A stretch of 63,904 bases of DNA, filler included, from Stramenopiles sp. TOSAG23-6 (taxonomy: Eukaryota): NCBI GenBank assembly GCA_900128565.1. It is 4 parts of 4 records of this genome, joined end to end, with 100 filler letters (N's around TTAATTAATTAA, not from the genome) between each part and the next. Parts side by side here need not be neighbours in the genome. Positions count along the whole stretch, not along the records: positions 17,563 to 34,970 come from LT636080.1; 3 more parts are not named here. One strand, given 5' to 3'. The translations under genes were made by a program, and so were the position numbers. How positions within the stretch are numbered: the stretch's first letter is position 1; each line of letters opens with the position of its first letter. Positions 1 to 63,904 of this stretch are shown one piece after another. The notes beneath the pieces are model-generated. The model saw nothing but the letters and a program-made list of their open reading frames with translations. It did not search any database and was not told where the DNA came from.

Positions 1-32
1 CTGTATACTTTTGAAAATATTTTCTTCATCAT

Positions 33-3000
33 TCATGGTCCATCTTCACCTGCTTCAGCAATCGCACTCGCAGCTTCAAGTAGTTGAATTATTTCCGCAT
101 AACCATACTTTGAAGCAATAAGCAATGGGGTACTTCCATAATTATCAGCATGATTGACATCAGCACCCTTTTCAAGAAGTAGTTGAACTACTCCCTCAAA
201 ACCCTTTTGAGAAGAAATAAGCAATGGCGTAACTCCGTTTTGTTTAGGCTGATTGACATTTGCACCTTTACCAAGAAGTAATCGAACTACTCCAACATGA
301 CCAACCTCTGAAGCAATCCACAATGGGGTAATTCCATCCATTTGAGCAAGATTGACATCAGCACCATTAGCGAGAAGTAATTCAACAACTTCTGTATGAC
401 CCTTTTGAGAAGCAAACGTCAATGGTATCAACACATTATTATCCGGTATATGAACGTCTGCACCGCCTAGCAATAAAGCTTTCACAATTTCTATATAGCC
501 ATTTCCAGAAGCAAACATCAATGGTGTCCAATCATCATTAGCCTTTGCTTCAGTATTTGCATGGCGTTCCAATAAAGCATTCACAGTTGCTGTATGGCCC
601 TTTGAAGCAGCCCAGATTAATGATGTCCAGCCCTTATGATCCTTTGCTTCAATATCTGGACCACGTTTCAATAAAGCAATCACAGTATCTGTTTCGCCAT
701 TTACAGAAGCAGCCATCAATGATGTAGTCCCAATATTATCCTCTGCTTCAATATTTGCATCGCGATCCAATAAAGCATTCACAGTTTCTGTTTTTCCTTT
801 TTGAGAAGCAATCATCAACGACGTCCATCCAGCATCATTCTTTGCTTCAATTGCTACACGGCGTTCCAATAAAGCATTCACAATTGCTGTATTGCCCTTA
901 TCAGAAGCAGCCATCAATGCTGTCCAACCAGTATTAGAATTTGCATTAATATTTGCACCACGTTTCAATAAAGCTTTCACAGTTTCTGTTTGGCCACGAA
1001 AACAAGCAGTCATCAATGAAGTTACGCCATTATTATCCTTTGCTTCAATATTTGCACCTCGTTCCAATAAAGCAATTACAGTTGCTGTATGACCATTGTC
1101 GGAAGCAGCCATCAATGACGTCAAGTCATTATCATCTTTTGCCTCAACATTTGCACCGTGTTCCAATAAAGTAATCACAGTATCTGTATGACCATTTTGA
1201 GAAGCAACCATCAATAATGTGACATAATTAACATCATTAAAATAACTTTCATTTACATCAAATGCATTGGTTGATAACAATGTCTTCAAACGACCCTTTT
1301 GGCCCGTCGTAACATAGTCAAGGAGTTGTACAGATAATACTGTATTTTTGGCCTTCTGTCGCTCTATGGCATTCCGGACTCCTCTTGTTTCCAATGCAGT
1401 GGCATAGTCTAATGCAGTTTTACCATGGTGATCTTTTATATCAAGTTTTGCCCCATTTTGGAGCAGCTTATCCACCACCGCGCGATGGTTATCTTTTGCA
1501 GCAAGAATCAAAGCAGTTTCCATCGACTTGTTCTGAATGTCTACATTAGCATTTTGTCGTAGCAATTCATATACATCTCGTTTAATGCCACGAATTGCTG
1601 CTCTCATTAAAGCAGTGTTGCCGTCCACATCAACAGCATTAATATCTAAATCAACTTGCCCGGTCGCCTTGCTTTTATGGACAGAGGTATGCCCGCTTGT
1701 TTTACCCTGAAAATTATCCAATGCTGATTCATTTACACCAAGTTCAAGAGCAATTTTTCGAAAAATTTCTTTCTTATCTGCAGACAAAGTCGCATTCTTA
1801 CCATACTCAATAAGTGCTTTTGAAGCATACATAGTAAGTCCAACAGGAATACAAGTCATCATATATGAAATTGTATCAGCTTTTGATTCAAATGTGCCGT
1901 TCAAACCTGCCACACAGTACTCTACAGTCTTGATTCTACCTTGTAGGTCTGGAGAATTTCCTTCCATAGCTAAGACTTGCGCTTGTTGTAATAGATACAT
2001 CTTGTATGATTGATCGAGGTCGTCGCCACTTTGCACCACAAGGAGAACATTTCTCATTGCAGTTTGTCTCTTTTGTGTTGCAGTAAGTTGTTCAAGCTGT
2101 AATATTGTAGTTAGGTCACTAGATGGTTCTGGTGAAAGGATAGTAACAATATTTCGGTCAGAAACTGTGACATCATGTGTTTTTTCAGGTTCTAGTTCTG
2201 GTTCGGGTTCCACGTGTCCCATTGCTGCTAACGGCTTCAACCAATGATCAATTACATATTTACTGAGCTCCTTCTCCCATATTGGTTGCGTCTCAAATAT
2301 AAACAAACGAGTCTTTGTTCGAGAGATTGCAGTATACAGTATTCTCAACTCGTATTCCATTGCATCATAATATCCTTCCCGTCGTAATTTGTCTTCCGCT
2401 GATTCACTAGTAGTATTCAGTAAGTGCCTCCAACTATGTTTAATCTGCTCAACAGATGATGAAAAGAAATTTACGAGAATCACATTTTCATACTCCAGTC
2501 CTTTCGCATTGTGCAAACTCACAGTATTGATTTGTAGATTATCATTCGTGCCAGGCGATGATCCACGCAAGCTTGCATTACTTCCATTACGACTAAATAA
2601 TGGATCGTTCAAAAACACTTGACGTTCTGCCTCGGTACGAAAGATCAGTGTCGCATTTGGTGCATCACCCAAAGCTGTGCGCATGTCCTGTAATGTACGT
2701 GGATGCGCATAGCCCCATATTACAGGAGGTACACCTGTTACAATACCGGAATCTTCGACTGCATTTGTAAGTTTGAATTGTGTCCTCAGAAGATTCTTTA
2801 CATGATTACCCATTTCCACAACCCCACTACTATTGCGATAATTAGTTTTCAATGTCTTTGGTTCTTTTGTCTCAGCATCTAATTTTACACGAGAAGAATT
2901 CTCAGATTCAACAAAGTATAAAATATCCTTGACATCTTCAACACGAAACATTACACCAGGAACGAGCTGTTGCACAACATCCCCGGCAAGAGTAAGCCTA

Positions 3001-4664
3001 TTTGGATTATTCCCCACAAGACGTAAAAATAGTAAGATCATAGCCGATGTTACATCTTGCACTTCATCTACGTATATACGAGTGAACTCATCAGTAGCCG
3101 TGCCGAGATGTGACAACACACAGTCGCCAATGTCAAGCCAAATTGGTTTGTCCTTGCCACCAAGTGTATCAAATTCCTTACTTCGTTTGTATGATTCATA
3201 TACTTCATAGACCTTGAAAATGCTTTCCAATATTTCATCTGATTGAGTCGTATTTTTCTTTGCACTCTCTTTATACTCCTTAAGATTAAGTGCTCTTCCA
3301 TTCTTTGCTGCAAGCACAGATCCTTTGATAATATGTTGTATATGCGCCCACACAACACTTGCAGGTTCATTTAATGCCGACTCTTTGCTATTGACCTTTG
3401 CAAGACTTTTAAACTCATTAAAACGGCTGGCAAACATTTCTTCAGTCACAAATGTAGCTTCATCTGCGGCTCCAGTAACGGATTGATCGATTTGTGCAAA
3501 TATCATACGTTCAGCCATTCCCTCTTCCATCGGCATGAGTTCCTTTTTAGTCTCTCGGGTTAGGTTGAGACTTCTCGAAAAGTATATTTGTTTGGACGCT
3601 TGGCTAGGATCAAGGTGTGCAGGTAAAATATGTTCTGGTTCCGGTTCTAGTTCTGGTGCTAGCTCCAATTCTACTACTTCCGGCATTCTATCACTCTCAA
3701 TCATTAGTGATAAAAGAAGTACAGTTTTACCAGTACCAGGTGGTGCATTAAGAAACAGAAATTTGCCTGTGTTGTGGTCACGAATTTTCTCTTGCTCCTC
3801 CTTTAGCTCGAGAAGTGCACGATAATTGTCCTTTTTGGATTGTCTCTCAAAGTACATTGGGTTTCCATTCGGAACAAAATTATAGTGTCTCTGCGTTTGT
3901 GTAGCTGCTGCTGCTTGATCATCATCTGCAGCATCCATAATTCCTACAGAACCTGATAATATTGCCTGTTCCGTTAATTCAACATATTTTTGAGAGTCGT
4001 CCTTCGAGACAGATCCCGACGCTCTAGCAATATTCTTATGATGTGGTATAAATCTTGTGACATTTACGATGTTGTTGTCGTAAAGTTCAAACTCAAGCCT
4101 GGCACCACCATGCTTTTGCCCGATTCGAACTTTACGTATTCTTGCGTTCATACCATGATGACCTTGAACAGTGTTGGCATGACCACGGCTAAAATCTCCT
4201 TCACTTATATATTGTAAATGTTTAAAAAATGATTTCTTCGCTTCTTTTGTGGCTACATTGTTGATGAAGTCCAAGATGTCACCATTAACGCGAATCGTAT
4301 ATTGTGAAGTCGTGTTTTGTCTGTGTGACAACTCATTTTCATGCGGCAGCTCAATTTTTTTATCGAGAAAAACAGCGATTTCTTCTCCTTCAGGTTCTGG
4401 ATGATCAAGTGCAGATTCAGGTTCTGGATGGATAGGTTCCGGTTTAGTAACTTGATGTATGTCCTCTCTAGTGCTGGCATCAAGCCAGGCGTAAAAGTCA
4501 GTGGAACCTTGAGCTAATTGTAAGAGACTAATCCAGTCATCATTGTTCCCACTTGTTACCTGAGGTTTATGCCGTTTTTTCTTCTGTTTCTTCTTATTCC
4601 CCTTCTTGGATGCAATAACTATAATGCAGGTAACCATAAGAATCAGTATTATAATGGGTCTCAT
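33..4664 (-). CDS. TRANK1-like protein: N-terminal hydrophobic segment, RelE-like domain, UvrD-type SF1 helicase, long ankyrin array (mirror copy)
   Basis: Reverse complement of 12799..17430. Confidence 0.85.
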   Translation of the reverse strand: MRPIIILILMVTCIIVIASKKGNKKKQKKKRHKPQVTSGNNDDWISLLQLAQGSTDFYAWLDASTREDIHQVTKPEPIHPEPESALDHPEPEGEEIAVFLDKKIELPHENELSHRQNTTSQYTIRVNGDILDFINNVATKEAKKSFFKHLQYISEGDFSRGHANTVQGHHGMNARIRKVRIGQKHGGARLEFELYDNNIVNVTRFIPHHKNIARASGSVSKDDSQKYVELTEQAILSGSVGIMDAADDDQAAAATQTQRHYNFVPNGNPMYFERQSKKDNYRALLELKEEQEKIRDHNTGKFLFLNAPPGTGKTVLLLSLMIESDRMPEVVELELAPELEPEPEHILPAHLDPSQASKQIYFSRSLNLTRETKKELMPMEEGMAERMIFAQIDQSVTGAADEATFVTEEMFASRFNEFKSLAKVNSKESALNEPASVVWAHIQHIIKGSVLAAKNGRALNLKEYKESAKKNTTQSDEILESIFKVYEVYESYKRSKEFDTLGGKDKPIWLDIGDCVLSHLGTATDEFTRIYVDEVQDVTSAMILLFLRLVGNNPNRLTLAGDVVQQLVPGVMFRVEDVKDILYFVESENSSRVKLDAETKEPKTLKTNYRNSSGVVEMGNHVKNLLRTQFKLTNAVEDSGIVTGVPPVIWGYAHPRTLQDMRTALGDAPNATLIFRTEAERQVFLNDPLFSRNGSNASLRGSSPGTNDNLQINTVSLHNAKGLEYENVILVNFFSSSVEQIKHSWRHLLNTTSESAEDKLRREGYYDAMEYELRILYTAISRTKTRLFIFETQPIWEKELSKYVIDHWLKPLAAMGHVEPEPELEPEKTHDVTVSDRNIVTILSPEPSSDLTTILQLEQLTATQKRQTAMRNVLLVVQSGDDLDQSYKMYLLQQAQVLAMEGNSPDLQGRIKTVEYCVAGLNGTFESKADTISYMMTCIPVGLTMYASKALIEYGKNATLSADKKEIFRKIALELGVNESALDNFQGKTSGHTSVHKSKATGQVDLDINAVDVDGNTALMRAAIRGIKRDVYELLRQNANVDIQNKSMETALILAAKDNHRAVVDKLLQNGAKLDIKDHHGKTALDYATALETRGVRNAIERQKAKNTVLSVQLLDYVTTGQKGRLKTLLSTNAFDVNESYFNDVNYVTLLMVASQNGHTDTVITLLEHGANVEAKDDNDLTSLMAASDNGHTATVIALLERGANIEAKDNNGVTSLMTACFRGQTETVKALLKRGANINANSNTGWTALMAASDKGNTAIVNALLERRVAIEAKNDAGWTSLMIASQKGKTETVNALLDRDANIEAEDNIGTTSLMAASVNGETDTVIALLKRGPDIEAKDHKGWTSLIWAASKGHTATVNALLERHANTEAKANDDWTPLMFASGNGYIEIVKALLLGGADVHIPDNNVLIPLTFASQKGHTEVVELLLANGADVNLAQMDGITPLWIASEVGHVGVVRLLLGKGANVNQPKQNGVTPLLISSQKGFEGVVQLLLEKGADVNHADNYGSTPLLIASKYGYAEIIQLLEAASAIAEAGEDGP

Positions 4665-4833
4665 AATTGATATTTGGTAATGATATTTCCTTGAATGTTT
4701 CAGAACGAAGGACACGTACGCTGGGGGGCTTTGTGGTGGGTATGGTGCGCGCTGACTCGATCGATGTGGTATAGGAGTAAAACACGTATCTCGAAAAATC
4801 ACAAATATTGTTCTTTACTTATGTATTAAAATT

Positions 4834-6257
4834 TTATTTTTTTTCATTAAGCAAACTCTTCAATTCTTCACTGAAAAAATCCTCTGGTGACTCTCCCTCA
4901 TCGTCTTTTATTGTTGGATCTGCGCCAGCTTGGATTAGTAAAAGTGCAACTTGACTATGCTCACAGCAGCAAGCCATGTTGGTGAAAAAATATGCCACAC
5001 AAAAAAATCGTTAGGTATGGAATTTCGTACTAAAAAAAAAAAAAATCATCATGAAAACGTACATACTCAGTGGTGTGACACCAGTAGAATCCTTTGTATC
5101 AATTGTAGCCCCTCTTCGCAAACACAATTTTACAAGATTTAAATGCATTGTGAAAGAATACTTCAACAAATTAATTTTTTTTTCGTAAGTACAAAATTTG
5201 GTACAAAAAAATAAAAAAAAATCATTAGGTACAAAATATCGTACCAAAAAAAAATGAAAAACATGATGAAAACGTACATGACCTCGGTCACAAGACCAAT
5301 GAAGAACTGTCCCGCCATCGCCATCTTTTGCGTTTATATGTATTTTGGAAAAATATTTGAAATTTTTTTCGTTAGGTACAAAATTTCGTATGAAAAAACA
5401 ATTTCGAATTTGAAAAAAAATAAAACATACATCTGCGCCTTCATCAAGTAACTTTTCTACGGTAGATAAATCTCCATTACTTGCATAATAAAAAATATCC
5501 TTTTTAGAGTTATGATTTTCTTGTGTACTCGGATCAAATTGTAACGTACTTTGAACAGGACCCATTAGCCCCCCTTGTTTCTTTGTTTGAGTAGGGTTAG
5601 GGTTAGTGCTGGGTGGGACTTTTACGTTGGATAAATTATCTTTCATTAGCCCTTGTTTCTTTGTTTGAGTAGGGTTAGGGTTAGTACTGGGTGGGACTTT
5701 TACGTTGGATAAATTATCTTTCATATTATTATTTACAGCTAGTCTTTCGATTTGTTTTATATATAGTTCCATGTATTTTGGAAAAATATTTCAAAAAAAA
5801 AACGTTAGGTACGAAATTTCGTACGGAAAAAAAACTCGAAATTGAAAAAAAATAAAACATACATTGCTACATTTTGTGGCATATTTCCAAGAGCGAACCA
5901 GGCGTCAAACTTTGCGCGTGCACGAAATTCGAATAGTGCAGGTCGTTCGCCTGTACACTTTCCGTATTTAGACTGTTTGAAGAATGCATATAGCTGCAGT
6001 TGCTCTTCTGTCGAAATTGATGATATCAATCCTGCGTGTTTCACAGCAGCATCAAATCTGCTCTTAAGAAGATTGTCTTTCTTTTCATTTGATACTGCGG
6101 CATCTTTCGTTGTTTTGATCGCTTGGCGTTTTTTCGCTATTTTATGACGAAAATAATTCCAGAATACATACGATATAATAACACTAAATGTTGATGCTGC
6201 TACTGACTTACATGATAGCCACTCCAATACTATGTGTAAACGATCTTTGAGTAACAT
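4834..6257 (-). CDS. Acyl-CoA-binding domain + ankyrin repeat protein, ACBD6-like, 5 exons (mirror copy)
   Basis: Mirror of 11206..12629. Introns at 5771-5862, 5338-5430, 5143-5277, 4976-5062. Confidence 0.85.
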
Positions 6258-6700
6258 GACTGAATGCTTTTTCGTAAAATTTGTATGTGCTGGTATATCT
6301 AGTTAATATCGTCAAGGTTGGCTTTTCTTCAGCTCAGCGATCAGAATAGTATAGCCGCACACACAAGCTAACAACTTATATTTGAAAGGATGAACGACTG
6401 ATTATTTACCTATATATTCGTTGCGCGGCAATATTCGTTTTTAAATTTTTCAAAAGTAGAATTTCGATTTTTATCGATTTTTGGCGGTCACAAAATTTCT
6501 CCTTGACAGACGGAAGGAAGGAGGAACGACAGGAAATTAAGTATACAAGTAAAACTTTGCTAAAACTTTGTTCCCTTTGTTTTGGGCATTTATAGGATCA
6601 ATCAAAGAAAATTGTTCAAAGGACAAACCCTTTCACATTAACTCCTGTCAAGGATTCGTTTGAGAAGAAAGTAGGAGATAGAACAAATCCTATCGGTAGG

Positions 6701-7459
6701 ATGCCTGGAGCTCTGGAAATGTTTGAAAGGGAGCCTAGAGCAAAAAAAGAGGACACTGAAAATCCAATGCCTACTGGAGGTATGAATCTAGGTTTGAATG
6801 CAGGATTTCAATTAGGGGAGAATTCTGTAATAGGTAAAAGAACATGTATTGTAGTTGATATGCGTAATGGAGCGGCTGCACCAGCTACCTCAAACAAAAG
6901 TACAAAAAATTCAAAGTCAAAAAAAACTAATTCAGCAAAAGTTCCAGGTTGCTCGGATAAGGTTGAAGTAGGTTATTTTTTTCTTCTTTTGTCAGCGTTG
7001 CTTGTTTATATTGCAATCGGTATAATTGCAGGAAAACCAGGAAATGGTGATTTAAAGAAAAGTGTTCACTGTTGTGCTCCTTTTCACATAGTATTTGGGG
7101 CAATAGGTTGGTGGTTCCCGCCTCTTTTTCTTTTCTTTGTGTTTTATCAAATTGCCGATCATTATGGATTTTGGTGGAAAGAGCCTCTCTATCAATTTCA
7201 CGATGAACAAGAGAGTTGGATGGAAACTTTTACTGATGTATTAGAATATTTTGTTGGCCTTTTTCTTGTTGAAGTATGTCGATGGGTTCGTCCTTTACGT
7301 TTTAGTTGTATGAAACTTTGTTGGCTTCATTGGAGACGGACAGGTCGTTGTACTGACGCTCCTCCATTTTGTATTCACAACTGTTGCACATCTTGTGTTG
7401 ATCGTTTTGAAGATGTTCTTGAGGAACATACTGTTATTAAAGTGAAAGAAGTATCATAG
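6701..7459 (+). CDS. Hypothetical multi-pass membrane protein, intronless
   Basis: 252-aa ATG-started ORF with several hydrophobic segments and a Cys-rich C-terminus. Confidence 0.7.
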   Translation: MPGALEMFEREPRAKKEDTENPMPTGGMNLGLNAGFQLGENSVIGKRTCIVVDMRNGAAAPATSNKSTKNSKSKKTNSAKVPGCSDKVEVGYFFLLLSALLVYIAIGIIAGKPGNGDLKKSVHCCAPFHIVFGAIGWWFPPLFLFFVFYQIADHYGFWWKEPLYQFHDEQESWMETFTDVLEYFVGLFLVEVCRWVRPLRFSCMKLCWLHWRRTGRCTDAPPFCIHNCCTSCVDRFEDVLEEHTVIKVKEVS

Positions 7460-7616
7460 CAGTTGAAATGTGAAACTAATGTAATTGTTCCAAAAATGAG
7501 TGAGAAGTGTTGTTTACGTAGATTTAAATTTTTGGGAGTCAGTGCCACGTGTGACCAAATATTAATCCAGCTACTACAGGCCGGTACTCTACACTACAGT
7601 AGAAAAAAATAGAATT

Positions 7617-8731
7617 ATGACAAAATCTACTAGCACTTTTCAATGGTTAGCTGCTGCATCTGCTACTCTTACTATTGCTACAAGTATTTTCTATTTTTGG
7701 CAACGTAGAATTGCTAAAAAATATAAAAAGACGGAGGATATAGTTAATGGCGAGGCAATCTTTGTAAAAGAACGAATGACAATGATAATAACAACTTCAC
7801 CTACCCAGTCAAACCCCTCAACATCTCTGATTGAAGAACTGTTTCATTCATTTTCCTATGTACCTGAATTAAAGCACTGCCATAAAATTATTGTTTGTGA
7901 TGGCATAAAAATTGCTCACGAAGGTCGCAAGTCTAAATATCGTAGTGGAATCATTACAACCAAAGCTCTCGCGGCATACAACTTATACTTGAAAAAAATT
8001 CGTCAGCTCGCTACACGTGAGGAAGGTCAGTGGACAAATGTTCAGATTTTGGAACTAAATAATAGGAATGGTTTTGGTTTTGCTGTTAAAGAGGCACTAG
8101 AAAAGGTAAAAACTGACTATGTCATGGTCTGTCAACATGTACGTTTTCATCATTTTGATTTCAATTTTTTTTTTTGGTATGAAATTTTGTACCTAACGAT
8201 TTTTTTTTGACATTTTTTTTTTTCACACAACATGACCGACTATTTGGACAAAAATGGCACGGTTTGCCAATGACCCTTCGTGCTCTAGAAGCATTTCACG
8301 ACGAAGTTAGTTTTATTGGTCTGCCAACTAATTCTACACGTGATTATATTCATCGTATGCGTGTATGTTTTAATTTCAATTTTTTACATATTTTTTTTTT
8401 CGTACGAAATTTTGTACCTAACAAATTTTAGTTTTTTTTGAAATATTTTTTCACAATACATAGTCGATTTCATATCGATCTCTCAAAAAAGTGGAAGCAC
8501 TTTAAAGGTGGAGTAAAATTATTACCAATGCTCGTTTGGTTAGATAGTACTCATATAGCATCCGTTCAGTACTATAGAGATTTCGTGTTTAATAAAGATC
8601 GAAAATTGGTCTCAAAAGGTGGTTTTATGTATGTTTTCAATTTTTTTTTTTTTTTTTTTTAGTATGAAATTTTGTACATAAAAAAAAAAAAATTTAAAAT
8701 TATACGTAACAAAAAAAACGAATTCAAAAAA
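7617..8731 (+). CDS. Putative GT-A-fold glycosyltransferase-like protein, 3'-truncated at the fold-back axis
   Basis: N-terminal TM segment, then IITTSP, IIVCDG, GFGFAV and VMVCQHD motifs. Removing introns 8139-8233 and 8363-8461 (both GT..AT) gives a continuous frame. A third intron starts at 8629. Confidence 0.65.
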
Positions 8732-9846
8732 TTTTTTGAATTCGTTTTTTTTGTTACGTATAATTTTAAATTTTTTTTTTTTTATGTACAAAATTTCATA
8801 CTAAAAAAAAAAAAAAAAAAAATTGAAAACATACATAAAACCACCTTTTGAGACCAATTTTCGATCTTTATTAAACACGAAATCTCTATAGTACTGAACG
8901 GATGCTATATGAGTACTATCTAACCAAACGAGCATTGGTAATAATTTTACTCCACCTTTAAAGTGCTTCCACTTTTTTGAGAGATCGATATGAAATCGAC
9001 TATGTATTGTGAAAAAATATTTCAAAAAAAACTAAAATTTGTTAGGTACAAAATTTCGTACGAAAAAAAAAATATGTAAAAAATTGAAATTAAAACATAC
9101 ACGCATACGATGAATATAATCACGTGTAGAATTAGTTGGCAGACCAATAAAACTAACTTCGTCGTGAAATGCTTCTAGAGCACGAAGGGTCATTGGCAAA
9201 CCGTGCCATTTTTGTCCAAATAGTCGGTCATGTTGTGTGAAAAAAAAAAATGTCAAAAAAAAATCGTTAGGTACAAAATTTCATACCAAAAAAAAAAATT
9301 GAAATCAAAATGATGAAAACGTACATGTTGACAGACCATGACATAGTCAGTTTTTACCTTTTCTAGTGCCTCTTTAACAGCAAAACCAAAACCATTCCTA
9401 TTATTTAGTTCCAAAATCTGAACATTTGTCCACTGACCTTCCTCACGTGTAGCGAGCTGACGAATTTTTTTCAAGTATAAGTTGTATGCCGCGAGAGCTT
9501 TGGTTGTAATGATTCCACTACGATATTTAGACTTGCGACCTTCGTGAGCAATTTTTATGCCATCACAAACAATAATTTTATGGCAGTGCTTTAATTCAGG
9601 TACATAGGAAAATGAATGAAACAGTTCTTCAATCAGAGATGTTGAGGGGTTTGACTGGGTAGGTGAAGTTGTTATTATCATTGTCATTCGTTCTTTTACA
9701 AAGATTGCCTCGCCATTAACTATATCCTCCGTCTTTTTATATTTTTTAGCAATTCTACGTTGCCAAAAATAGAAAATACTTGTAGCAATAGTAAGAGTAG
9801 CAGATGCAGCAGCTAACCATTGAAAAGTGCTAGTAGATTTTGTCAT
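8732..9846 (-). CDS. Mirror copy of the putative glycosyltransferase-like gene
   Basis: Reverse complement of 7617..8731. Confidence 0.65.
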
Positions 9847-10003
9847 AATTCTATTTTTTTCTACTGTAGTGTAGAGTACCGGCCTGTAGTAGCTGGATTA
9901 ATATTTGGTCACACGTGGCACTGACTCCCAAAAATTTAAATCTACGTAAACAACACTTCTCACTCATTTTTGGAACAATTACATTAGTTTCACATTTCAA
10001 CTG

Positions 10004-10762
10004 CTATGATACTTCTTTCACTTTAATAACAGTATGTTCCTCAAGAACATCTTCAAAACGATCAACACAAGATGTGCAACAGTTGTGAATACAAAATGGA
10101 GGAGCGTCAGTACAACGACCTGTCCGTCTCCAATGAAGCCAACAAAGTTTCATACAACTAAAACGTAAAGGACGAACCCATCGACATACTTCAACAAGAA
10201 AAAGGCCAACAAAATATTCTAATACATCAGTAAAAGTTTCCATCCAACTCTCTTGTTCATCGTGAAATTGATAGAGAGGCTCTTTCCACCAAAATCCATA
10301 ATGATCGGCAATTTGATAAAACACAAAGAAAAGAAAAAGAGGCGGGAACCACCAACCTATTGCCCCAAATACTATGTGAAAAGGAGCACAACAGTGAACA
10401 CTTTTCTTTAAATCACCATTTCCTGGTTTTCCTGCAATTATACCGATTGCAATATAAACAAGCAACGCTGACAAAAGAAGAAAAAAATAACCTACTTCAA
10501 CCTTATCCGAGCAACCTGGAACTTTTGCTGAATTAGTTTTTTTTGACTTTGAATTTTTTGTACTTTTGTTTGAGGTAGCTGGTGCAGCCGCTCCATTACG
10601 CATATCAACTACAATACATGTTCTTTTACCTATTACAGAATTCTCCCCTAATTGAAATCCTGCATTCAAACCTAGATTCATACCTCCAGTAGGCATTGGA
10701 TTTTCAGTGTCCTCTTTTTTTGCTCTAGGCTCCCTTTCAAACATTTCCAGAGCTCCAGGCAT
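10004..10762 (-). CDS. Mirror copy of the hypothetical membrane protein
   Basis: Reverse complement of 6701..7459. Confidence 0.7.
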   Translation of the reverse strand: MPGALEMFEREPRAKKEDTENPMPTGGMNLGLNAGFQLGENSVIGKRTCIVVDMRNGAAAPATSNKSTKNSKSKKTNSAKVPGCSDKVEVGYFFLLLSALLVYIAIGIIAGKPGNGDLKKSVHCCAPFHIVFGAIGWWFPPLFLFFVFYQIADHYGFWWKEPLYQFHDEQESWMETFTDVLEYFVGLFLVEVCRWVRPLRFSCMKLCWLHWRRTGRCTDAPPFCIHNCCTSCVDRFEDVLEEHTVIKVKEVS

Positions 10763-11205
10763 CCTACCGATAGGATTTGTTCTATCTCCTACTTTCTTCT
10801 CAAACGAATCCTTGACAGGAGTTAATGTGAAAGGGTTTGTCCTTTGAACAATTTTCTTTGATTGATCCTATAAATGCCCAAAACAAAGGGAACAAAGTTT
10901 TAGCAAAGTTTTACTTGTATACTTAATTTCCTGTCGTTCCTCCTTCCTTCCGTCTGTCAAGGAGAAATTTTGTGACCGCCAAAAATCGATAAAAATCGAA
11001 ATTCTACTTTTGAAAAATTTAAAAACGAATATTGCCGCGCAACGAATATATAGGTAAATAATCAGTCGTTCATCCTTTCAAATATAAGTTGTTAGCTTGT
11101 GTGTGCGGCTATACTATTCTGATCGCTGAGCTGAAGAAAAGCCAACCTTGACGATATTAACTAGATATACCAGCACATACAAATTTTACGAAAAAGCATT
11201 CAGTC

Positions 11206-12629
11206 ATGTTACTCAAAGATCGTTTACACATAGTATTGGAGTGGCTATCATGTAAGTCAGTAGCAGCATCAACATTTAGTGTTATTATATCGTATGTATT
11301 CTGGAATTATTTTCGTCATAAAATAGCGAAAAAACGCCAAGCGATCAAAACAACGAAAGATGCCGCAGTATCAAATGAAAAGAAAGACAATCTTCTTAAG
11401 AGCAGATTTGATGCTGCTGTGAAACACGCAGGATTGATATCATCAATTTCGACAGAAGAGCAACTGCAGCTATATGCATTCTTCAAACAGTCTAAATACG
11501 GAAAGTGTACAGGCGAACGACCTGCACTATTCGAATTTCGTGCACGCGCAAAGTTTGACGCCTGGTTCGCTCTTGGAAATATGCCACAAAATGTAGCAAT
11601 GTATGTTTTATTTTTTTTCAATTTCGAGTTTTTTTTCCGTACGAAATTTCGTACCTAACGTTTTTTTTTTGAAATATTTTTCCAAAATACATGGAACTAT
11701 ATATAAAACAAATCGAAAGACTAGCTGTAAATAATAATATGAAAGATAATTTATCCAACGTAAAAGTCCCACCCAGTACTAACCCTAACCCTACTCAAAC
11801 AAAGAAACAAGGGCTAATGAAAGATAATTTATCCAACGTAAAAGTCCCACCCAGCACTAACCCTAACCCTACTCAAACAAAGAAACAAGGGGGGCTAATG
11901 GGTCCTGTTCAAAGTACGTTACAATTTGATCCGAGTACACAAGAAAATCATAACTCTAAAAAGGATATTTTTTATTATGCAAGTAATGGAGATTTATCTA
12001 CCGTAGAAAAGTTACTTGATGAAGGCGCAGATGTATGTTTTATTTTTTTTCAAATTCGAAATTGTTTTTTCATACGAAATTTTGTACCTAACGAAAAAAA
12101 TTTCAAATATTTTTCCAAAATACATATAAACGCAAAAGATGGCGATGGCGGGACAGTTCTTCATTGGTCTTGTGACCGAGGTCATGTACGTTTTCATCAT
12201 GTTTTTCATTTTTTTTTGGTACGATATTTTGTACCTAATGATTTTTTTTTATTTTTTTGTACCAAATTTTGTACTTACGAAAAAAAAATTAATTTGTTGA
12301 AGTATTCTTTCACAATGCATTTAAATCTTGTAAAATTGTGTTTGCGAAGAGGGGCTACAATTGATACAAAGGATTCTACTGGTGTCACACCACTGAGTAT
12401 GTACGTTTTCATGATGATTTTTTTTTTTTTTAGTACGAAATTCCATACCTAACGATTTTTTTGTGTGGCATATTTTTTCACCAACATGGCTTGCTGCTGT
12501 GAGCATAGTCAAGTTGCACTTTTACTAATCCAAGCTGGCGCAGATCCAACAATAAAAGACGATGAGGGAGAGTCACCAGAGGATTTTTTCAGTGAAGAAT
12601 TGAAGAGTTTGCTTAATGAAAAAAAATAA
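11206..12629 (+). CDS. Acyl-CoA-binding domain + ankyrin repeat protein, ACBD6-like, 5 exons
   Basis: ACBP motif LQLYAFFKQ...RAKFDAW...AM|ELYI. Ankyrin repeats GAD|INAKDGDGGTVLHWSCDRGH|LNLVKL...TPLSM|ACCCEH are restored by removing introns 11601-11692, 12033-12125, 12186-12320 and 12401-12487. Confidence 0.88.
11601..11692 (+). mobile_element. Introner-like intron, GT..AT (representative family member)
   Basis: AT|GTATGTTTT...CCGTACGAAATTTCGTACCTAACG...GAAATATTTTTCCAAAATACAT|G. Removal restores the ACBP segment VAMELYI. Confidence 0.85.
12033..12125 (+). mobile_element. Introner-like intron, GT..AT
   Basis: Same family motifs. Removal restores ankyrin GADINAKD. Confidence 0.85.
12186..12320 (+). 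mobile_element. Introner-like intron with duplicated core, GT..AT
   Basis: Two GTAC..ATTTTGTACYTA cores. Removal restores RGHLNLVKL. Confidence 0.8.
12401..12487 (+). mobile_element. Introner-like intron, GT..AT
   Basis: Removal restores TPLSMACC. Confidence 0.8.
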
Positions 12630-12798
12630 AATTTTAATACATAAGTAAAGAACAATATTTGTGATTTTTCGAGATACGTGTTTTACTCCTATACCACATC
12701 GATCGAGTCAGCGCGCACCATACCCACCACAAAGCCCCCCAGCGTACGTGTCCTTCGTTCTGAAACATTCAAGGAAATATCATTACCAAATATCAATT

Positions 12799-15700
12799 AT
12801 GAGACCCATTATAATACTGATTCTTATGGTTACCTGCATTATAGTTATTGCATCCAAGAAGGGGAATAAGAAGAAACAGAAGAAAAAACGGCATAAACCT
12901 CAGGTAACAAGTGGGAACAATGATGACTGGATTAGTCTCTTACAATTAGCTCAAGGTTCCACTGACTTTTACGCCTGGCTTGATGCCAGCACTAGAGAGG
13001 ACATACATCAAGTTACTAAACCGGAACCTATCCATCCAGAACCTGAATCTGCACTTGATCATCCAGAACCTGAAGGAGAAGAAATCGCTGTTTTTCTCGA
13101 TAAAAAAATTGAGCTGCCGCATGAAAATGAGTTGTCACACAGACAAAACACGACTTCACAATATACGATTCGCGTTAATGGTGACATCTTGGACTTCATC
13201 AACAATGTAGCCACAAAAGAAGCGAAGAAATCATTTTTTAAACATTTACAATATATAAGTGAAGGAGATTTTAGCCGTGGTCATGCCAACACTGTTCAAG
13301 GTCATCATGGTATGAACGCAAGAATACGTAAAGTTCGAATCGGGCAAAAGCATGGTGGTGCCAGGCTTGAGTTTGAACTTTACGACAACAACATCGTAAA
13401 TGTCACAAGATTTATACCACATCATAAGAATATTGCTAGAGCGTCGGGATCTGTCTCGAAGGACGACTCTCAAAAATATGTTGAATTAACGGAACAGGCA
13501 ATATTATCAGGTTCTGTAGGAATTATGGATGCTGCAGATGATGATCAAGCAGCAGCAGCTACACAAACGCAGAGACACTATAATTTTGTTCCGAATGGAA
13601 ACCCAATGTACTTTGAGAGACAATCCAAAAAGGACAATTATCGTGCACTTCTCGAGCTAAAGGAGGAGCAAGAGAAAATTCGTGACCACAACACAGGCAA
13701 ATTTCTGTTTCTTAATGCACCACCTGGTACTGGTAAAACTGTACTTCTTTTATCACTAATGATTGAGAGTGATAGAATGCCGGAAGTAGTAGAATTGGAG
13801 CTAGCACCAGAACTAGAACCGGAACCAGAACATATTTTACCTGCACACCTTGATCCTAGCCAAGCGTCCAAACAAATATACTTTTCGAGAAGTCTCAACC
13901 TAACCCGAGAGACTAAAAAGGAACTCATGCCGATGGAAGAGGGAATGGCTGAACGTATGATATTTGCACAAATCGATCAATCCGTTACTGGAGCCGCAGA
14001 TGAAGCTACATTTGTGACTGAAGAAATGTTTGCCAGCCGTTTTAATGAGTTTAAAAGTCTTGCAAAGGTCAATAGCAAAGAGTCGGCATTAAATGAACCT
14101 GCAAGTGTTGTGTGGGCGCATATACAACATATTATCAAAGGATCTGTGCTTGCAGCAAAGAATGGAAGAGCACTTAATCTTAAGGAGTATAAAGAGAGTG
14201 CAAAGAAAAATACGACTCAATCAGATGAAATATTGGAAAGCATTTTCAAGGTCTATGAAGTATATGAATCATACAAACGAAGTAAGGAATTTGATACACT
14301 TGGTGGCAAGGACAAACCAATTTGGCTTGACATTGGCGACTGTGTGTTGTCACATCTCGGCACGGCTACTGATGAGTTCACTCGTATATACGTAGATGAA
14401 GTGCAAGATGTAACATCGGCTATGATCTTACTATTTTTACGTCTTGTGGGGAATAATCCAAATAGGCTTACTCTTGCCGGGGATGTTGTGCAACAGCTCG
14501 TTCCTGGTGTAATGTTTCGTGTTGAAGATGTCAAGGATATTTTATACTTTGTTGAATCTGAGAATTCTTCTCGTGTAAAATTAGATGCTGAGACAAAAGA
14601 ACCAAAGACATTGAAAACTAATTATCGCAATAGTAGTGGGGTTGTGGAAATGGGTAATCATGTAAAGAATCTTCTGAGGACACAATTCAAACTTACAAAT
14701 GCAGTCGAAGATTCCGGTATTGTAACAGGTGTACCTCCTGTAATATGGGGCTATGCGCATCCACGTACATTACAGGACATGCGCACAGCTTTGGGTGATG
14801 CACCAAATGCGACACTGATCTTTCGTACCGAGGCAGAACGTCAAGTGTTTTTGAACGATCCATTATTTAGTCGTAATGGAAGTAATGCAAGCTTGCGTGG
14901 ATCATCGCCTGGCACGAATGATAATCTACAAATCAATACTGTGAGTTTGCACAATGCGAAAGGACTGGAGTATGAAAATGTGATTCTCGTAAATTTCTTT
15001 TCATCATCTGTTGAGCAGATTAAACATAGTTGGAGGCACTTACTGAATACTACTAGTGAATCAGCGGAAGACAAATTACGACGGGAAGGATATTATGATG
15101 CAATGGAATACGAGTTGAGAATACTGTATACTGCAATCTCTCGAACAAAGACTCGTTTGTTTATATTTGAGACGCAACCAATATGGGAGAAGGAGCTCAG
15201 TAAATATGTAATTGATCATTGGTTGAAGCCGTTAGCAGCAATGGGACACGTGGAACCCGAACCAGAACTAGAACCTGAAAAAACACATGATGTCACAGTT
15301 TCTGACCGAAATATTGTTACTATCCTTTCACCAGAACCATCTAGTGACCTAACTACAATATTACAGCTTGAACAACTTACTGCAACACAAAAGAGACAAA
15401 CTGCAATGAGAAATGTTCTCCTTGTGGTGCAAAGTGGCGACGACCTCGATCAATCATACAAGATGTATCTATTACAACAAGCGCAAGTCTTAGCTATGGA
15501 AGGAAATTCTCCAGACCTACAAGGTAGAATCAAGACTGTAGAGTACTGTGTGGCAGGTTTGAACGGCACATTTGAATCAAAAGCTGATACAATTTCATAT
15601 ATGATGACTTGTATTCCTGTTGGACTTACTATGTATGCTTCAAAAGCACTTATTGAGTATGGTAAGAATGCGACTTTGTCTGCAGATAAGAAAGAAATTT

Positions 15701-17430
15701 TTCGAAAAATTGCTCTTGAACTTGGTGTAAATGAATCAGCATTGGATAATTTTCAGGGTAAAACAAGCGGGCATACCTCTGTCCATAAAAGCAAGGCGAC
15801 CGGGCAAGTTGATTTAGATATTAATGCTGTTGATGTGGACGGCAACACTGCTTTAATGAGAGCAGCAATTCGTGGCATTAAACGAGATGTATATGAATTG
15901 CTACGACAAAATGCTAATGTAGACATTCAGAACAAGTCGATGGAAACTGCTTTGATTCTTGCTGCAAAAGATAACCATCGCGCGGTGGTGGATAAGCTGC
16001 TCCAAAATGGGGCAAAACTTGATATAAAAGATCACCATGGTAAAACTGCATTAGACTATGCCACTGCATTGGAAACAAGAGGAGTCCGGAATGCCATAGA
16101 GCGACAGAAGGCCAAAAATACAGTATTATCTGTACAACTCCTTGACTATGTTACGACGGGCCAAAAGGGTCGTTTGAAGACATTGTTATCAACCAATGCA
16201 TTTGATGTAAATGAAAGTTATTTTAATGATGTTAATTATGTCACATTATTGATGGTTGCTTCTCAAAATGGTCATACAGATACTGTGATTACTTTATTGG
16301 AACACGGTGCAAATGTTGAGGCAAAAGATGATAATGACTTGACGTCATTGATGGCTGCTTCCGACAATGGTCATACAGCAACTGTAATTGCTTTATTGGA
16401 ACGAGGTGCAAATATTGAAGCAAAGGATAATAATGGCGTAACTTCATTGATGACTGCTTGTTTTCGTGGCCAAACAGAAACTGTGAAAGCTTTATTGAAA
16501 CGTGGTGCAAATATTAATGCAAATTCTAATACTGGTTGGACAGCATTGATGGCTGCTTCTGATAAGGGCAATACAGCAATTGTGAATGCTTTATTGGAAC
16601 GCCGTGTAGCAATTGAAGCAAAGAATGATGCTGGATGGACGTCGTTGATGATTGCTTCTCAAAAAGGAAAAACAGAAACTGTGAATGCTTTATTGGATCG
16701 CGATGCAAATATTGAAGCAGAGGATAATATTGGGACTACATCATTGATGGCTGCTTCTGTAAATGGCGAAACAGATACTGTGATTGCTTTATTGAAACGT
16801 GGTCCAGATATTGAAGCAAAGGATCATAAGGGCTGGACATCATTAATCTGGGCTGCTTCAAAGGGCCATACAGCAACTGTGAATGCTTTATTGGAACGCC
16901 ATGCAAATACTGAAGCAAAGGCTAATGATGATTGGACACCATTGATGTTTGCTTCTGGAAATGGCTATATAGAAATTGTGAAAGCTTTATTGCTAGGCGG
17001 TGCAGACGTTCATATACCGGATAATAATGTGTTGATACCATTGACGTTTGCTTCTCAAAAGGGTCATACAGAAGTTGTTGAATTACTTCTCGCTAATGGT
17101 GCTGATGTCAATCTTGCTCAAATGGATGGAATTACCCCATTGTGGATTGCTTCAGAGGTTGGTCATGTTGGAGTAGTTCGATTACTTCTTGGTAAAGGTG
17201 CAAATGTCAATCAGCCTAAACAAAACGGAGTTACGCCATTGCTTATTTCTTCTCAAAAGGGTTTTGAGGGAGTAGTTCAACTACTTCTTGAAAAGGGTGC
17301 TGATGTCAATCATGCTGATAATTATGGAAGTACCCCATTGCTTATTGCTTCAAAGTATGGTTATGCGGAAATAATTCAACTACTTGAAGCTGCGAGTGCG
17401 ATTGCTGAAGCAGGTGAAGATGGACCATGA
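12799..17430 (+). CDS. TRANK1-like protein: N-terminal hydrophobic segment, RelE-like domain, UvrD-type SF1 helicase, long ankyrin array; intronless
   Basis: SF1 motifs APPGTGKT, IYVDEVQD, AGDVVQQ, LKTNYRNS, HNAKGLEY, LYTAISRTK. More than 15 ankyrin repeats. The first ATG is at 12799 (MRPIIILILMV); the ORF track starts earlier at a GTG. Confidence 0.85.
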   Translation: MRPIIILILMVTCIIVIASKKGNKKKQKKKRHKPQVTSGNNDDWISLLQLAQGSTDFYAWLDASTREDIHQVTKPEPIHPEPESALDHPEPEGEEIAVFLDKKIELPHENELSHRQNTTSQYTIRVNGDILDFINNVATKEAKKSFFKHLQYISEGDFSRGHANTVQGHHGMNARIRKVRIGQKHGGARLEFELYDNNIVNVTRFIPHHKNIARASGSVSKDDSQKYVELTEQAILSGSVGIMDAADDDQAAAATQTQRHYNFVPNGNPMYFERQSKKDNYRALLELKEEQEKIRDHNTGKFLFLNAPPGTGKTVLLLSLMIESDRMPEVVELELAPELEPEPEHILPAHLDPSQASKQIYFSRSLNLTRETKKELMPMEEGMAERMIFAQIDQSVTGAADEATFVTEEMFASRFNEFKSLAKVNSKESALNEPASVVWAHIQHIIKGSVLAAKNGRALNLKEYKESAKKNTTQSDEILESIFKVYEVYESYKRSKEFDTLGGKDKPIWLDIGDCVLSHLGTATDEFTRIYVDEVQDVTSAMILLFLRLVGNNPNRLTLAGDVVQQLVPGVMFRVEDVKDILYFVESENSSRVKLDAETKEPKTLKTNYRNSSGVVEMGNHVKNLLRTQFKLTNAVEDSGIVTGVPPVIWGYAHPRTLQDMRTALGDAPNATLIFRTEAERQVFLNDPLFSRNGSNASLRGSSPGTNDNLQINTVSLHNAKGLEYENVILVNFFSSSVEQIKHSWRHLLNTTSESAEDKLRREGYYDAMEYELRILYTAISRTKTRLFIFETQPIWEKELSKYVIDHWLKPLAAMGHVEPEPELEPEKTHDVTVSDRNIVTILSPEPSSDLTTILQLEQLTATQKRQTAMRNVLLVVQSGDDLDQSYKMYLLQQAQVLAMEGNSPDLQGRIKTVEYCVAGLNGTFESKADTISYMMTCIPVGLTMYASKALIEYGKNATLSADKKEIFRKIALELGVNESALDNFQGKTSGHTSVHKSKATGQVDLDINAVDVDGNTALMRAAIRGIKRDVYELLRQNANVDIQNKSMETALILAAKDNHRAVVDKLLQNGAKLDIKDHHGKTALDYATALETRGVRNAIERQKAKNTVLSVQLLDYVTTGQKGRLKTLLSTNAFDVNESYFNDVNYVTLLMVASQNGHTDTVITLLEHGANVEAKDDNDLTSLMAASDNGHTATVIALLERGANIEAKDNNGVTSLMTACFRGQTETVKALLKRGANINANSNTGWTALMAASDKGNTAIVNALLERRVAIEAKNDAGWTSLMIASQKGKTETVNALLDRDANIEAEDNIGTTSLMAASVNGETDTVIALLKRGPDIEAKDHKGWTSLIWAASKGHTATVNALLERHANTEAKANDDWTPLMFASGNGYIEIVKALLLGGADVHIPDNNVLIPLTFASQKGHTEVVELLLANGADVNLAQMDGITPLWIASEVGHVGVVRLLLGKGANVNQPKQNGVTPLLISSQKGFEGVVQLLLEKGADVNHADNYGSTPLLIASKYGYAEIIQLLEAASAIAEAGEDGP

Positions 17431-17462
17431 ATGATGAAGAAAATATTTTCAAAAGTATACAG

Positions 17463-17562
17463 NNNNNNNNNNNNNNNNNNNNNNNNNNNNNNNNNNNNNN
17501 NNNNNNTTAATTAATTAANNNNNNNNNNNNNNNNNNNNNNNNNNNNNNNNNNNNNNNNNNNN
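17463..17562. other. Artificial contig linker (N44-TTAATTAATTAA-N44)
   Basis: Six-frame stop spacer, repeated at 34971-35070 and 52369-52468. Confidence 0.98.
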
Positions 17563-18460
17563 CTCTTGTGTGGAATCACCGCTCGGTAAATCCATATTTC
17601 TGTCTAGAATAAATGATGGAATTTGTGACTGCTGTGATGGAAGTGATGAAAAATCTACCATTGGGTGCATAAATGTGTGTAGTATCGAGCAATCTGAGTT
17701 GAATGCGAAGTATTCGGGACGTCTTTCTGGATGTCAAGCAAAGCTCAAACTATTAGAATTAACTCACTCCAAGCAAGTTTTCTATGAAAAGACACAGAGA
17801 GAGACAATAGAAAAGCAATCGGAATTCAATAAACAGCTGAAATTGTTAAATTTGGAATTAAATAATCATAGAGCAATGCTGCAAGAGAGGAAACAACTAC
17901 ATGAAGAATTTCAGCTTAAAGGATCAGCTTATTTAGGTTTAGTACGTTGCTTGAAAAATAGTTCTCCAGATGAAACTTCCCACTGTTCTTTTTCTAATAT
18001 AGAAATATTGAATGTTATTAATCATATGGTTGACACAAATCCGACTGAAGTCAAACGTGTATCCGAAACTTTACTAAACTCGAATTCGATGAGGAGAATT
18101 TCAACTGATAATAAAAATAAAGAAGATTGCTCTTGTAGTAGTATTGATTATGACACCTCATTTAATCTACAATTAATTTGGAGACAATTGTCCCAAAAAC
18201 AAGAAATTCCGTCAATTGAATACATAGAAAATCAAAAAAGAGAAATTGAGGATTCAAAAAATAAATTACAACGGATTCAACGGATGTCAGAGAAAGAGTA
18301 TCTTTTAGATTTTGGTCCTGATCGTATTTGGTGGCCGTTACTCGGTAAATGCGTTGAAAAAAAAGAATATAGCGTATGTTTGATGAAATACGCAAAACAA
18401 GGTAATGAAAGTTTAGGTAGATTTTCTGGCTGGGTCGATCCAACTGAGTCAATACCCAAT
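17563..18460 (+). CDS. Glucosidase II beta subunit (PRKCSH)-like, partial
   Basis: SRINDGICDCCDGSDE, a coiled coil, then the start of an MRH domain (FGPD..W..L.GKC...YSVC...SLGRFSGW). 5'-truncated. The expected end of the MRH domain is missing after intron 18461-18552. Confidence 0.8.
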
Positions 18461-18552
18461 GTTTGTTTTATTTTTTTTCAATTTAGAATTTATTTTTCGT
18501 ACGAAAATTTGTACCTAACGATTTTTTTTTGAAATATTTTTCCAAAATACAT

Positions 18553-19374
18553 GAATTACACGAACTTATTTTGTCAAATGCAGGTTCGAATCTTGAGTGG
18601 CATCGACAACAAAGCAGTGAATATGATTTCAGTGATGGCTTTGTTGTCCCAGACGATGCCCCAATTGAAGAAGCAGAGTCAAGTTCTACAGAAAGTCCAA
18701 AACAAAACATTACTAGGACACGTTTACGGAAACGTCGTCATCGAATTCAACGTAATAACCCTAACCCTAATAACCCTACAAATACAAATTGTCTGCCGGA
18801 TTTTGATATGACGACTCCACCTAGACAGAAGTTAAAACGCTTAAAAAGAGTCACAGATACAGAGGATAATACTTTTAGTACTACGACTCGTATTAATTCA
18901 CACGTAGGAATAAGTAATAATGAAGAAGTTAAGAATTTTGACCCTAGCCCTAACCCTAAGAGTTTTGACAATCGTAAAAGCCCTAACCCTACTAAGAGTA
19001 ACAAAAGCAACGTTTGGAATGATTTTGCTTTCCGTAAAACCGCAAAAAAAGCAAACAATATTTTACATGCGTCCACCACACATCCTTGTAGTACTGACCA
19101 AAACAATAAAAAAATAAATATAATAAGTGAACAAAATAGTTCTGAAATTGAAAATTCAAAACTAGTAAAGTTTGAAAATAATAATAATGAAAATTCATGT
19201 CGAGAAAAGGCACGACTTTCAAAACATGAAATGAGACGACAAGACCTTTACTTTCAAAACATGGCGAAAGAGAGAGCAAAACAACGTCTACAAGAATTTC
19301 GTTTGTCGAGGTCTTCAGTGATACCTGAAACTCCACCTGACTATTCAAGAACAAGAAGGAGTAAATACTTTTAG
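18553..19374 (+). CDS. Terminal exon of a hypothetical low-complexity protein, probably a different gene from the upstream exon
   Basis: Open 273-codon frame after the GT..AT intron 18461-18552. No MRH residues. Contains several NPNP/SPNP telomeric inserts. Confidence 0.55.
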   Translation, partial: ELHELILSNAGSNLEWHRQQSSEYDFSDGFVVPDDAPIEEAESSSTESPKQNITRTRLRKRRHRIQRNNPNPNNPTNTNCLPDFDMTTPPRQKLKRLKRVTDTEDNTFSTTTRINSHVGISNNEEVKNFDPSPNPKSFDNRKSPNPTKSNKSNVWNDFAFRKTAKKANNILHASTTHPCSTDQNNKKINIISEQNSSEIENSKLVKFENNNNENSCREKARLSKHEMRRQDLYFQNMAKERAKQRLQEFRLSRSSVIPETPPDYSRTRRSKYF

Positions 19375-19430
19375 GGTTAGGGTTTGGGTTGAAACTCCAC
19401 CTGACTATTCAAGAACAAGAATGAGTAAAT
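19326..19430 (+). repeat. 41-bp direct duplication flanking a telomeric insert
   Basis: TGAAACTCCACCTGACTATTCAAGAACAAGAA(G/T)GAGTAAAT at 19326-19366 and 19390-19430, with TTAGGGTTAGGGTTTGGG between them. Confidence 0.9.
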
Positions 19431-19511
19431 TCATAAATGATGTAAATGATGTAAATTATGTTTAATTGATATTGTAAAGTNTTTTTTTTTTGTCTTTTTG
19501 TATGAATACAT

Positions 19512-20096
19512 TCAAAGAATTGCACATTTTCCACTCTTTTTTTTGTTAAGACTGGCTTTTACTGCTGCTGAGAAAACTTCCTTAAGTCCTTCACCAGTAA
19601 TGGAAGCACATTCAACATATTCTACAGCTCCAATTTCCTTCATTAAACTTTGAGCCTCAGCAGTCGAAATAGGTTTTTTTTTTCGATATGCCAGTGCTTC
19701 AATTGTGTCATCATCATCCCTTAGGTCCATTTTAGTACCAACAAGTATAATATTAGCCCCACTAGATTCAGAATTTATGATACTAGGAAACCATTTCTCC
19801 CGAACATTAGAGAACGAAGCTGGGCTGATAACGGAAAATGCAATAAGGAATGTATCAACTTCTTTATATGCCAATCCGCGTATATTATCATAGTCTTCTT
19901 GCCCTGCTGTGTCCCATAGGTTTAGTCTTATTCTCCCGTGTGAAGTAGTGTCAATATCAGCTGTGTAGTTATCAAATATAGTTGGTACATAATCTTCTGG
20001 AAAACTACCCTTTGTATATGATATTAACATACAGGTTTTTCCAACAGCACCGTCACCAATAGTAACGACCTTGATGCTTTTACTTGGCTCTGCCAT
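19512..20096 (-). CDS. Rho-family (Rac-like) small GTPase, intronless
   Basis: GDGAVGKT, YVPTIFDNY, LWDTAGQEDYD, GTKMDLR, ECAS, and a polybasic tail ending in CAAX (CAIL). Confidence 0.95.
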   Translation of the reverse strand: MAEPSKSIKVVTIGDGAVGKTCMLISYTKGSFPEDYVPTIFDNYTADIDTTSHGRIRLNLWDTAGQEDYDNIRGLAYKEVDTFLIAFSVISPASFSNVREKWFPSIINSESSGANIILVGTKMDLRDDDDTIEALAYRKKKPISTAEAQSLMKEIGAVEYVECASITGEGLKEVFSAAVKASLNKKKSGKCAIL

Positions 20097-20365
20097 TGTA
20101 CGTAATCCAAATAGAAATGTTGGAAAAAAACTATATAAATCTTCTTATCTCATCTCTCGCTTGGAATTTTTGGAGGAACGAACTTTGAACATTTGAAAAT
20201 TTAAATTGATGTTTCGTACACGAAATCTAGTTAATTTGTTTGACACGTGTCCCGATCATTCATTGACTTGTATGGTTGTACCACAACACTATAAATATAT
20301 ATTATAAAGTTTCAATTTTGTGAGCTTGAAATGTGTAATACAATTTGCTGACCGTTAAGAAAGCG

Positions 20366-21398
20366 ATGGTGCTTTTGTTGAAACAACTCCGTTATTCAGC
20401 GTGTCTTCTTGATAAGGGCAGTGTATTTTTTAACTCTGTATATCGTGTTTTTTCTTCGAAAGAATCATCTTTCACTGAAGAAGAAGTTCAAGACAACAAG
20501 GGTAAAGCTACCATTGGTTCAACAACAAGGCGCGGTATAAAGAAGTCTTGTATTACAGAGAATGTATCAGAGAGGCATTCTCGTTCTAATTGTAGTAAAC
20601 ATTTGCCTACTGTAGACCGAATCGCGCACTTGCTTGATGCCTTGGAAAAGTCACGCTTCCCAGATATTCAGACAAACCTCCGTTCAACTGGAGATATTTC
20701 TATTCAGACAAACCTCCGTTCAACTGGAGACATTTCTGTTCCAAGAAATCTAAAACACCAACACATGAGTTGCGATAACAAACCATTTGATATTATAAAA
20801 CACGAAAAACATACTTTATCAGTAAAAAAAAAGACACTTTTACATGTACAAAAAAAGAAAAAAGTAGAGTCTGCAACAAAATCTTCTGAATTAAACAAAG
20901 CTGTACGATATCATGACTGGGAGCTATGTAAATCTCTTGACGTTGAAGTAGAAAATATAAAGTCACAAATGAAACAAATAGATTCAGATATCGTAGTTTG
21001 TGATATTAAATTAGCCATCATCCAGGATGATTGGGAAAACGCTATGATTCTCTTAAGTTGTACGTTTTTAAAATTCCATGTGAAATATTGTTTTTTTATA
21101 TGAAAATATGTACCTAACAAAAAAAACTCTTATTAAAAAAATATTTTTTTACAATATATATTGTACGGAGAGTTCCATATTATGGAATATTTTTGAAGAT
21201 ATTGAAGTTTTGGGGCTATCGACAACTCAACTTCAAGTTCCTTTAATGAGAGCTACTTGGAGAGAAGTACAAAATGAGCATAGAGTTTCTCGGAATTCTC
21301 GGAATGGTATTGATTATGAAAAGGATGAGATATTTTCAAAAGGATCTCTTCAGCGTTTAGACTCAATTTTTCGAAGATTTAATGTCGAATCTTATTAG
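20366..21398 (+). CDS. Hypothetical protein, 2 exons
   Basis: Intron 21060-21159 (GT..TAT) joins LLS-YCTESS in frame. Contains a 36-nt tandem duplication (IQTNLRSTGDIS x2). Confidence 0.55.
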
Positions 21399-21716
21399 TT
21401 ATTAATAGTTATGATTAAATAAATGTTGTATATGCACTGTAACTATTATTCCACGTCCATGGCCATGACATTGTCCGATTTTTTTGTTCAGCGCGTTTTT
21501 TTTTGACTAAATCAAATCATGATGTCGATGTCGTCACTACTACTGTACCAGGTATACTTCTAGTAGGCTACAATAATATATTTGTTATATTGAGTATTGT
21601 ATTGTGGTATACATTTTTGTAATTGGATTCATTGAGCATACCAACAGTAGGTAGATAAAGGATAGAAGTTATCTGGCAATTGCGAAATCGGATATATAAT
21701 TCTATACACTTGTTAG

Positions 21717-22304
21717 ATGTTTCTGAACGTTTCTACACGTGTTGCATTGTGGAGTATTCGCCATGTTTCAACTTCACTACGCCAACAACCGCTCAGGCAT
21801 CGTTATCCGTATGTAGTTCGTTCATTCCATGGTAGTCGTATATTATACCTTAGTGAAGACTCTATAGAACGAACCACTGATTTTGGGCGTTGCTATAGAC
21901 GACGTGATAATGGTAAGTGGCAAGCTCATGACCTAAACGGAAAATATAGGGGACAGTTTAACTCAGCTGAAGAAGCTGAAGCATGCTTAAAAGCATCTAG
22001 TAATAGGAATACGGATTCCAATTCTAATAAAAAGATCCATCCAGTGTTTGGTGAAACTGCTATTGATAACAATACTACTAAAGTTGAGCGCCAAAGAATT
22101 CGAAACTCTGATGGTTTTCTTGAATTTGACGAAGTCGAAGCTCCGTGGAAAGACCCGCACGGAGTGAGGAATAAACAGTCTCGTTTCGAAAATTTATTAG
22201 ATGACACAAATTATATCTTTCGAAAATCAAAAGGGGCATATTGGGTTGTCACTGGAGTTAGTGTAGTCACTGTAGCAGGGGCAATGATGGGATTTTATAC
22301 GTAA
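21717..22304 (+). CDS. Hypothetical protein with mitochondrial-presequence-like N-terminus, AP2-like motif and C-terminal TM segment
   Basis: R/S/L-rich N-terminus lacking acidic residues; YRRRDNGKWQA...GQFNSAEEA; hydrophobic C-terminal tail. Confidence 0.6.
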   Translation: MFLNVSTRVALWSIRHVSTSLRQQPLRHRYPYVVRSFHGSRILYLSEDSIERTTDFGRCYRRRDNGKWQAHDLNGKYRGQFNSAEEAEACLKASSNRNTDSNSNKKIHPVFGETAIDNNTTKVERQRIRNSDGFLEFDEVEAPWKDPHGVRNKQSRFENLLDDTNYIFRKSKGAYWVVTGVSVVTVAGAMMGFYT

Positions 22305-22476
22305 AAATTGTATCAAAAAAGTAAACAAAATGTATTGTGAAAAAAATTTAAAAAAAAATTAAACAAAAATTGTTAGGTACAAAATTTCGTACAAAAACAA
22401 AATCTAACGGTTTCATTGTAATTTGTTTTAATAATATAAAAGATTATCTAAAACACTTTCCTTCGCCAAAATATAC

Positions 22477-22610
22477 ATCAAATACGTCGTTTTATCTCTT
22501 TTGATCAAATCAAACACGTTGTTTTATTATCTCTTTTGATCAAATCAAATACGTTGTTTTATCTCTTTTGATCAAATCAAACACGTTGTTTTATTATCTC
22601 TTGTGATCGA
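22477..22610. repeat. Tandem ~30-38 bp repeats (ATCAAAYACGTYGTTTT(ATT)ATCTCTTTTG), about 4 copies, overlapping the stop of the minus-strand gene
   Basis: Seen directly in the sequence. Confidence 0.8.
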
Positions 22611-24433
22611 AGTGCGGCGATATTTCTACCTCCACCGTTCCAATATTTCAATCGTCCATCAAAGACATTTCCTTCCCGTGGACCTCGAGGATCTGTCTGA
22701 GAATCAAATATACCACTAGAAGCCATCGCTGGGGCACCAGGTACTGATTTTAATCCCACAGGTCTGTGTAAATCATCTCCTCCTGGTACTCCTCCTAGAC
22801 AATGAACGTTACTCCTGTACACTAAAAAAATATGCAAATCTGAAATTTGTTGGGTAAAAAATTTTCTAAAAAAAAAAAAAAAAATTTTTGAAATGAGAGA
22901 AAATATACTTTTGAATTTTTGCAGCAACGTCAAGCTTATTCTGTGATGTATATGATCCATCCAAGCTAACTCTTTTACCTCCATCAGATGCATAGCCATA
23001 TGTATTTTGGAAAAATATTTCAAAAAAACCCGTTAGGTACAAAATTTCGTACGAAAAAAAAATCGAAATTGAACAAAAATTAAACATACATGATCCGTTG
23101 ACATCTCCTTGAGCTTCGTGTAGATGAGAGAATACTGTGTCGTAAAAAAATATTTTTTTTGTTTTTTTCGTAAAACACAATTCGTTAGGTACAAAATTTT
23201 CTTAGTAAAAAACACATCTTTCAAATTCACGATGAAAACTTACCTCTACTCTTTTGTGGATCATCCCCAGCAACCATCATTTTACTAGGCTTGGACCACT
23301 CGTCAGTGACAACCCCGTGAGGGACAAGGTAGCTTCCTACGTTTACGTTTTGTGAAAAATATTTTTTTTTTTTTTTGGATAATAAAAAAAAAGTCGTTAG
23401 GTACAAAATTTTCTATGAAAAAAAAAAAAAAAATGAATGAATGATGAAAACATTCAAGTTTGGTATTCCAAATTCAGACTGTTTTTTCGGGGGAGCTCCA
23501 GGTTTCGGATCAAAATCGAATTCTTTTGTCCCTGCAGCACTTGTCGCAGTCAATCCATTAGGCCCTAACTCTAGATTCCCTCTTGGTTCGGTTCGTCTCG
23601 TTTGCATTTCAATATATCGAGATTCTGAAGATGCTTTTAGATGACAAGTAAAGTGACCGTTTTGCTGAGTTATATATTGTGAAAAAAAAAAAATGTGAAA
23701 AAAAATGTTAGGTACAAAATTTCGTACAAAAAAAAATTAAAAATTAAAAAAATTAAAAATGAATGGTGAAAACGAACAAGGCACTTTTGCTATTCTTTGC
23801 TTTGAATGCTCCTTCTTTCAGTGATAAGCGCGGCACGTCTGGTGTTCCGGTCCATTCAAAATTAATAGTACTGAAATTAGTTTTCCCAGCAAATTTGCCA
23901 CCTCCTTGATTTTTTTCCAATTGAGGAACACCGCCAAAACGAATAGAACTTTTCATATTTTTGTGTTGAACTTTCTTTGGTGCAGTCTTATCCTCTGGTC
24001 CCGGTTTGTATTCAAATGATAGGTTTGTTCGCAAGGCTGGATTTTGTGAATATTCTGGTTGAACGCGCTTCGGTGGCATCTCATACAACGCCTGTGTTTC
24101 ACTTCGAACGACGTTTTGCTGCCCTTCGAAGGCATCGGCAACACCTCGAGAAGTGGTGAAGGAAACTTCTGTTGAAGGTTGAGCTTGTTGTGAAGTTGAC
24201 TGAAATGTCTGAGTCTGTGTATTCAGTGACATATTTTGCCGCCCTCGTTGAGATAAATATTCGTGACTCTTCCTTACTGCTTCCTGTCGTCTATCTTCTT
24301 CTTGTTGAGATTTTCGTTGTTGTGATTTTTCGTACGCTGTTTTGTCACGAGATGAAGTAGTTCCTTTAGAAGTTGGTGAAATGCTACCAAAGTAATTTTC
24401 CATCCCAGAGTATGTTTCAATTGTACCACTCAT
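22577..24433 (-). CDS. Hypothetical protein, 6 exons
   Basis: One continuous frame after removing family introns 23672-23777 (GT..AT), 23345-23455 (GA..GT), 23135-23243 (GT..AG), 23000-23089 (GT..AT) and 22815-22908 (GT..AG). Confidence 0.7.
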
Positions 24434-24714
24434 ATTGACGTCGTGGAGTATTTATAGCTTGCTTTCAAAAACCGTAATGCGATATTATTAAATTGCTGCT
24501 GGAAATAAGTAAAGAATCAATCACTTGCAGGGTAATTATATATAATAATGTGTTTGATGATGATGACCAGTAAGACTTGATAAGACTGACACTGTCAATG
24601 AAAGGTTCCAAAACTCCCGGTCGCGCGTGTAACGGCCGAAACGGTTGTTTTTTGACAAACGAAATAGAATTGAACATTTGAAGCTTACTATGTGTAAGAT
24701 ATGACCCTTTATCA

Positions 24715-26202
24715 ATGTCACGCGGTGTTCGAGGATTAAAGGGAATAATTGATGAAAGAAGGCTAGGCGAAAATGAAACTTTCCGAATCAGTAGTGAAAA
24801 TAACGAAAATTGTATATACACCAAGCGGTTACTAGATGAATTACAAAACATTTCCACAATTCGAATGAAAGATGAAGGACAGCTCCAACAGATGTTACGG
24901 AACATCAATGAAAAAGACCAAGTTCAATATTTACGGGAGGCCCATAAGCAATATAGAATACGTGAAGATGAAAGAATTTCAATCGAAGATAATATCATTT
25001 CCTCCCTTCAAAGCGCAGTTGAACGATTTGGAGGTGAAATTGAGTTTCTATTTTTGATTTTTTTAGGAATAGAGGAGAAAATGATCGATTCCACTCATTA
25101 CAACCAACATGAAAAGGCATATGCTTTTCAAGTGAAACATTTTCAGACACTGCTCGATTATGTAGCACGTTCGCGATATTCATTTGGCGAAGTTNTTTCT
25201 AAAATACTTCAACGTGCTGTTGCGATTCACGACGCAGGGACTGATTCATGTGCTACAATTATCTCAATGGCTGCAATTGTATCAAAAAAAGCATACTCCG
25301 CTGCCATGTGTGCTTCAAACAAGGCAACACGTTCAATAAATGGTGGTGTTGCGATACAGTCTATTCATTGTCGAATCATTCAGAGATTTTTTCGTATAGC
25401 TCTTATTAAACGCCGACGTCAAATAAAAGATTATATTAAATCTATAAAGGAGAAGCATACTGCAACTACGCTGCAAATGTGGTATAAAAGGCAATACAAC
25501 AAATATATATGGAATGATAAATGGAAAAAAAGTGCACGGTCTACAGCGATACGTGTCTTATTTTCCAACAAAAATAATAGTATCAAAAAGAAAAAAATGA
25601 AAAGTCCATTATTTGCACTATTGAAACTACAAGCATTCACAAGAAAATATTTGAGTGCTAGCCGTTATTATTGGATGAAATGTTTTGCAACACTTCGTCG
25701 ACGTAGAGATGCAATGAAAATGTGGCATGTACGCAAAACTAAATTAGGTTATTTGGTGGATAACTTGTATAACATTTCAAGTGTATATAGCAAGTACAAA
25801 TCTGAATTGTATCGGATAGAAGAGAATATCGCCAGCCAAACATTTAATTGGGAATCTCAATGGAAACAATACAAGCAAAATATGAGAAAACATATCATGC
25901 GTAAACAACTAAGCAATGATTGGATTATTTTTGATGATGCAGAAAATAATAAAGAACAGTTTGAAAAAGGAAGATATTTCAATACCAAAACGGGTAAAAG
26001 GCAAATCGAACATCCAAATGAAAAGCTTGTGAAAAACACTTGTAAATTAGAGATAGTTCGGGCTAAACAAATTTTACAGTCTCATGTTGATCCGTTACTT
26101 GAATACAAAGACGAAATTGTTTCTTTATCATCAATAGATTACAATGAATTCGAAGGGATTTTACTTCAATCAATTGTAAAAATGTGGTGTTCAAATAATT
26201 AA
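24715..26202 (+). CDS. IQ-motif / WW-like domain protein, intronless
   Basis: IQ-like IIQRFFRIAL and KLQAFTRKYL; WW-like NDW...YFNTKTG...EHP. Confidence 0.7.
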   Translation: MSRGVRGLKGIIDERRLGENETFRISSENNENCIYTKRLLDELQNISTIRMKDEGQLQQMLRNINEKDQVQYLREAHKQYRIREDERISIEDNIISSLQSAVERFGGEIEFLFLIFLGIEEKMIDSTHYNQHEKAYAFQVKHFQTLLDYVARSRYSFGEVXSKILQRAVAIHDAGTDSCATIISMAAIVSKKAYSAAMCASNKATRSINGGVAIQSIHCRIIQRFFRIALIKRRRQIKDYIKSIKEKHTATTLQMWYKRQYNKYIWNDKWKKSARSTAIRVLFSNKNNSIKKKKMKSPLFALLKLQAFTRKYLSASRYYWMKCFATLRRRRDAMKMWHVRKTKLGYLVDNLYNISSVYSKYKSELYRIEENIASQTFNWESQWKQYKQNMRKHIMRKQLSNDWIIFDDAENNKEQFEKGRYFNTKTGKRQIEHPNEKLVKNTCKLEIVRAKQILQSHVDPLLEYKDEIVSLSSIDYNEFEGILLQSIVKMWCSNN

Positions 26203-26263
26203 ATTAAAAAAAAACGAAATAAAAAAAATAGTAATTACACAATTTTACTTAGGAAGTTGTAGA

Positions 26264-28212
<1,949 letters not shown>

Positions 28213-28402
28213 CTTGAAATGTGTTTCTATATGCAAAAGTTATTGAAACAAAAGTAACAAAATTCAATCATCTTTGTTGACCAACAATCAAATTCTGACC
28301 CTCATTTTTTGCGATTTCGTGAAATGTGTAACACCAAAAGAATACTATTAATATTTTTAGAAAAATACCAGTTTTATTACTACTATCAATTCAAATACAA
28401 GT

Positions 28403-31400
28403 TTAATGATTCGCAGCAACATGTTCATATGCAGCTTCTAAAAGTTTGCAAATACGTTTTTCATCTTGTTTATTTGTACTTTTCAGGCGTTTTTTCAGTT
28501 CCGATACTTCTATACCCATTTCGAGTGCTACTTCTGCCATTGCTTTCTTTTTAAGTTTTTTTTCTCTTTTTCTCCTTTTTTTCTCATCATCTTCATCATT
28601 TTGATTTTCATCCTCTTCTAGTCGACTACTAGACTTTNTCTTCTTTTTCTTCTTCTTTTTTTTTCCAAAAATATTTGCAACTCCTTCTTTTGCATTCTCT
28701 GCGTCCTTCAAGTTTTGTTTCTCAGCTTCAAGAATTTCTTTTTCAGCAGCTTCTCTAGCCTTTTGTTTTTTACTCTTTTTCTTTGGAGATTTATCATTTT
28801 CTTCAATTTCACCACGAGCTTTCGCCCTCTCTTCAAGAAAAGCCTTACGGCGAGCGATTGTTGCGGCTGCCTTTTCTTCTGAGAGTTTCTTTGCACGTGC
28901 TTCTTCTATTTCAATTTCACGTAACAATTGATTTCTATAACCTTCCACATCATCTTCTCCTTTAGGACCTTTGAATTTGAATACATCTTTCTTATCACAG
29001 ACCCAGAGATCGCATTCTGCTTCTGCTATAAGTCTTGCATCGTGACTAACTAACACAACGCCACCAGTAAAATTTCGAATAGCTAATGCTAAAGCATCGA
29101 TAGACTCAATATCGAGATTATTTGTAGGTTCATCCAAGAACAAAACATGAGGTTTTTGAAGTACCAAATGAGCAAAAACTACACGAGCTTTTTGTCCACC
29201 AGAAAGGTTTCTAATAGCAATAGTATGAGCATGCCCTTCGAGACCACAACGACCTAAAAGATTTCGAGCATGTATTTTGGAAAAATATTTCAAAAATACA
29301 AACGTTAGGTACAAAATTTCGTACGAAAAAAAATCGAAAATGAAAAAAAATAAAACATACATGTTGAAAGTTCGTCTCCTCATCAAAAGTATCAACTAGA
29401 TGTTGAACAGGACTTTTCCCCATGGGTAATTTATCAGCAAAATGTTGATTGTACACCCCAATGCGAAGACGATTATTGCGTCGAATGTCACCACTCGTTG
29501 GATTTAAATCACCTTGCAATAATTTCAGCATTGTTGATTTTCCAACACCGTTTGGTCCTACTATTGTGATACGCGACTGCATTGTAACACCAAAATTTAC
29601 ACCTTTAAATAATTCAGGAGAATCTGGATAATTAAATGAAATATCATCGACTTGAAGAACGGGAGGACGAAGATCCAAAACTTTAGAAAATTCGAATTTT
29701 ACAGTGTATTCTTTTGGTTTTTCAAGAAGTTCACGAACATTTGTTTCATCATCATCAGAATCGAAAGCATTTCTTCCTTTTTTCTTACCTTTTTGTGATT
29801 TTTGTTTTTGTGTTGCCATTCGTAATGTCTGAGCTAAAGCCTGTTTTTTTGTCATGCCACTTTTTTTTAACCGTTTCAACTCTTTTTGTTGTTTCTCATA
29901 TTCTTTTTCATCTTTCAAAAAATTTTGTTTATGCATTTGTTTAAATGTATAATAATCACCTTTGTAATACTTGAGCTTCTTATTCTCTAAATGAATAATG
30001 TTATCACACACATTACTTAAAAAATCTTGGTCGTGAGAAACTACTAATAAAGTATTTTTCCATTTTTGTAGATATTCATCTAACCATAACACCGCATTTA
30101 AATCTAAATGATTCGTAGGCTCATCCAATAGTAAAAGCGTTGGCTCCATAAATAGTGCCTTAGCGAGAGAAATACGCATACGCCAACCACCTGAAAAATT
30201 ACGAGTTGCTTGAATTTGCATTTTAGCCGTAAAACCAAGACCAGCTAAAATCGCCCTTGCCTTACCTTCACTAGCAGCAGTTCGTGAAGCAGTCATTTCC
30301 TTGTAAATAGATGCAAGTTCATCTTGGATACGAATTGAATGTNTTTNGNAAAAATNTTTNAAAAAAAANTAGAANTTNGTTAGGTACAAAATTTAGTACG
30401 AAAAAAATAAATTCGAAATTGAAAAAAAAATAAACATACACTCTTCCGTTGACAATTGATCTGCTTCAGGTTTGTGTTGATCATCTTCAAGTACTTTCAA
30501 AATACGAGCTTCTTCAGCGAGTAACATTGTACGACGTTCATCAGCTGATAACACGGCATCAACTGCACGAGTGTCCTGTATAGTGAAAATATATATTTTT
30601 TTTAACGAAAAAAAAATCGTTAGGTACAAAATTTACTATGAAAAAAAATGTAGGTAAAAAAATCATAATGAAAACATACATCAGCGACACATTCCTGAGC
30701 AACCATCATCATATCAATGTACGTAGGAAAAATAAGTTCCCGCGAAGCAAGCATCTTTAATAATGTTGTTTTTCCTTGTCCATTTGGACCAAGTAAACCA
30801 TATTTATGACCATGATGAATCTTCAAGTCAGCGTTATTGAAAAGTATTTTATCGCTTGCATTAATTGAGAATCCTTCAATGACAATATCTTTAGAATTTG
30901 CCCATGCTTCATCCTTCAGGAGAGCTTCAGTATCTCTTTGTGTAACAGTGAAGTTAGAATTAGACCCTTCAACACCAGCCTGTGCTTGTACTTGTAAAGA
31001 TTCCTCTCTTTGTTTTTCGAGCTTCTTTTGTGCACGTCGTTCTTTATTACTCATCTTTTTTTTTTTTTTTGGTTTCTTTTTTGCGAGATCATTAGTCTCT
31101 TCTTCTGCTTCTTCTTCATGTTCATGTTCAAAAGTCACACCTTGATTCTCGACGATGTTGAGATTATTTAATCCCGTAGTTACTTCTTTTACAGTTTGTT
31201 TTTCTTCTGTGTCACTTTCTTCTTCCTCTTCAGATGTTGTTGAGCCCATCAAACCACCAAAACCAACAGCAACTGGCGCCTCAAAACTTTGTTCAGAACT
31301 TTCTAGGACGTCAATATTTTCTTCTTCAGCTTCAGCTTCTGCTTTTGCTGCCGCAGCTCGACGAGCTTCAAGCTTACGACGTTGTTTCTTACTCAACTTT

Positions 31401-32017
31401 TTGNGCATTTCAAACTGTACCTCTATTTCATCTTCCCCTACGGTATTTTCTTTTTCGTTCAATTCTGAGTTGCCAAACTGATCACCATTTTCTTGCTCAT
31501 TCTCTTCTGCTTCTCTGGCAAGACGTTCCTCTTCCTCTTTTCGTTTTTTTTTCGCAATTCTTTCTTCGTCCTGTTTTGCACGTAATACAGCCTTTTCAGC
31601 CTTTGAAAGTTTTGCAAATTCTGCTTTGGTTAATTGTTTCTTAGAAGAACTTTCAGTTTCTCGACTTTGTTGAGCTGCTGCTTTCTTAGCCGCTTTCTTC
31701 TCCTTAGCGGTCATTCTTGCACTTTTTGCCTGTTTCATTCCAGGTTTCGAACCAGTTCTTTGGGCAGCTGCTTTCAATTTTCTTTGTTCTTTCTTACTCA
31801 ATCCAGTATTAGATGCATTTGTTTGCTGATTTGGTAGCTCAACTCCAGCGGCGATTGCCTCTGCCGCAGCTTTGGCCTTTGCCGCTTCCCTTTGCTTACG
31901 GAGCTGTCTCTTGGTAAGTGGTTTAGGTTCGGAATTAACTACGGGTTCATTATCTGATGATGGGAAGTCATCACTATGGCCTCTGCGGCGTCCTTTCTTT
32001 CCTCGCTTCTTTGCCAT
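28403..32017 (-). CDS. ABCF-family ATPase (ABCF1-like), 4 exons
   Basis: Two NBDs ([53 protein letters not shown]) and a K/E-rich N-terminus. Introns 30576-30679 (GT..AG), ~30338-30439 and 29270-29360 (GT..AT). Confidence 0.93.
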
Positions 32018-32434
32018 GATGCGTTTTCAGTGCACAATGATTTTTACTCAATAGCTAATTTTTGCTGCCAAAGAATAAGTTCGCGGAAGACGAGAAGAAT
32101 AATGATTGAATGTTCGACTGACTCACAATTTTTTGCGCAAACCTGTTTTTCAAGATGGAGACGTTTTTCAAAAATTTATAACGGTTTGTGTGCTACGACA
32201 CGTTAGTAGGTTAGTAGTACTTATACTAGTAGGTACCAATAGACTACACTTACTACTACTTTACTTCTACTTGGCACAGCTGCTATATTCCACCCCTAAC
32301 TTCCGTAGATAGTAGCTAGCGTGACGTAGGACTGAAATATCACTAAATCTAGCACCATATGGACTGCACTTTGCTTGTTACGTGAGACTGCCTAACTACA
32401 TAACTTTTTATTTTCGAAAGCAAACCCATTAATA

Positions 32435-33033
32435 ATGGGAGCTTGTTGTAGTAGAAAAACTATGAATGTAAGTTTATATGTATATCCCTACATCTTTCTC
32501 GTATTTTCCCCCAGAACATAACTTCAACTGGCGTCATAGATGTTGTACTGGAATTCTTCAAAGTCAGTGTTGTTTTACTCTCACTCTCTGAAGCTCTTTG
32601 TTTATCTCTCCCATTTGTTTCATTTCAAAATATATAAATTGAAATAATGCAGAGAGGAAAGAAGATCAAGTCTTTATTGTAGTTACTCACTATACTCTGA
32701 AATATATGAATTGTTCAAAATGTAAAGGCTAACAGTATTTTATTCAACATTCTATATCACTTTTATTTTAGGGTAACCCCATCATGTACGTTTCATCATG
32801 AATTTATTAATTTATTTTTTTTTCATACGAAATTTCGTACCTAACGATTTTTTCATGATTTCGTGTTTTTTTCACAATACATGGTCGGAAGCTCCGGTGG
32901 AGATTGCGGTGGTAGAAATTATGGTTTAATTGAAGCACCATATTCAAATACAATAATACTTCCTATGACAATGTTATACCTACCATCGCACAAACTTTTG
33001 TTTACCTTAGGTAGATGCTCCTTGATACCTTAG
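32435..33033 (+). CDS. Small multi-exon protein with dual acylation-like N-terminus (MGACCS); exon structure uncertain
   Basis: ATG GGA GCT TGT TGT AGT, a canonical GTAAG donor at 32468, a TAG acceptor at 32771, a 14-nt exon, family intron 32786-32882 (GT..AT), and a last exon ending at TAG 33033. Confidence 0.45.
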
Positions 33034-33287
33034 ACCCCATAGATATCCTTTTTATTTGTGTGTATTAAAATTAAAATAATAATGAAAACAAAACCTAAAT
33101 TTTCTTTTTGATACCCGGTAACGTATTTTTTCGCGACGACACAAATGACAGTTTGTTGTGTACCATATAATTATTAATTCAATAACTGGTTGTATAAGCT
33201 ATAATTTATCATTATTTAATCAGTTACGATTGTCTGCTCACTTGTCAAAGAAGTTATAGAACTAGAAAGTAATTTCAAAACATTTTG

Positions 33288-33953
33288 ATGTCAGTTTATA
33301 TGTTCAGTAATGCACGTTGCGTTTTTAATCGAGGTGTTAGTCACGTAAGCCGTCGCGGTGTTGCTCGTAACAATGTGGTGTGTCTCACCCAAAGATCGCT
33401 TTCCACGAACACCGGTTCATTTCCGGATATCTTTAATCCAACCGCGGAACATTTACAACTACGTCAAATGGTTCGTGACTTTACTATGGAGCGTGTGGAG
33501 CCTCAAGCTCTGGAATACAATCGTGAGGAAAAATTTAACCATGATCTGTTCAAGGAATGCGGCGAACAAGGCTTATTAGGTTGCACAGTACCTGTAGAAT
33601 ACGGGGGATCTGGTTTTGATGCCGCAGCGTCCTGTATAATACACGAAGAAATGTCGGCATCTGATCCAGCGTTTTGTTTATCTTATCTTGCACACTCTCT
33701 CCTATTTGTAAATAATCTTGCTCAAAATGGATCAGAAGAACAAAAAAAGAAGTATTTACCCGATGCTTGTTCTGGTGCCACAATTGGTGGAATGTGCATG
33801 AGTGAGCCAGGTGTTGGCACCGATGTGTTAGGATTGACGACTAAAGCTGTAAAGAATAATGCAACAGGGGGATTTACGTTGACAGGTCAGAAAATGTGGA
33901 TAACTAATGGTGCAGTCAGTGACACTGATCTCGGCGATGTCTTTTTGGTATAT
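33288..33953 (+). CDS. Isovaleryl-CoA dehydrogenase-like acyl-CoA dehydrogenase, first exon only
   Basis: Mitochondrial presequence, LSYLAHSLL, GMCMSEPGVGTD, LTGQKMWITNG, DVFLVY. Followed by intron 33954-34050; the next exon is out of phase and unrelated. Confidence 0.88.
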
Positions 33954-34050
33954 GTATTTTTTATTTTTTTTTACAAAAAAATCGAATTTTTTTTTATAGT
34001 AAATTTTGTACCTAACGATTTTTTTTTTGAAATATTTTTCCAAAAAGCAT

Positions 34051-34431
34051 CTTAACGGACATTCTTGGAGCTGATGCGAATCATGTCGAGGTAGCTGGAG
34101 CTTTGCTTCATGGATTTCATTCTGGTAAAACTCGTTTTGATCTCAACAATGATGGTAAGACTACAAAAGCTGAATTAGCAGGTGGTATGTTTTTATCAAA
34201 CATTTTCAATTTTTAAATTTAAATTTTTTTTTTTTTTTTTTTTTCAAAAAATTTTGTCCAAACGATTTTTTTTTTTTTGAAATATTTTTGTACAGTTCAT
34301 GTTTAGTAGATGGTTTGCTGAATCCAAATCAACAACGTTTTGATTTAGATGGAGATGGGAAAACGTCAAAATTGGAAGTGATGGGAAGTTTGGCTGGTTC
34401 GTTGTTTAATGCAGTCTTTGATTCAGATTAA
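34051..34431 (+). CDS. 3' exons of a small protein with two EF-hand-like loops
   Basis: FDLNNDGKTTKAEL and FDLDGDGKTSKLEV are joined in frame by intron 34185-34300 (GT..AT). Confidence 0.6.
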
Positions 34432-58513: not shown

Positions 58514-61500
58514 CTAAGTATAATTCATCACATTGCACGTTAGGCTAGCAAGAGTTTCAATCTTGACTCTGTATATTTTACCCCAAGACCATACGTTAAC
58601 AATAGTGTTATTAGCCTCACAATCTTTGATTAGCACAGCATGGTCACACTGTCGATGCTTTGGAAGTGTTACAGGATATAGAGGACATACCCCATTCGAA
58701 ATACACTCACTTTCAAAATTTGTTGCATCTATTTCAATCACAGCAGTCGTATTACACTTTTTTTTAATCTCATCTACAGGGACGGGGGTAAACCTATTCT
58801 GAATCATTTCAGTAACTTTGGCAGGATTTTTGCTGAGGTATGTTTTCATCGTTGGATCGAAGTCGCTAGGAAATGGGGGTAAAGAAGTACCATTCCCATT
58901 TATAAGTTTTTCTAAATTTTTTAATATCCATGTGTTAGCAATTTCTCTTTGTTTGTCATTCCACGAATTCCAGCACGGATTCACACATAAGTCCTTAGTA
59001 GTACATTTTTTACCATAAAGTTTTTCACAAAACCAAATTATCGGTCTCGCAGATGACTCCCGTTGTTTTTTAGTCAAGGCAGTACCTCCAAAAATTGTGC
59101 TTCCCTGAATAGTTAACTTCACTGAAGCAGGAATGTTGTCACATGTATATGTTTGCTGATTGTATGAGTCCAGCAATGAAAAGGTCCAAACAAATTCAGC
59201 TCCTCGCATGCAATTATTCCTATTGCAATCTATGTCGTTCAACGGATTGAGATTCAAAATGTGAGGGCATGGATGTTTCATTCCAAAACTATCTGGAAAT
59301 TGTCCTATCCAGTAAAGTGATGAAATGGCTTCAGCAAGTTTCGTGGGATTATTTATTGCCAAAGAAGCTGCATAAGCAGTTTCTACGCATGAACCTCGAT
59401 CAGCTTGATTAAATATACATAGATATTGGTTTGTACACGGGGATGCTGGAGGTATAATTGAAACCCCTACTTCCGCCCACACAGCAAAGGACACATTTAG
59501 AATTGAATTCTCAATTGATTGTAGCATTCCATCAGGAGTTACCCCAAGGTTCTTAAAGGCTGGTGTTTTTTTTTTTTGCTGGTATTGTAGAAAATTGCTA
59601 CGTACAACATCAACATCCATTTTTGGTTTCACTGTTAAATGGGTTGTTACTGCTACTTTCGCTTTTGTTTTGGCAACTGCTGCCTTGGCCGCTGCTGCCT
59701 TGGTCACTTTGACTCTTTTTTCTTTTTCTTCTTTAGTTTCTTTTTTCAGCACAGGCGACACTGGTGTTTTTGGTGCTGGTGTTGTTGATGGATCATTTAG
59801 CGTTACGTAATTCCCACCCTTGAAACATTTTTCATTGCCCATTTTGAGTTTCATGTAACCACCTTCACCAAATGTTTTACCCCATGAAAATTTCACTTTC
59901 CAATATTTGTTATCTTTGTCTGTCGTATCATAACCAACAATTAAAGCGGACTCAAGAGTAGACTCTGTCGTATCATCACATTGTACATCAATGAGACAAT
60001 TCTTATTTAATTGATAATCTTGGAAATTGTTTGAGGTTATACTGATCCCAATAGTAATTGGACCTTTATTTGTGATTACTTTTTTCATTTGATCCTCTGT
60101 CATTTCCAGATTTGGTTGCCCAACTTTCCAAATTTTTTGTACATGTACACTGTTACAATAATTCGTTATTAAAGCTTCATTGCACCTCCATGTTGTTTTA
60201 TATGGAGTCCTTTTAGCTTCAATTAGTTTACTCAAAGCATTACAGACTTTACTATTTACACAGGACGATGTTTTAGATTGATTATATGTATATGGATATT
60301 GTTTGTCGGTACAAATACCCATATATTTAAGTTGATCTAGAGCAATTACGGGATTTCCTCCATCACAACCGCCATGCGTTTCATCATTTACTGTCGTTGT
60401 TCTATAACAATTAACAACTTCTTCCACAGAAAAACGAGTAAGCTGTTCGCTTCTTTGGATAACATATGCTGATTCAATCACTCCAACTGTAGCCATAGCA
60501 TACGATGATGAACATTTACCTTGGCGTATTGGTGATGTGACAGCTATAGCAATTTTAGCTGTGCATTCCCCATCCAACTCTGCTGTAGACCAATCAATTT
60601 TTTTACAAGCAGGGAATGTCAACGTTTTGTCATCTTCAGAGTAAAGAACTCCTAAATCTGATACACCAGTGTCAACAGTATCGTGATATCCCAACGATAA
60701 CAATATTTCGAGTTCCGTGTAAATACTCCAGATTGAATGACCACGACTACAATTTGTATTGCTTGAATTTTGCTTTTTAATTTCAGCACCTGCTTGTTCG
60801 TACAGTTTTTTTCGTTGACAATATTCGGCAGGATCCAAATTCAGTTCAAAACTTTCAATAAAGCTTCAAAATGAATCGCTACCATTACCATACAATGCGT
60901 GAATAAAAAAATACCCTCCAACAGCTGCGCCACTGATTGTTATTATCATAATTACCCACGTTATTTTATTACCAATGCACTTTTTCCAAGACTTTTTATG
61001 AATTTTGCAAAAATAGATGGCAATACCCAGTACAATGAGGAGAAAAGTAAGTACACTTGAACCGAAAAGATATGTTCTATTCTCGTTTCCCTTTGAATAC
61101 TGAACGATTGAAAATATTGTGCACGTCAATAGAAAAGCGAGCAAACTAAGAATGACTCCAAACAGTACAAAGTACACAAATCGAACTTCATTGTTCTGCC
61201 CCCCACTTTTGTTGGCCTGACGTTTTCTGAAAGATGTGTTTTTTTTAACTATTTTTTCTTCTGGTTTTTCTTTTTTAACAGAAATATCATTCGTGACAAA
61301 ACCTATCGGATTGCCCACGGTTTGTGGGTAAAGATCACGATGATATGTTTCTTGAACAATCCCTTGTCGGTTATTTATTTTTCTCTGTAATTGTTTCGTC
61401 CGTCTTGCCTCTTCTCTTCTCTGTAATTGAAGCAGCTTCGTCCGTCGTGCCTCTAGTCTTCTTTCCATATCCTCTCGCGCAGCATCTTGCGATATATCTT

Positions 61501-61639
61501 GATGATTATTTGAAGACACGCGTACATGGGTTGCGACTGATACGTTTGTGCTTTTACGTTGATCATCATGTGTTTCTCCTAAATAATGACGTCGTGCAAT
61601 TGTTTTTCTTTTAAAATCATCGATAGCAGTTGATTCCAT
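58514..61639 (-). CDS. TM-anchored protein with two papain-fold (C1A-like) domains, interrupted by one in-frame TGA at 60866-60868
   Basis: ORFs 60866..61819 and 58514..60838 share a frame, 27 nt apart. Domain 1: QGKCSSSYA, GCDGGNP, IVGY, WKVKFSWG..FGEGGY. Domain 2: NQADRGSC, DHAVLI, WSWG. Confidence 0.65.
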
Positions 61640-61944
61640 TTTTGATTCCAGATATTCTTCTGTGTTCGTAGCATTTAAGAAAAATGAAATACTACTAGAT
61701 GAGTATGAATGTGATACCCACAGTATTATACCCACAGTAGGATATAGTTTAGAGGGTATAACGTAAAAAACGAGGCCAACGGTCGTCAGCAAAAAAAGAA
61801 TCGCGCGAATCAATCGCAATCAATCTCAAATCCTCCCTCCTAGTACTCGAAAACTCGTAGTACGCTCGCTCCTCCAATATTTTCCGTGAATTTTACTTAC
61901 ACGGTAATTTTGTATTATTTTTCCATCCACACTCCAACCAGGAA

Positions 61945-63231
61945 ATGATACCTCATGCATTGTTATTGATTCCTGTGATCACACTTCATGCATTTAATAG
62001 TGATTTCAATTTGAATACTTTTTGCGTTTTTTCTCGTGACTTGAGTTCAAAATCGGTTGTTCAAAAAGTTACTTTATTTGGCGAACAGAACACTTCATTT
62101 ATAAAAGATGGTTCAAATCCAGAGCTTGTTGACTCTGTTATTCATGCAACTAGAATATATCGTAGAGATCAATGTGAGCGCCGGAAAGGTCATCGTTGGA
62201 TTGAACGAATAAAAACAGAGGACGCGTGGCAATCGATGATTCAAAAACAATTCGAATTCGTCCACGCATCACCACAAAAGAGACATGCCTGGATATTTGA
62301 GTTGGCAGAAAACGTGAATGTCTCATCGTTACTTCCACAATGGGTCAAAGTAACCGAGGGCGCATCATTCCACCATTTTGGACGAATTCGTCATTCAAGT
62401 AGTAAAAGACGACAACTTGATGAAGCAGACGATCCAAACGCGACTCCACGAAAAAAAGGAATTGGCTTTTATACACTTTATCTTACTTTTGAACATGCTG
62501 TATCTTTAGCAAAAACTACACCGAATGCATGGTATAGTGCATTCCCATTACCAAATAGTTTTAAAATGTCAGCAGAATTGTTAGCTCATACAGCAGAGGC
62601 AGGAAATTGGTATACTTTAATTAATGATCCAACAGATAATTCATTACCAAGTAATCACTGGAAGCATTCCCTTGATATTGACGTTCAACTTACTCCTGAC
62701 TTTATCCATGGTACACATGACAAAGAAGCAAAAATGGCTGTAGATTTATGGAACAAACAACTTAAGGATGACGGTGTGAAAGGCCGATGGTTCACTTCAG
62801 GTAGAGATTTAATGTACGATTTCATTTGAATTTCAACTTGGAATTTTTTTTACTATGAAAATTCTGTACCTAACAAAAAAAATTAGTATTTTTTTCACAA
62901 TACATTTCTGGCAAAGATTTTTCTAGAAAAGAATGGGAAATGATAATTACACCTTTATTACGTGTATGTTTTTATTGAAACATTTTTTTTTATTACAATT
63001 TTTTTTTATTTAGGTACAAAATTTCGTATGAAAAAAAAACTTTTTTAAAAAATTCATATAAAGATCATAACAAATTTTTATTTCAAATTTAAAATATTTT
63101 CCTACAATACATGACCATCGTGTGCTCTCTATTGAGCCTAGTCAAAATTTCCATTTATCGAATCAATATGCAGCTTGGGTGACTCAAAGTGGTGTACAAG
63201 ATTCTTTTCAAACGTATTCCAATGGATTGAC
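61945..63231 (+). CDS. N-terminal exons of a secreted subtilase-like (Kp43/TagA-like) protein
   Basis: Signal peptide. Introns 62814-62905 and 62964-63112 (GT..AT) give ...SIEPSQNFHLSNQYAAWVTQSG...NGLT, the usual prodomain/catalytic boundary. Confidence 0.55.
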
Positions 63232-63320
63232 GTATGTTTTATTTTTTTTTTTTTTTTGTACGAAATTTTGTACCTAACAAATTTTCAAATTTTTTTTTGA
63301 AATATTTTTCCAAAATGCAT

Positions 63321-63817
63321 GGTAAAACATTACTTGCTAAAGCTGTTGCATCAGATGCAGCAGCACATTTCTTGACTGTATCCCTCAGCCGTTTAGTTCA
63401 TTCTGGTGTAGGTCAATCATCAAAAGCAATTCGCGATTTATTTGACTCTGCCAGTCGTTGTCAGCCTGCAGTCATATTTTTAGATGAAATTGATGCAGTC
63501 TTTGGGAAACGTGGCGGAGATCAACATGGAAGTCAACTTGTTTCTCAATTACTTTTAGAATTTGAGAATATTGCATATATACGTTTTCATTATGAATTTT
63601 AATTTATTTTTTTTTTTTTGAAAATTTTGTACCTAACAAATTTTAGTTTTTTTTTTTTAAATATTTTTTCACAATATAAAGACAACGTCAATCTCCAGAT
63701 AAAAATATATCTGTAACTGTCCTTGCGGCAACGAATAGACCATGGGCTTTAGACTCTGCGCTCTTTTCACCCGGACGTTTTGATCGTATTATTTATATTG
63801 GATTACCTGATGTTATT
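63321..63817 (+). CDS. AAA+ ATPase (CDC48/SPATA5/NVL-like), internal exons
   Basis: [39 protein letters not shown]. Intron 63579-63679; next intron from 63818. Confidence 0.85.
63579..63679 (+). mobile_element. Introner-like intron with AT..AA termini
   Basis: ATACGTTTTC...GTACCTAAC...AAATATTTTTTCACAATATAA. Alignment to the family consensus and the AAA reading frame give the same boundaries. Confidence 0.7.
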
Positions 63818-63904
63818 GTATGTTTTATTTTTTTTCAAATTCTAGTTTTGTTTTTTATAAAAATTTTGTACCTAACAAATTTAAGTTTTTTTTTTTGAAA
63901 TATT

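Follow-up and report, generated by a model that had tools for sequence, protein, structure and literature searches.

Few signals in eukaryotic gene expression are as constant as the AG at the 3′ end of introns, and, to our knowledge, the natural systems that have abandoned it are few and have usually abandoned other signals as well. Among the closest described systems are the introners, some of which, according to passages of PMC9860276 and PMC11282704, carry their own 5′ splice site and take the 3′ site from the duplicated target, and for which surveys took only AG or AC as 3′ ends in the portion of PMC12130899 that we cite. In Fritillaria borealis, MITE-derived introns of the AG-AC and AG-AT types are removed by the U2 spliceosome, with diverged U2AF paralogues recognizing the odd 3′ ends (passages of PMC11282704 and PMC13326754). 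Amoebophrya, hemistasiid diplonemids, and euglenids combine mass departures from GT-AG with repeated intron families and direct repeats at the borders, as laid out in parts of PMC7789003, PMC12621601, and PMC11282704, the last of which also covers the massive expansion of U12 introns with transposon-like ends in Physarum. We found no description of GT..AT introner families, or of the motif described below, in the full-text literature, of which the supplementary catalogues of PMC9860276 and PMC12130899 could list a relative; passages of the single-cell genomics paper PMC5269757 hold no relevant intron statement.

Here, we analyzed a window of 63,904 nucleotides (the whole stretch of DNA under study, made up of four contigs) from an uncultured marine microbial eukaryote, in which one repeated intron of ~95 bases occurs in dozens of copies, ending mostly in AT and not in AG.

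A family of similar introns in many host genes

Of the four contigs, the two at 1-17462 and 35071-52368 each read as an exact palindrome; the copies located there are therefore counted twice in the raw window, and the non-redundant sequence amounts to ~46 kb. Searching these 46 kb with nhmmer gave 54 matches at E ≤ 1 and 46 at E ≤ 0.001, which merge into ~40 introns (Table 1); the family described in the first-pass annotation stands, with a count nearer 40 than its "about 37." The copies are distributed over the genes for PurB, ABCF, an ACBP-ankyrin protein, a PRKCSH-like protein, AAA, and others, the pattern of many similar copies that is expected of introners, and inside protein-coding genes they always lie in sense orientation. 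The repeat unit of ~90-110 nt leads from a 5′ GTAYGTTTT through a core ending in GTACCTAAC and a T-run to a 3′ TTTTYCAMAATAC plus two nucleotides, with the motifs as the annotation had given them. Core columns of the GTACCTAAC type are invariant in an alignment of 20 copies, mean pairwise identity is 0.67 for the family and 0.82 within a 7-copy subfamily, and the element contains the internal palindrome GTACGAAATTTCGTAC.

Scans of public contigs for the core motif returned none in genome_contigs or viral_contigs and one metagenome locus, a separate contig that carries one further copy, with AT ahead of its GT and CAT at its end. The best identity of the PurB first exon is 60%, to environmental proteins, and that of a GINT1-like protein is 44%. 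Words of the element are hundreds to thousands of times deeper than the unique flanks in DNA and RNA runs, a depth that is not equivalent to copy number.

Table 1. Positions of the intron family's copies along the window, with the evidence on their borders
Feature	Position	Strand	Evidence or remark
ACBP-ankyrin intron 1, 92 nt, GT..AT after AT, register-ambiguous	11601..11692	+	In frame; mirror copy 5771-5862; ACBP Pfam domain in exon 1
ACBP-ankyrin intron 2, 93 nt, GT..AT after AT	12033..12125	+	In frame
ACBP-ankyrin intron 3, 135 nt, compound with second degenerate core, GT..AT after AT	12186..12320	+	In frame
ACBP-ankyrin intron 4, 87 nt, GT..AT after AT	12401..12487	+	In frame
Intron GT..AT after GT, register-informative by sequence	9002..9100	-	In frame; mirror copy 8363-8461
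Intron GT..AT after AT	9230..9324	-	In frame; mirror copy 8139-8233
PRKCSH-like gene intron, GTTTGT..AT	18461..18552	+	In frame
Intron GT..AT after TT, register-informative by sequence	21060..21159	+	In frame
Degenerate intron GT..AG	22815..22908	-	Removal by record-length arithmetic only; one RNA contig 1 nt into intron
Intron GT..AT after AT	23000..23089	-	Removal by X8 record 24 length arithmetic
Intron GT..AG after AG	23135..23243	-	RNA joint 23134>23244, two polyA runs
Intron GA..GT (or TG..CG)	23345..23455	-	X7 record 19 joins 23344 to 23456
Intron GT..AT after TT	23672..23777	-	RNA joint 23671>23778, two polyA runs, 1 nt ambiguity; AT..AC register excluded
PurB intron 4, GT..AT	26354..26446	-	Homologue collinearity
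PurB intron 3, 181 nt, compound with internal duplication, GTTTGT..AT	26545..26725	-	Homologue collinearity
PurB intron 2, GT..TT after TT	26903..27007	-	X7 record 21 joins 26902 to 27008; homologue collinearity
PurB intron 1, GTAGGT..AT	27179..27278	-	Homologue collinearity
ABCF intron, GT..AT	29270..29360	-	DNA-metagenome contigs (X3 records 7, 8) enter both ends
ABCF intron, 3′ part N-rich	30339..30439	-	Frame needs one base more removed than consensus borders
ABCF intron, GT..AG after AT	30576..30679	-	In frame; alignment
Copy GT..AT between short ORFs	32786..32882	+	Frame test missed
Copy after acyl-CoA dehydrogenase N-terminal half	33954..34050	+	Frame +1; downstream exons EF-hand-like; may be chimeric join
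Copy GT..AG between EF-hand-like exons	34185..34295	+	Frame -1
Compound copy, three tandem cores, GT..AT	37960..38178	+	In frame
Intron GT..AT, T-run/A-run insert	38821..38950	+	In frame
Two copies abutting head to tail (52712-52809, 52593-52711)	52593..52809	-	Second begins directly after first's terminal AT
Copy split by scaffold gap	53113..53369	-	Frame -1
Copy GT..AT	53544..53680	-	In frame
Intron GT..AG	53834..53977	-	In frame
Intron GT..AT	62814..62905	+	Internal TAG 19 nt before end incompatible with frame
Family-like intron GT..AT, core reversed	62964..63112	+	In frame
Copy ahead of AAA-ATPase exon	63232..63320	+	Frame -1; upstream exon without expected P-loop start; may be chimeric join
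AAA-ATPase gene intron, AT..AA at consensus borders	63579..63679	+	In frame
Copy cut by window end	63818..63904	+	Profile match

Reading frames and homologues fix the removed length

All border statistics rest on the 30 copies for which both borders were curated. When each is cut from its consensus start to its consensus end, the ORFs on either side come together in frame in 25 cases (binomial P = 2.4e-8 against 1/3). The spliced PurB coding sequence of 1473 nt runs collinear with 10 homologues; three of its four junctions are free of gaps, with a conserved junction residue. Thus, conserved proteins do set the removed length, as the first-pass annotation had claimed. The five exceptions (30439, 32786, 33954, 34185, and 63232; +1, -1, or unknown) are accompanied by the gapped copy at 53369-53113, which is likewise out of frame, and some of these off-frame copies resemble chimeric joins formed at the repeat. 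A one-base shift of the cut with the length of the T-run after GTATG was considered and dropped, having fitted two of four off-frame copies. The spliced full-length ACBP-ankyrin protein had no match in a large protein collection.

Only the last dinucleotide departs from the U2-type signals

The first dinucleotide is GT in 28 of the 30 curated copies, followed in most by G at +5 and a T-run, which is the GT with extended 5′ consensus of U2-type introns; half of the copies open with GTACGT, positions +5/+6 being GT and +4 being C in about half. The terminal AG of that intron type is missing from 25 of the 30 copies: the last dinucleotide is AT in 22 (73%), AG in five, and GT, TT, and AA in one each, the last base being T in 24. 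This bears out the earlier estimate that about three quarters end in CAT or TAT, while the four AG-ended copies named before (22815, 23135, 30576, and 53834) become five with the one at 34295. In the alignment, the AG-ended copies share the last column with the AT-ended ones, the common 3′ consensus position that had been described for them; position -3 is always a pyrimidine, -2 is nearly always A, and -1 is usually T instead of G.

It could be argued that the AT ends are artifacts, introduced by errors of sequencing or of assembly in what is a single-cell-type assembly, given that two contigs are palindromic chimeras and that some joins at the repeat look chimeric. The same end recurs, however, in 22 independent copies and on an unrelated metagenome contig, and where a contig of an independent DNA metagenome covers the 3′ border of the copy at 29270, no difference at the AT end is among those listed; genomic AG at the intron ends was an outcome that the annotation had named as fatal to its claim. 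We regard such an artifact as a negligible prospect.

Upstream of the 3′ end, 26 of the 30 copies contain a CTAAC or CTAAT box, 32-124 nt before the end, which by its motif is a putative branch site and lies ahead of a pyrimidine tract as in U2-type introns. In single-core copies, the CTAAC box is separated from the 3′ end by 32-60 nt, a variation that led us to reject a fixed branch-to-3′ distance. Seven copies hold an intronic AG at least 8 nt past the branch A. Almost all used 3′ sites are preceded, at a distance of 14-16 nt, by a YAT, so that a simple "first YAT" rule fails; a rule by which the first YAT or AG past the branch is taken was likewise rejected.

Tolerance of several 3′ dinucleotides is a known trait of U12-type introns, and removal by a diverged or expanded minor spliceosome would also be in line with GTATGTTTT sharing seven of nine letters with the U12-type 5′ consensus GTATCCTTT (RTATCCTT) and with the resemblance of CCTAAC to the U12 branch box, which is like TCCTTAAC. 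Half of the copies, however, start with GTACGT and carry GT, not CC, at +5/+6, which does not fit RTATCCTT, and the CTAAC box lies at least 32 nt from the 3′ end (32-60 nt in single-core copies), whereas U12 introns have their branch box ~10-20 nt from it. Rfam returned no families for the whole 64-kb window, including no U11, U12, U4atac, or U6atac. On balance, we consider a minor-spliceosome origin of these ends unlikely.

Several copies are precisely removed in polyA RNA

The RNA and DNA data consist of environmental-sample Logan contigs, not raw reads of the same cell, and cover positions 17563-30342, with the ACBP introns outside; the intron-end letters are those of the window's assembly and not of the expressing population. 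In polyA metatranscriptome contigs, exons are joined exactly across four copies, which represent the GT..AG, GA..GT, GT..AT, and GT..TT types. X7 record 19 and X8 record 24, whose pieces are ≥99% identical, contain the joints 23134>23244, 23344>23456, and 23671>23778, and X7 record 21 contains 26902>27008. In X8 record 24, 238 letters are unlisted, one more than the three intermediate exons add up to, an arithmetic that also fits the removal of 22815-22908 and 23000-23089, while the alignment of X7 record 18 runs one base into the former predicted intron. Support from RNA thus comprises four explicit joints in two genes and two removals by record arithmetic, as expected of introner copies that are spliced out. 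Removal at AT, TT, GT, and AG ends is precise and skips nearby AGs, including exonic ones 7, 4, and 8 nt past the used 3′ sites of introns 23672-23777, 26903-27007, and 23345-23455, respectively. Neither retention of the segments in transcripts nor splicing to other AG sites, the two further outcomes that would have spoken against the annotation, was seen in these polyA contigs, which join exons at the predicted borders. One RNA run also shows a joint 30043>30159 (short side 25).

Contigs alone cannot prove that a joined form is RNA, and presence/absence polymorphism of introners is known in other species, so one might ask whether the elements are already missing from the DNA, having been excised in the manner of ciliate internal eliminated sequences, or because the contigs of the RNA libraries derive from strains, or from DNA, without the insertions. 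Several observations argue against this. The joined forms occur in polyA RNA runs, whereas the DNA metagenome contigs (X3) enter the elements and do not skip them, with no joint at these borders among the best-supported ones listed; for ciliate-type internal eliminated sequences, the presence of the elements in DNA contigs and the listing of joins for RNA runs only is the wrong pattern. Moreover, one RNA contig that lacks three copies outright (five by record lengths) is still ≥99% identical in its exons, and the elements bear full spliceosomal signals. We hold a DNA-level explanation to be very improbable.

RNA joints favor the GT..AT register

In 17 of the 30 copies, AT stands ahead of the GT, and there the GT..AT and AT..AC registers yield identical mRNA. 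This applies to all four ACBP introns, which therefore cannot tell the two registers apart and are not the cleanest example that the first-pass annotation took them for; four introns do lie at 11601-12487, the second of them with a corrected start at 12033. If the AT-preceded copies began two bases upstream (ATGTAYGT...) and ended in AC, like the AT-AC introns already known, GT..AT would be left to a few odd copies, and an A-first/C-last pair is compatible with the second splicing step in yeast. The joints of 23672-23777 and 23345-23455, where exon and intron end in different letters, cannot be written in this way, however, which corroborates the preference for GT..AT that had been stated from the alignment. 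In addition, the AG-ended copies align at the common last column, the AT..AC register would put GTAYGT two bases off its normal pairing position, and GT-first alone fits all RNA-tested copies. We accordingly give the AT..AC register little credence.

A candidate introner family whose 3′ site may be set by context

Taken together, we think it probable that these elements are a high-copy, MITE-like introner family that is removed from pre-mRNA by a U2-type spliceosome. The first-pass annotation had not mentioned the anatomy of an introner, that is, of a transposon-derived intron. The element would bring three signals: a 5′ splice site of the yeast kind (GTAYGT, then TTT), the box UACCUAAC as branch site, which is one base longer than the yeast UACUAAC, and a U-rich tract. 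The 3′ cut would fall at a fixed position of the element, two bases past the conserved block TTTTYCAMAAWAY, guided by element context and not by AG. The last two bases may stem from the duplication of a 2-bp target site, preferably AT, of which they would be the 3′ copy; splicing would then take out the element together with one of the two duplicates, and the open reading frame would be restored. In agreement with this, the two nucleotides ahead of GT equal the last two of the intron in 17 of 30 copies (shuffle mean 12.9, P = 0.013), the matches including TT/TT and AG/AG; with 13 of 30 pairs differing, this is a modest signal of target duplication. AT stands as the upstream dinucleotide in 17 of 30 copies, compared with 9% in a long ORF. 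Against the introner reading counts that the analysis turned up neither an autonomous element nor an empty site nor an snRNA.

The inverted ends consist of GTA/TAC only and extend up to 8 bp in one subfamily. Such short complementary ends (GTA...TAC, plus AT/AT where the flanks match), together with direct repeats at the borders that recall euglenids and Amoebophrya in passages of PMC11282704 and PMC7789003, might suggest that end pairing sets the cuts in a structure-guided, spliceosome-independent removal, as proposed for the nonconventional introns of euglenids. Yet RNAalifold, applied to 20 copies with 6-nt flanks, found no conserved pairs and a consensus energy of 0, which rejects an end-pairing helix; the end variants GTT, GAA, and AAC are uncompensated; and strong GTAYGT, CTAAC, and U-tract signals are present. 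Removal guided by structure is, in our judgment, highly unlikely.

Returning to the introner family, the annotation's inference that the spliceosome largely ignores the 3′ dinucleotide can be extended, as a tentative proposal that we would not yet favor over doubt, into one joint reading: a single introner family supplied most or all introns, and the major spliceosome no longer reads a terminal AG, since the conserved intronic block two bases upstream would set the 3′ site and any last dinucleotide (AT, TT, GT, AA, or AG) would be accepted. The 5′ and branch sites would stay yeast-like, and 3′ recognition or the second step would have been re-wired in coevolution with a transposon that duplicates 2 bp of its target and thereby provides the end of the intron. 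Candidates for the re-wired component are, for example, diverged U2AF, Slu7, Prp18, or Prp8; by analogy with Fritillaria, a diverged U2AF or second-step factor could recognize the 3′ site.

Discussion

The departure described here is confined to the last dinucleotide, with GTAYGT and the branch box remaining textbook, and the family thereby isolates how the second splicing step finds its site, a question that is tied to how intron-generating transposons recruit splice sites. On the practical side, gene callers based on GT-AG will get most genes of this marine organism, which looks abundant, wrong, and related metagenome bins and single-cell assemblies may be similarly under-annotated.

Compared with known systems, the family resembles the introners of Micromonas pusilla, Aureococcus, and Chrysochromulina, as portrayed in passages of PMC9860276 and PMC11282704, in its many near-identical sense copies that are precisely removed from unrelated genes. 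Those introners are GT/GC..AG, however, whereas 25 of 30 copies here end otherwise, and the duplication may be of 2 bp only. With Fritillaria borealis it shares non-AG 3′ ends that include AT, and probably a transposon origin; the 5′ GT is absent there too, whereas this family, whose host is a protist, has a 5′ site and a branch box of strongly canonical, yeast-like form. A mass departure from GT-AG in a repeated family with short direct repeats across the borders is also found, in the parts of the literature cited above, in Amoebophrya, hemistasiids, and euglenids, but their introns are variable at both ends and have extended pairing, while this family lacks conserved pairing and keeps GT, branch box, and U-tract. 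The U12-type (AT-AC) introns are approached insofar as 17 of 30 copies could be read as AT..AC, although neither the 5′ consensus nor the branch-to-3′ distance agrees with that type and RNA excludes the AT..AC reading in two copies. Finally, the yeast-type U2 introns (GTATGT ... TACTAAC ... YAG) match in the 5′ hexamer, the near-identical branch box, the pyrimidine at -3, and the A at -2, and differ in that the last base here is T in 24 of 30 copies and that AGs inside and just beyond the intron go unused.

Sequence context

The window of 63,904 bases consists of four contigs separated by N spacers. Two of them (1-17462 and 35071-52368) are exact palindromes, each its own reverse complement (identity 1.0 and 0.999), which is the pattern of inverted amplification or of assembly chimeras. 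One half of each repeats the other, which leaves ~46 kb of independent sequence (8732-17462, 17563-34970, 35071-43719, and 52469-63904). GC content of the window is 22-42 %, and its gene content is eukaryotic (see table). Besides the introns described below, the window contains 19 occurrences of a telomere-like 13-mer, AACCCTAACCCTA, against an expectation of 0. Of these, 11 are non-redundant, and they often lie within ORFs, in which the motif is translated as Asn-Pro-Asn-Pro. At 5 of the 11 sites, the flanks are direct repeats, exact over 13-31 nt (95th percentile for random sites: 9 nt), and the sites look like short telomeric-repeat insertions within local target duplications. One such motif lies in each unit of a 78-nt tandem duplication in ACBP exon 2 (11707-11900). 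The third contig is very AT-rich (GC 21-30 %) and carries a long poly-asparagine coding tract at 38500-38760; despite this AT-richness, the same intron family is found there.

Genes and mapped features in the window
Feature	Position	Remark
ACBP domain, then ankyrin-like repeats		ACBP by Pfam; repeats read by eye
Rho-type GTPase, ABCF, AAA ATPase, PRKCSH-like protein		genes
UvrD-like/ankyrin giant ORF
PurB		gene
Isovaleryl-CoA-dehydrogenase-like protein		N-terminal half
RNA-skipped segment	23135-23243	gene strand GT..AG
RNA-skipped segment	23345-23455	gene strand GA..GT
RNA-skipped segment	23672-23777	gene strand GT..AT
RNA-skipped segment	26903-27007	PurB, gene strand GT..TT
Frame-test miss	30339-30439	N-rich; one extra base needed
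Frame-test miss	32786-32882	short ORFs
Frame-test miss	33954-34050	+1
Frame-test miss	34185-34295	-1
Frame-test miss	63232-63320	-1
Gapped copy, also frame miss	53113-53369	-1
13-mer AACCCTAACCCTA	11781, 11859, 18757, 19372, 35267, 37575, 39172, 39628, 40550, 43209, 54093	plus mirror copies; also L001 ~2290-2320

A high-copy intron family with a common plan

The four motif-bearing segments that the first-pass annotation had placed at 11601-12487 are present as described. An nhmmer profile, seeded with six copies and iterated over the non-redundant 46 kb, returned 54 hits at E<=1, 46 of them at E<=0.001, corresponding to ~40 elements once the pieces of compound copies were merged. The alignment of 20 copies reveals a common plan, in which GTAYGTTTT is followed by a T-rich arm that varies between copies, (C)GTACGAAATTTT-GTACCTAAC, a T-run to which an A-run is sometimes added, ATATTTTTYCAMAATAC, and two final bases. 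Pairwise identity averages 0.67 and rises to 0.82 in a seven-copy subfamily. Both borders of 30 copies were curated by combining position weight matrices with visual inspection. The first dinucleotide is GT in 28 of these, GA in one, and AT in one, while the last is AT in 22, AG in five, and GT, TT, and AA in one each; position -3 is C or T throughout, and position -2 is A in 28. A further copy, with AT before GT and CAT at its end, sits on an unrelated 3.2-kb metagenome contig, and searches of a prokaryote genome set and a viral contig set yielded no copy. A candidate short intron of conventional type (~32193-32253, minus strand), which precedes the ABCF start, carries GTAAGT, two TACTAAC-type boxes, and TAG; if it is real, ordinary AG-ending introns also exist outside the family in this organism.

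Reading frames and transcripts support removal

For each curated copy, we removed the consensus span and asked whether the longest open frame ending at the 5' border joined the longest one starting after the 3' border. This was the case in 25 of 30 copies, against one third expected (binomial P = 2.4e-8). Removal of the four copies in PurB yields a 1473-nt CDS that aligns with 10 homologues without gaps at three junctions, where the junction codon encodes a family-conserved residue; the fourth falls in a variable stretch. All four copies in the ACBP gene are likewise in frame, and the joined product continues the regular ankyrin repeats, as read by eye. Among the frame misses, the dehydrogenase-like gene (33288-34431) comprises its N-terminal and middle part up to the family intron at 33954, beyond which two EF-hand-like exons follow; a truncated fusion gene and a chimeric join at the repeat are the two readings of this locus. 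The exon upstream of 63232 does not contain the AAA P-loop start expected by Pfam. Misses such as these two resemble sequences joined chimerically at the repeat; alternatively, the cuts may be flexible by one base.

Of 13 runs matching part of 22300-32100, seven are marine metatranscriptomes. Logan contigs (not raw reads) were aligned to 17563-30342; they came from a DNA metagenome, X3, and from the RNA runs X6, X7, and X8, the last two being polyA metatranscriptomes. One X7 contig (record 19; 1041 nt, depth 10.7) comprises 23244-23344, 23456-23671, and 23778-24473 in contiguous record coordinates, and its first 28 letters span the joint 23134>23244, at which the contig passes directly from one window base to the other. 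An X8 contig (record 24; 805 nt, depth 12.3) repeats this joint and 23671>23778, and the 238 letters between its listed pieces equal in number exons 22909-22999, 23090-23134, and 23244-23344 plus base 22814; it therefore lacks three family copies outright, and its length fits the absence of copies 22815-22908 and 23000-23089 as well. A further joint, 26902>27008, lies in PurB (X7 record 21). Aligned pieces differ from the window by 0-6 letters over 101-696 nt. One discrepancy concerns X7 record 18, whose alignment ends at 22815 and so extends a single base into the predicted intron 22815-22908. A joint in X6 (30043-30159) skips 115 nt within an ABCF exon with a short side of 25 letters and may reflect a paralogue, another organism, or an artefact. 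On the DNA side, none of the X3 joints listed falls at the borders of the RNA joints, and X3 contigs enter the elements, as at copy 29270-29360, into whose two ends run the stretches 28271-29293 and 29329-30337. The first-pass annotation had claimed an intron family ending in AT instead of AG and had inferred a spliceosome that would largely ignore the 3' dinucleotide; the observation is real, and its main reading is backed by independent RNA, in which exons are joined, and DNA, in which the elements are kept.

Register and placement of the 3' cut

AT precedes GT in 17 of the 30 copies, where a GT..AT intron and an AT..AC intron two bases upstream give identical mRNA, so that for these copies, the ACBP introns included, mRNA alone is compatible with both registers. 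The exon ends in TT at two other copies, whose introns end in AT (23672-23777) and GT (23345-23455). Their joints fit the GT-first register favored from the outset, or a one-base shift, but never AT..AC. Since AG-ending copies also share the final column of the 20-copy alignment, as had been proposed, one GT-first register fits every RNA-tested copy.

AG does not place the cut. Where RNA joints show a non-AG end (three copies), the first AG of the downstream exon, 7, 4, and 8 nt past the used site, is skipped, and seven copies contain an intronic AG 8 nt or more downstream of the putative branch A, where its use would break the frame. A replacement rule of the "first YAT" type was rejected, a YAT occurring 14-16 nt upstream of the used site in nearly every copy, as was a fixed distance from CTAAC to the end, which varies between 32 and 60 nt among single-core copies. 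Constant near the 3' end is the block TTTTYCAMAAWAY with two bases after it. Conserved pairs were absent from the RNAalifold consensus of 20 copies, each taken with flanks of 6 nt, and end pairing of the euglenid, Amoebophrya, or hemistasiid type is thus not supported.

Transposon-like anatomy

Copies lie in coding sequence and always in sense orientation. Some contain a perfect internal palindrome, GTACGAAATTTCGTAC, and the short inverted ends GTA...TAC are longer in one subfamily. Compound copies with two or three cores occur at 12186-12320 and 37960-38178, two copies abut exactly at the terminal AT at 52593-52809, and 62964-63112 combines family-type ends with a reversed core box, where a CATAAC that precedes the 3' end by ~41 nt is a possible branch site. 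The last two intron bases equal the two exon bases before GT in 17 of 30 copies (shuffle mean 12.9; 100,000 shuffles, P = 0.013) and differ in 13; among the matches are pairs other than AT, such as TT/TT (27007) and AG/AG (23243). The frequency of AT before GT compares with 9 % AT in a long ORF. This modest signal would fit a 2-bp target duplication with AT preference, the intron then consisting of the element plus the 3' duplicate of its target.

Comparison with known systems

Introners are intron-generating transposons; in some families, the element brings its own 5' site, and the 3' site is recruited from the duplicated target (PMC9860276, PMC11282704). In a recent survey, RNA proof was demanded for 3' ends other than AG and AC, which it treats as the known ones (PMC12130899). 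No description of the present family was found in the full-text literature searched, and we file it as introner-type, U2-like introns with non-AG 3' ends. Mass departures from GT-AG have been linked to transposon-like introns in several lineages, and euglenids are likewise among the lineages with such departures (PMC11282704). Fritillaria borealis has AG-AC and AG-AT introns, the odd 3' ends being bound by diverged U2AF paralogues (PMC11282704, PMC13326754); Amoebophrya introns have inverted and 3-5-nt direct repeats at their borders and variable ends (PMC7789003); and hemistasiid diplonemids have GC-rich variable intron ends with extensive pairing (PMC12621601). In contrast to all of these, the present family keeps a U-tract together with a 5' site and a branch box that are strong and yeast-like, and it shows no end pairing; its departure is essentially confined to the final one or two bases.

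Follow-up and report, generated by a model that had tools for sequence, protein, structure and literature searches.

A perfect 16-nt palindrome, GTACGAAATTTCGTAC, occupies positions 11639–11654 of the window, the 63,904-nt stretch of DNA analysed here, and runs directly into the branch-site pentamer CTAAC at 11655–11659, exactly as the original prediction had described. Relatives of this arrangement recur in a family of introns, most of which end in AT, not AG. What, then, is the palindrome for? It might fold into an RNA stem that presents the branch adenosine, it might act as a site in DNA, or only a part of it might matter to the spliceosome.

The window consists of four contigs joined by N44-TTAATTAATTAA-N44 linkers, and contigs 1 (1–17462) and 3 (about 35071–52368) are each 100% self-complementary around their own midpoints. 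Because two of the four contigs are perfect self-mirrors, raw motif counts are inflated. A search with GTACGAAATTTCGTAC at up to three mismatches returned 51 matches in the window, against a mean of 0.31 expected from 100 shuffles (largest 2), which bears out the prediction that the motif recurs far above chance; 34 of the 51 are retained in the non-redundant sequence (about 46 kb), where GTACCTAAC has 44 matches at up to one mismatch. Two further perfect copies had been proposed. The one placed at 27223–27243 is indeed a perfect palindrome with CTAAC, on the minus strand and one base away (27222–27242), while the one placed at 32825–32844 is imperfect, with 32825–32840 reading ATACGAAATTTCGTAC. 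Three sets of copies were used below: an alignment of 43 oriented, non-redundant copies, which is biased toward those with an intact right arm; 28 candidate introns found by their 5′ and 3′ end motifs alone, the only sample independent of the core; and 24 curated introns, in four of which RNA, homology or inspection of the sequence was used to place the 3′ end manually. Every intron sample conditions on one motif or another.

Coordinates, in window positions, of the introns and motifs discussed in the text
Feature	Position	Strand	Observation
Perfect 16-nt palindrome GTACGAAATTTCGTAC	11639..11654	+	Core of a family intron in the acyl-CoA-binding/ankyrin gene
CTAAC branch-site pentamer	11655..11659	+	Adjoins the palindrome; with core positions 13–16 makes the conserved 9-mer GTACCTAAC
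Whole family intron, subfamily A, 92 nt, GTATGT...ACAT	11601..11692	+	Removal leaves an open frame, 146 and 252 codons either side
Mirror image of 11639–11654, third exact match	5809..5824	-	Inside a self-complementary contig; no independent copy
Family intron, adenylosuccinate lyase gene, 100 nt, GTAGGT...ATAT	27179..27278	-	Homologues ungapped across the junction, ...WGYI|S.GY.KQ
Second perfect palindrome and CTAAC, in the 27179..27278 intron	27227-27242 and 27222-27226	-	Plus strand shows GTTAG at 27222-27226
Family intron, subfamily B	32786..32882	+	Ends predicted from motifs only; flanking open frames short
Near-palindrome ATACGAAATTTCGTAC and CTAAC, in the 32786..32882 intron	32825-32840 and 32841-32845	+	Motif match
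Family intron, intact stem (GTACGAAATTTTGTAC+CTAAC), GT..AT	23672..23777	-	Spliced in RNA contigs, two runs
Family intron, degenerate left arm (ATAGAAAATTTTGTAC+CTAAC), 4/6 pairs, ends GA..GT	23345..23455	-	Spliced in RNA contig
Family intron, degenerate left arm (TAAGAAAATTTTGTAC+CTAAC), 3/6 pairs, canonical GT..AG	23135..23243	-	Spliced in RNA contigs, two runs
Family intron, left arm lost (AATTTTTTTTTTGTAC+CTAAC), 1/6 pairs, ends GT..TT	26903..27007	-	Spliced in RNA contig
Family intron, 181 nt, internal partial duplication (ATACGAAATTTTGTAC+CTAAC), GT..AT	26545..26725	-	Ends fixed via adenylosuccinate lyase homology

Members of the family are spliced. Metatranscriptome contigs bridge at least four family introns among the contigs listed for the region 17600–30300, and the joint 23671→23778 is present in RNA contigs and absent from DNA contigs. 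One RNA joint, 30043→30159, was set aside as probably foreign or artefactual; it was seen in one run, has a short side and lies inside a coding sequence that we take, from its translation, to encode a putative ABC-F ATPase. With the predicted intron removed, each side has 40 or more open codons in 19 of 30 sense cases versus 1 of 30 antisense cases, and homologues of adenylosuccinate lyase cross two of the junctions without gaps. At the introns with branch-point anchors 34012 and 63274, the frame is kept only when the 3′ end is moved by 1–2 nt. Besides the putative ABC-F gene, the hosts include genes for adenylosuccinate lyase, an acyl-CoA-binding/ankyrin protein and a glucosidase II beta-like protein, and alignments resolve subfamilies that have common 5′, core and 3′ blocks along their whole length. 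The window copies are thus near-identical introns in unrelated genes, and RNA contigs, reading frames and homologues agree that they are removed from mRNA in sense orientation, as expected of introners; we read the family as introner-like (MITE-like) spliceosomal introns. As for the host, the best named match to the window’s Rho GTPase (89% identical) carries a label beginning GSMAST32, and this MAST-3-labelled protein points to a probable MAST-3-like, uncultured marine stramenopile. At least 15 public metagenome loci match the 20-nt 3′ block of subfamily A exactly, but none of them carries GTACCTAAC or the core, which marks them as chance matches in AT-rich DNA.

The palindrome had been thought to sit in most family introns, yet its perfect form occurs in only 2 of the 43 non-redundant copies. 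The commonest core is GTACGAAATTTTGTAC (7/43), and ATACGAAATTTTGTAC and GTATGAAATTTTGTAC account for 5/43 and 2/43, respectively. Broken palindromes are themselves multi-copy, with the ATACG form in 7 copies and the ATAG form in 4. A few candidates, namely two predicted minus-strand introns with starts at 52809 and 54528 and one core at 53159, have kept the left arm and lost the right arm or CTAAC.

Across the family, the two arms are conserved very unequally. Mismatches to the consensus fill 70 of 258 cells in the left arm (positions 1–6) versus 11 of 258 in the right arm (positions 11–16, with C or T accepted at 12) of the 43 copies. The 28 candidates found independently of the core show the same: 11 have an exact left arm, 21 an exact right arm, 22 an exact CTAAC and 22 an exact GTACCTAAC, and where the arms are discordant, the right alone is exact in 10 and the left alone in 0 (McNemar p = 0.002, although the copies share descent, with the ATACG and ATAGT forms being sublineages, so that p-values here overstate the number of independent events). 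Single positions agree with this picture. The G and C residues of the left arm are kept at rates (G1 21/43, C4 27/43, G5 28/43) similar to that of the unpaired flanking C0 (25/43), versus 38/43 for G13, 43/43 for T14 and C16, 41/43 for C17 and 38/43 for C21 in the right arm and branch site. The view that the motif is better conserved than the splice dinucleotides therefore holds for the right arm and branch site and fails for the left arm, and samples conditioned on motifs bar a fair ranking against GT or the 3′ dinucleotide. Consensus retention is 49–88% in the left arm versus 85–98% in the T-run, and the right arm decays more slowly than the T-run; decay of the core at the pace of the poly-T, which the original prediction had named as one outcome that would speak against it, is not what these introns display. 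Finally, the left arm decays as copies age: the less a copy resembles its closest fellow copy outside the core, the more mismatches its left arm tends to carry (Spearman rho = −0.55, p = 0.006, n = 24), the corresponding values for the right arm being rho = −0.34 and p = 0.11.

Based on these data, we favor, with a probability of roughly 60%, a reading in which the palindrome is the centre of an introner- or MITE-like intron family, the right arm and CTAAC are under selection, the left arm is a decaying relic of the founder, and the hairpin is not required. The founder element would have carried a palindrome or near-palindrome. After insertion, purifying selection would hold only the right arm (G13 T14 A15 C16) and CTAAC, which together make up the 9-nt branch site GUACCUAAC; we accordingly read GTACCTAAC, right arm plus branch site, as the selected unit. 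The left arm (G1, C4, G5), showing no detectable constraint, would erode toward A/T at the rate of unpaired flanking G/C.

An RNA hairpin is predicted from the same sequence. The stem would have 6 bp and a 4-nt loop (−6.5 kcal/mol in the perfect form, −4.4 kcal/mol in the common T12 form), and in 7 of 8 local folds it comes out as the structure of lowest energy. The perfect form also outperforms shuffles (z = −2.8, 41-nt context). If functional, such a pre-mRNA stem, ending one base short of CUAAC, would present the branch adenosine or stack on the U2–branch helix, and would help introns without a 3′ AG to be recognized. Retention of five or six stem pairs in 26 of 43 copies (all six, with G-U allowed, in 14; five in 12) is in keeping with this role, as is the fact that the commonest change, C12→T (T in 36/43), preserves a G-U pair. 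However, the T12 form has no folding advantage over shuffles (z = −1.1), and substitutions ignore pairing. Paired cells amount to 73.3% in the 43 copies versus 74.2% in shuffles, 435 of 500 of which score at least as high; the covariation score is 0.101 versus 0.107 shuffled, with one double-sided change. Pairs are thus not kept by compensatory or wobble change above chance, as they would be in a structured RNA, and covariation is absent from the cores. Randomness of substitutions with respect to pairing was the other outcome that the original prediction had held to be damaging, and it is the one observed. An Rfam search of the whole window gave 0 matches. More directly, the four RNA-verified introns keep 6, 4, 3 and 1 of the six pairs, and splicing of the copies with 4, 3 and 1 pairs indicates that the stem is dispensable. 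The ATAGT... sublineages, in which three pairs are broken, sit in conserved genes whose frames are open across the junction, and loss of the left arm follows copy age. Since the left arm is unconstrained and erodes with age, the 6-bp hairpin of young copies would be an inherited by-product and no required splicing structure. A functional hairpin is accordingly improbable, even if young copies may conceivably gain a modest kinetic benefit from it.

If the right arm and CTAAC are the selected unit, as we prefer, a plausible partner for them is U2. Yeast-type UACUAAC branch sites pair with the conserved GUAGUA box of U2 snRNA. GUAC plus CUAAC plausibly constitutes a U2 pairing site of the UACUAAC type with one extra C, to which the right arm alone would contribute; the 9-mer may pair with the GUAGUA box as in yeast, with the extra C bulged. 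In that register, which we infer along with the reason for a palindromic founder, the right arm must be single-stranded to function. U2 was not found by the Rfam search in this 64-kb sample.

Each copy brings its own splicing signals: the 5′ site, GTAYGTTTT, is succeeded by a T-run, then come the core and CTAAC, and after a second T-run there is a terminal block, ...ATATTTTTCACAATAC or ...CCAAAATAC, beyond which lie two further bases, usually AT. The 5′ consensus GTAYGTTTT is held at 88–100% per position except at Y4 (G1 96%, T2 96%, A3 88%, G5 92%). Together with the branch site, this gives the introns the GUAUGU-like and UACUAAC-like signals of the U2 type, with one C more than UACUAAC; the terminal AG of that type is mostly missing. 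We also considered that the right arm, as YGUAC, pairs with the true 5′ site and brings it beside the branch adenosine, with the left arm acting as a competing decoy. GUAC is self-complementary, the left arm, GUACG, has the same sequence as the pentamer of the 5′ splice site, and the 5′ site GTAYG of most copies could form five pairs with the right-arm YGTAC. This bridge is nevertheless very improbable: 5′ variants that break the pairing (GTTCG, GAATG, GTAAG, GTAGG and GTTTG) are uncompensated in the invariant right arm, and the 5′ site must be free for U1 and U6.

The 3′ ends of these introns stand out. The 24 curated introns end in AT (19), AG (2), GT (1), TT (1) or AA (1), and the four RNA-verified ends are AT, GT, AG and TT. 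The motif had been suggested to replace AG as the signal for 3′ specificity, but the branch adenosine and the 3′ end are 32–60 nt apart in all but one of the 24 curated introns, and 124 nt apart in that one; with a distance so variable the motif alone cannot place the cut. The same range rules out a fixed branch-to-3′ distance as a ruler. Two other candidate definers of the 3′ site were rejected: the first AT, CAT or ACAT past the branch has earlier occurrences in several copies (by eye), and pairing between the intron termini would involve only about 4–7 bp, with variant 5′ sites uncompensated. Non-AG ends combined with an invariant branch motif could also suggest introns of the minor spliceosome (U12-type), in which ends such as GT-AT are tolerated and the branch site is strongly conserved; in the available text of splice-site surveys, GT-AT forms a rare class. 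U12-type introns have the 5′ consensus RTATCCTT and a branch site about 10–15 nt from the 3′ end. The family’s GTAYGTTTT and its branch distance of 32–60 nt (23/24) contradict both, and T-runs are present. We therefore reject U12-type identity, the chance of which we consider negligible; a U12-family RNA was not found in the window by Rfam search, a 64-kb sample being uninformative on this point.

A bolder extension of our preferred reading, which we regard as possible but put forward only tentatively, would account for the 3′ ends as well. The family would be an active MITE-like introner in a MAST-3-type host whose spliceosome needs no 3′ AG and cuts two bases past the terminal ...AYAC, whatever the dinucleotide (AT, TT, GT or AG), because those two bases are the duplicated target. 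The element would then be self-sufficient in its signals, with an extended 5′ site, the 9-nt branch site and a terminal block at the 3′ end, and the palindrome would be a hairpin or transposase site in fresh insertions that later becomes dispensable. If true, a free-living stramenopile would be choosing these 3′ splice sites independently of AG, by signals that the element encodes.

Could the palindrome as a whole have been kept for mobility at the DNA level? It would then be a dimeric site for transposase or another protein, or form a cruciform or hairpin in transposition, and would be needed in source copies only. The family does resemble a non-autonomous DNA element, being about 90–130 nt long, without coding capacity and with short inverted ends GTAY...RTAC. 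In 17 of the 24 curated introns, intron and upstream exon close with the same two nucleotides (AT/AT 15, AG/AG 1, TT/TT 1; by eye), a count to be read with the caveat that AT is self-complementary and the repeats are very short, so that target duplication and inverted repeat are inseparable. Decay of one arm after insertion is also expected under this scenario. In addition, perfect 16-nt palindromes number 9 in the non-redundant part versus 1.95 in block shuffles (maximum 7), so that some function at the level of the founder is conceivable, and a perfect or near-perfect 16-nt palindrome is unlikely to have arisen in the founder by pure chance. On the other hand, mobility leaves the retention of the right arm unexplained. 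The ATACG (7 copies) and ATAG (4 copies) forms have multiplied, implying that a perfect dyad is unneeded for spread unless duplication occurs in another way, and no transposase domain was detected in the 10 ORFs scanned, 64 kb being a small sample. The unequal halves and the multi-copy broken sublineages (ATACG... and ATAGT...) indicate that a symmetric DNA site is not what is maintained. A role in mobility as the explanation of the palindrome is thus doubtful.

As an RNA structure, then, the palindrome is an ordinary, decaying relic, and the interest lies in what it marks. An intron family of an uncultured, globally distributed lineage of marine grazers brings its own invariant 9-nt branch site, and metatranscriptome contigs show splicing at non-AG 3′ ends. 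Copies of differing age form a natural series from which the parts of an introner that the spliceosome needs can be read; in this family it needs the 5′ site, GUACCUAAC and the terminal block at the 3′ end, but not the stem. This bears on 3′ splice-site choice without AG, hitherto studied mostly in Fritillaria, Amoebophrya and euglenozoans. Henriet et al. are said to have traced, in 2019, the non-canonical introns of Fritillaria to MITEs. There is also a practical consequence: gene callers restricted to GT-AG would get most of this organism's gene models wrong. The searches and main texts covered contain no account of introns like these in MAST lineages; supplements could hold one.

Several known systems come close to this family. 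With the UACUAAC introns of yeast it shares an invariant CUAAC with UAC just upstream, a strong GUAUGU 5′ site and a branch site conserved above the 3′ site; it differs in the extra C (UAC-C-UAAC), in the invariant G before it, and in the non-AG 3′ end. Non-GT-AG ends, and a proposed contribution of RNA pairing to intron definition, are likewise found in the non-conventional introns of euglenids and diplonemids, according to the available text (PMC12621601), but their pairing joins the intron ends, whereas here the hairpin is local to the branch site and not conserved. Fritillaria borealis resembles our case in its lineage-wide non-GT/AG introns, modified major spliceosome and shifted recognition of the 3′ site; unlike here, it belongs to a different kingdom, both of its intron ends are non-canonical, and U2AF paralogues and snRNA m6A are given as the explanation, the abstract mentioning no branch-site palindrome (10.1101/2025.08.15.670264). 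Introner elements, transposon-derived intron families known from Micromonas, Aureococcus, dinoflagellates, Chrysochromulina and others, are likewise near-identical short sense introns in unrelated genes, and our family shows signs of their short inverted ends and short duplicated target; as in Chrysochromulina, the element would bring one splice site and have its opposite end at the duplicated target or within it, as far as the accessible text describes these systems (Gozashti et al., 10.1101/2022.06.06.494994). In the family described here, by contrast, the presumed duplicated dinucleotide is usually AT, so that introns end in AT, TT or GT and not AG, and a 9-nt invariant branch site lies beside a central palindrome, two features of which that accessible text makes no mention. 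The non-canonical introners of Amoebophrya, also a marine protist, resemble our family as repeated introns with non-GT-AG ends, MITE-like features and predicted hairpins, and they have direct repeats over the exon/intron borders, of which our family shows signs; according to the text available, however, their inverted repeats of 8–20 nt sit at the termini, where they connect the two ends of the intron, and neither splice dinucleotide is constant (Farhat et al. 2021, PMC7789003). Our family instead has a central palindrome that adjoins the branch site, it retains the 5′ GT, and its terminal inverted repeat spans only about 4–7 nt.

The palindromic core of the family introns, a 16-nt motif adjoining the CTAAC branch site, was far more frequent in the window than expected (51 matches to GTACGAAATTTCGTAC with at most three mismatches versus 0.31 expected). 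Part of this sequence is duplicated. Linkers of the form N44-TTAATTAATTAA-N44 (17463-17562, 34971-35070 and 52369-52468) join four contigs, of which contig 1 (1-17462; 1-8731 mirroring 8732-17462) and contig 3 (about 35071-52368; 34968-43719 mirroring 43720-52471) are 100% self-complementary about their midpoints. Both consist of complementary arms without a spacer, with every contained feature doubled, and both look like amplification or assembly artefacts or chimeras. The analysis was therefore restricted to the non-redundant 8732-34967 and 43720-63904, about 46 kb. Among the three exact matches to the core, the one at 5809 is the mirror of that at 11639. The original prediction of a perfect palindrome running directly into CTAAC at 11639-11659 was borne out, as was the copy at 27227, whereas the supposedly perfect third one, at 32825, has A as its first base and is an imperfect palindrome. 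Non-redundant copies were oriented by CTAAC, and 43 were aligned without gaps (alignment A1). Only 2/43 are perfect palindromes, and the commonest forms are GTACGAAATTTTGTAC (7/43) and ATACGAAATTTTGTAC (5/43). C12 pairs with G5, but position 12 is T in 36/43 copies, and thus the family consensus itself is no perfect palindrome. A second variant described as common, GTATGAAATTTTGTAC, occurs only twice in A1. Overall, the initial observation is partly confirmed, its impression of abundance having come in part from the mirrored contigs.

The core lies in the middle of a repeated intron that is about 90-130 nt long. In the plan common to the subfamily alignments, the 5' site GTAYGTTTT is followed by a variable stretch (..CAATTTCGAATTT.. 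or ..CATCATGAATTT..), a T-run, the core with CTAAC, and a second T-run, to which one subfamily adds an A-run; a terminal block (..ATATTTTTCACAATAC or ..GAAATATTTTTCCAAAATAC) and two further bases then precede the exon. After removal of the predicted introns, at least 40 open codons were present on both sides in 19/30 cases in the sense orientation and in 1/30 in antisense. Contigs of three metatranscriptome runs, mapped on 17600-30300, contained the joints 23671->23778 and 23134->23244 (RNA contigs of two runs, both of one study) and 23344->23456 and 26902->27008 (one RNA contig each). The joint 23671->23778 was not seen in the DNA run compared over the same region. The non-AG ends AT, GT and TT are supported by RNA contigs in three of the RNA-spliced introns and AT by protein homology in both adenylosuccinate lyase introns. 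In 24 curated introns, the last two bases are AT (19), AG (2), GT (1), TT (1) or AA (1), where ends without RNA or homology support were placed by reading frame and are precise only within 3 nt.

Coordinates of palindromes, supported introns and high-depth stretches
Feature	Position	Strand	Intron ends	Remark
Perfect palindrome GTACGAAATTTCGTAC	11639-11654	+		then CTAAC at 11655-11659
Independent perfect palindrome + CTAAC	27227-27242	minus
RNA-spliced intron	23672-23777	minus	GT..AT
RNA-spliced intron	23135-23243	minus	GT..AG
RNA-spliced intron	23345-23455	minus	GA..GT
RNA-spliced intron	26903-27007	minus	GT..TT
Adenylosuccinate lyase intron	27179-27278	minus	GT..AT	homologues gapless across junction
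Adenylosuccinate lyase intron	26545-26725	minus	GT..AT	homologues gapless across junction
High-depth stretch with family introns	18448-18871
High-depth stretch with family introns	22264-23111
High-depth stretch with family introns	26080-27351
High-depth stretch with family introns	29048-29471

The window DNA is AT-rich and encodes ordinary eukaryotic genes, recognised as adenylosuccinate lyase, a Rho GTPase, a glucosidase II beta-like protein, a papain-like protease and a UvrD-like helicase with ankyrin repeats; from translations alone, we take further products to be an acyl-CoA-binding/ankyrin protein, an ABC-F ATPase and an acyl-CoA dehydrogenase. An intron-free open frame of 1593 codons (12649-17430, plus strand) harbors weak UvrD-like helicase domains and a long ankyrin-repeat array. 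Among named matches, the best for the Rho GTPase (89% identity) has a source label beginning GSMAST32, and the host is therefore probably a MAST-3-type marine stramenopile. The stretch is also present in seawater metagenomes and metatranscriptomes.

The palindrome is not kept as base pairing. For the six stem pairs between the left arm (core positions 1-6) and the right arm (11-16), standard pairs occupy 73.3% of cells in A1 versus 74.2% after shuffling of the 3' letters, 435/500 shuffles equal or exceed the observed pairing, and there is one double-sided change; in this covariation check, substitutions ignore pairing. Mismatches to the consensus number 70 in the left arm and 11 in the right (258 cells each). 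Since A1 is biased towards copies with an intact right arm, 28 candidates identified solely by their 5' and 3' end motifs were compared in the same way. Of these, 11 have an exact left arm, 21 an exact right arm and 22 an exact CTAAC; ten are exact in the right arm only and none in the left only (McNemar p=0.002, which is generous because copies share ancestry). G/C positions are the informative ones in AT-rich DNA, and their retention in the left arm (G1 21/43, C4 27/43, G5 28/43) is close to that of the unpaired C immediately before the core (25/43), while the right arm and branch site retain G13 in 38/43, C16 in 43/43, C17 in 41/43 and C21 in 38/43 copies. Copies that are less similar to their nearest relative outside the core have more left-arm mismatches (rho -0.55, p=0.006, n=24), with little change in the right arm.

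The stem was the predicted local structure in 7/8 folds, with -6.5 kcal/mol (z=-2.8) for the perfect form in 41-nt context and -4.4 kcal/mol (z=-1.1) for the common T12 form, whose fold does not improve on shuffled sequence; as modeled, it is able to form, but weak. The four RNA-spliced introns have six, four (ATAGAAAATTTTGTAC), three (TAAGAAAATTTTGTAC) and one (AATTTTTTTTTTGTAC) stem pairs. Because three of the four carry such broken stems, the stem is not needed for splicing. Together with the lack of covariation, this speaks against the earlier proposal of an RNA stem presenting the branch A.

The selected unit is most likely GTACCTAAC, with a T-rich stretch upstream. CUAAC is a standard branch-site core, and the conserved box of U2 is GUAGUA. 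Directly upstream of CUAAC, UAC is invariant and G nearly so, and the branch site reads as a yeast-type UACUAAC with one inserted C. UAC and UA-C could pair with the U2 box if the extra C and the branch A both bulge, and G13 would make a wobble pair. Such U2 pairing is plausible and would apply to the right arm only. On this model, the right arm would have to stay single-stranded in order to act and the hairpin would be neutral at best, which fits the prevalent weakened T12 form and the unconstrained decay of the left arm. The main rival explanation is a DNA-level role of the palindrome in the source element. The non-redundant part holds nine perfect 16-nt palindromes versus about two in block shuffles, so chance alone is no comfortable answer for the founder palindrome. 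One half of the motif is a selected branch site, the other a relic of a mobile founder.

It had also been suggested that the motif takes over from AG in specifying the 3' site. The distance from the branch A to the 3' end is 32-60 nt in 23/24 curated introns and 124 nt in the remaining one, which has a second, degenerate branch-like site; with this variation, the core cannot measure the cut. A more likely determinant is the 3' terminal block, in which a T-run is 100% and ..CA.AATAC.. 79-96% conserved, partly because of the way in which the introns were identified. No simple rule for the cut position was found among the curated introns. One perfect 16-nt palindrome, TACAATATATATTGTA (21150-21165), has its centre at the predicted 3' junction of intron 21060-21159, and two others, AAAAAAATATTTTTTT, lie within family introns where the A-run meets the 3' block (21135-21150 and 23144-23159).

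In 17/24 curated introns, judged by eye, the two terminal intron bases are the same as the final two bases of the upstream exon (AT/AT 15, AG/AG 1, TT/TT 1). A 2-bp target duplication would give this pattern; however, because AT is its own complement and the inverted ends are short, a duplication and an inverted repeat would look alike, and the MITE-like features are tentative. A domain scan of ten ORFs revealed no transposase. At 52593-52809 (minus), two family elements stand head to tail with a shared AT alone between them (..CACAATAC-AT-GTACATTTTT..), the upstream one retaining the left arm without the right arm or CTAAC. Tandem core-CTAAC units occur within one intron at 49301-49450 (minus; cores at 49305, 49378 and 49430, spaced about 52-73 nt), at 46667-46735 (plus; 46683 and 46730) and at 12219-12280 (plus; 12235 and 12275); the element centre tends towards internal duplication. 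A minus-oriented copy at 62960-63060 (core ATACGAAATTTTGTAC with CTAAA) is flanked by family introns of the plus strand at 62814 and 63232, and its 3' end, which on the plus strand is GTATGTTTTT, resembles a 5' splice site. Contig ends or gaps fall within family introns at 34905-34970, 52328-52368, 52469-52493 and 53153-53211, as expected from assembly fragmentation by a repeat. Summed contig depth over family introns exceeds that of neighbouring exons by hundreds to thousands-fold in the DNA run and RNA runs alike (13575 versus about 8 in run X3), which, although depth is no copy number, is a hint that copies are very numerous in the populations sampled.

Our literature search turned up no paper on introns of this type in MAST lineages, although supplementary tables might hold relevant data; in the main text of MAST genome papers, introns came up in methods passages at most. 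The palindrome itself is of modest interest, but the intron family, which comes from an uncultured stramenopile and has non-AG 3' ends supported by RNA, merits genome-wide study. The closest known kind is the introner. As far as the accessible text of these sources goes, introner families have short target duplications and carry one splice site, the other coming from the duplication (Gozashti et al., preprint 10.1101/2022.06.06.494994); in Amoebophrya, non-canonical introner elements carry inverted repeats at their termini and direct repeats across the borders (PMC7789003); and Fritillaria (10.1101/2025.08.15.670264) and diplonemids (PMC12621601) show lineage-wide non-GT-AG splicing. In the same text, neither a central palindrome adjoining an invariant 9-nt branch site nor a family ending mostly in AT is described for any of these systems, whereas both are present here.

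What the first reader, a model, noticed from the sequence alone, without database searches (positions are those of the whole stretch)
11638..11660. 16-bp palindrome fused to the branch point in most family introns
Seen: GTACGAAATTTCGTAC is a perfect palindrome whose last bases run into CTAAC (11639-11659; also 27223-27243 and 32825-32844). The commonest variants (GTACGAAATTTTGTAC, GTATGAAATTTTGTAC) would keep a hairpin through G-U or U-G pairs. The motif is better conserved than the splice dinucleotides. Inference: an RNA stem presenting the branch A, an extended U2 pairing site, or a dimeric transposase site. It may replace the AG as the specificity signal.
Basis: partly seen in the sequence, partly recalled or inferred. 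Interest (0 to 1): 0.7.

Follow-up and report, generated by a model that had tools for sequence, protein, structure and literature searches.

The report
Palindrome beside intron branch site
The 16-base palindrome is the core of a short mobile-element-like intron family in a marine eukaryote, but only the half that touches the branch site is kept by selection, and these introns are cut out of RNA without the usual AG at their end.

Summary
GTACGAAATTTCGTAC, or a variant with at most 2 changes, occurs 43 times in the window against 0.02 expected. It abuts CTAAC inside a family of ~90-105 nt introns. Two window stretches are exact assembly mirror images, so I counted 42 independent cores.

The palindrome is not a conserved RNA stem.
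- No pair shows a compensatory change, and pairing is no better than shuffled controls.
- The hairpin is weak, -5.4 to 0 kcal/mol.
- The 5' arm carries 71 changes and the 3' arm 25.
- Only the 5' arm decays with copy age.

The conserved unit is UUUUGUAC-CUAAC, an extended branch site.

An intron with a fully decayed 5' arm (26903-27007) sits in adenylosuccinate lyase. It is removed precisely at a ...CTT end. So the palindrome does not replace the AG.

PolyA RNA contigs skip two family introns exactly. Of 19 introns with set boundaries, all 19 start with GT. They end in AT (16), AG (2) or TT (1).

Verdict: a new variant of transposon-derived ("introner") introns. The palindrome is most likely inherited from the founder element. 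U2 complementarity and any DNA-level role could not be tested.

The parts
11601..11692 (+). Family intron that holds the finding (92 nt), in an acyl-CoA-binding / ankyrin gene. Exons join as ...NVAM|ELYIKQIERL.
   Evidence: open frame across the junction; GTATGT...AAATACAT.
11601..11606 (+). 5' splice site GTATGT.
   Evidence: GT in 19 of 19 introns with set boundaries (GTATGT 9, GTACGT 6, others 4).
11639..11646 (+). 5' arm of the palindrome (GTACGAAA). Not maintained in older copies.
   Evidence: 71 changes in 42 copies; 34% of positions changed in diverged copies.
11647..11654 (+). 3' arm of the palindrome (TTTCGTAC; position 12 is T in most copies). Maintained.
   Evidence: 25 changes in 42 copies, 19 without position 12. 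T14 invariant; 7% changed in diverged copies.
11651..11659 (+). Extended branch-site block GTAC-CTAAC, the unit that is actually conserved.
11687..11692 (+). 3' end of the intron, ATACAT, with no AG. Its ATAC can pair with GTAT at the 5' end.
27179..27278 (-). Family intron with a perfect palindrome (27227-27242) in adenylosuccinate lyase. A polyA RNA contig skips it.
   Evidence: run X9, record 27 joins 27178 to 27279.
23672..23777 (-). Family intron with the T12 variant (23712-23727). A polyA RNA contig skips it. Only GT..AT or TG..TA boundaries fit.
   Evidence: run X9, record 25 joins 23671 to 23778.
26903..27007 (-). Family intron whose 5' arm is fully decayed (AATTTTTTTTTTGTAC-CTAAC). 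It ends ...CAATACTT, and the AG 4 nt downstream is not used.
   Evidence: the exons match residues up to 345 and from 347 of PDB chain 7t24_A, leaving one split codon..
26545..26725 (-). 181-nt family intron (A1/T12 core at 26673-26688), GTTTGT...CAATACAT.
   Evidence: the exons match residues up to 404 and from 407 (the first query residue, outside the printed alignment, would sit at 406) of chain 7t24_A..
30576..30679 (-). Diverged family intron (core ATAGTAAATTTTGTAC-CTAAC) that ends in AG at the family's usual 3' position.
   Evidence: open frame ...[14 protein letters not shown]. Boundary inferred, with no RNA evidence.
32786..32882 (+).
   Evidence: No open frame across it, so it may lie at the start codon or in the 5' UTR.

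Best explanation
The palindrome is the central segment of a ~90-105 nt mobile-element-like intron (an 'introner').

Shown:
- The family is abundant and sits in unrelated genes in sense orientation.
- It is removed from RNA.
- Each copy begins with GTAYGT and carries an almost invariant UUUUGUAC-CUAAC block 33-45 nt (once 123 nt) before its end.
- It ends at a fixed place after ...AYAC plus two bases, whatever those two bases are.

Inferred:
- Only the 3' half of the palindrome works in splicing, as the upstream part of an unusually long branch site.
- With the universal U2 motif (recalled: GUAGUA), UAC-C-UAAC would pair like the yeast-type site with one extra bulged C.
- The 5' half is a mirror image carried by the founder element. 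Once a copy has inserted, it drifts like neutral sequence.
- The hairpin it could form is weak and dispensable for splicing and for choice of the 3' end.

Why the founder carries the mirror half is open. My preferred guess is a DNA-level role in mobility, or a relic of two abutting element ends.
For: Family membership and abundance:
- 65 nhmmer hits in the window, 47 of them in the non-mirrored part.

Asymmetry between the arms, in 42 cores:
- 5' arm 71 changes, 3' arm 25, CTAAC 10.
- Positions 1-4 carry 48 changes, positions 13-16 carry 8.

No covariation and no excess pairing. The hairpin is weak.

Age dependence:
- 5'-arm changes correlate with loss of flank similarity (Spearman -0.56, p 4e-4). 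3'-arm changes do not (-0.08).
- In the 14 most diverged copies the 5' arm is 34% changed, the 3' arm 7% and CTAAC 7%. These copies carry 13 distinct 5' arms.

The palindrome is dispensable:
- The intron at 26903-27007 has no 5' arm, yet the adenylosuccinate lyase exons are colinear with PDB chain 7t24_A (residues up to 288, 291-345, 347-404, and 407-435 as printed; the first query residues of two exons, which the printed alignments leave out, would sit at 290 and 406). One split codon lies at each of three family introns.

Removal at the RNA level:
- Two polyA metatranscriptome contigs skip 23672-23777 and 27179-27278 exactly.
- DNA contigs of an independent seawater run pass from exon into the element (run X3, records 2 and 3).

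Boundaries:
- 18 of 19 introns keep an open frame across the junction. GT starts 19 of 19. Ends are AT 16, AG 2, TT 1.
Against: - Copies are related, so the tests treat non-independent copies as independent. Counting only distinct letters per column gives 15 (5' arm) against 11 (3' arm), my count from the pair table. That count alone is not decisive.
- Diverged copies were found with a family profile, and one (43259) with an anchor in the 3' arm. Both favour copies that kept the conserved block.
- With copies chosen by their termini alone, 13 of 16 introns have the 9-mer and 3 lack it. One of the three (40138-40251) has no CTAAC at all.
- Only 2 introns have RNA junction evidence, and both have an intact stem.
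- The organism is marine and probably lives well below 37 C, where the hairpin is more stable than says.
- U2 pairing is untested.
- CpG is not depleted (observed/expected 0.97). The dominance of T at position 12 is therefore not explained by deamination, and I cannot say firmly which state is ancestral.
Confidence: 0.65

Rival explanations
1. The palindrome acts at the DNA level. It would be a symmetric site, or a small cruciform, recognised by the machinery that mobilises the element. Only transposition-competent (young) copies would need both arms. This can hold together with the best explanation.
For: - Both arms are intact mainly in copies whose flanks are still close to other copies. Positions 1-6 are exact in 12 of 22 such copies, against 1 of 14 diverged copies.
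- The element has transposon-like ends. In 16 of 19 introns at least 4 of 6 end positions can pair, and 14 of 19 have an identical dinucleotide before the intron and at its end.
- The core itself is duplicated in tandem within three introns.
Against: - No transposase-like ORF was seen when reading the window's ORFs. No domain scan was run.
- A variant with a non-palindromic 5' arm (ATAGTAAA) occurs in two different genes, 30624 and 33996. This could mean that a master copy without the palindrome still spread.
- 13 of the 14 direct repeats are AT, which is self-complementary and cannot separate a target duplication from an inverted repeat.
Confidence: 0.3
2. One reading: an RNA hairpin presents the branch adenosine, or helps newly inserted copies to be spliced. 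It would then become dispensable as other signals improve.
For: - The perfect and commonest variants fold into the 6-bp stem in isolation and inside full introns.
- The two RNA-verified introns both have an intact stem.
- By my own hand tally from the sequences (no call computed it), AG ends are commoner among copies with a broken stem: about 3-4 of 11, against 1 of about 18 copies with at least five of the six stem pairs (a looser cut than the 14 of 42 counted elsewhere). Several of these ends are not verified.
Against: - No compensatory change, and pairing no better than shuffles.
- Energies are 0 to -5.4 kcal/mol.
- Whole-intron folds are not unusual (z -1.1 to -1.6).
- Stem-less copies in conserved genes are removed precisely at non-AG ends: 26903-27007 and 12401-12487.
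Confidence: 0.12
3. The elements are not spliceosomal introns. They would be removed by another route: DNA elimination as in ciliate germline sequences, or the unknown pathway of euglenid nonconventional introns. The palindrome would then be a recognition site for that route.
For: - The 3' ends are not AG in 17 of 19 introns.
- The intron ends can pair, and short direct repeats sit at the junctions.
Against: - An invariant GT with a GTAYGT consensus and a CTAAC branch motif at the expected distance are the hallmarks of U2-type introns.
- The introns are present in DNA contigs of the source-like runs and of an independent seawater run, and absent from polyA RNA contigs.
Confidence: 0.07

Closest known systems
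Introner elements: transposon-derived intron families of Micromonas, Aureococcus and many aquatic eukaryotes (PMC9860276 and PMC12130899, passages read; PMC11282704, passages read; PMC4540971, abstract start seen in the listing)
   Same: - Many near-identical short introns in unrelated genes.
- Terminal inverted repeats and short direct repeats at the junctions.
- One splice site lies inside the element and the other at the duplicated target.
- Removal restores the reading frame.
   Different: - Here the 3' end is AT, TT or AG at a fixed position, not a co-opted AG.
- The element carries a 9-nt invariant branch block and a central palindrome.
- The surveys checked for familiar splice sites (GT/GC/GA/AT and AG/AC) and needed annotation (PMC12130899 methods). 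A family like this in an unannotated assembly would be missed.
Non-canonical MITE-derived introns of the tunicate Fritillaria borealis (PMC11282704, passages; PMC13326754, abstract)
   Same: - Recently gained, transposon-like introns with inverted repeats.
- They end in AC or AT and are thought to be handled by a U2-type spliceosome.
   Different: - Fritillaria introns mostly start with AG (AG-AC, AG-AT) and lack a strong shared internal motif.
- Here the 5' GT is invariant and a yeast-like branch motif is kept.
Introner elements with inverted and direct repeats in Amoebophrya, and nonconventional introns of euglenids and hemistasiid diplonemids (PMC7789003, passages; PMC12621601, abstract and introduction)
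   Same: - Intron ends can pair and bring the splice sites together.
- Short direct repeats overlap the boundaries.
- Borders are non-GT-AG.
- These are marine protists. Such introns were predicted from single-cell assemblies without RNA data (PMC12621601 introduction).
   Different: - Those introns lack conserved 5' and branch signals, and their removal pathway is unclear.
- Here both signals are strong and only the 3' dinucleotide is irregular.
- The paper on the single-cell assemblies is not held, so I cannot say whether it describes this family.
Yeast-type branch site (recalled consensus UACUAAC pairing with U2 GUAGUA)
   Same: A CUAAC core preceded by UAC, very strongly conserved, together with a GUAUGU-type 5' site.
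   Different: One extra C (GUAC-C-UAAC), conservation reaching a further G and a U run upstream, and no AG downstream.
Internally symmetrical sister stwintrons of Hypoxylaceae fungi (PMC8469720, abstract start seen in the listings)
   Same: A proliferating intron family with internal sequence symmetry.
   Different: Judging only from the title and the start of the abstract, those are nested twin introns excised by U2-type splicing. I did not read how their symmetry is laid out, so I cannot compare it with this 16-bp central palindrome.

Membership tests
Introner (transposon-derived spliceosomal intron family) | Many similar copies inside unrelated genes | tested here: met
   47 profile hits in about 46 kb of non-mirrored sequence. 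Hosts include acyl-CoA-binding/ankyrin, adenylosuccinate lyase, ABC-F, acyl-CoA dehydrogenase-like and AAA-type genes.
Introner (transposon-derived spliceosomal intron family) | Removed from mRNA so that the reading frame is restored | tested here: met
   2 introns are skipped in polyA RNA contigs. 3 introns are bridged by exact colinearity with a solved enzyme. An open frame crosses 18 of 19 junctions.
Introner (transposon-derived spliceosomal intron family) | Terminal inverted repeats | tested here: inconclusive
   Only 4-6 bp (exon AT + GTAT against ATAC + AT). At least 4 of 6 positions pair in 16 of 19 introns. No control for chance was run.
Introner (transposon-derived spliceosomal intron family) | Target-site duplication | tested here: inconclusive
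   The same dinucleotide precedes the intron and ends it in 14 of 19: AT 13 times, TT once. AT is self-complementary, so only the TT case is informative.
Introner (transposon-derived spliceosomal intron family) | Autonomous partner or insertion polymorphism | not tested
   No genome is held. ORFs were read only by eye.
U2-type GT-AG intron | GT at the 5' end with a U1/U6-compatible consensus | tested here: met
   GT in 19 of 19; GTATGT 9, GTACGT 6.
U2-type GT-AG intron | Branch motif upstream of the 3' end | tested here: met
   CTAAC is exact in 36 of 42 cores, my count from the alignment. It lies 33-45 nt from the end in most copies.
U2-type GT-AG intron | AG at the 3' end | tested here: not met
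   AG in 2 of 19; AT 16, TT 1. The RNA junction at 23672-23777 allows only GT..AT or TG..TA.
U12-type AT-AC intron | AT-AC termini with the U12-type 5' and branch consensus | tested here: not met
   Shifting the boundaries by two bases would give AT..AC in most copies. The RNA junction at 23672-23777 and the protein colinearity at 26903-27007 both exclude that shift.
Conserved structured RNA element (hairpin) | Pairing kept through compensatory changes | tested here: not met
   0 pairs changed on both sides. 67.7% of cells are paired against 70.0% in shuffles.
Extended U2 snRNA pairing site | Complementarity to the organism's own U2 snRNA | not testable with these tools
   No Rfam match in the window, and no genome is held.

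The most novel reading that the evidence does not exclude
One 16-bp sequence serves two masters.
- As double-stranded DNA, the whole palindrome would be the mobility signal of an introner.
- As RNA, its 3' half would be part of a 9-13 nt branch site.

That branch site would let a U2-type spliceosome remove the element without an AG. The cut would fall two bases past the element's right end, whatever those bases are (AT, TT or AG). The 3' splice site would then be set by position or by end-pairing, not by its dinucleotide.
Probability: 0.25. Interest if true: 0.8.

Novelty: new variant of a known kind. Interest (0 to 1): 0.6.

Why it matters
Introns derived from transposons are the best current explanation for bursts of intron gain. 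How the spliceosome copes with elements that do not bring a proper 3' splice site is an open question.

This family is a natural mutagenesis series. Copies of different ages show which parts selection keeps: GT, the U-run plus GUAC-CUAAC, and the position of the 3' cut. They also show which parts it lets go: the mirror half of the palindrome, and the terminal dinucleotide.

If confirmed genome-wide, the family offers a tractable case of AG-independent 3' splice-site choice alongside otherwise yeast-like signals. It also offers an unusually long branch-site consensus that predicts a matching change in U2 snRNA or in the branch-binding protein.

Tried and rejected
- Whole genome: none is held, so there was no genome-wide census and no U2 search.
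- Rfam scan of the window: 0 matches.
Only 2 of 118 had a 9-mer-like match upstream, and both lie in unrelated sequence, so no family member was recovered.
- Protein atlas search with the adenylosuccinate lyase exon: it returned only bacterial-type lyase clusters and gave no clue to the organism.
A sub-range was laid instead.
- Most joints listed link different family copies (for example 23028 to 26938). I discarded them as repeat-driven.
- AT..AC boundaries (U12-like): considered, then rejected on the RNA junction and on protein colinearity.
- CpG deamination as the cause of the common T at position 12: not supported, CpG observed/expected is 0.97.
- Pairing between the 5' splice site (GUAYG) and the 3' arm: considered. 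T14 and G13 hardly vary, so there is nothing to test.
- Intron at 30384: its boundaries conflict with the reading frame and it is riddled with Ns. It was left out.
- Two verbose frame scans were cut in the output. I used only the rows I could see.
- Literature string search for the motif: only primers turned up.
- The single-cell genomics paper on marine protists was not held.

Full report
**What is there.** At 11639-11654 the window reads GTACGAAATTTCGTAC, followed at once by CTAAC. With up to two mismatches the 16-mer occurs 43 times. The expectation is 0.02, and none of 100 shuffles came near. Every match lies in the same kind of context. On the sense strand of a gene it reads: exon, usually AT; then GTATGT or GTACGT; T-rich sequence; the palindrome; CTAAC; more T-rich sequence; and an end of the form ...AAAATACAT or ...CACAATACAT, with no AG.

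**The window is a patchwork.**
- Bases 1-17462 are their own reverse complement at 100%, and 35071-52368 at 99.95%.
- Contigs are joined by N44-TTAATTAATTAA-N44 spacers.
- The mirror halves are almost certainly assembly or amplification artefacts.
- I therefore worked on 8732-43719 plus 52369-63904.
- The exact copy at 5809 is the mirror of 11639. The third site (32825) has one mismatch.

**The family.**
- A profile built from 14 clear copies finds 65 hits in the window, 47 in the non-mirrored part.
- From these I curated 42 independent cores. Tandem repeats within one intron were counted once. One core (43259) was added from an anchor search.
- A scan that used only the two termini found 16 distinct introns. 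Of these, 13 have the branch 9-mer and 3 lack it. One of the three has no core at all (40138-40251).

**These are introns removed from RNA.**
- The stretch is held by small DNA runs and by seawater metagenomes and metatranscriptomes, so the organism is a marine eukaryote. I did not try to name it.
- In a polyA metatranscriptome (run X9), one contig joins 23671 to 23778 and another joins 27178 to 27279. They skip 106 and 100 nt.
- On the gene strand the first skipped piece reads GTTCGT...CACAATATAT between exons CCTT and AACTC. Only GT..AT or TG..TA fit, and an AT..AC reading is excluded.
- DNA contigs of an independent seawater run (X3) pass from exon into the element (records 2 and 3).

**Adenylosuccinate lyase gives an independent check.** Its four exons match PDB chain 7t24_A as follows:

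| Exon | Residues of 7t24_A in the printed alignment |
|---|---|
| 1 | up to 288 |
| 2 | 291-345 (its first query residue, left out of the alignment, would sit at 290) |
| 3 | 347-404 |
| 4 | 407-435 (its first query residue, left out of the alignment, would sit at 406) |

Exactly one split codon sits at each of three family introns, and there is no insertion or deletion.

**Boundaries across the family.** For 19 introns with set boundaries:
- 18 keep an open frame across the junction.
- All 19 begin with GT.
- The last two bases are AT in 16, AG in 2 and TT in 1.

**Is the palindrome a stem?** No.
- On the 42 cores (31 distinct), the 6-bp stem has no pair with a change on both sides. 67.7% of cells are paired, against 70.0% in column shuffles, and 490 of 500 shuffles do at least as well.
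- The hairpin is worth -5.4 kcal/mol when perfect and -3.3 in the commonest variant. It is worth -1.2 and -0.8 in two other common variants, and 0 in a diverged one. Whole introns fold no better than shuffles (z -1.1 to -1.6).
- These energies are for 37 C. In a cold-water organism the stem would be somewhat firmer.

**The two halves behave differently.**
- Against the consensus, the 5' arm carries 71 changes, the 3' arm 25 (19 without position 12) and CTAAC 10.
- Positions 1-4 carry 48 changes, and their partners 13-16 carry 8.
- T14 is invariant. A15, C16 and the first four bases of CTAAC are at least 90% conserved.
- Changes in the 5' arm rise as a copy's flanks lose similarity to their nearest relative (Spearman -0.56, p 4e-4). 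Changes in the 3' arm do not (-0.08).
- In the 14 most diverged copies, 34% of 5'-arm positions are changed, against 7% of 3'-arm and 7% of CTAAC positions. These copies have 13 different 5' arms. GTACCTAAC is exact in 10 of 14, and positions 1-6 are exact in 1 of 14.

**Caveats on these counts.**
- Copies are related, so the p-values are too small.
- The profile search favours copies that kept the conserved block.
- A bare count of distinct letters per column gives 15 against 11.
- The age trend and the many independent 5'-arm states are the stronger arguments.

**Consequence.** The conserved unit is the U run plus GUAC-CUAAC, a long branch site. Read against the universal U2 motif (recalled, not tested), UAC-C-UAAC is the yeast-type site with one extra C. 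The mirror half is inherited from the founder and then drifts.

**The palindrome does not replace the missing AG.**
- The intron at 26903-27007 has all eight 5'-arm positions changed. It ends ...CAATACTT, ignores an AG four bases downstream, and is still removed to the base.
- The intron at 12401-12487 has a broken stem and ends in AT, with the ankyrin repeat period intact.
- The intron at 30576-30679 has AG at exactly the position where the others have AT.
- So the 3' cut sits at a fixed place, two bases after ...AYAC, whatever the two bases are.

**What sets the 3' cut is not shown.**
- The first four intron bases can pair with bases -6 to -3. With the exon's AT included, 16 of 19 introns pair at 4 or more of 6 positions.
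- 14 of 19 have the same dinucleotide before the intron and at its end (13 AT, 1 TT).
- This is the pattern of a small DNA transposon with a 2-bp target duplication, but it is not proven.

**Why the founder carries a palindrome remains open.**
- A DNA-level role in mobility fits the youth of intact copies and the tandem duplications of the core (37993/38045/38118, 40710/40757, 12219/12259).
- However, a non-palindromic variant occurs in two different genes, and no transposase was seen by eye.
- CpG is not depleted (0.97), so deamination does not explain the common T at position 12.

**Known relatives.** Introners with inverted and direct repeats are well described (PMC9860276, PMC12130899 and PMC11282704, passages read). 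Related cases are:
- non-canonical transposon-derived introns in Fritillaria (PMC11282704 passages; PMC13326754 abstract);
- Amoebophrya (PMC7789003 passages);
- euglenids and diplonemids (PMC12621601 abstract and introduction).

Six literature searches found no description of a palindrome abutting the branch site, of a GUACCUAAC branch consensus, or of GT-AT families. The one paper on single-cell assemblies of marine protists that might bear on this is not held, and I saw no supplements. I therefore rate the finding a new variant of a known kind.

Noticed in passing
window 1-17462 and 35071-52368: Two contigs are perfect or near-perfect self-reverse-complements (100% and 99.95%, centres at 8731/8732 and 43719/43720). 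Contigs are joined by N44-TTAATTAATTAA-N44 spacers. These are probably amplification or assembly chimeras. They double-count every feature inside them.
   Followed up: yes
window 37960-38178, 40671-40855, 12186-12320: Single introns hold the core plus part of its T-rich flank two or three times in tandem (three identical GTACGTAATTTTGTAC-CTAAC units in the first). In that intron the 5' arm equals the GTACGT of the 5' splice site.
   Followed up: partly
window 52588-52815 (minus strand): Two family elements lie back to back, with the ...CACAATACAT end of one directly followed by the GTACAT... start of the next. The upstream one has lost its branch motif, so the pair may be removed as one intron.
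   Followed up: no
window 63009-63029, inside the intron-like stretch 62926-63160: A core in antisense orientation sits inside another family-like intron on the plus strand. This suggests a nested insertion.
   Followed up: no
window 40138-40251: A copy with typical family termini has a long T run in place of the palindrome and CTAAC. A CTGAT upstream could serve as its branch site.
   Followed up: partly
window 30335-30451: This family intron is riddled with single Ns (8 between 30343 and 30378). It is the only one whose GT..AT boundaries break the reading frame (GT..AC or TG..AT would fit). Sequence quality is probably the cause.
   Followed up: partly
window 22749-23111, 26379-26741, 29283-29645 (depth table): The metatranscriptomes X6 and X7 (not polyA-selected) hold family sequence at summed depths of about 500 to 2,800. 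The DNA run X3 holds it at about 6,000 to 18,000. The polyA library X9 has at most 1.2 there. The family must have very many copies, and it is depleted from mature mRNA.
   Followed up: partly
window 26264-28212 (minus strand): The adenylosuccinate lyase is of the bacterial PurB type. Its best solved relatives are bacterial, ahead of trypanosomatid and Plasmodium enzymes. It carries four family introns.
   Followed up: partly
window 38013-38843 and 11740-11880: A long poly-asparagine tract sits in one ORF. A tandem coding repeat (MKDNLSNVKVPPSTNPNPTQTKKQG) has DNA that contains two telomere-like CCCTAA units.
   Followed up: no

Follow-up and report, generated by a model that had tools for sequence, protein, structure and literature searches.

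In a PRKCSH-like gene of Stramenopiles sp. TOSAG23-6, a short telomeric insert separates the two copies of a 41-nt direct duplication in the last exon and supplies the stop codon of the gene. This structure is best explained, in our judgment, as a short interstitial telomeric sequence (ITS) left by the repair of a DNA break or nick. The density of telomeric inserts in the surrounding DNA is very high: 46 kb of unique sequence holds 13 events, roughly one every 3.5 kb in this sample. The proposal made in a sequence-only reading of this DNA, that this repair mode is unusually active here, agrees with that density within the window, by which we mean the whole stretch of 63,904 nt analyzed. The window consists of four contigs, and the linkers between contigs carry stop codons.

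Anatomy of the Insertion and Its Host Gene

The two 41-nt copies, located with a repeat search, start 64 nt apart and are identical at 40 of 41 positions, the mismatch being G at 19359 against T at 19423. They form the longest direct repeat within positions 18000–21000, and a repeat of this length with one mismatch far exceeds chance. The 23 nt between them comprise the filler ACTT, which is out of register with the telomeric repeat, followed by TTAGGGTTAGGGTTTGGG (19371–19388) and a single T at 19389. Two hexamers are exact TTAGGG and the third is TTTGGG; the core TAGGGTTAGGG is exact. The order duplicate, ACTT, telomeric insert, duplicate given in the sequence-only reading is borne out, with the extra T bringing the insert to 23 nt, and in-frame translation confirms its placement of the stop codon: the TAG lies within the first hexamer and is in frame with ORF 18487..19374 (Table 1). 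Simple slippage producing a tandem duplication is ruled out by the 23-nt foreign insert that separates the copies. Tandem duplications without an insert do occur, at 20665–20741 and 22477–22608.

In all, 64 bases were added at this site (the 41-nt second target copy and the 23-nt insert), shifting the frame and changing the protein end from ...RRSK-FINDVNDVNYV* to ...RRSK-YF*. Deleting the added bases recovers the tail FINDVNDVNYV and the TAA at 19463–19465. Copy 2 still encodes this tail, and ORF 19322..19465 runs through it to the TAA; copy 2 together with 19431..19465 (...RMSKFINDVNDVNYV) is presumed to be the ancestral end of the ORF. Because no empty allele or orthologue was found, we infer insertion at this site solely from its own duplicated sequence, with the old frame that runs on through copy 2 as indirect support.

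The upstream exon of the host gene resembles the PRKCSH-like family (Pfam PF12999; E 2.7e-7, 31 bits, under the 34.9-bit cutoff). The last exon matched no Pfam family, and a search with its protein among candidates of 149–476 aa gave no match. The intron between the two exons is a copy of a repeat family of about 100 nt that has very high depth in the sequencing runs compared. Aligned copies of this GT...AT intron family measure 92–100 nt, have the ends AT/GTA...TAC/AT (slashes mark the intron boundaries) and share the core CGTTAGGTACAAAATTTCGTACG. An alternative GT–AG intron at 18465–18583 likewise keeps the frame of the host gene. Membership of the duplicated stretch in this intron family was considered and rejected, as it has none of the length, terminal or core features of the family. 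Nor do the telomeric inserts look like excision scars of an intron element, since AT...AT or the remains of element ends were not seen consistently when the junctions were inspected by eye. Contigs from RNA runs are listed on the neighboring small GTPase gene and on the host upstream exon; among the RNA contigs listed, none lies on the telomeric insert.

Table 1. Coordinates of the telomeric insert in the PRKCSH-like gene, its gene context and the other telomeric inserts of the window.
Feature	Position	Strand	Remarks
Upstream exon of PRKCSH-like host gene	17564..18460	+	Open frame; 5′ side cut by contig start
Intron, 92 nt, repeated GT...AT family	18461..18552	+	Excision joins exons in frame
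Last exon of host gene, low-complexity tail	18553..19374	+	Translation; ends at TAG of insert
Copy 1 of 41-nt target duplication	19326..19366	+	Sequence, repeat search
Filler ACTT	19367..19370	+	Sequence
Telomeric insert TTAGGG TTAGGG TTTGGG T	19371..19389	+	G-strand on sense strand
TAG stop codon from first hexamer	19372..19374	+	In frame with ORF
Copy 2 of 41-nt target duplication	19390..19430	+	Sequence, repeat search
Presumed ancestral ORF end, ...RMSKFINDVNDVNYV, TAA 19463–19465	19431..19465	+	ORF 19322..19465
Convergent Rho/Rac-type small GTPase	19512..20144	-	Pfam Ras family, E 4.7e-45
78-nt tandem duplication, 2.0 copies, 98% matches	5572..5724	-	Ankyrin-repeat gene linker exon
In-frame telomeric insert, read NNPNPNNP	18755..18779	+	C-strand on sense strand
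In-frame telomeric insert, read PSPNP	18941..18960	+	Between 13-nt copies
In-frame telomeric insert, read SPNP	18979..18992	+	Core scan, frame analysis
Telomeric insert	35266..35282	+	Core scan
Telomeric insert, read SCHLETT-NPNP-SCHLETT	37552..37607	+	Perfect 22–23-nt target copies, period 33
Telomeric insert, read CNPNPN	39149..39197	+	ATGAAAATA on both sides, ~10-nt filler on one
Telomeric insert, read SPNP	39393..39408	+	Core scan, frame analysis
Telomeric insert, probably intronic	39626..39643	+	Just past GTATGT start of repeated-family intron
Telomeric insert, candidate frame of 28 codons, read VNPNPIP	40548..40567	+	Stop immediately after
Telomeric insert, minus strand reads KNPNPT then stop	43186..43246	-	T-rich 20-nt copies
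Telomeric insert, read ANPNPNA	54091..54107	-	Long ORF
Decayed telomere-like 13-mer, read NNPNLN	54668..54680	-	Core scan

Telomeric Cores across the Window

Two of the four contigs are palindromic. Positions 1–17462 form a perfect palindrome and positions 35071–52368 a palindrome with only 18 differing positions; the N positions are mirrored as well, and both contigs are amplification or assembly artifacts. A search for (TTAGGG)2 with at most one mismatch returned 27 matches across the window against 0.09 expected from shuffles, but because two contigs are palindromes these reduce to 14 exact cores, or 13 events. The palindromic contigs nearly double any count taken from this assembly. The 46,224 unique bases contain 15 telomere-like blocks and 14 exact TAGGGTTAGGG cores, compared with a mean of 0.01 for 300 shuffled 11-mers.

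All of the inserts are about two to three repeats long (11–20 nt), the 11-nt core is identical at all 14 sites, and G precedes TAGGG in 5 of the 14 cores. The sites are clustered, with four falling within 650 nt, an arrangement equalled in 136 of 20,000 random placements. The window contains no terminal telomeric array, and nowhere in it do three perfect repeats follow one another. No head-to-head telomeric pair occurs among the 15 blocks, and only a single TTAGGGTAACCCC is found, at 32768; Rfam and tRNA scans of the window gave no matches. For stramenopiles, haptophytes and other groups, TTAGGG has been inferred to be the ancestral repeat (PMC3622300).

Flanking Duplications and Junction Register

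Direct repeats with at least 11 matching positions flank 4 of the 15 telomeric sites and 28 of 1375 random sites (binomial 2e-4); under a stricter rule the figures are 3/14 and 11/621 (binomial 1.7e-3). An enrichment of direct repeats beside telomeric cores, for which the sequence-only reading had proposed a test, is therefore present within the window. At least 9 of the 14 sites have no recognizable flanking duplication. Because target duplications flank some of them, the inserts appear to arrive by insertion. The duplications vary in size and preservation. At 37572 a perfect repeat lies between perfect 22–23-nt copies; the insert at 18941 lies between 13-nt copies (18930–18942 and 18957–18969; 12/13 identical, period 27), and the insert at 43186..43246 between 20-nt copies (18/20 identical, period 41). 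Each 78-nt copy of the tandem duplication at 5572..5724 bears a telomeric insert, read STNPNPT. Diverged copies go with variant hexamers (19370, 40/41; 18941, 12/13), and the way in which copy divergence tracks variant hexamers across sites suggests that the insertions differ in age.

When read in the G-strand orientation, the upstream copy ends in register with the telomeric repeat at three sites, with ...CTA/GGG at 37572, ...CTT/AGGG at 18941 and ...ATT/AGGG at 39170. Such in-register break ends have been argued to be a signature of telomerase in vertebrates (PMC2246262; PMC7215372 Table 6). At 37572 the bases at the end of the insert belong to the target. The junction in the PRKCSH-like gene is out of register: it reads ...AAAT and then ACTT before TTAGGG.

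Orientation and Reading Frame

The usual outcome of a telomeric insertion in this sample is an internal, in-frame Asn-Pro-Asn-Pro. All eight internal exonic inserts read in this way, with the C-strand on the sense strand; only one of the six orientation-frame combinations is seen. If each of the four stop-free frames had the same chance, agreement in orientation and frame at 8/8 sites would have a probability of 1.5e-5. More broadly, the C-strand is on the sense strand at 9 of the 10 sites where the gene strand is known. The sole opposite case is the insert in the PRKCSH-like gene, located at a gene end. The exonic inserts preserve the frame, with periods of 27, 33 and 78 nt, and for this reason we take the inserts to be real and selected rather than artifacts. 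Coding DNA is not depleted of telomeric inserts, and the sites are spread over exons, an intron and gene ends with no fixed place upstream of genes. The suggestion that this repair mode reshapes gene ends was overstated. There is one clear case, that in the PRKCSH-like gene, and two possible ones, at 40548 and 43208.

Origin of the Inserts

An origin by repair, after the last exon had been broken or nicked, is favored by the anatomy of the site, the excess of cores, the enrichment of flanking repeats and the in-register junctions at other sites, as well as by the flank classes of vertebrate ITS, which include both duplication and the addition of random sequence. In this process, a 3′ end at ...GTAAAT would first have gained some filler bases, after which telomerase would have added about three telomeric repeats, and the extended end would have been rejoined with an overlap of just 1 nt. 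A staggered cut of 41 nt could have been followed by fill-in of the two overhangs; alternatively, the extended end could have re-primed 41 nt back on an intact template. Either route would duplicate the target. Judging only by junction bases, the insert was probably primed by telomerase. The 46 kb of unique DNA would record the same process no fewer than 13 times, with about two to three repeats added each time, and selection would then retain the inserts that do little harm, within exons only those that read Asn-Pro-Asn-Pro. The one insert that faces the other way introduces a stop, and it would have survived only 11 codons short of the end of the gene.

Several features weaken the case for break repair. 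The junction in the PRKCSH-like gene has four foreign bases, ACTT, and is out of register; at least nine of 14 sites are without a flanking duplication; and the assembly holds palindromic contigs, with no bridging contig among those listed. The tight range of about two to three repeats, without any long tract, is not obviously the product of a processive telomerase, and uniform insertion followed by selection does not easily fit coding DNA that is not depleted. It is conceivable, if rather unlikely, that telomere-templated activity is a frequent, transcription-linked insertional mutagen, writing new codons and occasionally stops into genes. Two-repeat units would then enter transcribed DNA preferentially and place their G-strand antisense, as might happen if nicks in the template strand were extended, or if extended cDNA 3′ ends went on to convert the gene. 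Such a link would explain the bias of the C-strand to the sense strand (9/10), the undepleted coding DNA in spite of a single orientation-frame combination out of six, and the clustering within single genes.

The insert could also be templated filler acquired without telomerase, through microhomology-mediated end joining or a replication template switch, in which a polymerase would copy about 20 nt from telomeric DNA, a telomeric transcript or another interstitial site and return 41 nt upstream, duplicating the target. Template switching, as in polymerase-theta joining, typically yields a duplication together with a short foreign insert, and the structure described here fits that typical product. 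The uniform length of 11–20 nt suits a copied patch more than processive repeat addition, and tandem duplications without an insert are also present, at the two locations given above. A possible donor is the inverted telomeric site 391 nt away, which likewise has a variant third hexamer (the inverted pair is 78% alike over 37 nt). Its flanks, however, match at 18 of 32 positions (18948 against 19372), which is no outlier among all pairs (best pair 19, mean 10.5), so that copying from the inverted site at 18941 is unsupported. Moreover, only telomeric sequence recurs as filler, and the three in-register junctions fit priming on the telomerase template, although microhomology joining would give them too. 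On this evidence, filler without telomerase seems to us a doubtful source of the insert. Retention and spread of two-repeat units as functional motifs, either as sites for telomere-repeat-binding factors, like plant telo-boxes, or as a favored Asn-Pro peptide module, would accord with their constant size, the same 11-nt core at 14 sites, the single orientation and frame at 8/8 internal exonic sites and the lack of depletion in coding DNA. We consider this improbable: the sites occupy exons, an intron and gene ends rather than a fixed upstream position, target duplications point to arrival by insertion, and the copy in the PRKCSH-like gene is reversed and destroys the reading frame. Function as a motif would also account for the retention of the inserts and not for their origin.

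That the structure arose during whole-genome amplification or assembly and is absent from cells is very improbable. Two of the four contigs, palindromic with mirrored N positions, do show that chimeras exist in this assembly, and the small 2015 runs that match the stretch best may be its source. Among the pieces listed for one run, one stops at 19355, within copy 1, and its successor begins at 19482; no contig bridges 19355–19482 among the pieces listed from four runs. Yet an artifact would require the template to switch twice within 23 nt, and to do so at each of 13 places, always into telomeric sequence. The two copies also differ at one base, the repeat has a variant unit, all exonic inserts keep the frame, and contig B as a whole is present at 95–99% likeness in seawater metagenomes of another study. 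Among the run rows listed, none has a 64-nt deletion or joint at the insertion site. Scans of metagenomes with a 25-mer of the duplicated target and with a 20-mer core of the intron family each gave 0 matches. Finally, the segment from GTAAAT at 19361 to the second GTAAAT, which ends at 19430 (64–70 nt), might be spliced as a GT...AT intron, with the old tail kept. The intron at 18461–18552 indicates that GT...AT introns exist in this genome, and removal of 19361–19430 (70 nt) would restore the old frame; the stretch, however, lacks the GTA...TAC termini and the CGTTAGGTAC...CGTACG core of the intron family, and no RNA contig lies on it among those listed. Splicing of this kind is hardly credible.

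Comparison with Known Systems

Insertions of vertebrate ITS have been sorted by their flanks into four classes: none, deletion, addition and duplication (PMC2246262 Table 1; PMC7215372 Table 5). According to these tables and the accompanying text, duplication accounts for 4.6% of rodent and 16% of primate loci (PMC2246262 Table 1) and for 4.5% of horse loci, where it is attributed to staggered breaks (PMC7215372 Table 5, text). The sequence-only reading had cited vertebrate repair scars with flanking duplications as its precedent; that class does exist, but it is a minority of loci (4.5–16%; PMC2246262, PMC7215372). As described in the cited portions of these accounts (Nergadze et al. 2007, PMC2246262; Santagostino et al. 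2020, PMC7215372), vertebrate short ITS comprise a few TTAGGG units in internal positions, as do the inserts here, and the same flank classes occur in both (none, filler addition and direct target duplication), most sites being without a flanking duplication. The 41-nt duplication and 4-nt addition in the PRKCSH-like gene match the vertebrate duplication and addition classes. The break ends of vertebrate ITS are often in register, as they are here at 37572, 18941 and 39170 and not in the PRKCSH-like gene. Vertebrate ITS are defined by empty orthologous sites, whereas the protist inserts are recognized from internal sequence alone. The host is also a protist, with about one insert per 3.5 kb and a uniform two to three units, and most of its sites are exonic and read Asn-Pro-Asn-Pro, unlike vertebrate short ITS. 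In the tables and text cited (PMC2246262, PMC7215372), no vertebrate short ITS is described in which a 41-nt duplication relocates a stop codon.

At the rodent TERC-ITS, non-telomeric bases ahead of the repeats were copied from the telomerase RNA beside its template, and the authors term the formation of these loci a kind of telomerase RNA retrotransposition (PMC2246262). The insert in the PRKCSH-like gene similarly has a few non-telomeric bases ahead of its telomeric repeats; in contrast to the bases described for the rodent loci, ACTT and the G before TAGGG have no assigned source here, and the end bases at 37572 belong to the target. The coccolithophore Calcidiscus leptoporus is another marine protist with many interstitial TTAGGG tracts, the repeat being reported at contig ends and frequently internally; unlike the present analysis, that account, in the section cited, has no junction anatomy, reading-frame analysis or mechanism (PMC13518057). 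No report of exonic Asn-Pro telomeric inserts, or of dense protist ITS with target duplications, was found in the literature collection searched.

Plant telo-boxes consist of about 1.5–2 telomeric units and lie in promoters and 5′ leaders, where they are regulatory. The inserts resemble them in comprising about 1.5–2 telomeric units at internal sites and differ from them in being exonic, intronic or at gene ends, some with target duplications. A regulatory telo-box was rejected as an account of the insert in the PRKCSH-like gene, which lies at the 3′ end of the ORF, with eight other sites exonic and not upstream or in a 5′ leader. In target-primed reverse transcription of non-LTR retrotransposons, the 3′ end of the target primes the copying of RNA and target duplications of variable length result. 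The insert is likewise flanked by target duplications; unlike such elements, it has telomeric template sequence only, with no element body, poly(A) or endonuclease site.

To our knowledge, telomeric inserts at repaired breaks are documented mainly in vertebrates, in which they are rare and almost all non-coding. Here, in a free-living marine microbe, most of the inserts lie in coding exons and one relocates a stop codon. If the pattern holds genome-wide, telomere-templated repair would be a measurable source of protein change and of small duplications, and the sites would naturally mark the positions and strands at which DNA breaks, making breakage accessible to study in an uncultivable organism.

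Telomeric Inserts in the Window

Telomeric sequence has been inserted with target duplication at many sites in this DNA and at different ages; flanking duplications are enriched at the inserts, and some junctions are in register with the repeat. In the whole window, a search for (TTAGGG)2 that tolerated a single mismatch has 27 matches, against 0.09 expected. The palindromes nearly double any count taken on the raw window, and counts of telomeric sites were restricted to 46,224 unique bases with mirror copies removed. Fifteen telomere-like blocks are left, with 14 exact TAGGGTTAGGG cores; 300 shuffled 11-mers averaged 0.01 and never exceeded 1. The 14 cores represent 13 events, because two of them share one 78-nt tandem duplication. 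The telomeric insert is present in each copy of that duplication and predates it. Insert length is about two to three units at every site, and at none of the 14 cores do three perfect repeats stand in a row. Lone TTAGGG hexamers outside the blocks number six, and composition-matched hexamers containing GGG number 6–17. Four sites lie less than 650 nt apart in the flagged exon, a clustering matched by 136 of 20,000 random placements, and contig C holds seven sites in 8.6 kb.

Coordinates of contigs, genes, inserts and duplications (positions in the window)
Feature	Position	Description
Contig A	1-17462	perfect palindrome, centre 8731/8732
Contig B	17563-34970	carries flagged site; non-palindromic
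Contig C	35071-52368	palindrome apart from 18 positions; N positions mirrored; centre 43719/43720
Contig D	52469-63904	non-palindromic
Linkers between contigs	17463-17562, 34971-35070, 52369-52468	44 N + TTAATTAATTAA + 44 N
Host-gene upstream exon	17564-18460	below-cutoff match to PF12999, glucosidase II beta-subunit-like family
Host-gene intron	18461-18552	92 nt, GT...AT; exons joined in frame on removal
Repeat family of about 92-100 nt, examples	18461-18552, 23000-23093, 26353-26448, 29267-29369, 5337-5432	
Flagged site, 41-nt copy 1	19326-19366	G at 19359
Flagged site, 41-nt copy 2	19390-19430	T at 19423
Rho/Rac-type GTPase gene	19512-20144	opposite strand; converges on host gene
Tandem duplication	5572-5724	78 nt, 26 codons, 98% matches; linker exon of ankyrin-repeat gene
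Exon-internal inserts	5592, 18759, 18948, 18981, 37577, 39174, 39396, 54093	
Intronic insert	39626-39643 (core 39630)	CCCTAA strand on sense strand; directly after GTATGT start of repeated-family intron
Duplication	19370	41 nt; period 64
Duplication	37572	22-23 nt, perfect; period 33
Duplication	18941	13 nt, 12/13 identical; period 27
Duplication	43208	T-rich copies of 20 nt, 18/20 identical; period 41
Looser duplication	39170	ATGAAAATA each side; about 10 nt filler

Because the linkers join separate contigs, genes on either side of one are not genome neighbours. The palindromes of contigs A and C are probably artefacts introduced during amplification or assembly; single-cell amplification is known to yield such inverted chimeras. 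Contig A also carries an intron-free ORF of 1593 codons (12649-17430, mirror 33-4814) in which weak UvrD-like helicase matches occur together with numerous ankyrin repeats; repeat units of 99 nt within it appear as tandem arrays. In contig C, the most AT-rich, an ORF contains an extended stretch of AAT/AAC codons (poly-Asn) at 38434-38691.

The Flagged Site and Its Host Gene

The two 41-nt copies of the flagged site, which differ in one base, enclose a 23-nt insert consisting of ACTT, TTAGGG, TTAGGG, TTTGGG and T. The sequence-only reading had described this order of duplicate, insert and duplicate correctly, apart from leaving out the final T, and its claim of an in-frame TAG within the telomeric insert is confirmed (19372-19374, ORF 18487..19374). 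Since 64 bases were added, the reading frame is shifted, and the protein end changes from ...RRSK-FINDVNDVNYV* to ...RRSK-YF*. Copy 2 keeps the old frame, which reads ...RMSKFINDVNDVNYV and ends with a TAA (19463-19465; ORF 19322..19465); the longer tail FINDVNDVNYV is presumably the ancestral gene end.

The ORF ending at 19374 forms the last exon of the host gene. The upstream exon resembles proteins of the glucosidase II beta-subunit-like family; its match to PF12999 has E 2.7e-7 and scores 31 bits, short of the curated cutoff of 34.9 bits. The last exon encodes a tail of low complexity that matched no Pfam family and had no relatives among proteins of near length in a protein search. A GT-AG alternative to the intron, 18465-18583, likewise preserves the frame. 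This intron is one copy of a family of about 100 nt with ends AT/GTA...TAC/AT and core CGTTAGGTACAAAATTTCGTACG. Of the 53 repeat blocks in the unique DNA (46 kb), about 40 belong to this family, which breaks up ORFs in both orientations and reaches enormous depth in sequencing runs. One further copy (32783-32883) adjoins a tiny head-to-head telomere-like pair, TTAGGGTAACCCC at 32768-32780, which may be chance.

Flanking Duplications and Junctions

A duplication was counted where the end of copy 1 and the start of copy 2 each lay no more than a few bases from the insert, and the same rule was applied to random sites. Duplications with at least 11 matching bases occur at 4 of 15 telomeric sites vs 28 of 1375 random sites (binomial 2e-4), an adjacency to direct repeats above random within the window, so that the sequence-only reading is not refuted on this point. 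With at least 18 matching bases the counts are 3/15 and 10/1375 (binomial 1.6e-4); under a stricter rule, excluding low complexity and asking for at least 12 matches, they are 3/14 and 11/621 (binomial 1.7e-3). Recognisable flanking duplication is absent at at least 9 of the 14 sites. Small duplications form in the window both with and without telomeric filler, clean tandem duplications lacking an insert being found at 20665-20741 (36 nt x 2.1) and 22477-22608 (67 nt x 2.0).

Read on the TTAGGG strand, the upstream copy runs in register into the repeat at 37572 (...CTA/GGG), 18941 (...CTT/AGGG) and 39170 (...ATT/AGGG); the far junction at 37572 has an AG overlap too. A G precedes TAGGG at 5 of the 14 cores and may be a target base rather than an insert base. 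A perfect repeat is found at the site with perfect copies and variant hexamers (TTTGGG, CTAGGG) at sites with diverged copies, a pattern that fits events of different ages.

Orientation and Reading Frame

All eight exon-internal inserts have the CCCTAA strand on the sense strand and read AAC CCT AAC CCT, or Asn-Pro-Asn-Pro; none of the eight has a Thr-Leu, Leu-Gly or Arg-Val reading or the other orientation. If the four stop-free frames were equally likely, this reading in all eight would have a probability of 1.5e-5. A decayed ninth insert, at 54668, reads NNPNLN. Since the insert at 39626-39643 adjoins the intron start GTATGT, inserts probably also enter introns. Only the flagged insert, 11 codons from the old stop, has the TTAGGG strand on the sense strand, and orientation is thus 9 to 1 (two-sided p = 0.02). 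Three putatively coding inserts (35267, 40552 and 43209) each lie in a short open frame reading NPNP. Those at 40552 and 43209 (40548-40570; 43186-43246) have a stop 1–2 codons past the insert in that frame, and the 41-nt period at the latter would shift a frame. It is possible that these two, if coding, are further gene-end alterations.

Selection can explain much of this bias. Disordered tails rich in Asn accommodate Asn and Pro well, and the GT/AG dinucleotides and G-runs of the TTAGGG strand could interfere with splicing or with transcription. The share of exonic sites is less easily accounted for. Of the unique DNA, 74.5% lies in ORFs of 120 codons or more, which include 11 of the 13 cores; confirmed exons contain 8 of 13. 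If insertion were uniform and exonic copies survived only in a single orientation and frame and at lengths that keep the frame, about one tenth of sites would be exonic; at an assumed share of 0.115, which rests on these assumptions of ours, at least 8 of 13 has a probability of 2e-5. This excess implies insertion that favours genes, rapid loss of non-coding copies, or favoured exonic copies.

Origin of the Inserts

The inserts probably arose when telomerase added about two rounds of repeats to a 3′ end left by a break or nick, a few filler bases being added ahead of this extension at the flagged site. The extended end would then have been joined to the other end with 0–3 nt of overlap. A staggered cut of the two strands, or re-priming of the end further back on an intact template, would then duplicate the target between the two points (41 nt here). 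Less probably, a repair polymerase copied a templated patch from telomeric DNA, telomeric RNA or another interstitial site. The uniform short length favours this rival, and the restriction to telomeric sequence and the in-register ends favour telomerase.

That the structure is an artefact is unlikely, considering that the copies have diverged, that exonic inserts keep the frame, and that seawater metagenomes of another study carry contig B as a whole at 95–99% likeness, although no contig bridging the flagged site was among those listed. The main uncertainties of the finding are the small sample (46 kb), an artefact-prone assembly and the fact that no empty allele was found.

In sequence anatomy, the flagged structure resembles and mostly fits the short interstitial telomeric sequences of vertebrates, a class also defined by an empty orthologous site and by the host's own telomere repeat. 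It differs in lacking their in-register break end, given as evidence for telomerase priming in Table 6 of PMC7215372; the flagged site is out of register because ACTT intervenes. According to Table 1 of PMC2246262 and Table 5 of PMC7215372, duplications accompany 4.6% of rodent, 16% of primate and 4.5% of horse insertions, likewise a minority, and random additions occur at 16–20%. Pervasive internal TTAGGG tracts are described, without junction analysis in the text available, for a coccolithophore genome (PMC13518057). Our literature search found no description of three features of the inserts: their density, their uniform two-repeat size and their strand-biased exonic Asn-Pro reading.

Follow-up and report, generated by a model that had tools for sequence, protein, structure and literature searches.

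Introners are short introns without coding capacity that occur in many near-identical copies in unrelated genes. Those of Amoebophrya have inverted repeats of 8-20 nt, direct repeats of 3-5 nt and no preferred end dinucleotides, and those of Aureococcus have canonical splice motifs according to the discussion in the Amoebophrya paper (excerpts of PMC7789003, PMC12130899). Physarum has U12 introns with an altered branch motif; their inverted repeats and TA direct repeat point to a transposon origin, and the end pairs GT-AT and AT-AA are common among them (bioRxiv 10.1101/2020.10.12.336362, in part). For U12-type introns, GT-AT and AT-AA belong to a small set of end pairs reported to be workable, and both have been catalogued in this type (PMC1557818, in part). 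In euglenids, nonconventional and intermediate introns form a non-GT-AG majority class with pairable ends and ongoing gain with direct repeats at the junctions; their signature is a CAG/CTG pairing of positions +4..+6 with -8..-6 together with variable terminal bases (excerpts of PMC12501133, PMC4770533). A large majority of hemistasiid diplonemid introns lack GT-AG; their ends can base-pair, are G/C-rich and show no dominant dinucleotide, with each combination below 12% (excerpt of PMC12621601). A search of the full-text literature, with most subscription journals and all supplements outside its scope, turned up no description of an intron family with GT..AT ends. Single-cell genomes of marine stramenopiles are the subject of one paper that touches on introns only briefly and describes no unusual splice sites in the accessible main text (PMC5778133), and introns are unmentioned in the accessible part of a paper on a cultured relative (PMC12614181).

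The window, that is, the whole stretch of 63,904 nucleotides analysed here, contains such a GT..AT family and within it one deviating copy, an AT..AA intron in an AAA ATPase gene. The features of this region are, by coordinate and strand:

62814..62905 (+): family intron GT..AT, absent from an RNA contig; junction ambiguous owing to a repeated AT
62964..63112 (+): family intron GT..AT with the internal module reversed (TTAGGTAC..CGTATG)
63232..63320 (+): family 'intron' that misses the frame by 1 nt; aberrant P-loop on removal
63321..63578 (+): AAA ATPase exon D, with GKT of Walker A at its start and Walker B (FLDEID) within, ending ...ENIAY
63579..63679 (+): AT..AA family intron, 101 nt, phase 0, between TAT (Y) and AGA (R)
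63579..63587 (+): 5' motif ATACGTTTT, 8/9 match to GTACGTTTT; sole A at +1 among 33 copies
63583..63698 (+): GT..AG intron of the ab initio public gene model P0242, which loses RQRQSPD and gains IH
63629..63637 (+): internal family module GTACCTAAC, with a branch-site-like CTAAC, 43 nt before the 3' end
63670..63679 (+): 3' motif CACAATATAA, 8/10 match to CACAATACAT; T at -3, A at -1
63680..63817 (+): AAA exon E, including VLAATNRP and ending ...GLPDVI; colinear with homologue P0264 (RERQ...VLAATNRP)
63818..63904 (+): next family intron (GTATGTTTT...), truncated by the end of the window

Inspection of the sequence gave the donor and acceptor letters at 63579-63587 and 63670-63679 as in the original prediction. 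Exon D ends with ...ATTGCATAT (...GCATAT) at 63578, the intron begins with ATACGTTTTC, and exon E begins with AGACAACG (AGACAA) at 63680, directly after the intron end CACAATATAA. Compared with the family 5' motif GTAYGTTTT, ATACGTTTT, which follows ..AT, has its sole mismatch at +1. Within the 3' motif CA(C/A)AATAYAT, the T at -3 is shared with five other copies, and the A at -1 is unique. The internal module (..TTTTGTACCTAAC..) and the T runs of the family are present, and the 101 nt lie within the family length of ~90-140 nt. When 31 copies are aligned, both ends of the intron and its internal module fall into register, and only at +1, -3 and -1 does it depart from a normal family member. 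Its ends, AT and AA, are neither the GT or GC nor the AG of U2-type introns; CTAAC and long T runs are present as a candidate branch site and pyrimidine tract, but the module is inverted in a sister intron (62964-63112), and in another one an RNA contig skips an AG located downstream of CTAAC. The AT..AA intron is confirmed as a sequence feature.

The family table comprises 33 unique introns by coordinate, with only one arm of each palindrome (see below) counted. At the 5' end, 31 have GT, one has AT (63579-63679) and one GA. The 3' dinucleotide is AT in 27, AG in three and AA (63579-63679), TT and GT in one each, and the intron is the only copy with AT..AA. The family consensus on which the original prediction relied is genuine. 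Position -3 is C in 27 and T in six copies. The last exon base before the intron is T in 29/33, and the penultimate one is A in 22/33. Host genes include those for adenylosuccinate lyase, ABCF1, an acyl-CoA dehydrogenase and an ankyrin/UvrD-like protein, besides the AAA gene. The window has 45 occurrences of the internal motif GTACCTAACAA (at most one mismatch), with 1.26 expected; the 3' 10-mer alone (at most two mismatches) was not above chance, with 116 against 105.6 expected. An Rfam scan of the window had no match. A scan of metagenome contigs for the internal motif yielded three unrelated loci of 38-44% GC that lacked the family ends. Two small runs of one sample, possibly its source, contain the stretch, and parts of it were matched in poly(A) metatranscriptomes and seawater metagenomes from other studies. 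Copies of the family are very numerous, also in RNA libraries. Thousands of contigs, with a very high total depth, fell on the intron cores (63192-63399 and others) in each of three data sets: the source run, a seawater DNA run independent of it and a poly(A) RNA library.

Judged from its 5' motif, CTAAC-like module and T runs, the family looks spliceosomal. The CTAAC of the module is no obligatory branch site, since intron 62964-63112 has the module in reverse orientation. One intron, 37960-38178 (+), contains three tandem internal modules. Two others, 52809-52712 and 52711-52593 (-), stand head to tail with zero exon bases between them, and neither single nor joint removal gives a clean frame. 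A second intron without GT at its start, 23455-23345 (-), begins with GAATGTTTT and ends in ..AAAACGT, a 3' end that no other copy shares; when it is removed at consensus length, frames stay open over 279 and 114 nt. Both non-GT-start introns, AT..AA and GA..GT, carry a rare 3' dinucleotide, a coincidence with a chance of (3/33)x(2/32) = 0.006. This joint oddity fits either a coupling of the ends or plain decay of both.

The family is introner-like in kind. The non-canonical introners of Amoebophrya and those of Aureococcus and Micromonas are the closest described systems, and the uniform GT..AT ends set the family apart. The occurrence of 33 near-identical copies in unrelated genes, the short length and the missing coding capacity are shared, and the short inverted-repeat ends and a short direct repeat overlapping the exon/intron borders may be a further likeness (excerpts of PMC7789003, PMC12130899). 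This overlap makes the exact cut ambiguous. In contrast to the Amoebophrya introners, the inverted repeat (ATGTA..TACAT) is only ~5 nt and the direct repeat 2 nt long. The latter is present in 19/33 copies, in which the flanking exon dinucleotide equals the last two intron bases; cuts at GT..AT, TG..CA or AT..AC therefore result in the same mRNA. Intron 63579-63679 does not have this repeat (AT versus AA). With euglenid introns the family has in common the non-GT-AG majority, pairable ends and direct repeats at junctions, but its terminal bases are conserved. It resembles hemistasiid introns in the frequent lack of GT-AG and the pairable ends, and differs from them in the uniformity of the ends.

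An affinity of the host to diplonemids or other euglenozoans was rejected on the basis of the ABCF1 and adenylosuccinate lyase matches and of the stramenopile label of an identical gene model. The nearest named matches of ABCF1 are from stramenopiles and animals with 47-58% identity (most 51-58%). The top structures for adenylosuccinate lyase, which we take to be bacterial PurB, had E values of ~1e-108 versus 1e-60 to 1e-64 for 4mx2 and 4efc, presumably the trypanosomatid enzymes. The gene model identical over exon D bears the label of a marine stramenopile group. The host lineage is probably a marine stramenopile.

In U2-type AT-AC introns of yeast and mammals, the first and the last intron base interact, and the compensating pair for a +1 G>A change is A with C. 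A change of the last base also accompanies the +1 G>A change in intron 63579-63679. Here, however, A is combined with A, and the family norm of G with T is itself a non-standard pair for the major spliceosome.

Family introns are removed from RNA at non-AG 3' ends. In RNA contig X12 record 9, the segments 62677-62811 and 62904-62964 lie at adjacent record positions, with 92 nt skipped. The AG at 62885-62886 (+), 11 nt after CTAAC, was bypassed, and the joint lies 18 nt beyond, at ..ACAT; AG is hence not preferred. In X5 record 23, 62727-62811 is followed by 63112-63231 with 59 record letters in between, which would represent a small exon. The same library also contains an unspliced contig, record 24 (62775-62991), over the neighbouring introns. 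Comparison with homologues pointed in the same direction as X12 record 9. In adenylosuccinate lyase all four family introns join at conserved residues (GYI/SQGY, FQRD/LSDS, VMRK/YDVE and SLRN/EIPD). In ABCF1 two of three do so, a GT..AT and a GT..AG intron; the third, 30439-30339, contains Ns and gives no information. Five of these six homology-confirmed introns are non-AG.

Removal at consensus length joined the longest frames in 26/33 copies against ~11 by chance. The seven exceptions are 33954-34050, 40138-40251, 63232-63320, 30439-30339, 32786-32882, which may lie in a UTR, and the two adjoining twins at 52809-52593. As these introns fail the frame test or are ambiguous in it, assembly joins through the repeat may be unreliable. 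The misfit is one base each for 33954-34050 (+), 40138-40251 (+) and 30439-30339 (-; with Ns), and the cause is either that cut sites vary or that the assembly was joined through the repeat. Within the AAA gene, joining 63113-63231 past 63232-63320 would create a P-loop of ..SNGLT + GKT, versus G-x-x-G-x before GKT in 69/69 relatives whose match begins at GKT. None of 150 AAA relatives had a match left of 63232, and a search for orthologues of the upstream exons 61951-62811 gave no match. The contig may here connect two separate genes wrongly by way of the repeated intron; alternatively, it may lack an exon.

Exon D covers positions 10-94 of the Pfam AAA profile (E 1.2e-21) and exon E positions 100-131 (E 6.1e-07); the best PDB matches of exon D are VAT, Cdc48, Rix7 and Afg2. 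Excision of exactly 63579-63679 unites the Walker B exon in frame with the VLAATNRP exon, as had been claimed. Among five 3' offsets tried, the proposed one alone joins two long frames, 348 nt upstream and 216 nt downstream; with the others, the open frames measure at most 36 nt. A shift of both cuts by 1 or 2 nt to the left creates the stop GCA TAA, and neither left-shifted span is among the listed stop-free in-frame junctions of this locus. The frame is thus open only with a cut before +1 and after -1. The nearest homologue, P0264, is 72% identical to exon D. It is a 260-aa ORF on a 914-nt contig and hence uninterrupted at the corresponding site. At the junction, ENIAY/RQRQ aligns without a gap with EDLVF RERQ of P0264 (...LLLEFEDLVF RERQ...VLAATNRP). 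Nine in-frame junction models were aligned to P0264. The proposed junction had the top score of 442 and the eight others 422-437, a modest margin of 5 to 20 score units against a single homologue, at a site where the AAA fold has a loop that varies in length.

The preferred reading, to which we assign a probability of about one half, is that 63579-63679 is a genuine high-copy intron of the introner type, which a spliceosome with relaxed end requirements most likely still excises exactly at 63579/63679. The family consists of high-copy, transposon-like, short T-rich introns of a marine protist, probably a stramenopile. Its normal architecture is an exon ending in ..(A)T, followed by GTAYGTTTT, an arm rich in T, the module CGTACGAAATTTTGTACCTAAC, a run of T, (C/A)AATAYAT and the next exon. 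The copy in the AAA gene carries G+1>A, the common variant C-3>T, and T-1>A, and its removal would join TAT to AGA in phase 0. The cut of the RNA at 63578/63680 is predicted, and so is the machinery, presumably a spliceosome that is less strict about the terminal bases. The claim of an AT..AA intron stands as far as family membership, two non-canonical ends and exact removal as the best solution by frame and homology are concerned; the use of GCATAT/AGACAA in mRNA is a prediction.

The likeliest alternative is that nothing unusual is spliced: the A at 63579 would be an amplification or base-call error, or the allele would be crippled and retain its intron. The assembly is of a kind in which this could happen. 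It is of the single-cell type, with many Ns and perfect zero-spacer inverted repeats at 1-17462 (8731-nt arms) and 34968-52471 (8752-nt arms), and its depth is very uneven, with 338 in the left contig and ~5 over exon D. Zero-spacer palindromes are a mark of single-cell whole-genome amplification and represent amplification chimeras; the two mean that ~17.5 kb of the window is duplicate. Linkers of the form N44-TTAATTAATTAA-N44 near 17463-17562, 34971-35070 and 52369-52468 mark concatenated contigs. Two-unit TTAGGG/CCCTAA motifs at ~11750-11765, 37590-37605 and 43205-43220 are located inside repeats, not at contig ends.

Bases at both intron ends were checked in contigs of four runs, RNA and DNA, compared with the window. 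Only one contig, from the source run (X1 record 7, 63307-63590), extends over base 63579, which is A there at a k-mer depth of 5.24 with no other letters; in the independent DNA run X3, the bin 63504-63607 that includes this base is uncovered. No RNA contig of the four runs crosses 63578/63680 or lies on 63400-63607. The sole RNA-library contig at the 3' end, X5 record 27 (63649-63759), is from a separate run and colinear with the DNA, in agreement with a retained intron; it may be unspliced RNA or DNA. This contig is identical through CACAATATAA and differs solely at 63706 and 63709, both third-position and synonymous differences between strains in exon E (2/2, only two sites). A base-call error does not explain the odd 3' end, since it is unchanged in a separate run; it is real and common to a diverged strain, as the identity persists despite two exon differences. 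Of the two ends that were to be confirmed in reads, the 3' end was corroborated independently, and the A at 63579 only by the run from which it came. A 5' error would, moreover, have to strike the one intron with a unique last base, which has a chance of ~1 in 33. An error or a crippled allele is unlikely on this evidence. From one of 33 copies, we infer that the +1 G may be dispensable in splicing; the original prediction had put this forward, and it stays at this level because no RNA contig lies on 63400-63607 and the A is from the source run alone.

A different view concerns the machinery. The protist may splice most of its introns with a non-G last base, with GT..AT as the norm and AT..AA as a working variant, either by a transformed U12-like expansion or by an AG-independent major spliceosome, and first and last bases would change together. 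We regard this as quite unlikely. The end pairs agree with those of the U12-dependent spliceosome (AT-AC, GT-AG, AT-AN, GT-AT; PMC1557818, in part): the copy has AT-AA and the family norm is GT-AT, the likeness that also links the window family to the Physarum introns (bioRxiv 10.1101/2020.10.12.336362, in part). Because the minor spliceosome tolerates exactly these pairs, the family may represent a transposon-driven U12-like expansion with new 5' and branch motifs. The motifs of U12 introns, however, are absent from 63579-63679. It has ATACGTTT instead of the 5' motif RTATCCTT, with no TCCTT in the span, and lacks the branch motif TCCTTRAC ~10-15 nt from the 3' end; the nearest look-alike, ACCTAAC, belongs to the CTAAC-like module 43 nt upstream of that end. 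The original statement that there is no U12 signature therefore holds for the motifs, with neither TCCTT nor ATATCC in the span, but not for the end pairs, which are reported as workable for this spliceosome.

Loss of the +1 G could also have activated cryptic sites, with the GT at 63583 combined with the AT at 63677 (95 nt) or with the AG at 63697-63698 (116 nt), so that a few loop residues would differ. Both are among the many further in-frame junctions near the intron, which the original prediction did not mention, and are stop-free. The junction is situated in a loop of variable length, AG is usable in the organism (3/33 family introns), and the public gene model P0242 has chosen the GT..AG version. 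Against P0264, however, the two score lower, with 435 for 63583..63677 and 422, the lowest of the nine models, for 63583..63698. The GT..AG version, which uses the sole in-frame GT..AG pair of the locus, also removes RQRQ, whereas P0264 retains RERQ. The 5' context of the cryptic site, C/GTTTTC, is a poor match to GTAYGTTTT, and the bypassed AG at 62885-62886 in the neighbouring intron speaks against a preference for AG. P0242 at 63321-63904 (+) imposes the intron 63583-63698 and then reads through into the next family intron; it is therefore a prediction and was rejected as transcript evidence. We consider the use of cryptic sites very doubtful.

It is highly improbable that a euglenid-like pairing of the ends (GTA with TAC plus flanking AT) guides removal and that C-3>T rescued G+1>A, as A:U via G:U: the ends form a short inverted repeat, +1 and -3 are a standard pair in 31/31 aligned copies (GC 25, GU 5, AU 1) and end pairing is predicted above 0.75 in 5/25 folded copies, but covariation is not above column composition (81.2% paired cells versus a shuffled mean of 83.1%, with 469/500 shuffles as high), the lone A at +1 would meet a T at -3 by chance in 6/31 cases, A+3>T is uncompensated and +3:-5 unpaired in 10/31 cells, and the CAG/CTG signature of Euglena, set in from the ends, is absent. 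The covariation-kept pairing that characterises euglenozoan nonconventional introns was likewise not found. As there is no covariation above shuffles and the predicted end-pairing probability is 0.00 for 63579-63679 and low in most copies, structure-guided removal is a minor rival to excision by a spliceosome with relaxed ends.

If the intron is spliced as proposed, neither a first G nor a fixed last base would be strictly required in this lineage. Most copies allow three equivalent placements of the cuts; 63579-63679 is the sole copy in the window that reveals the cut positions. With 27/33 sampled introns ending in AT, the family contradicts the assumption of GT-AG gene finders. Since gene finders of this type model the genome wrongly, such genes would be missing or garbled in protein sets and in introner surveys that rely on GT-AG annotation.
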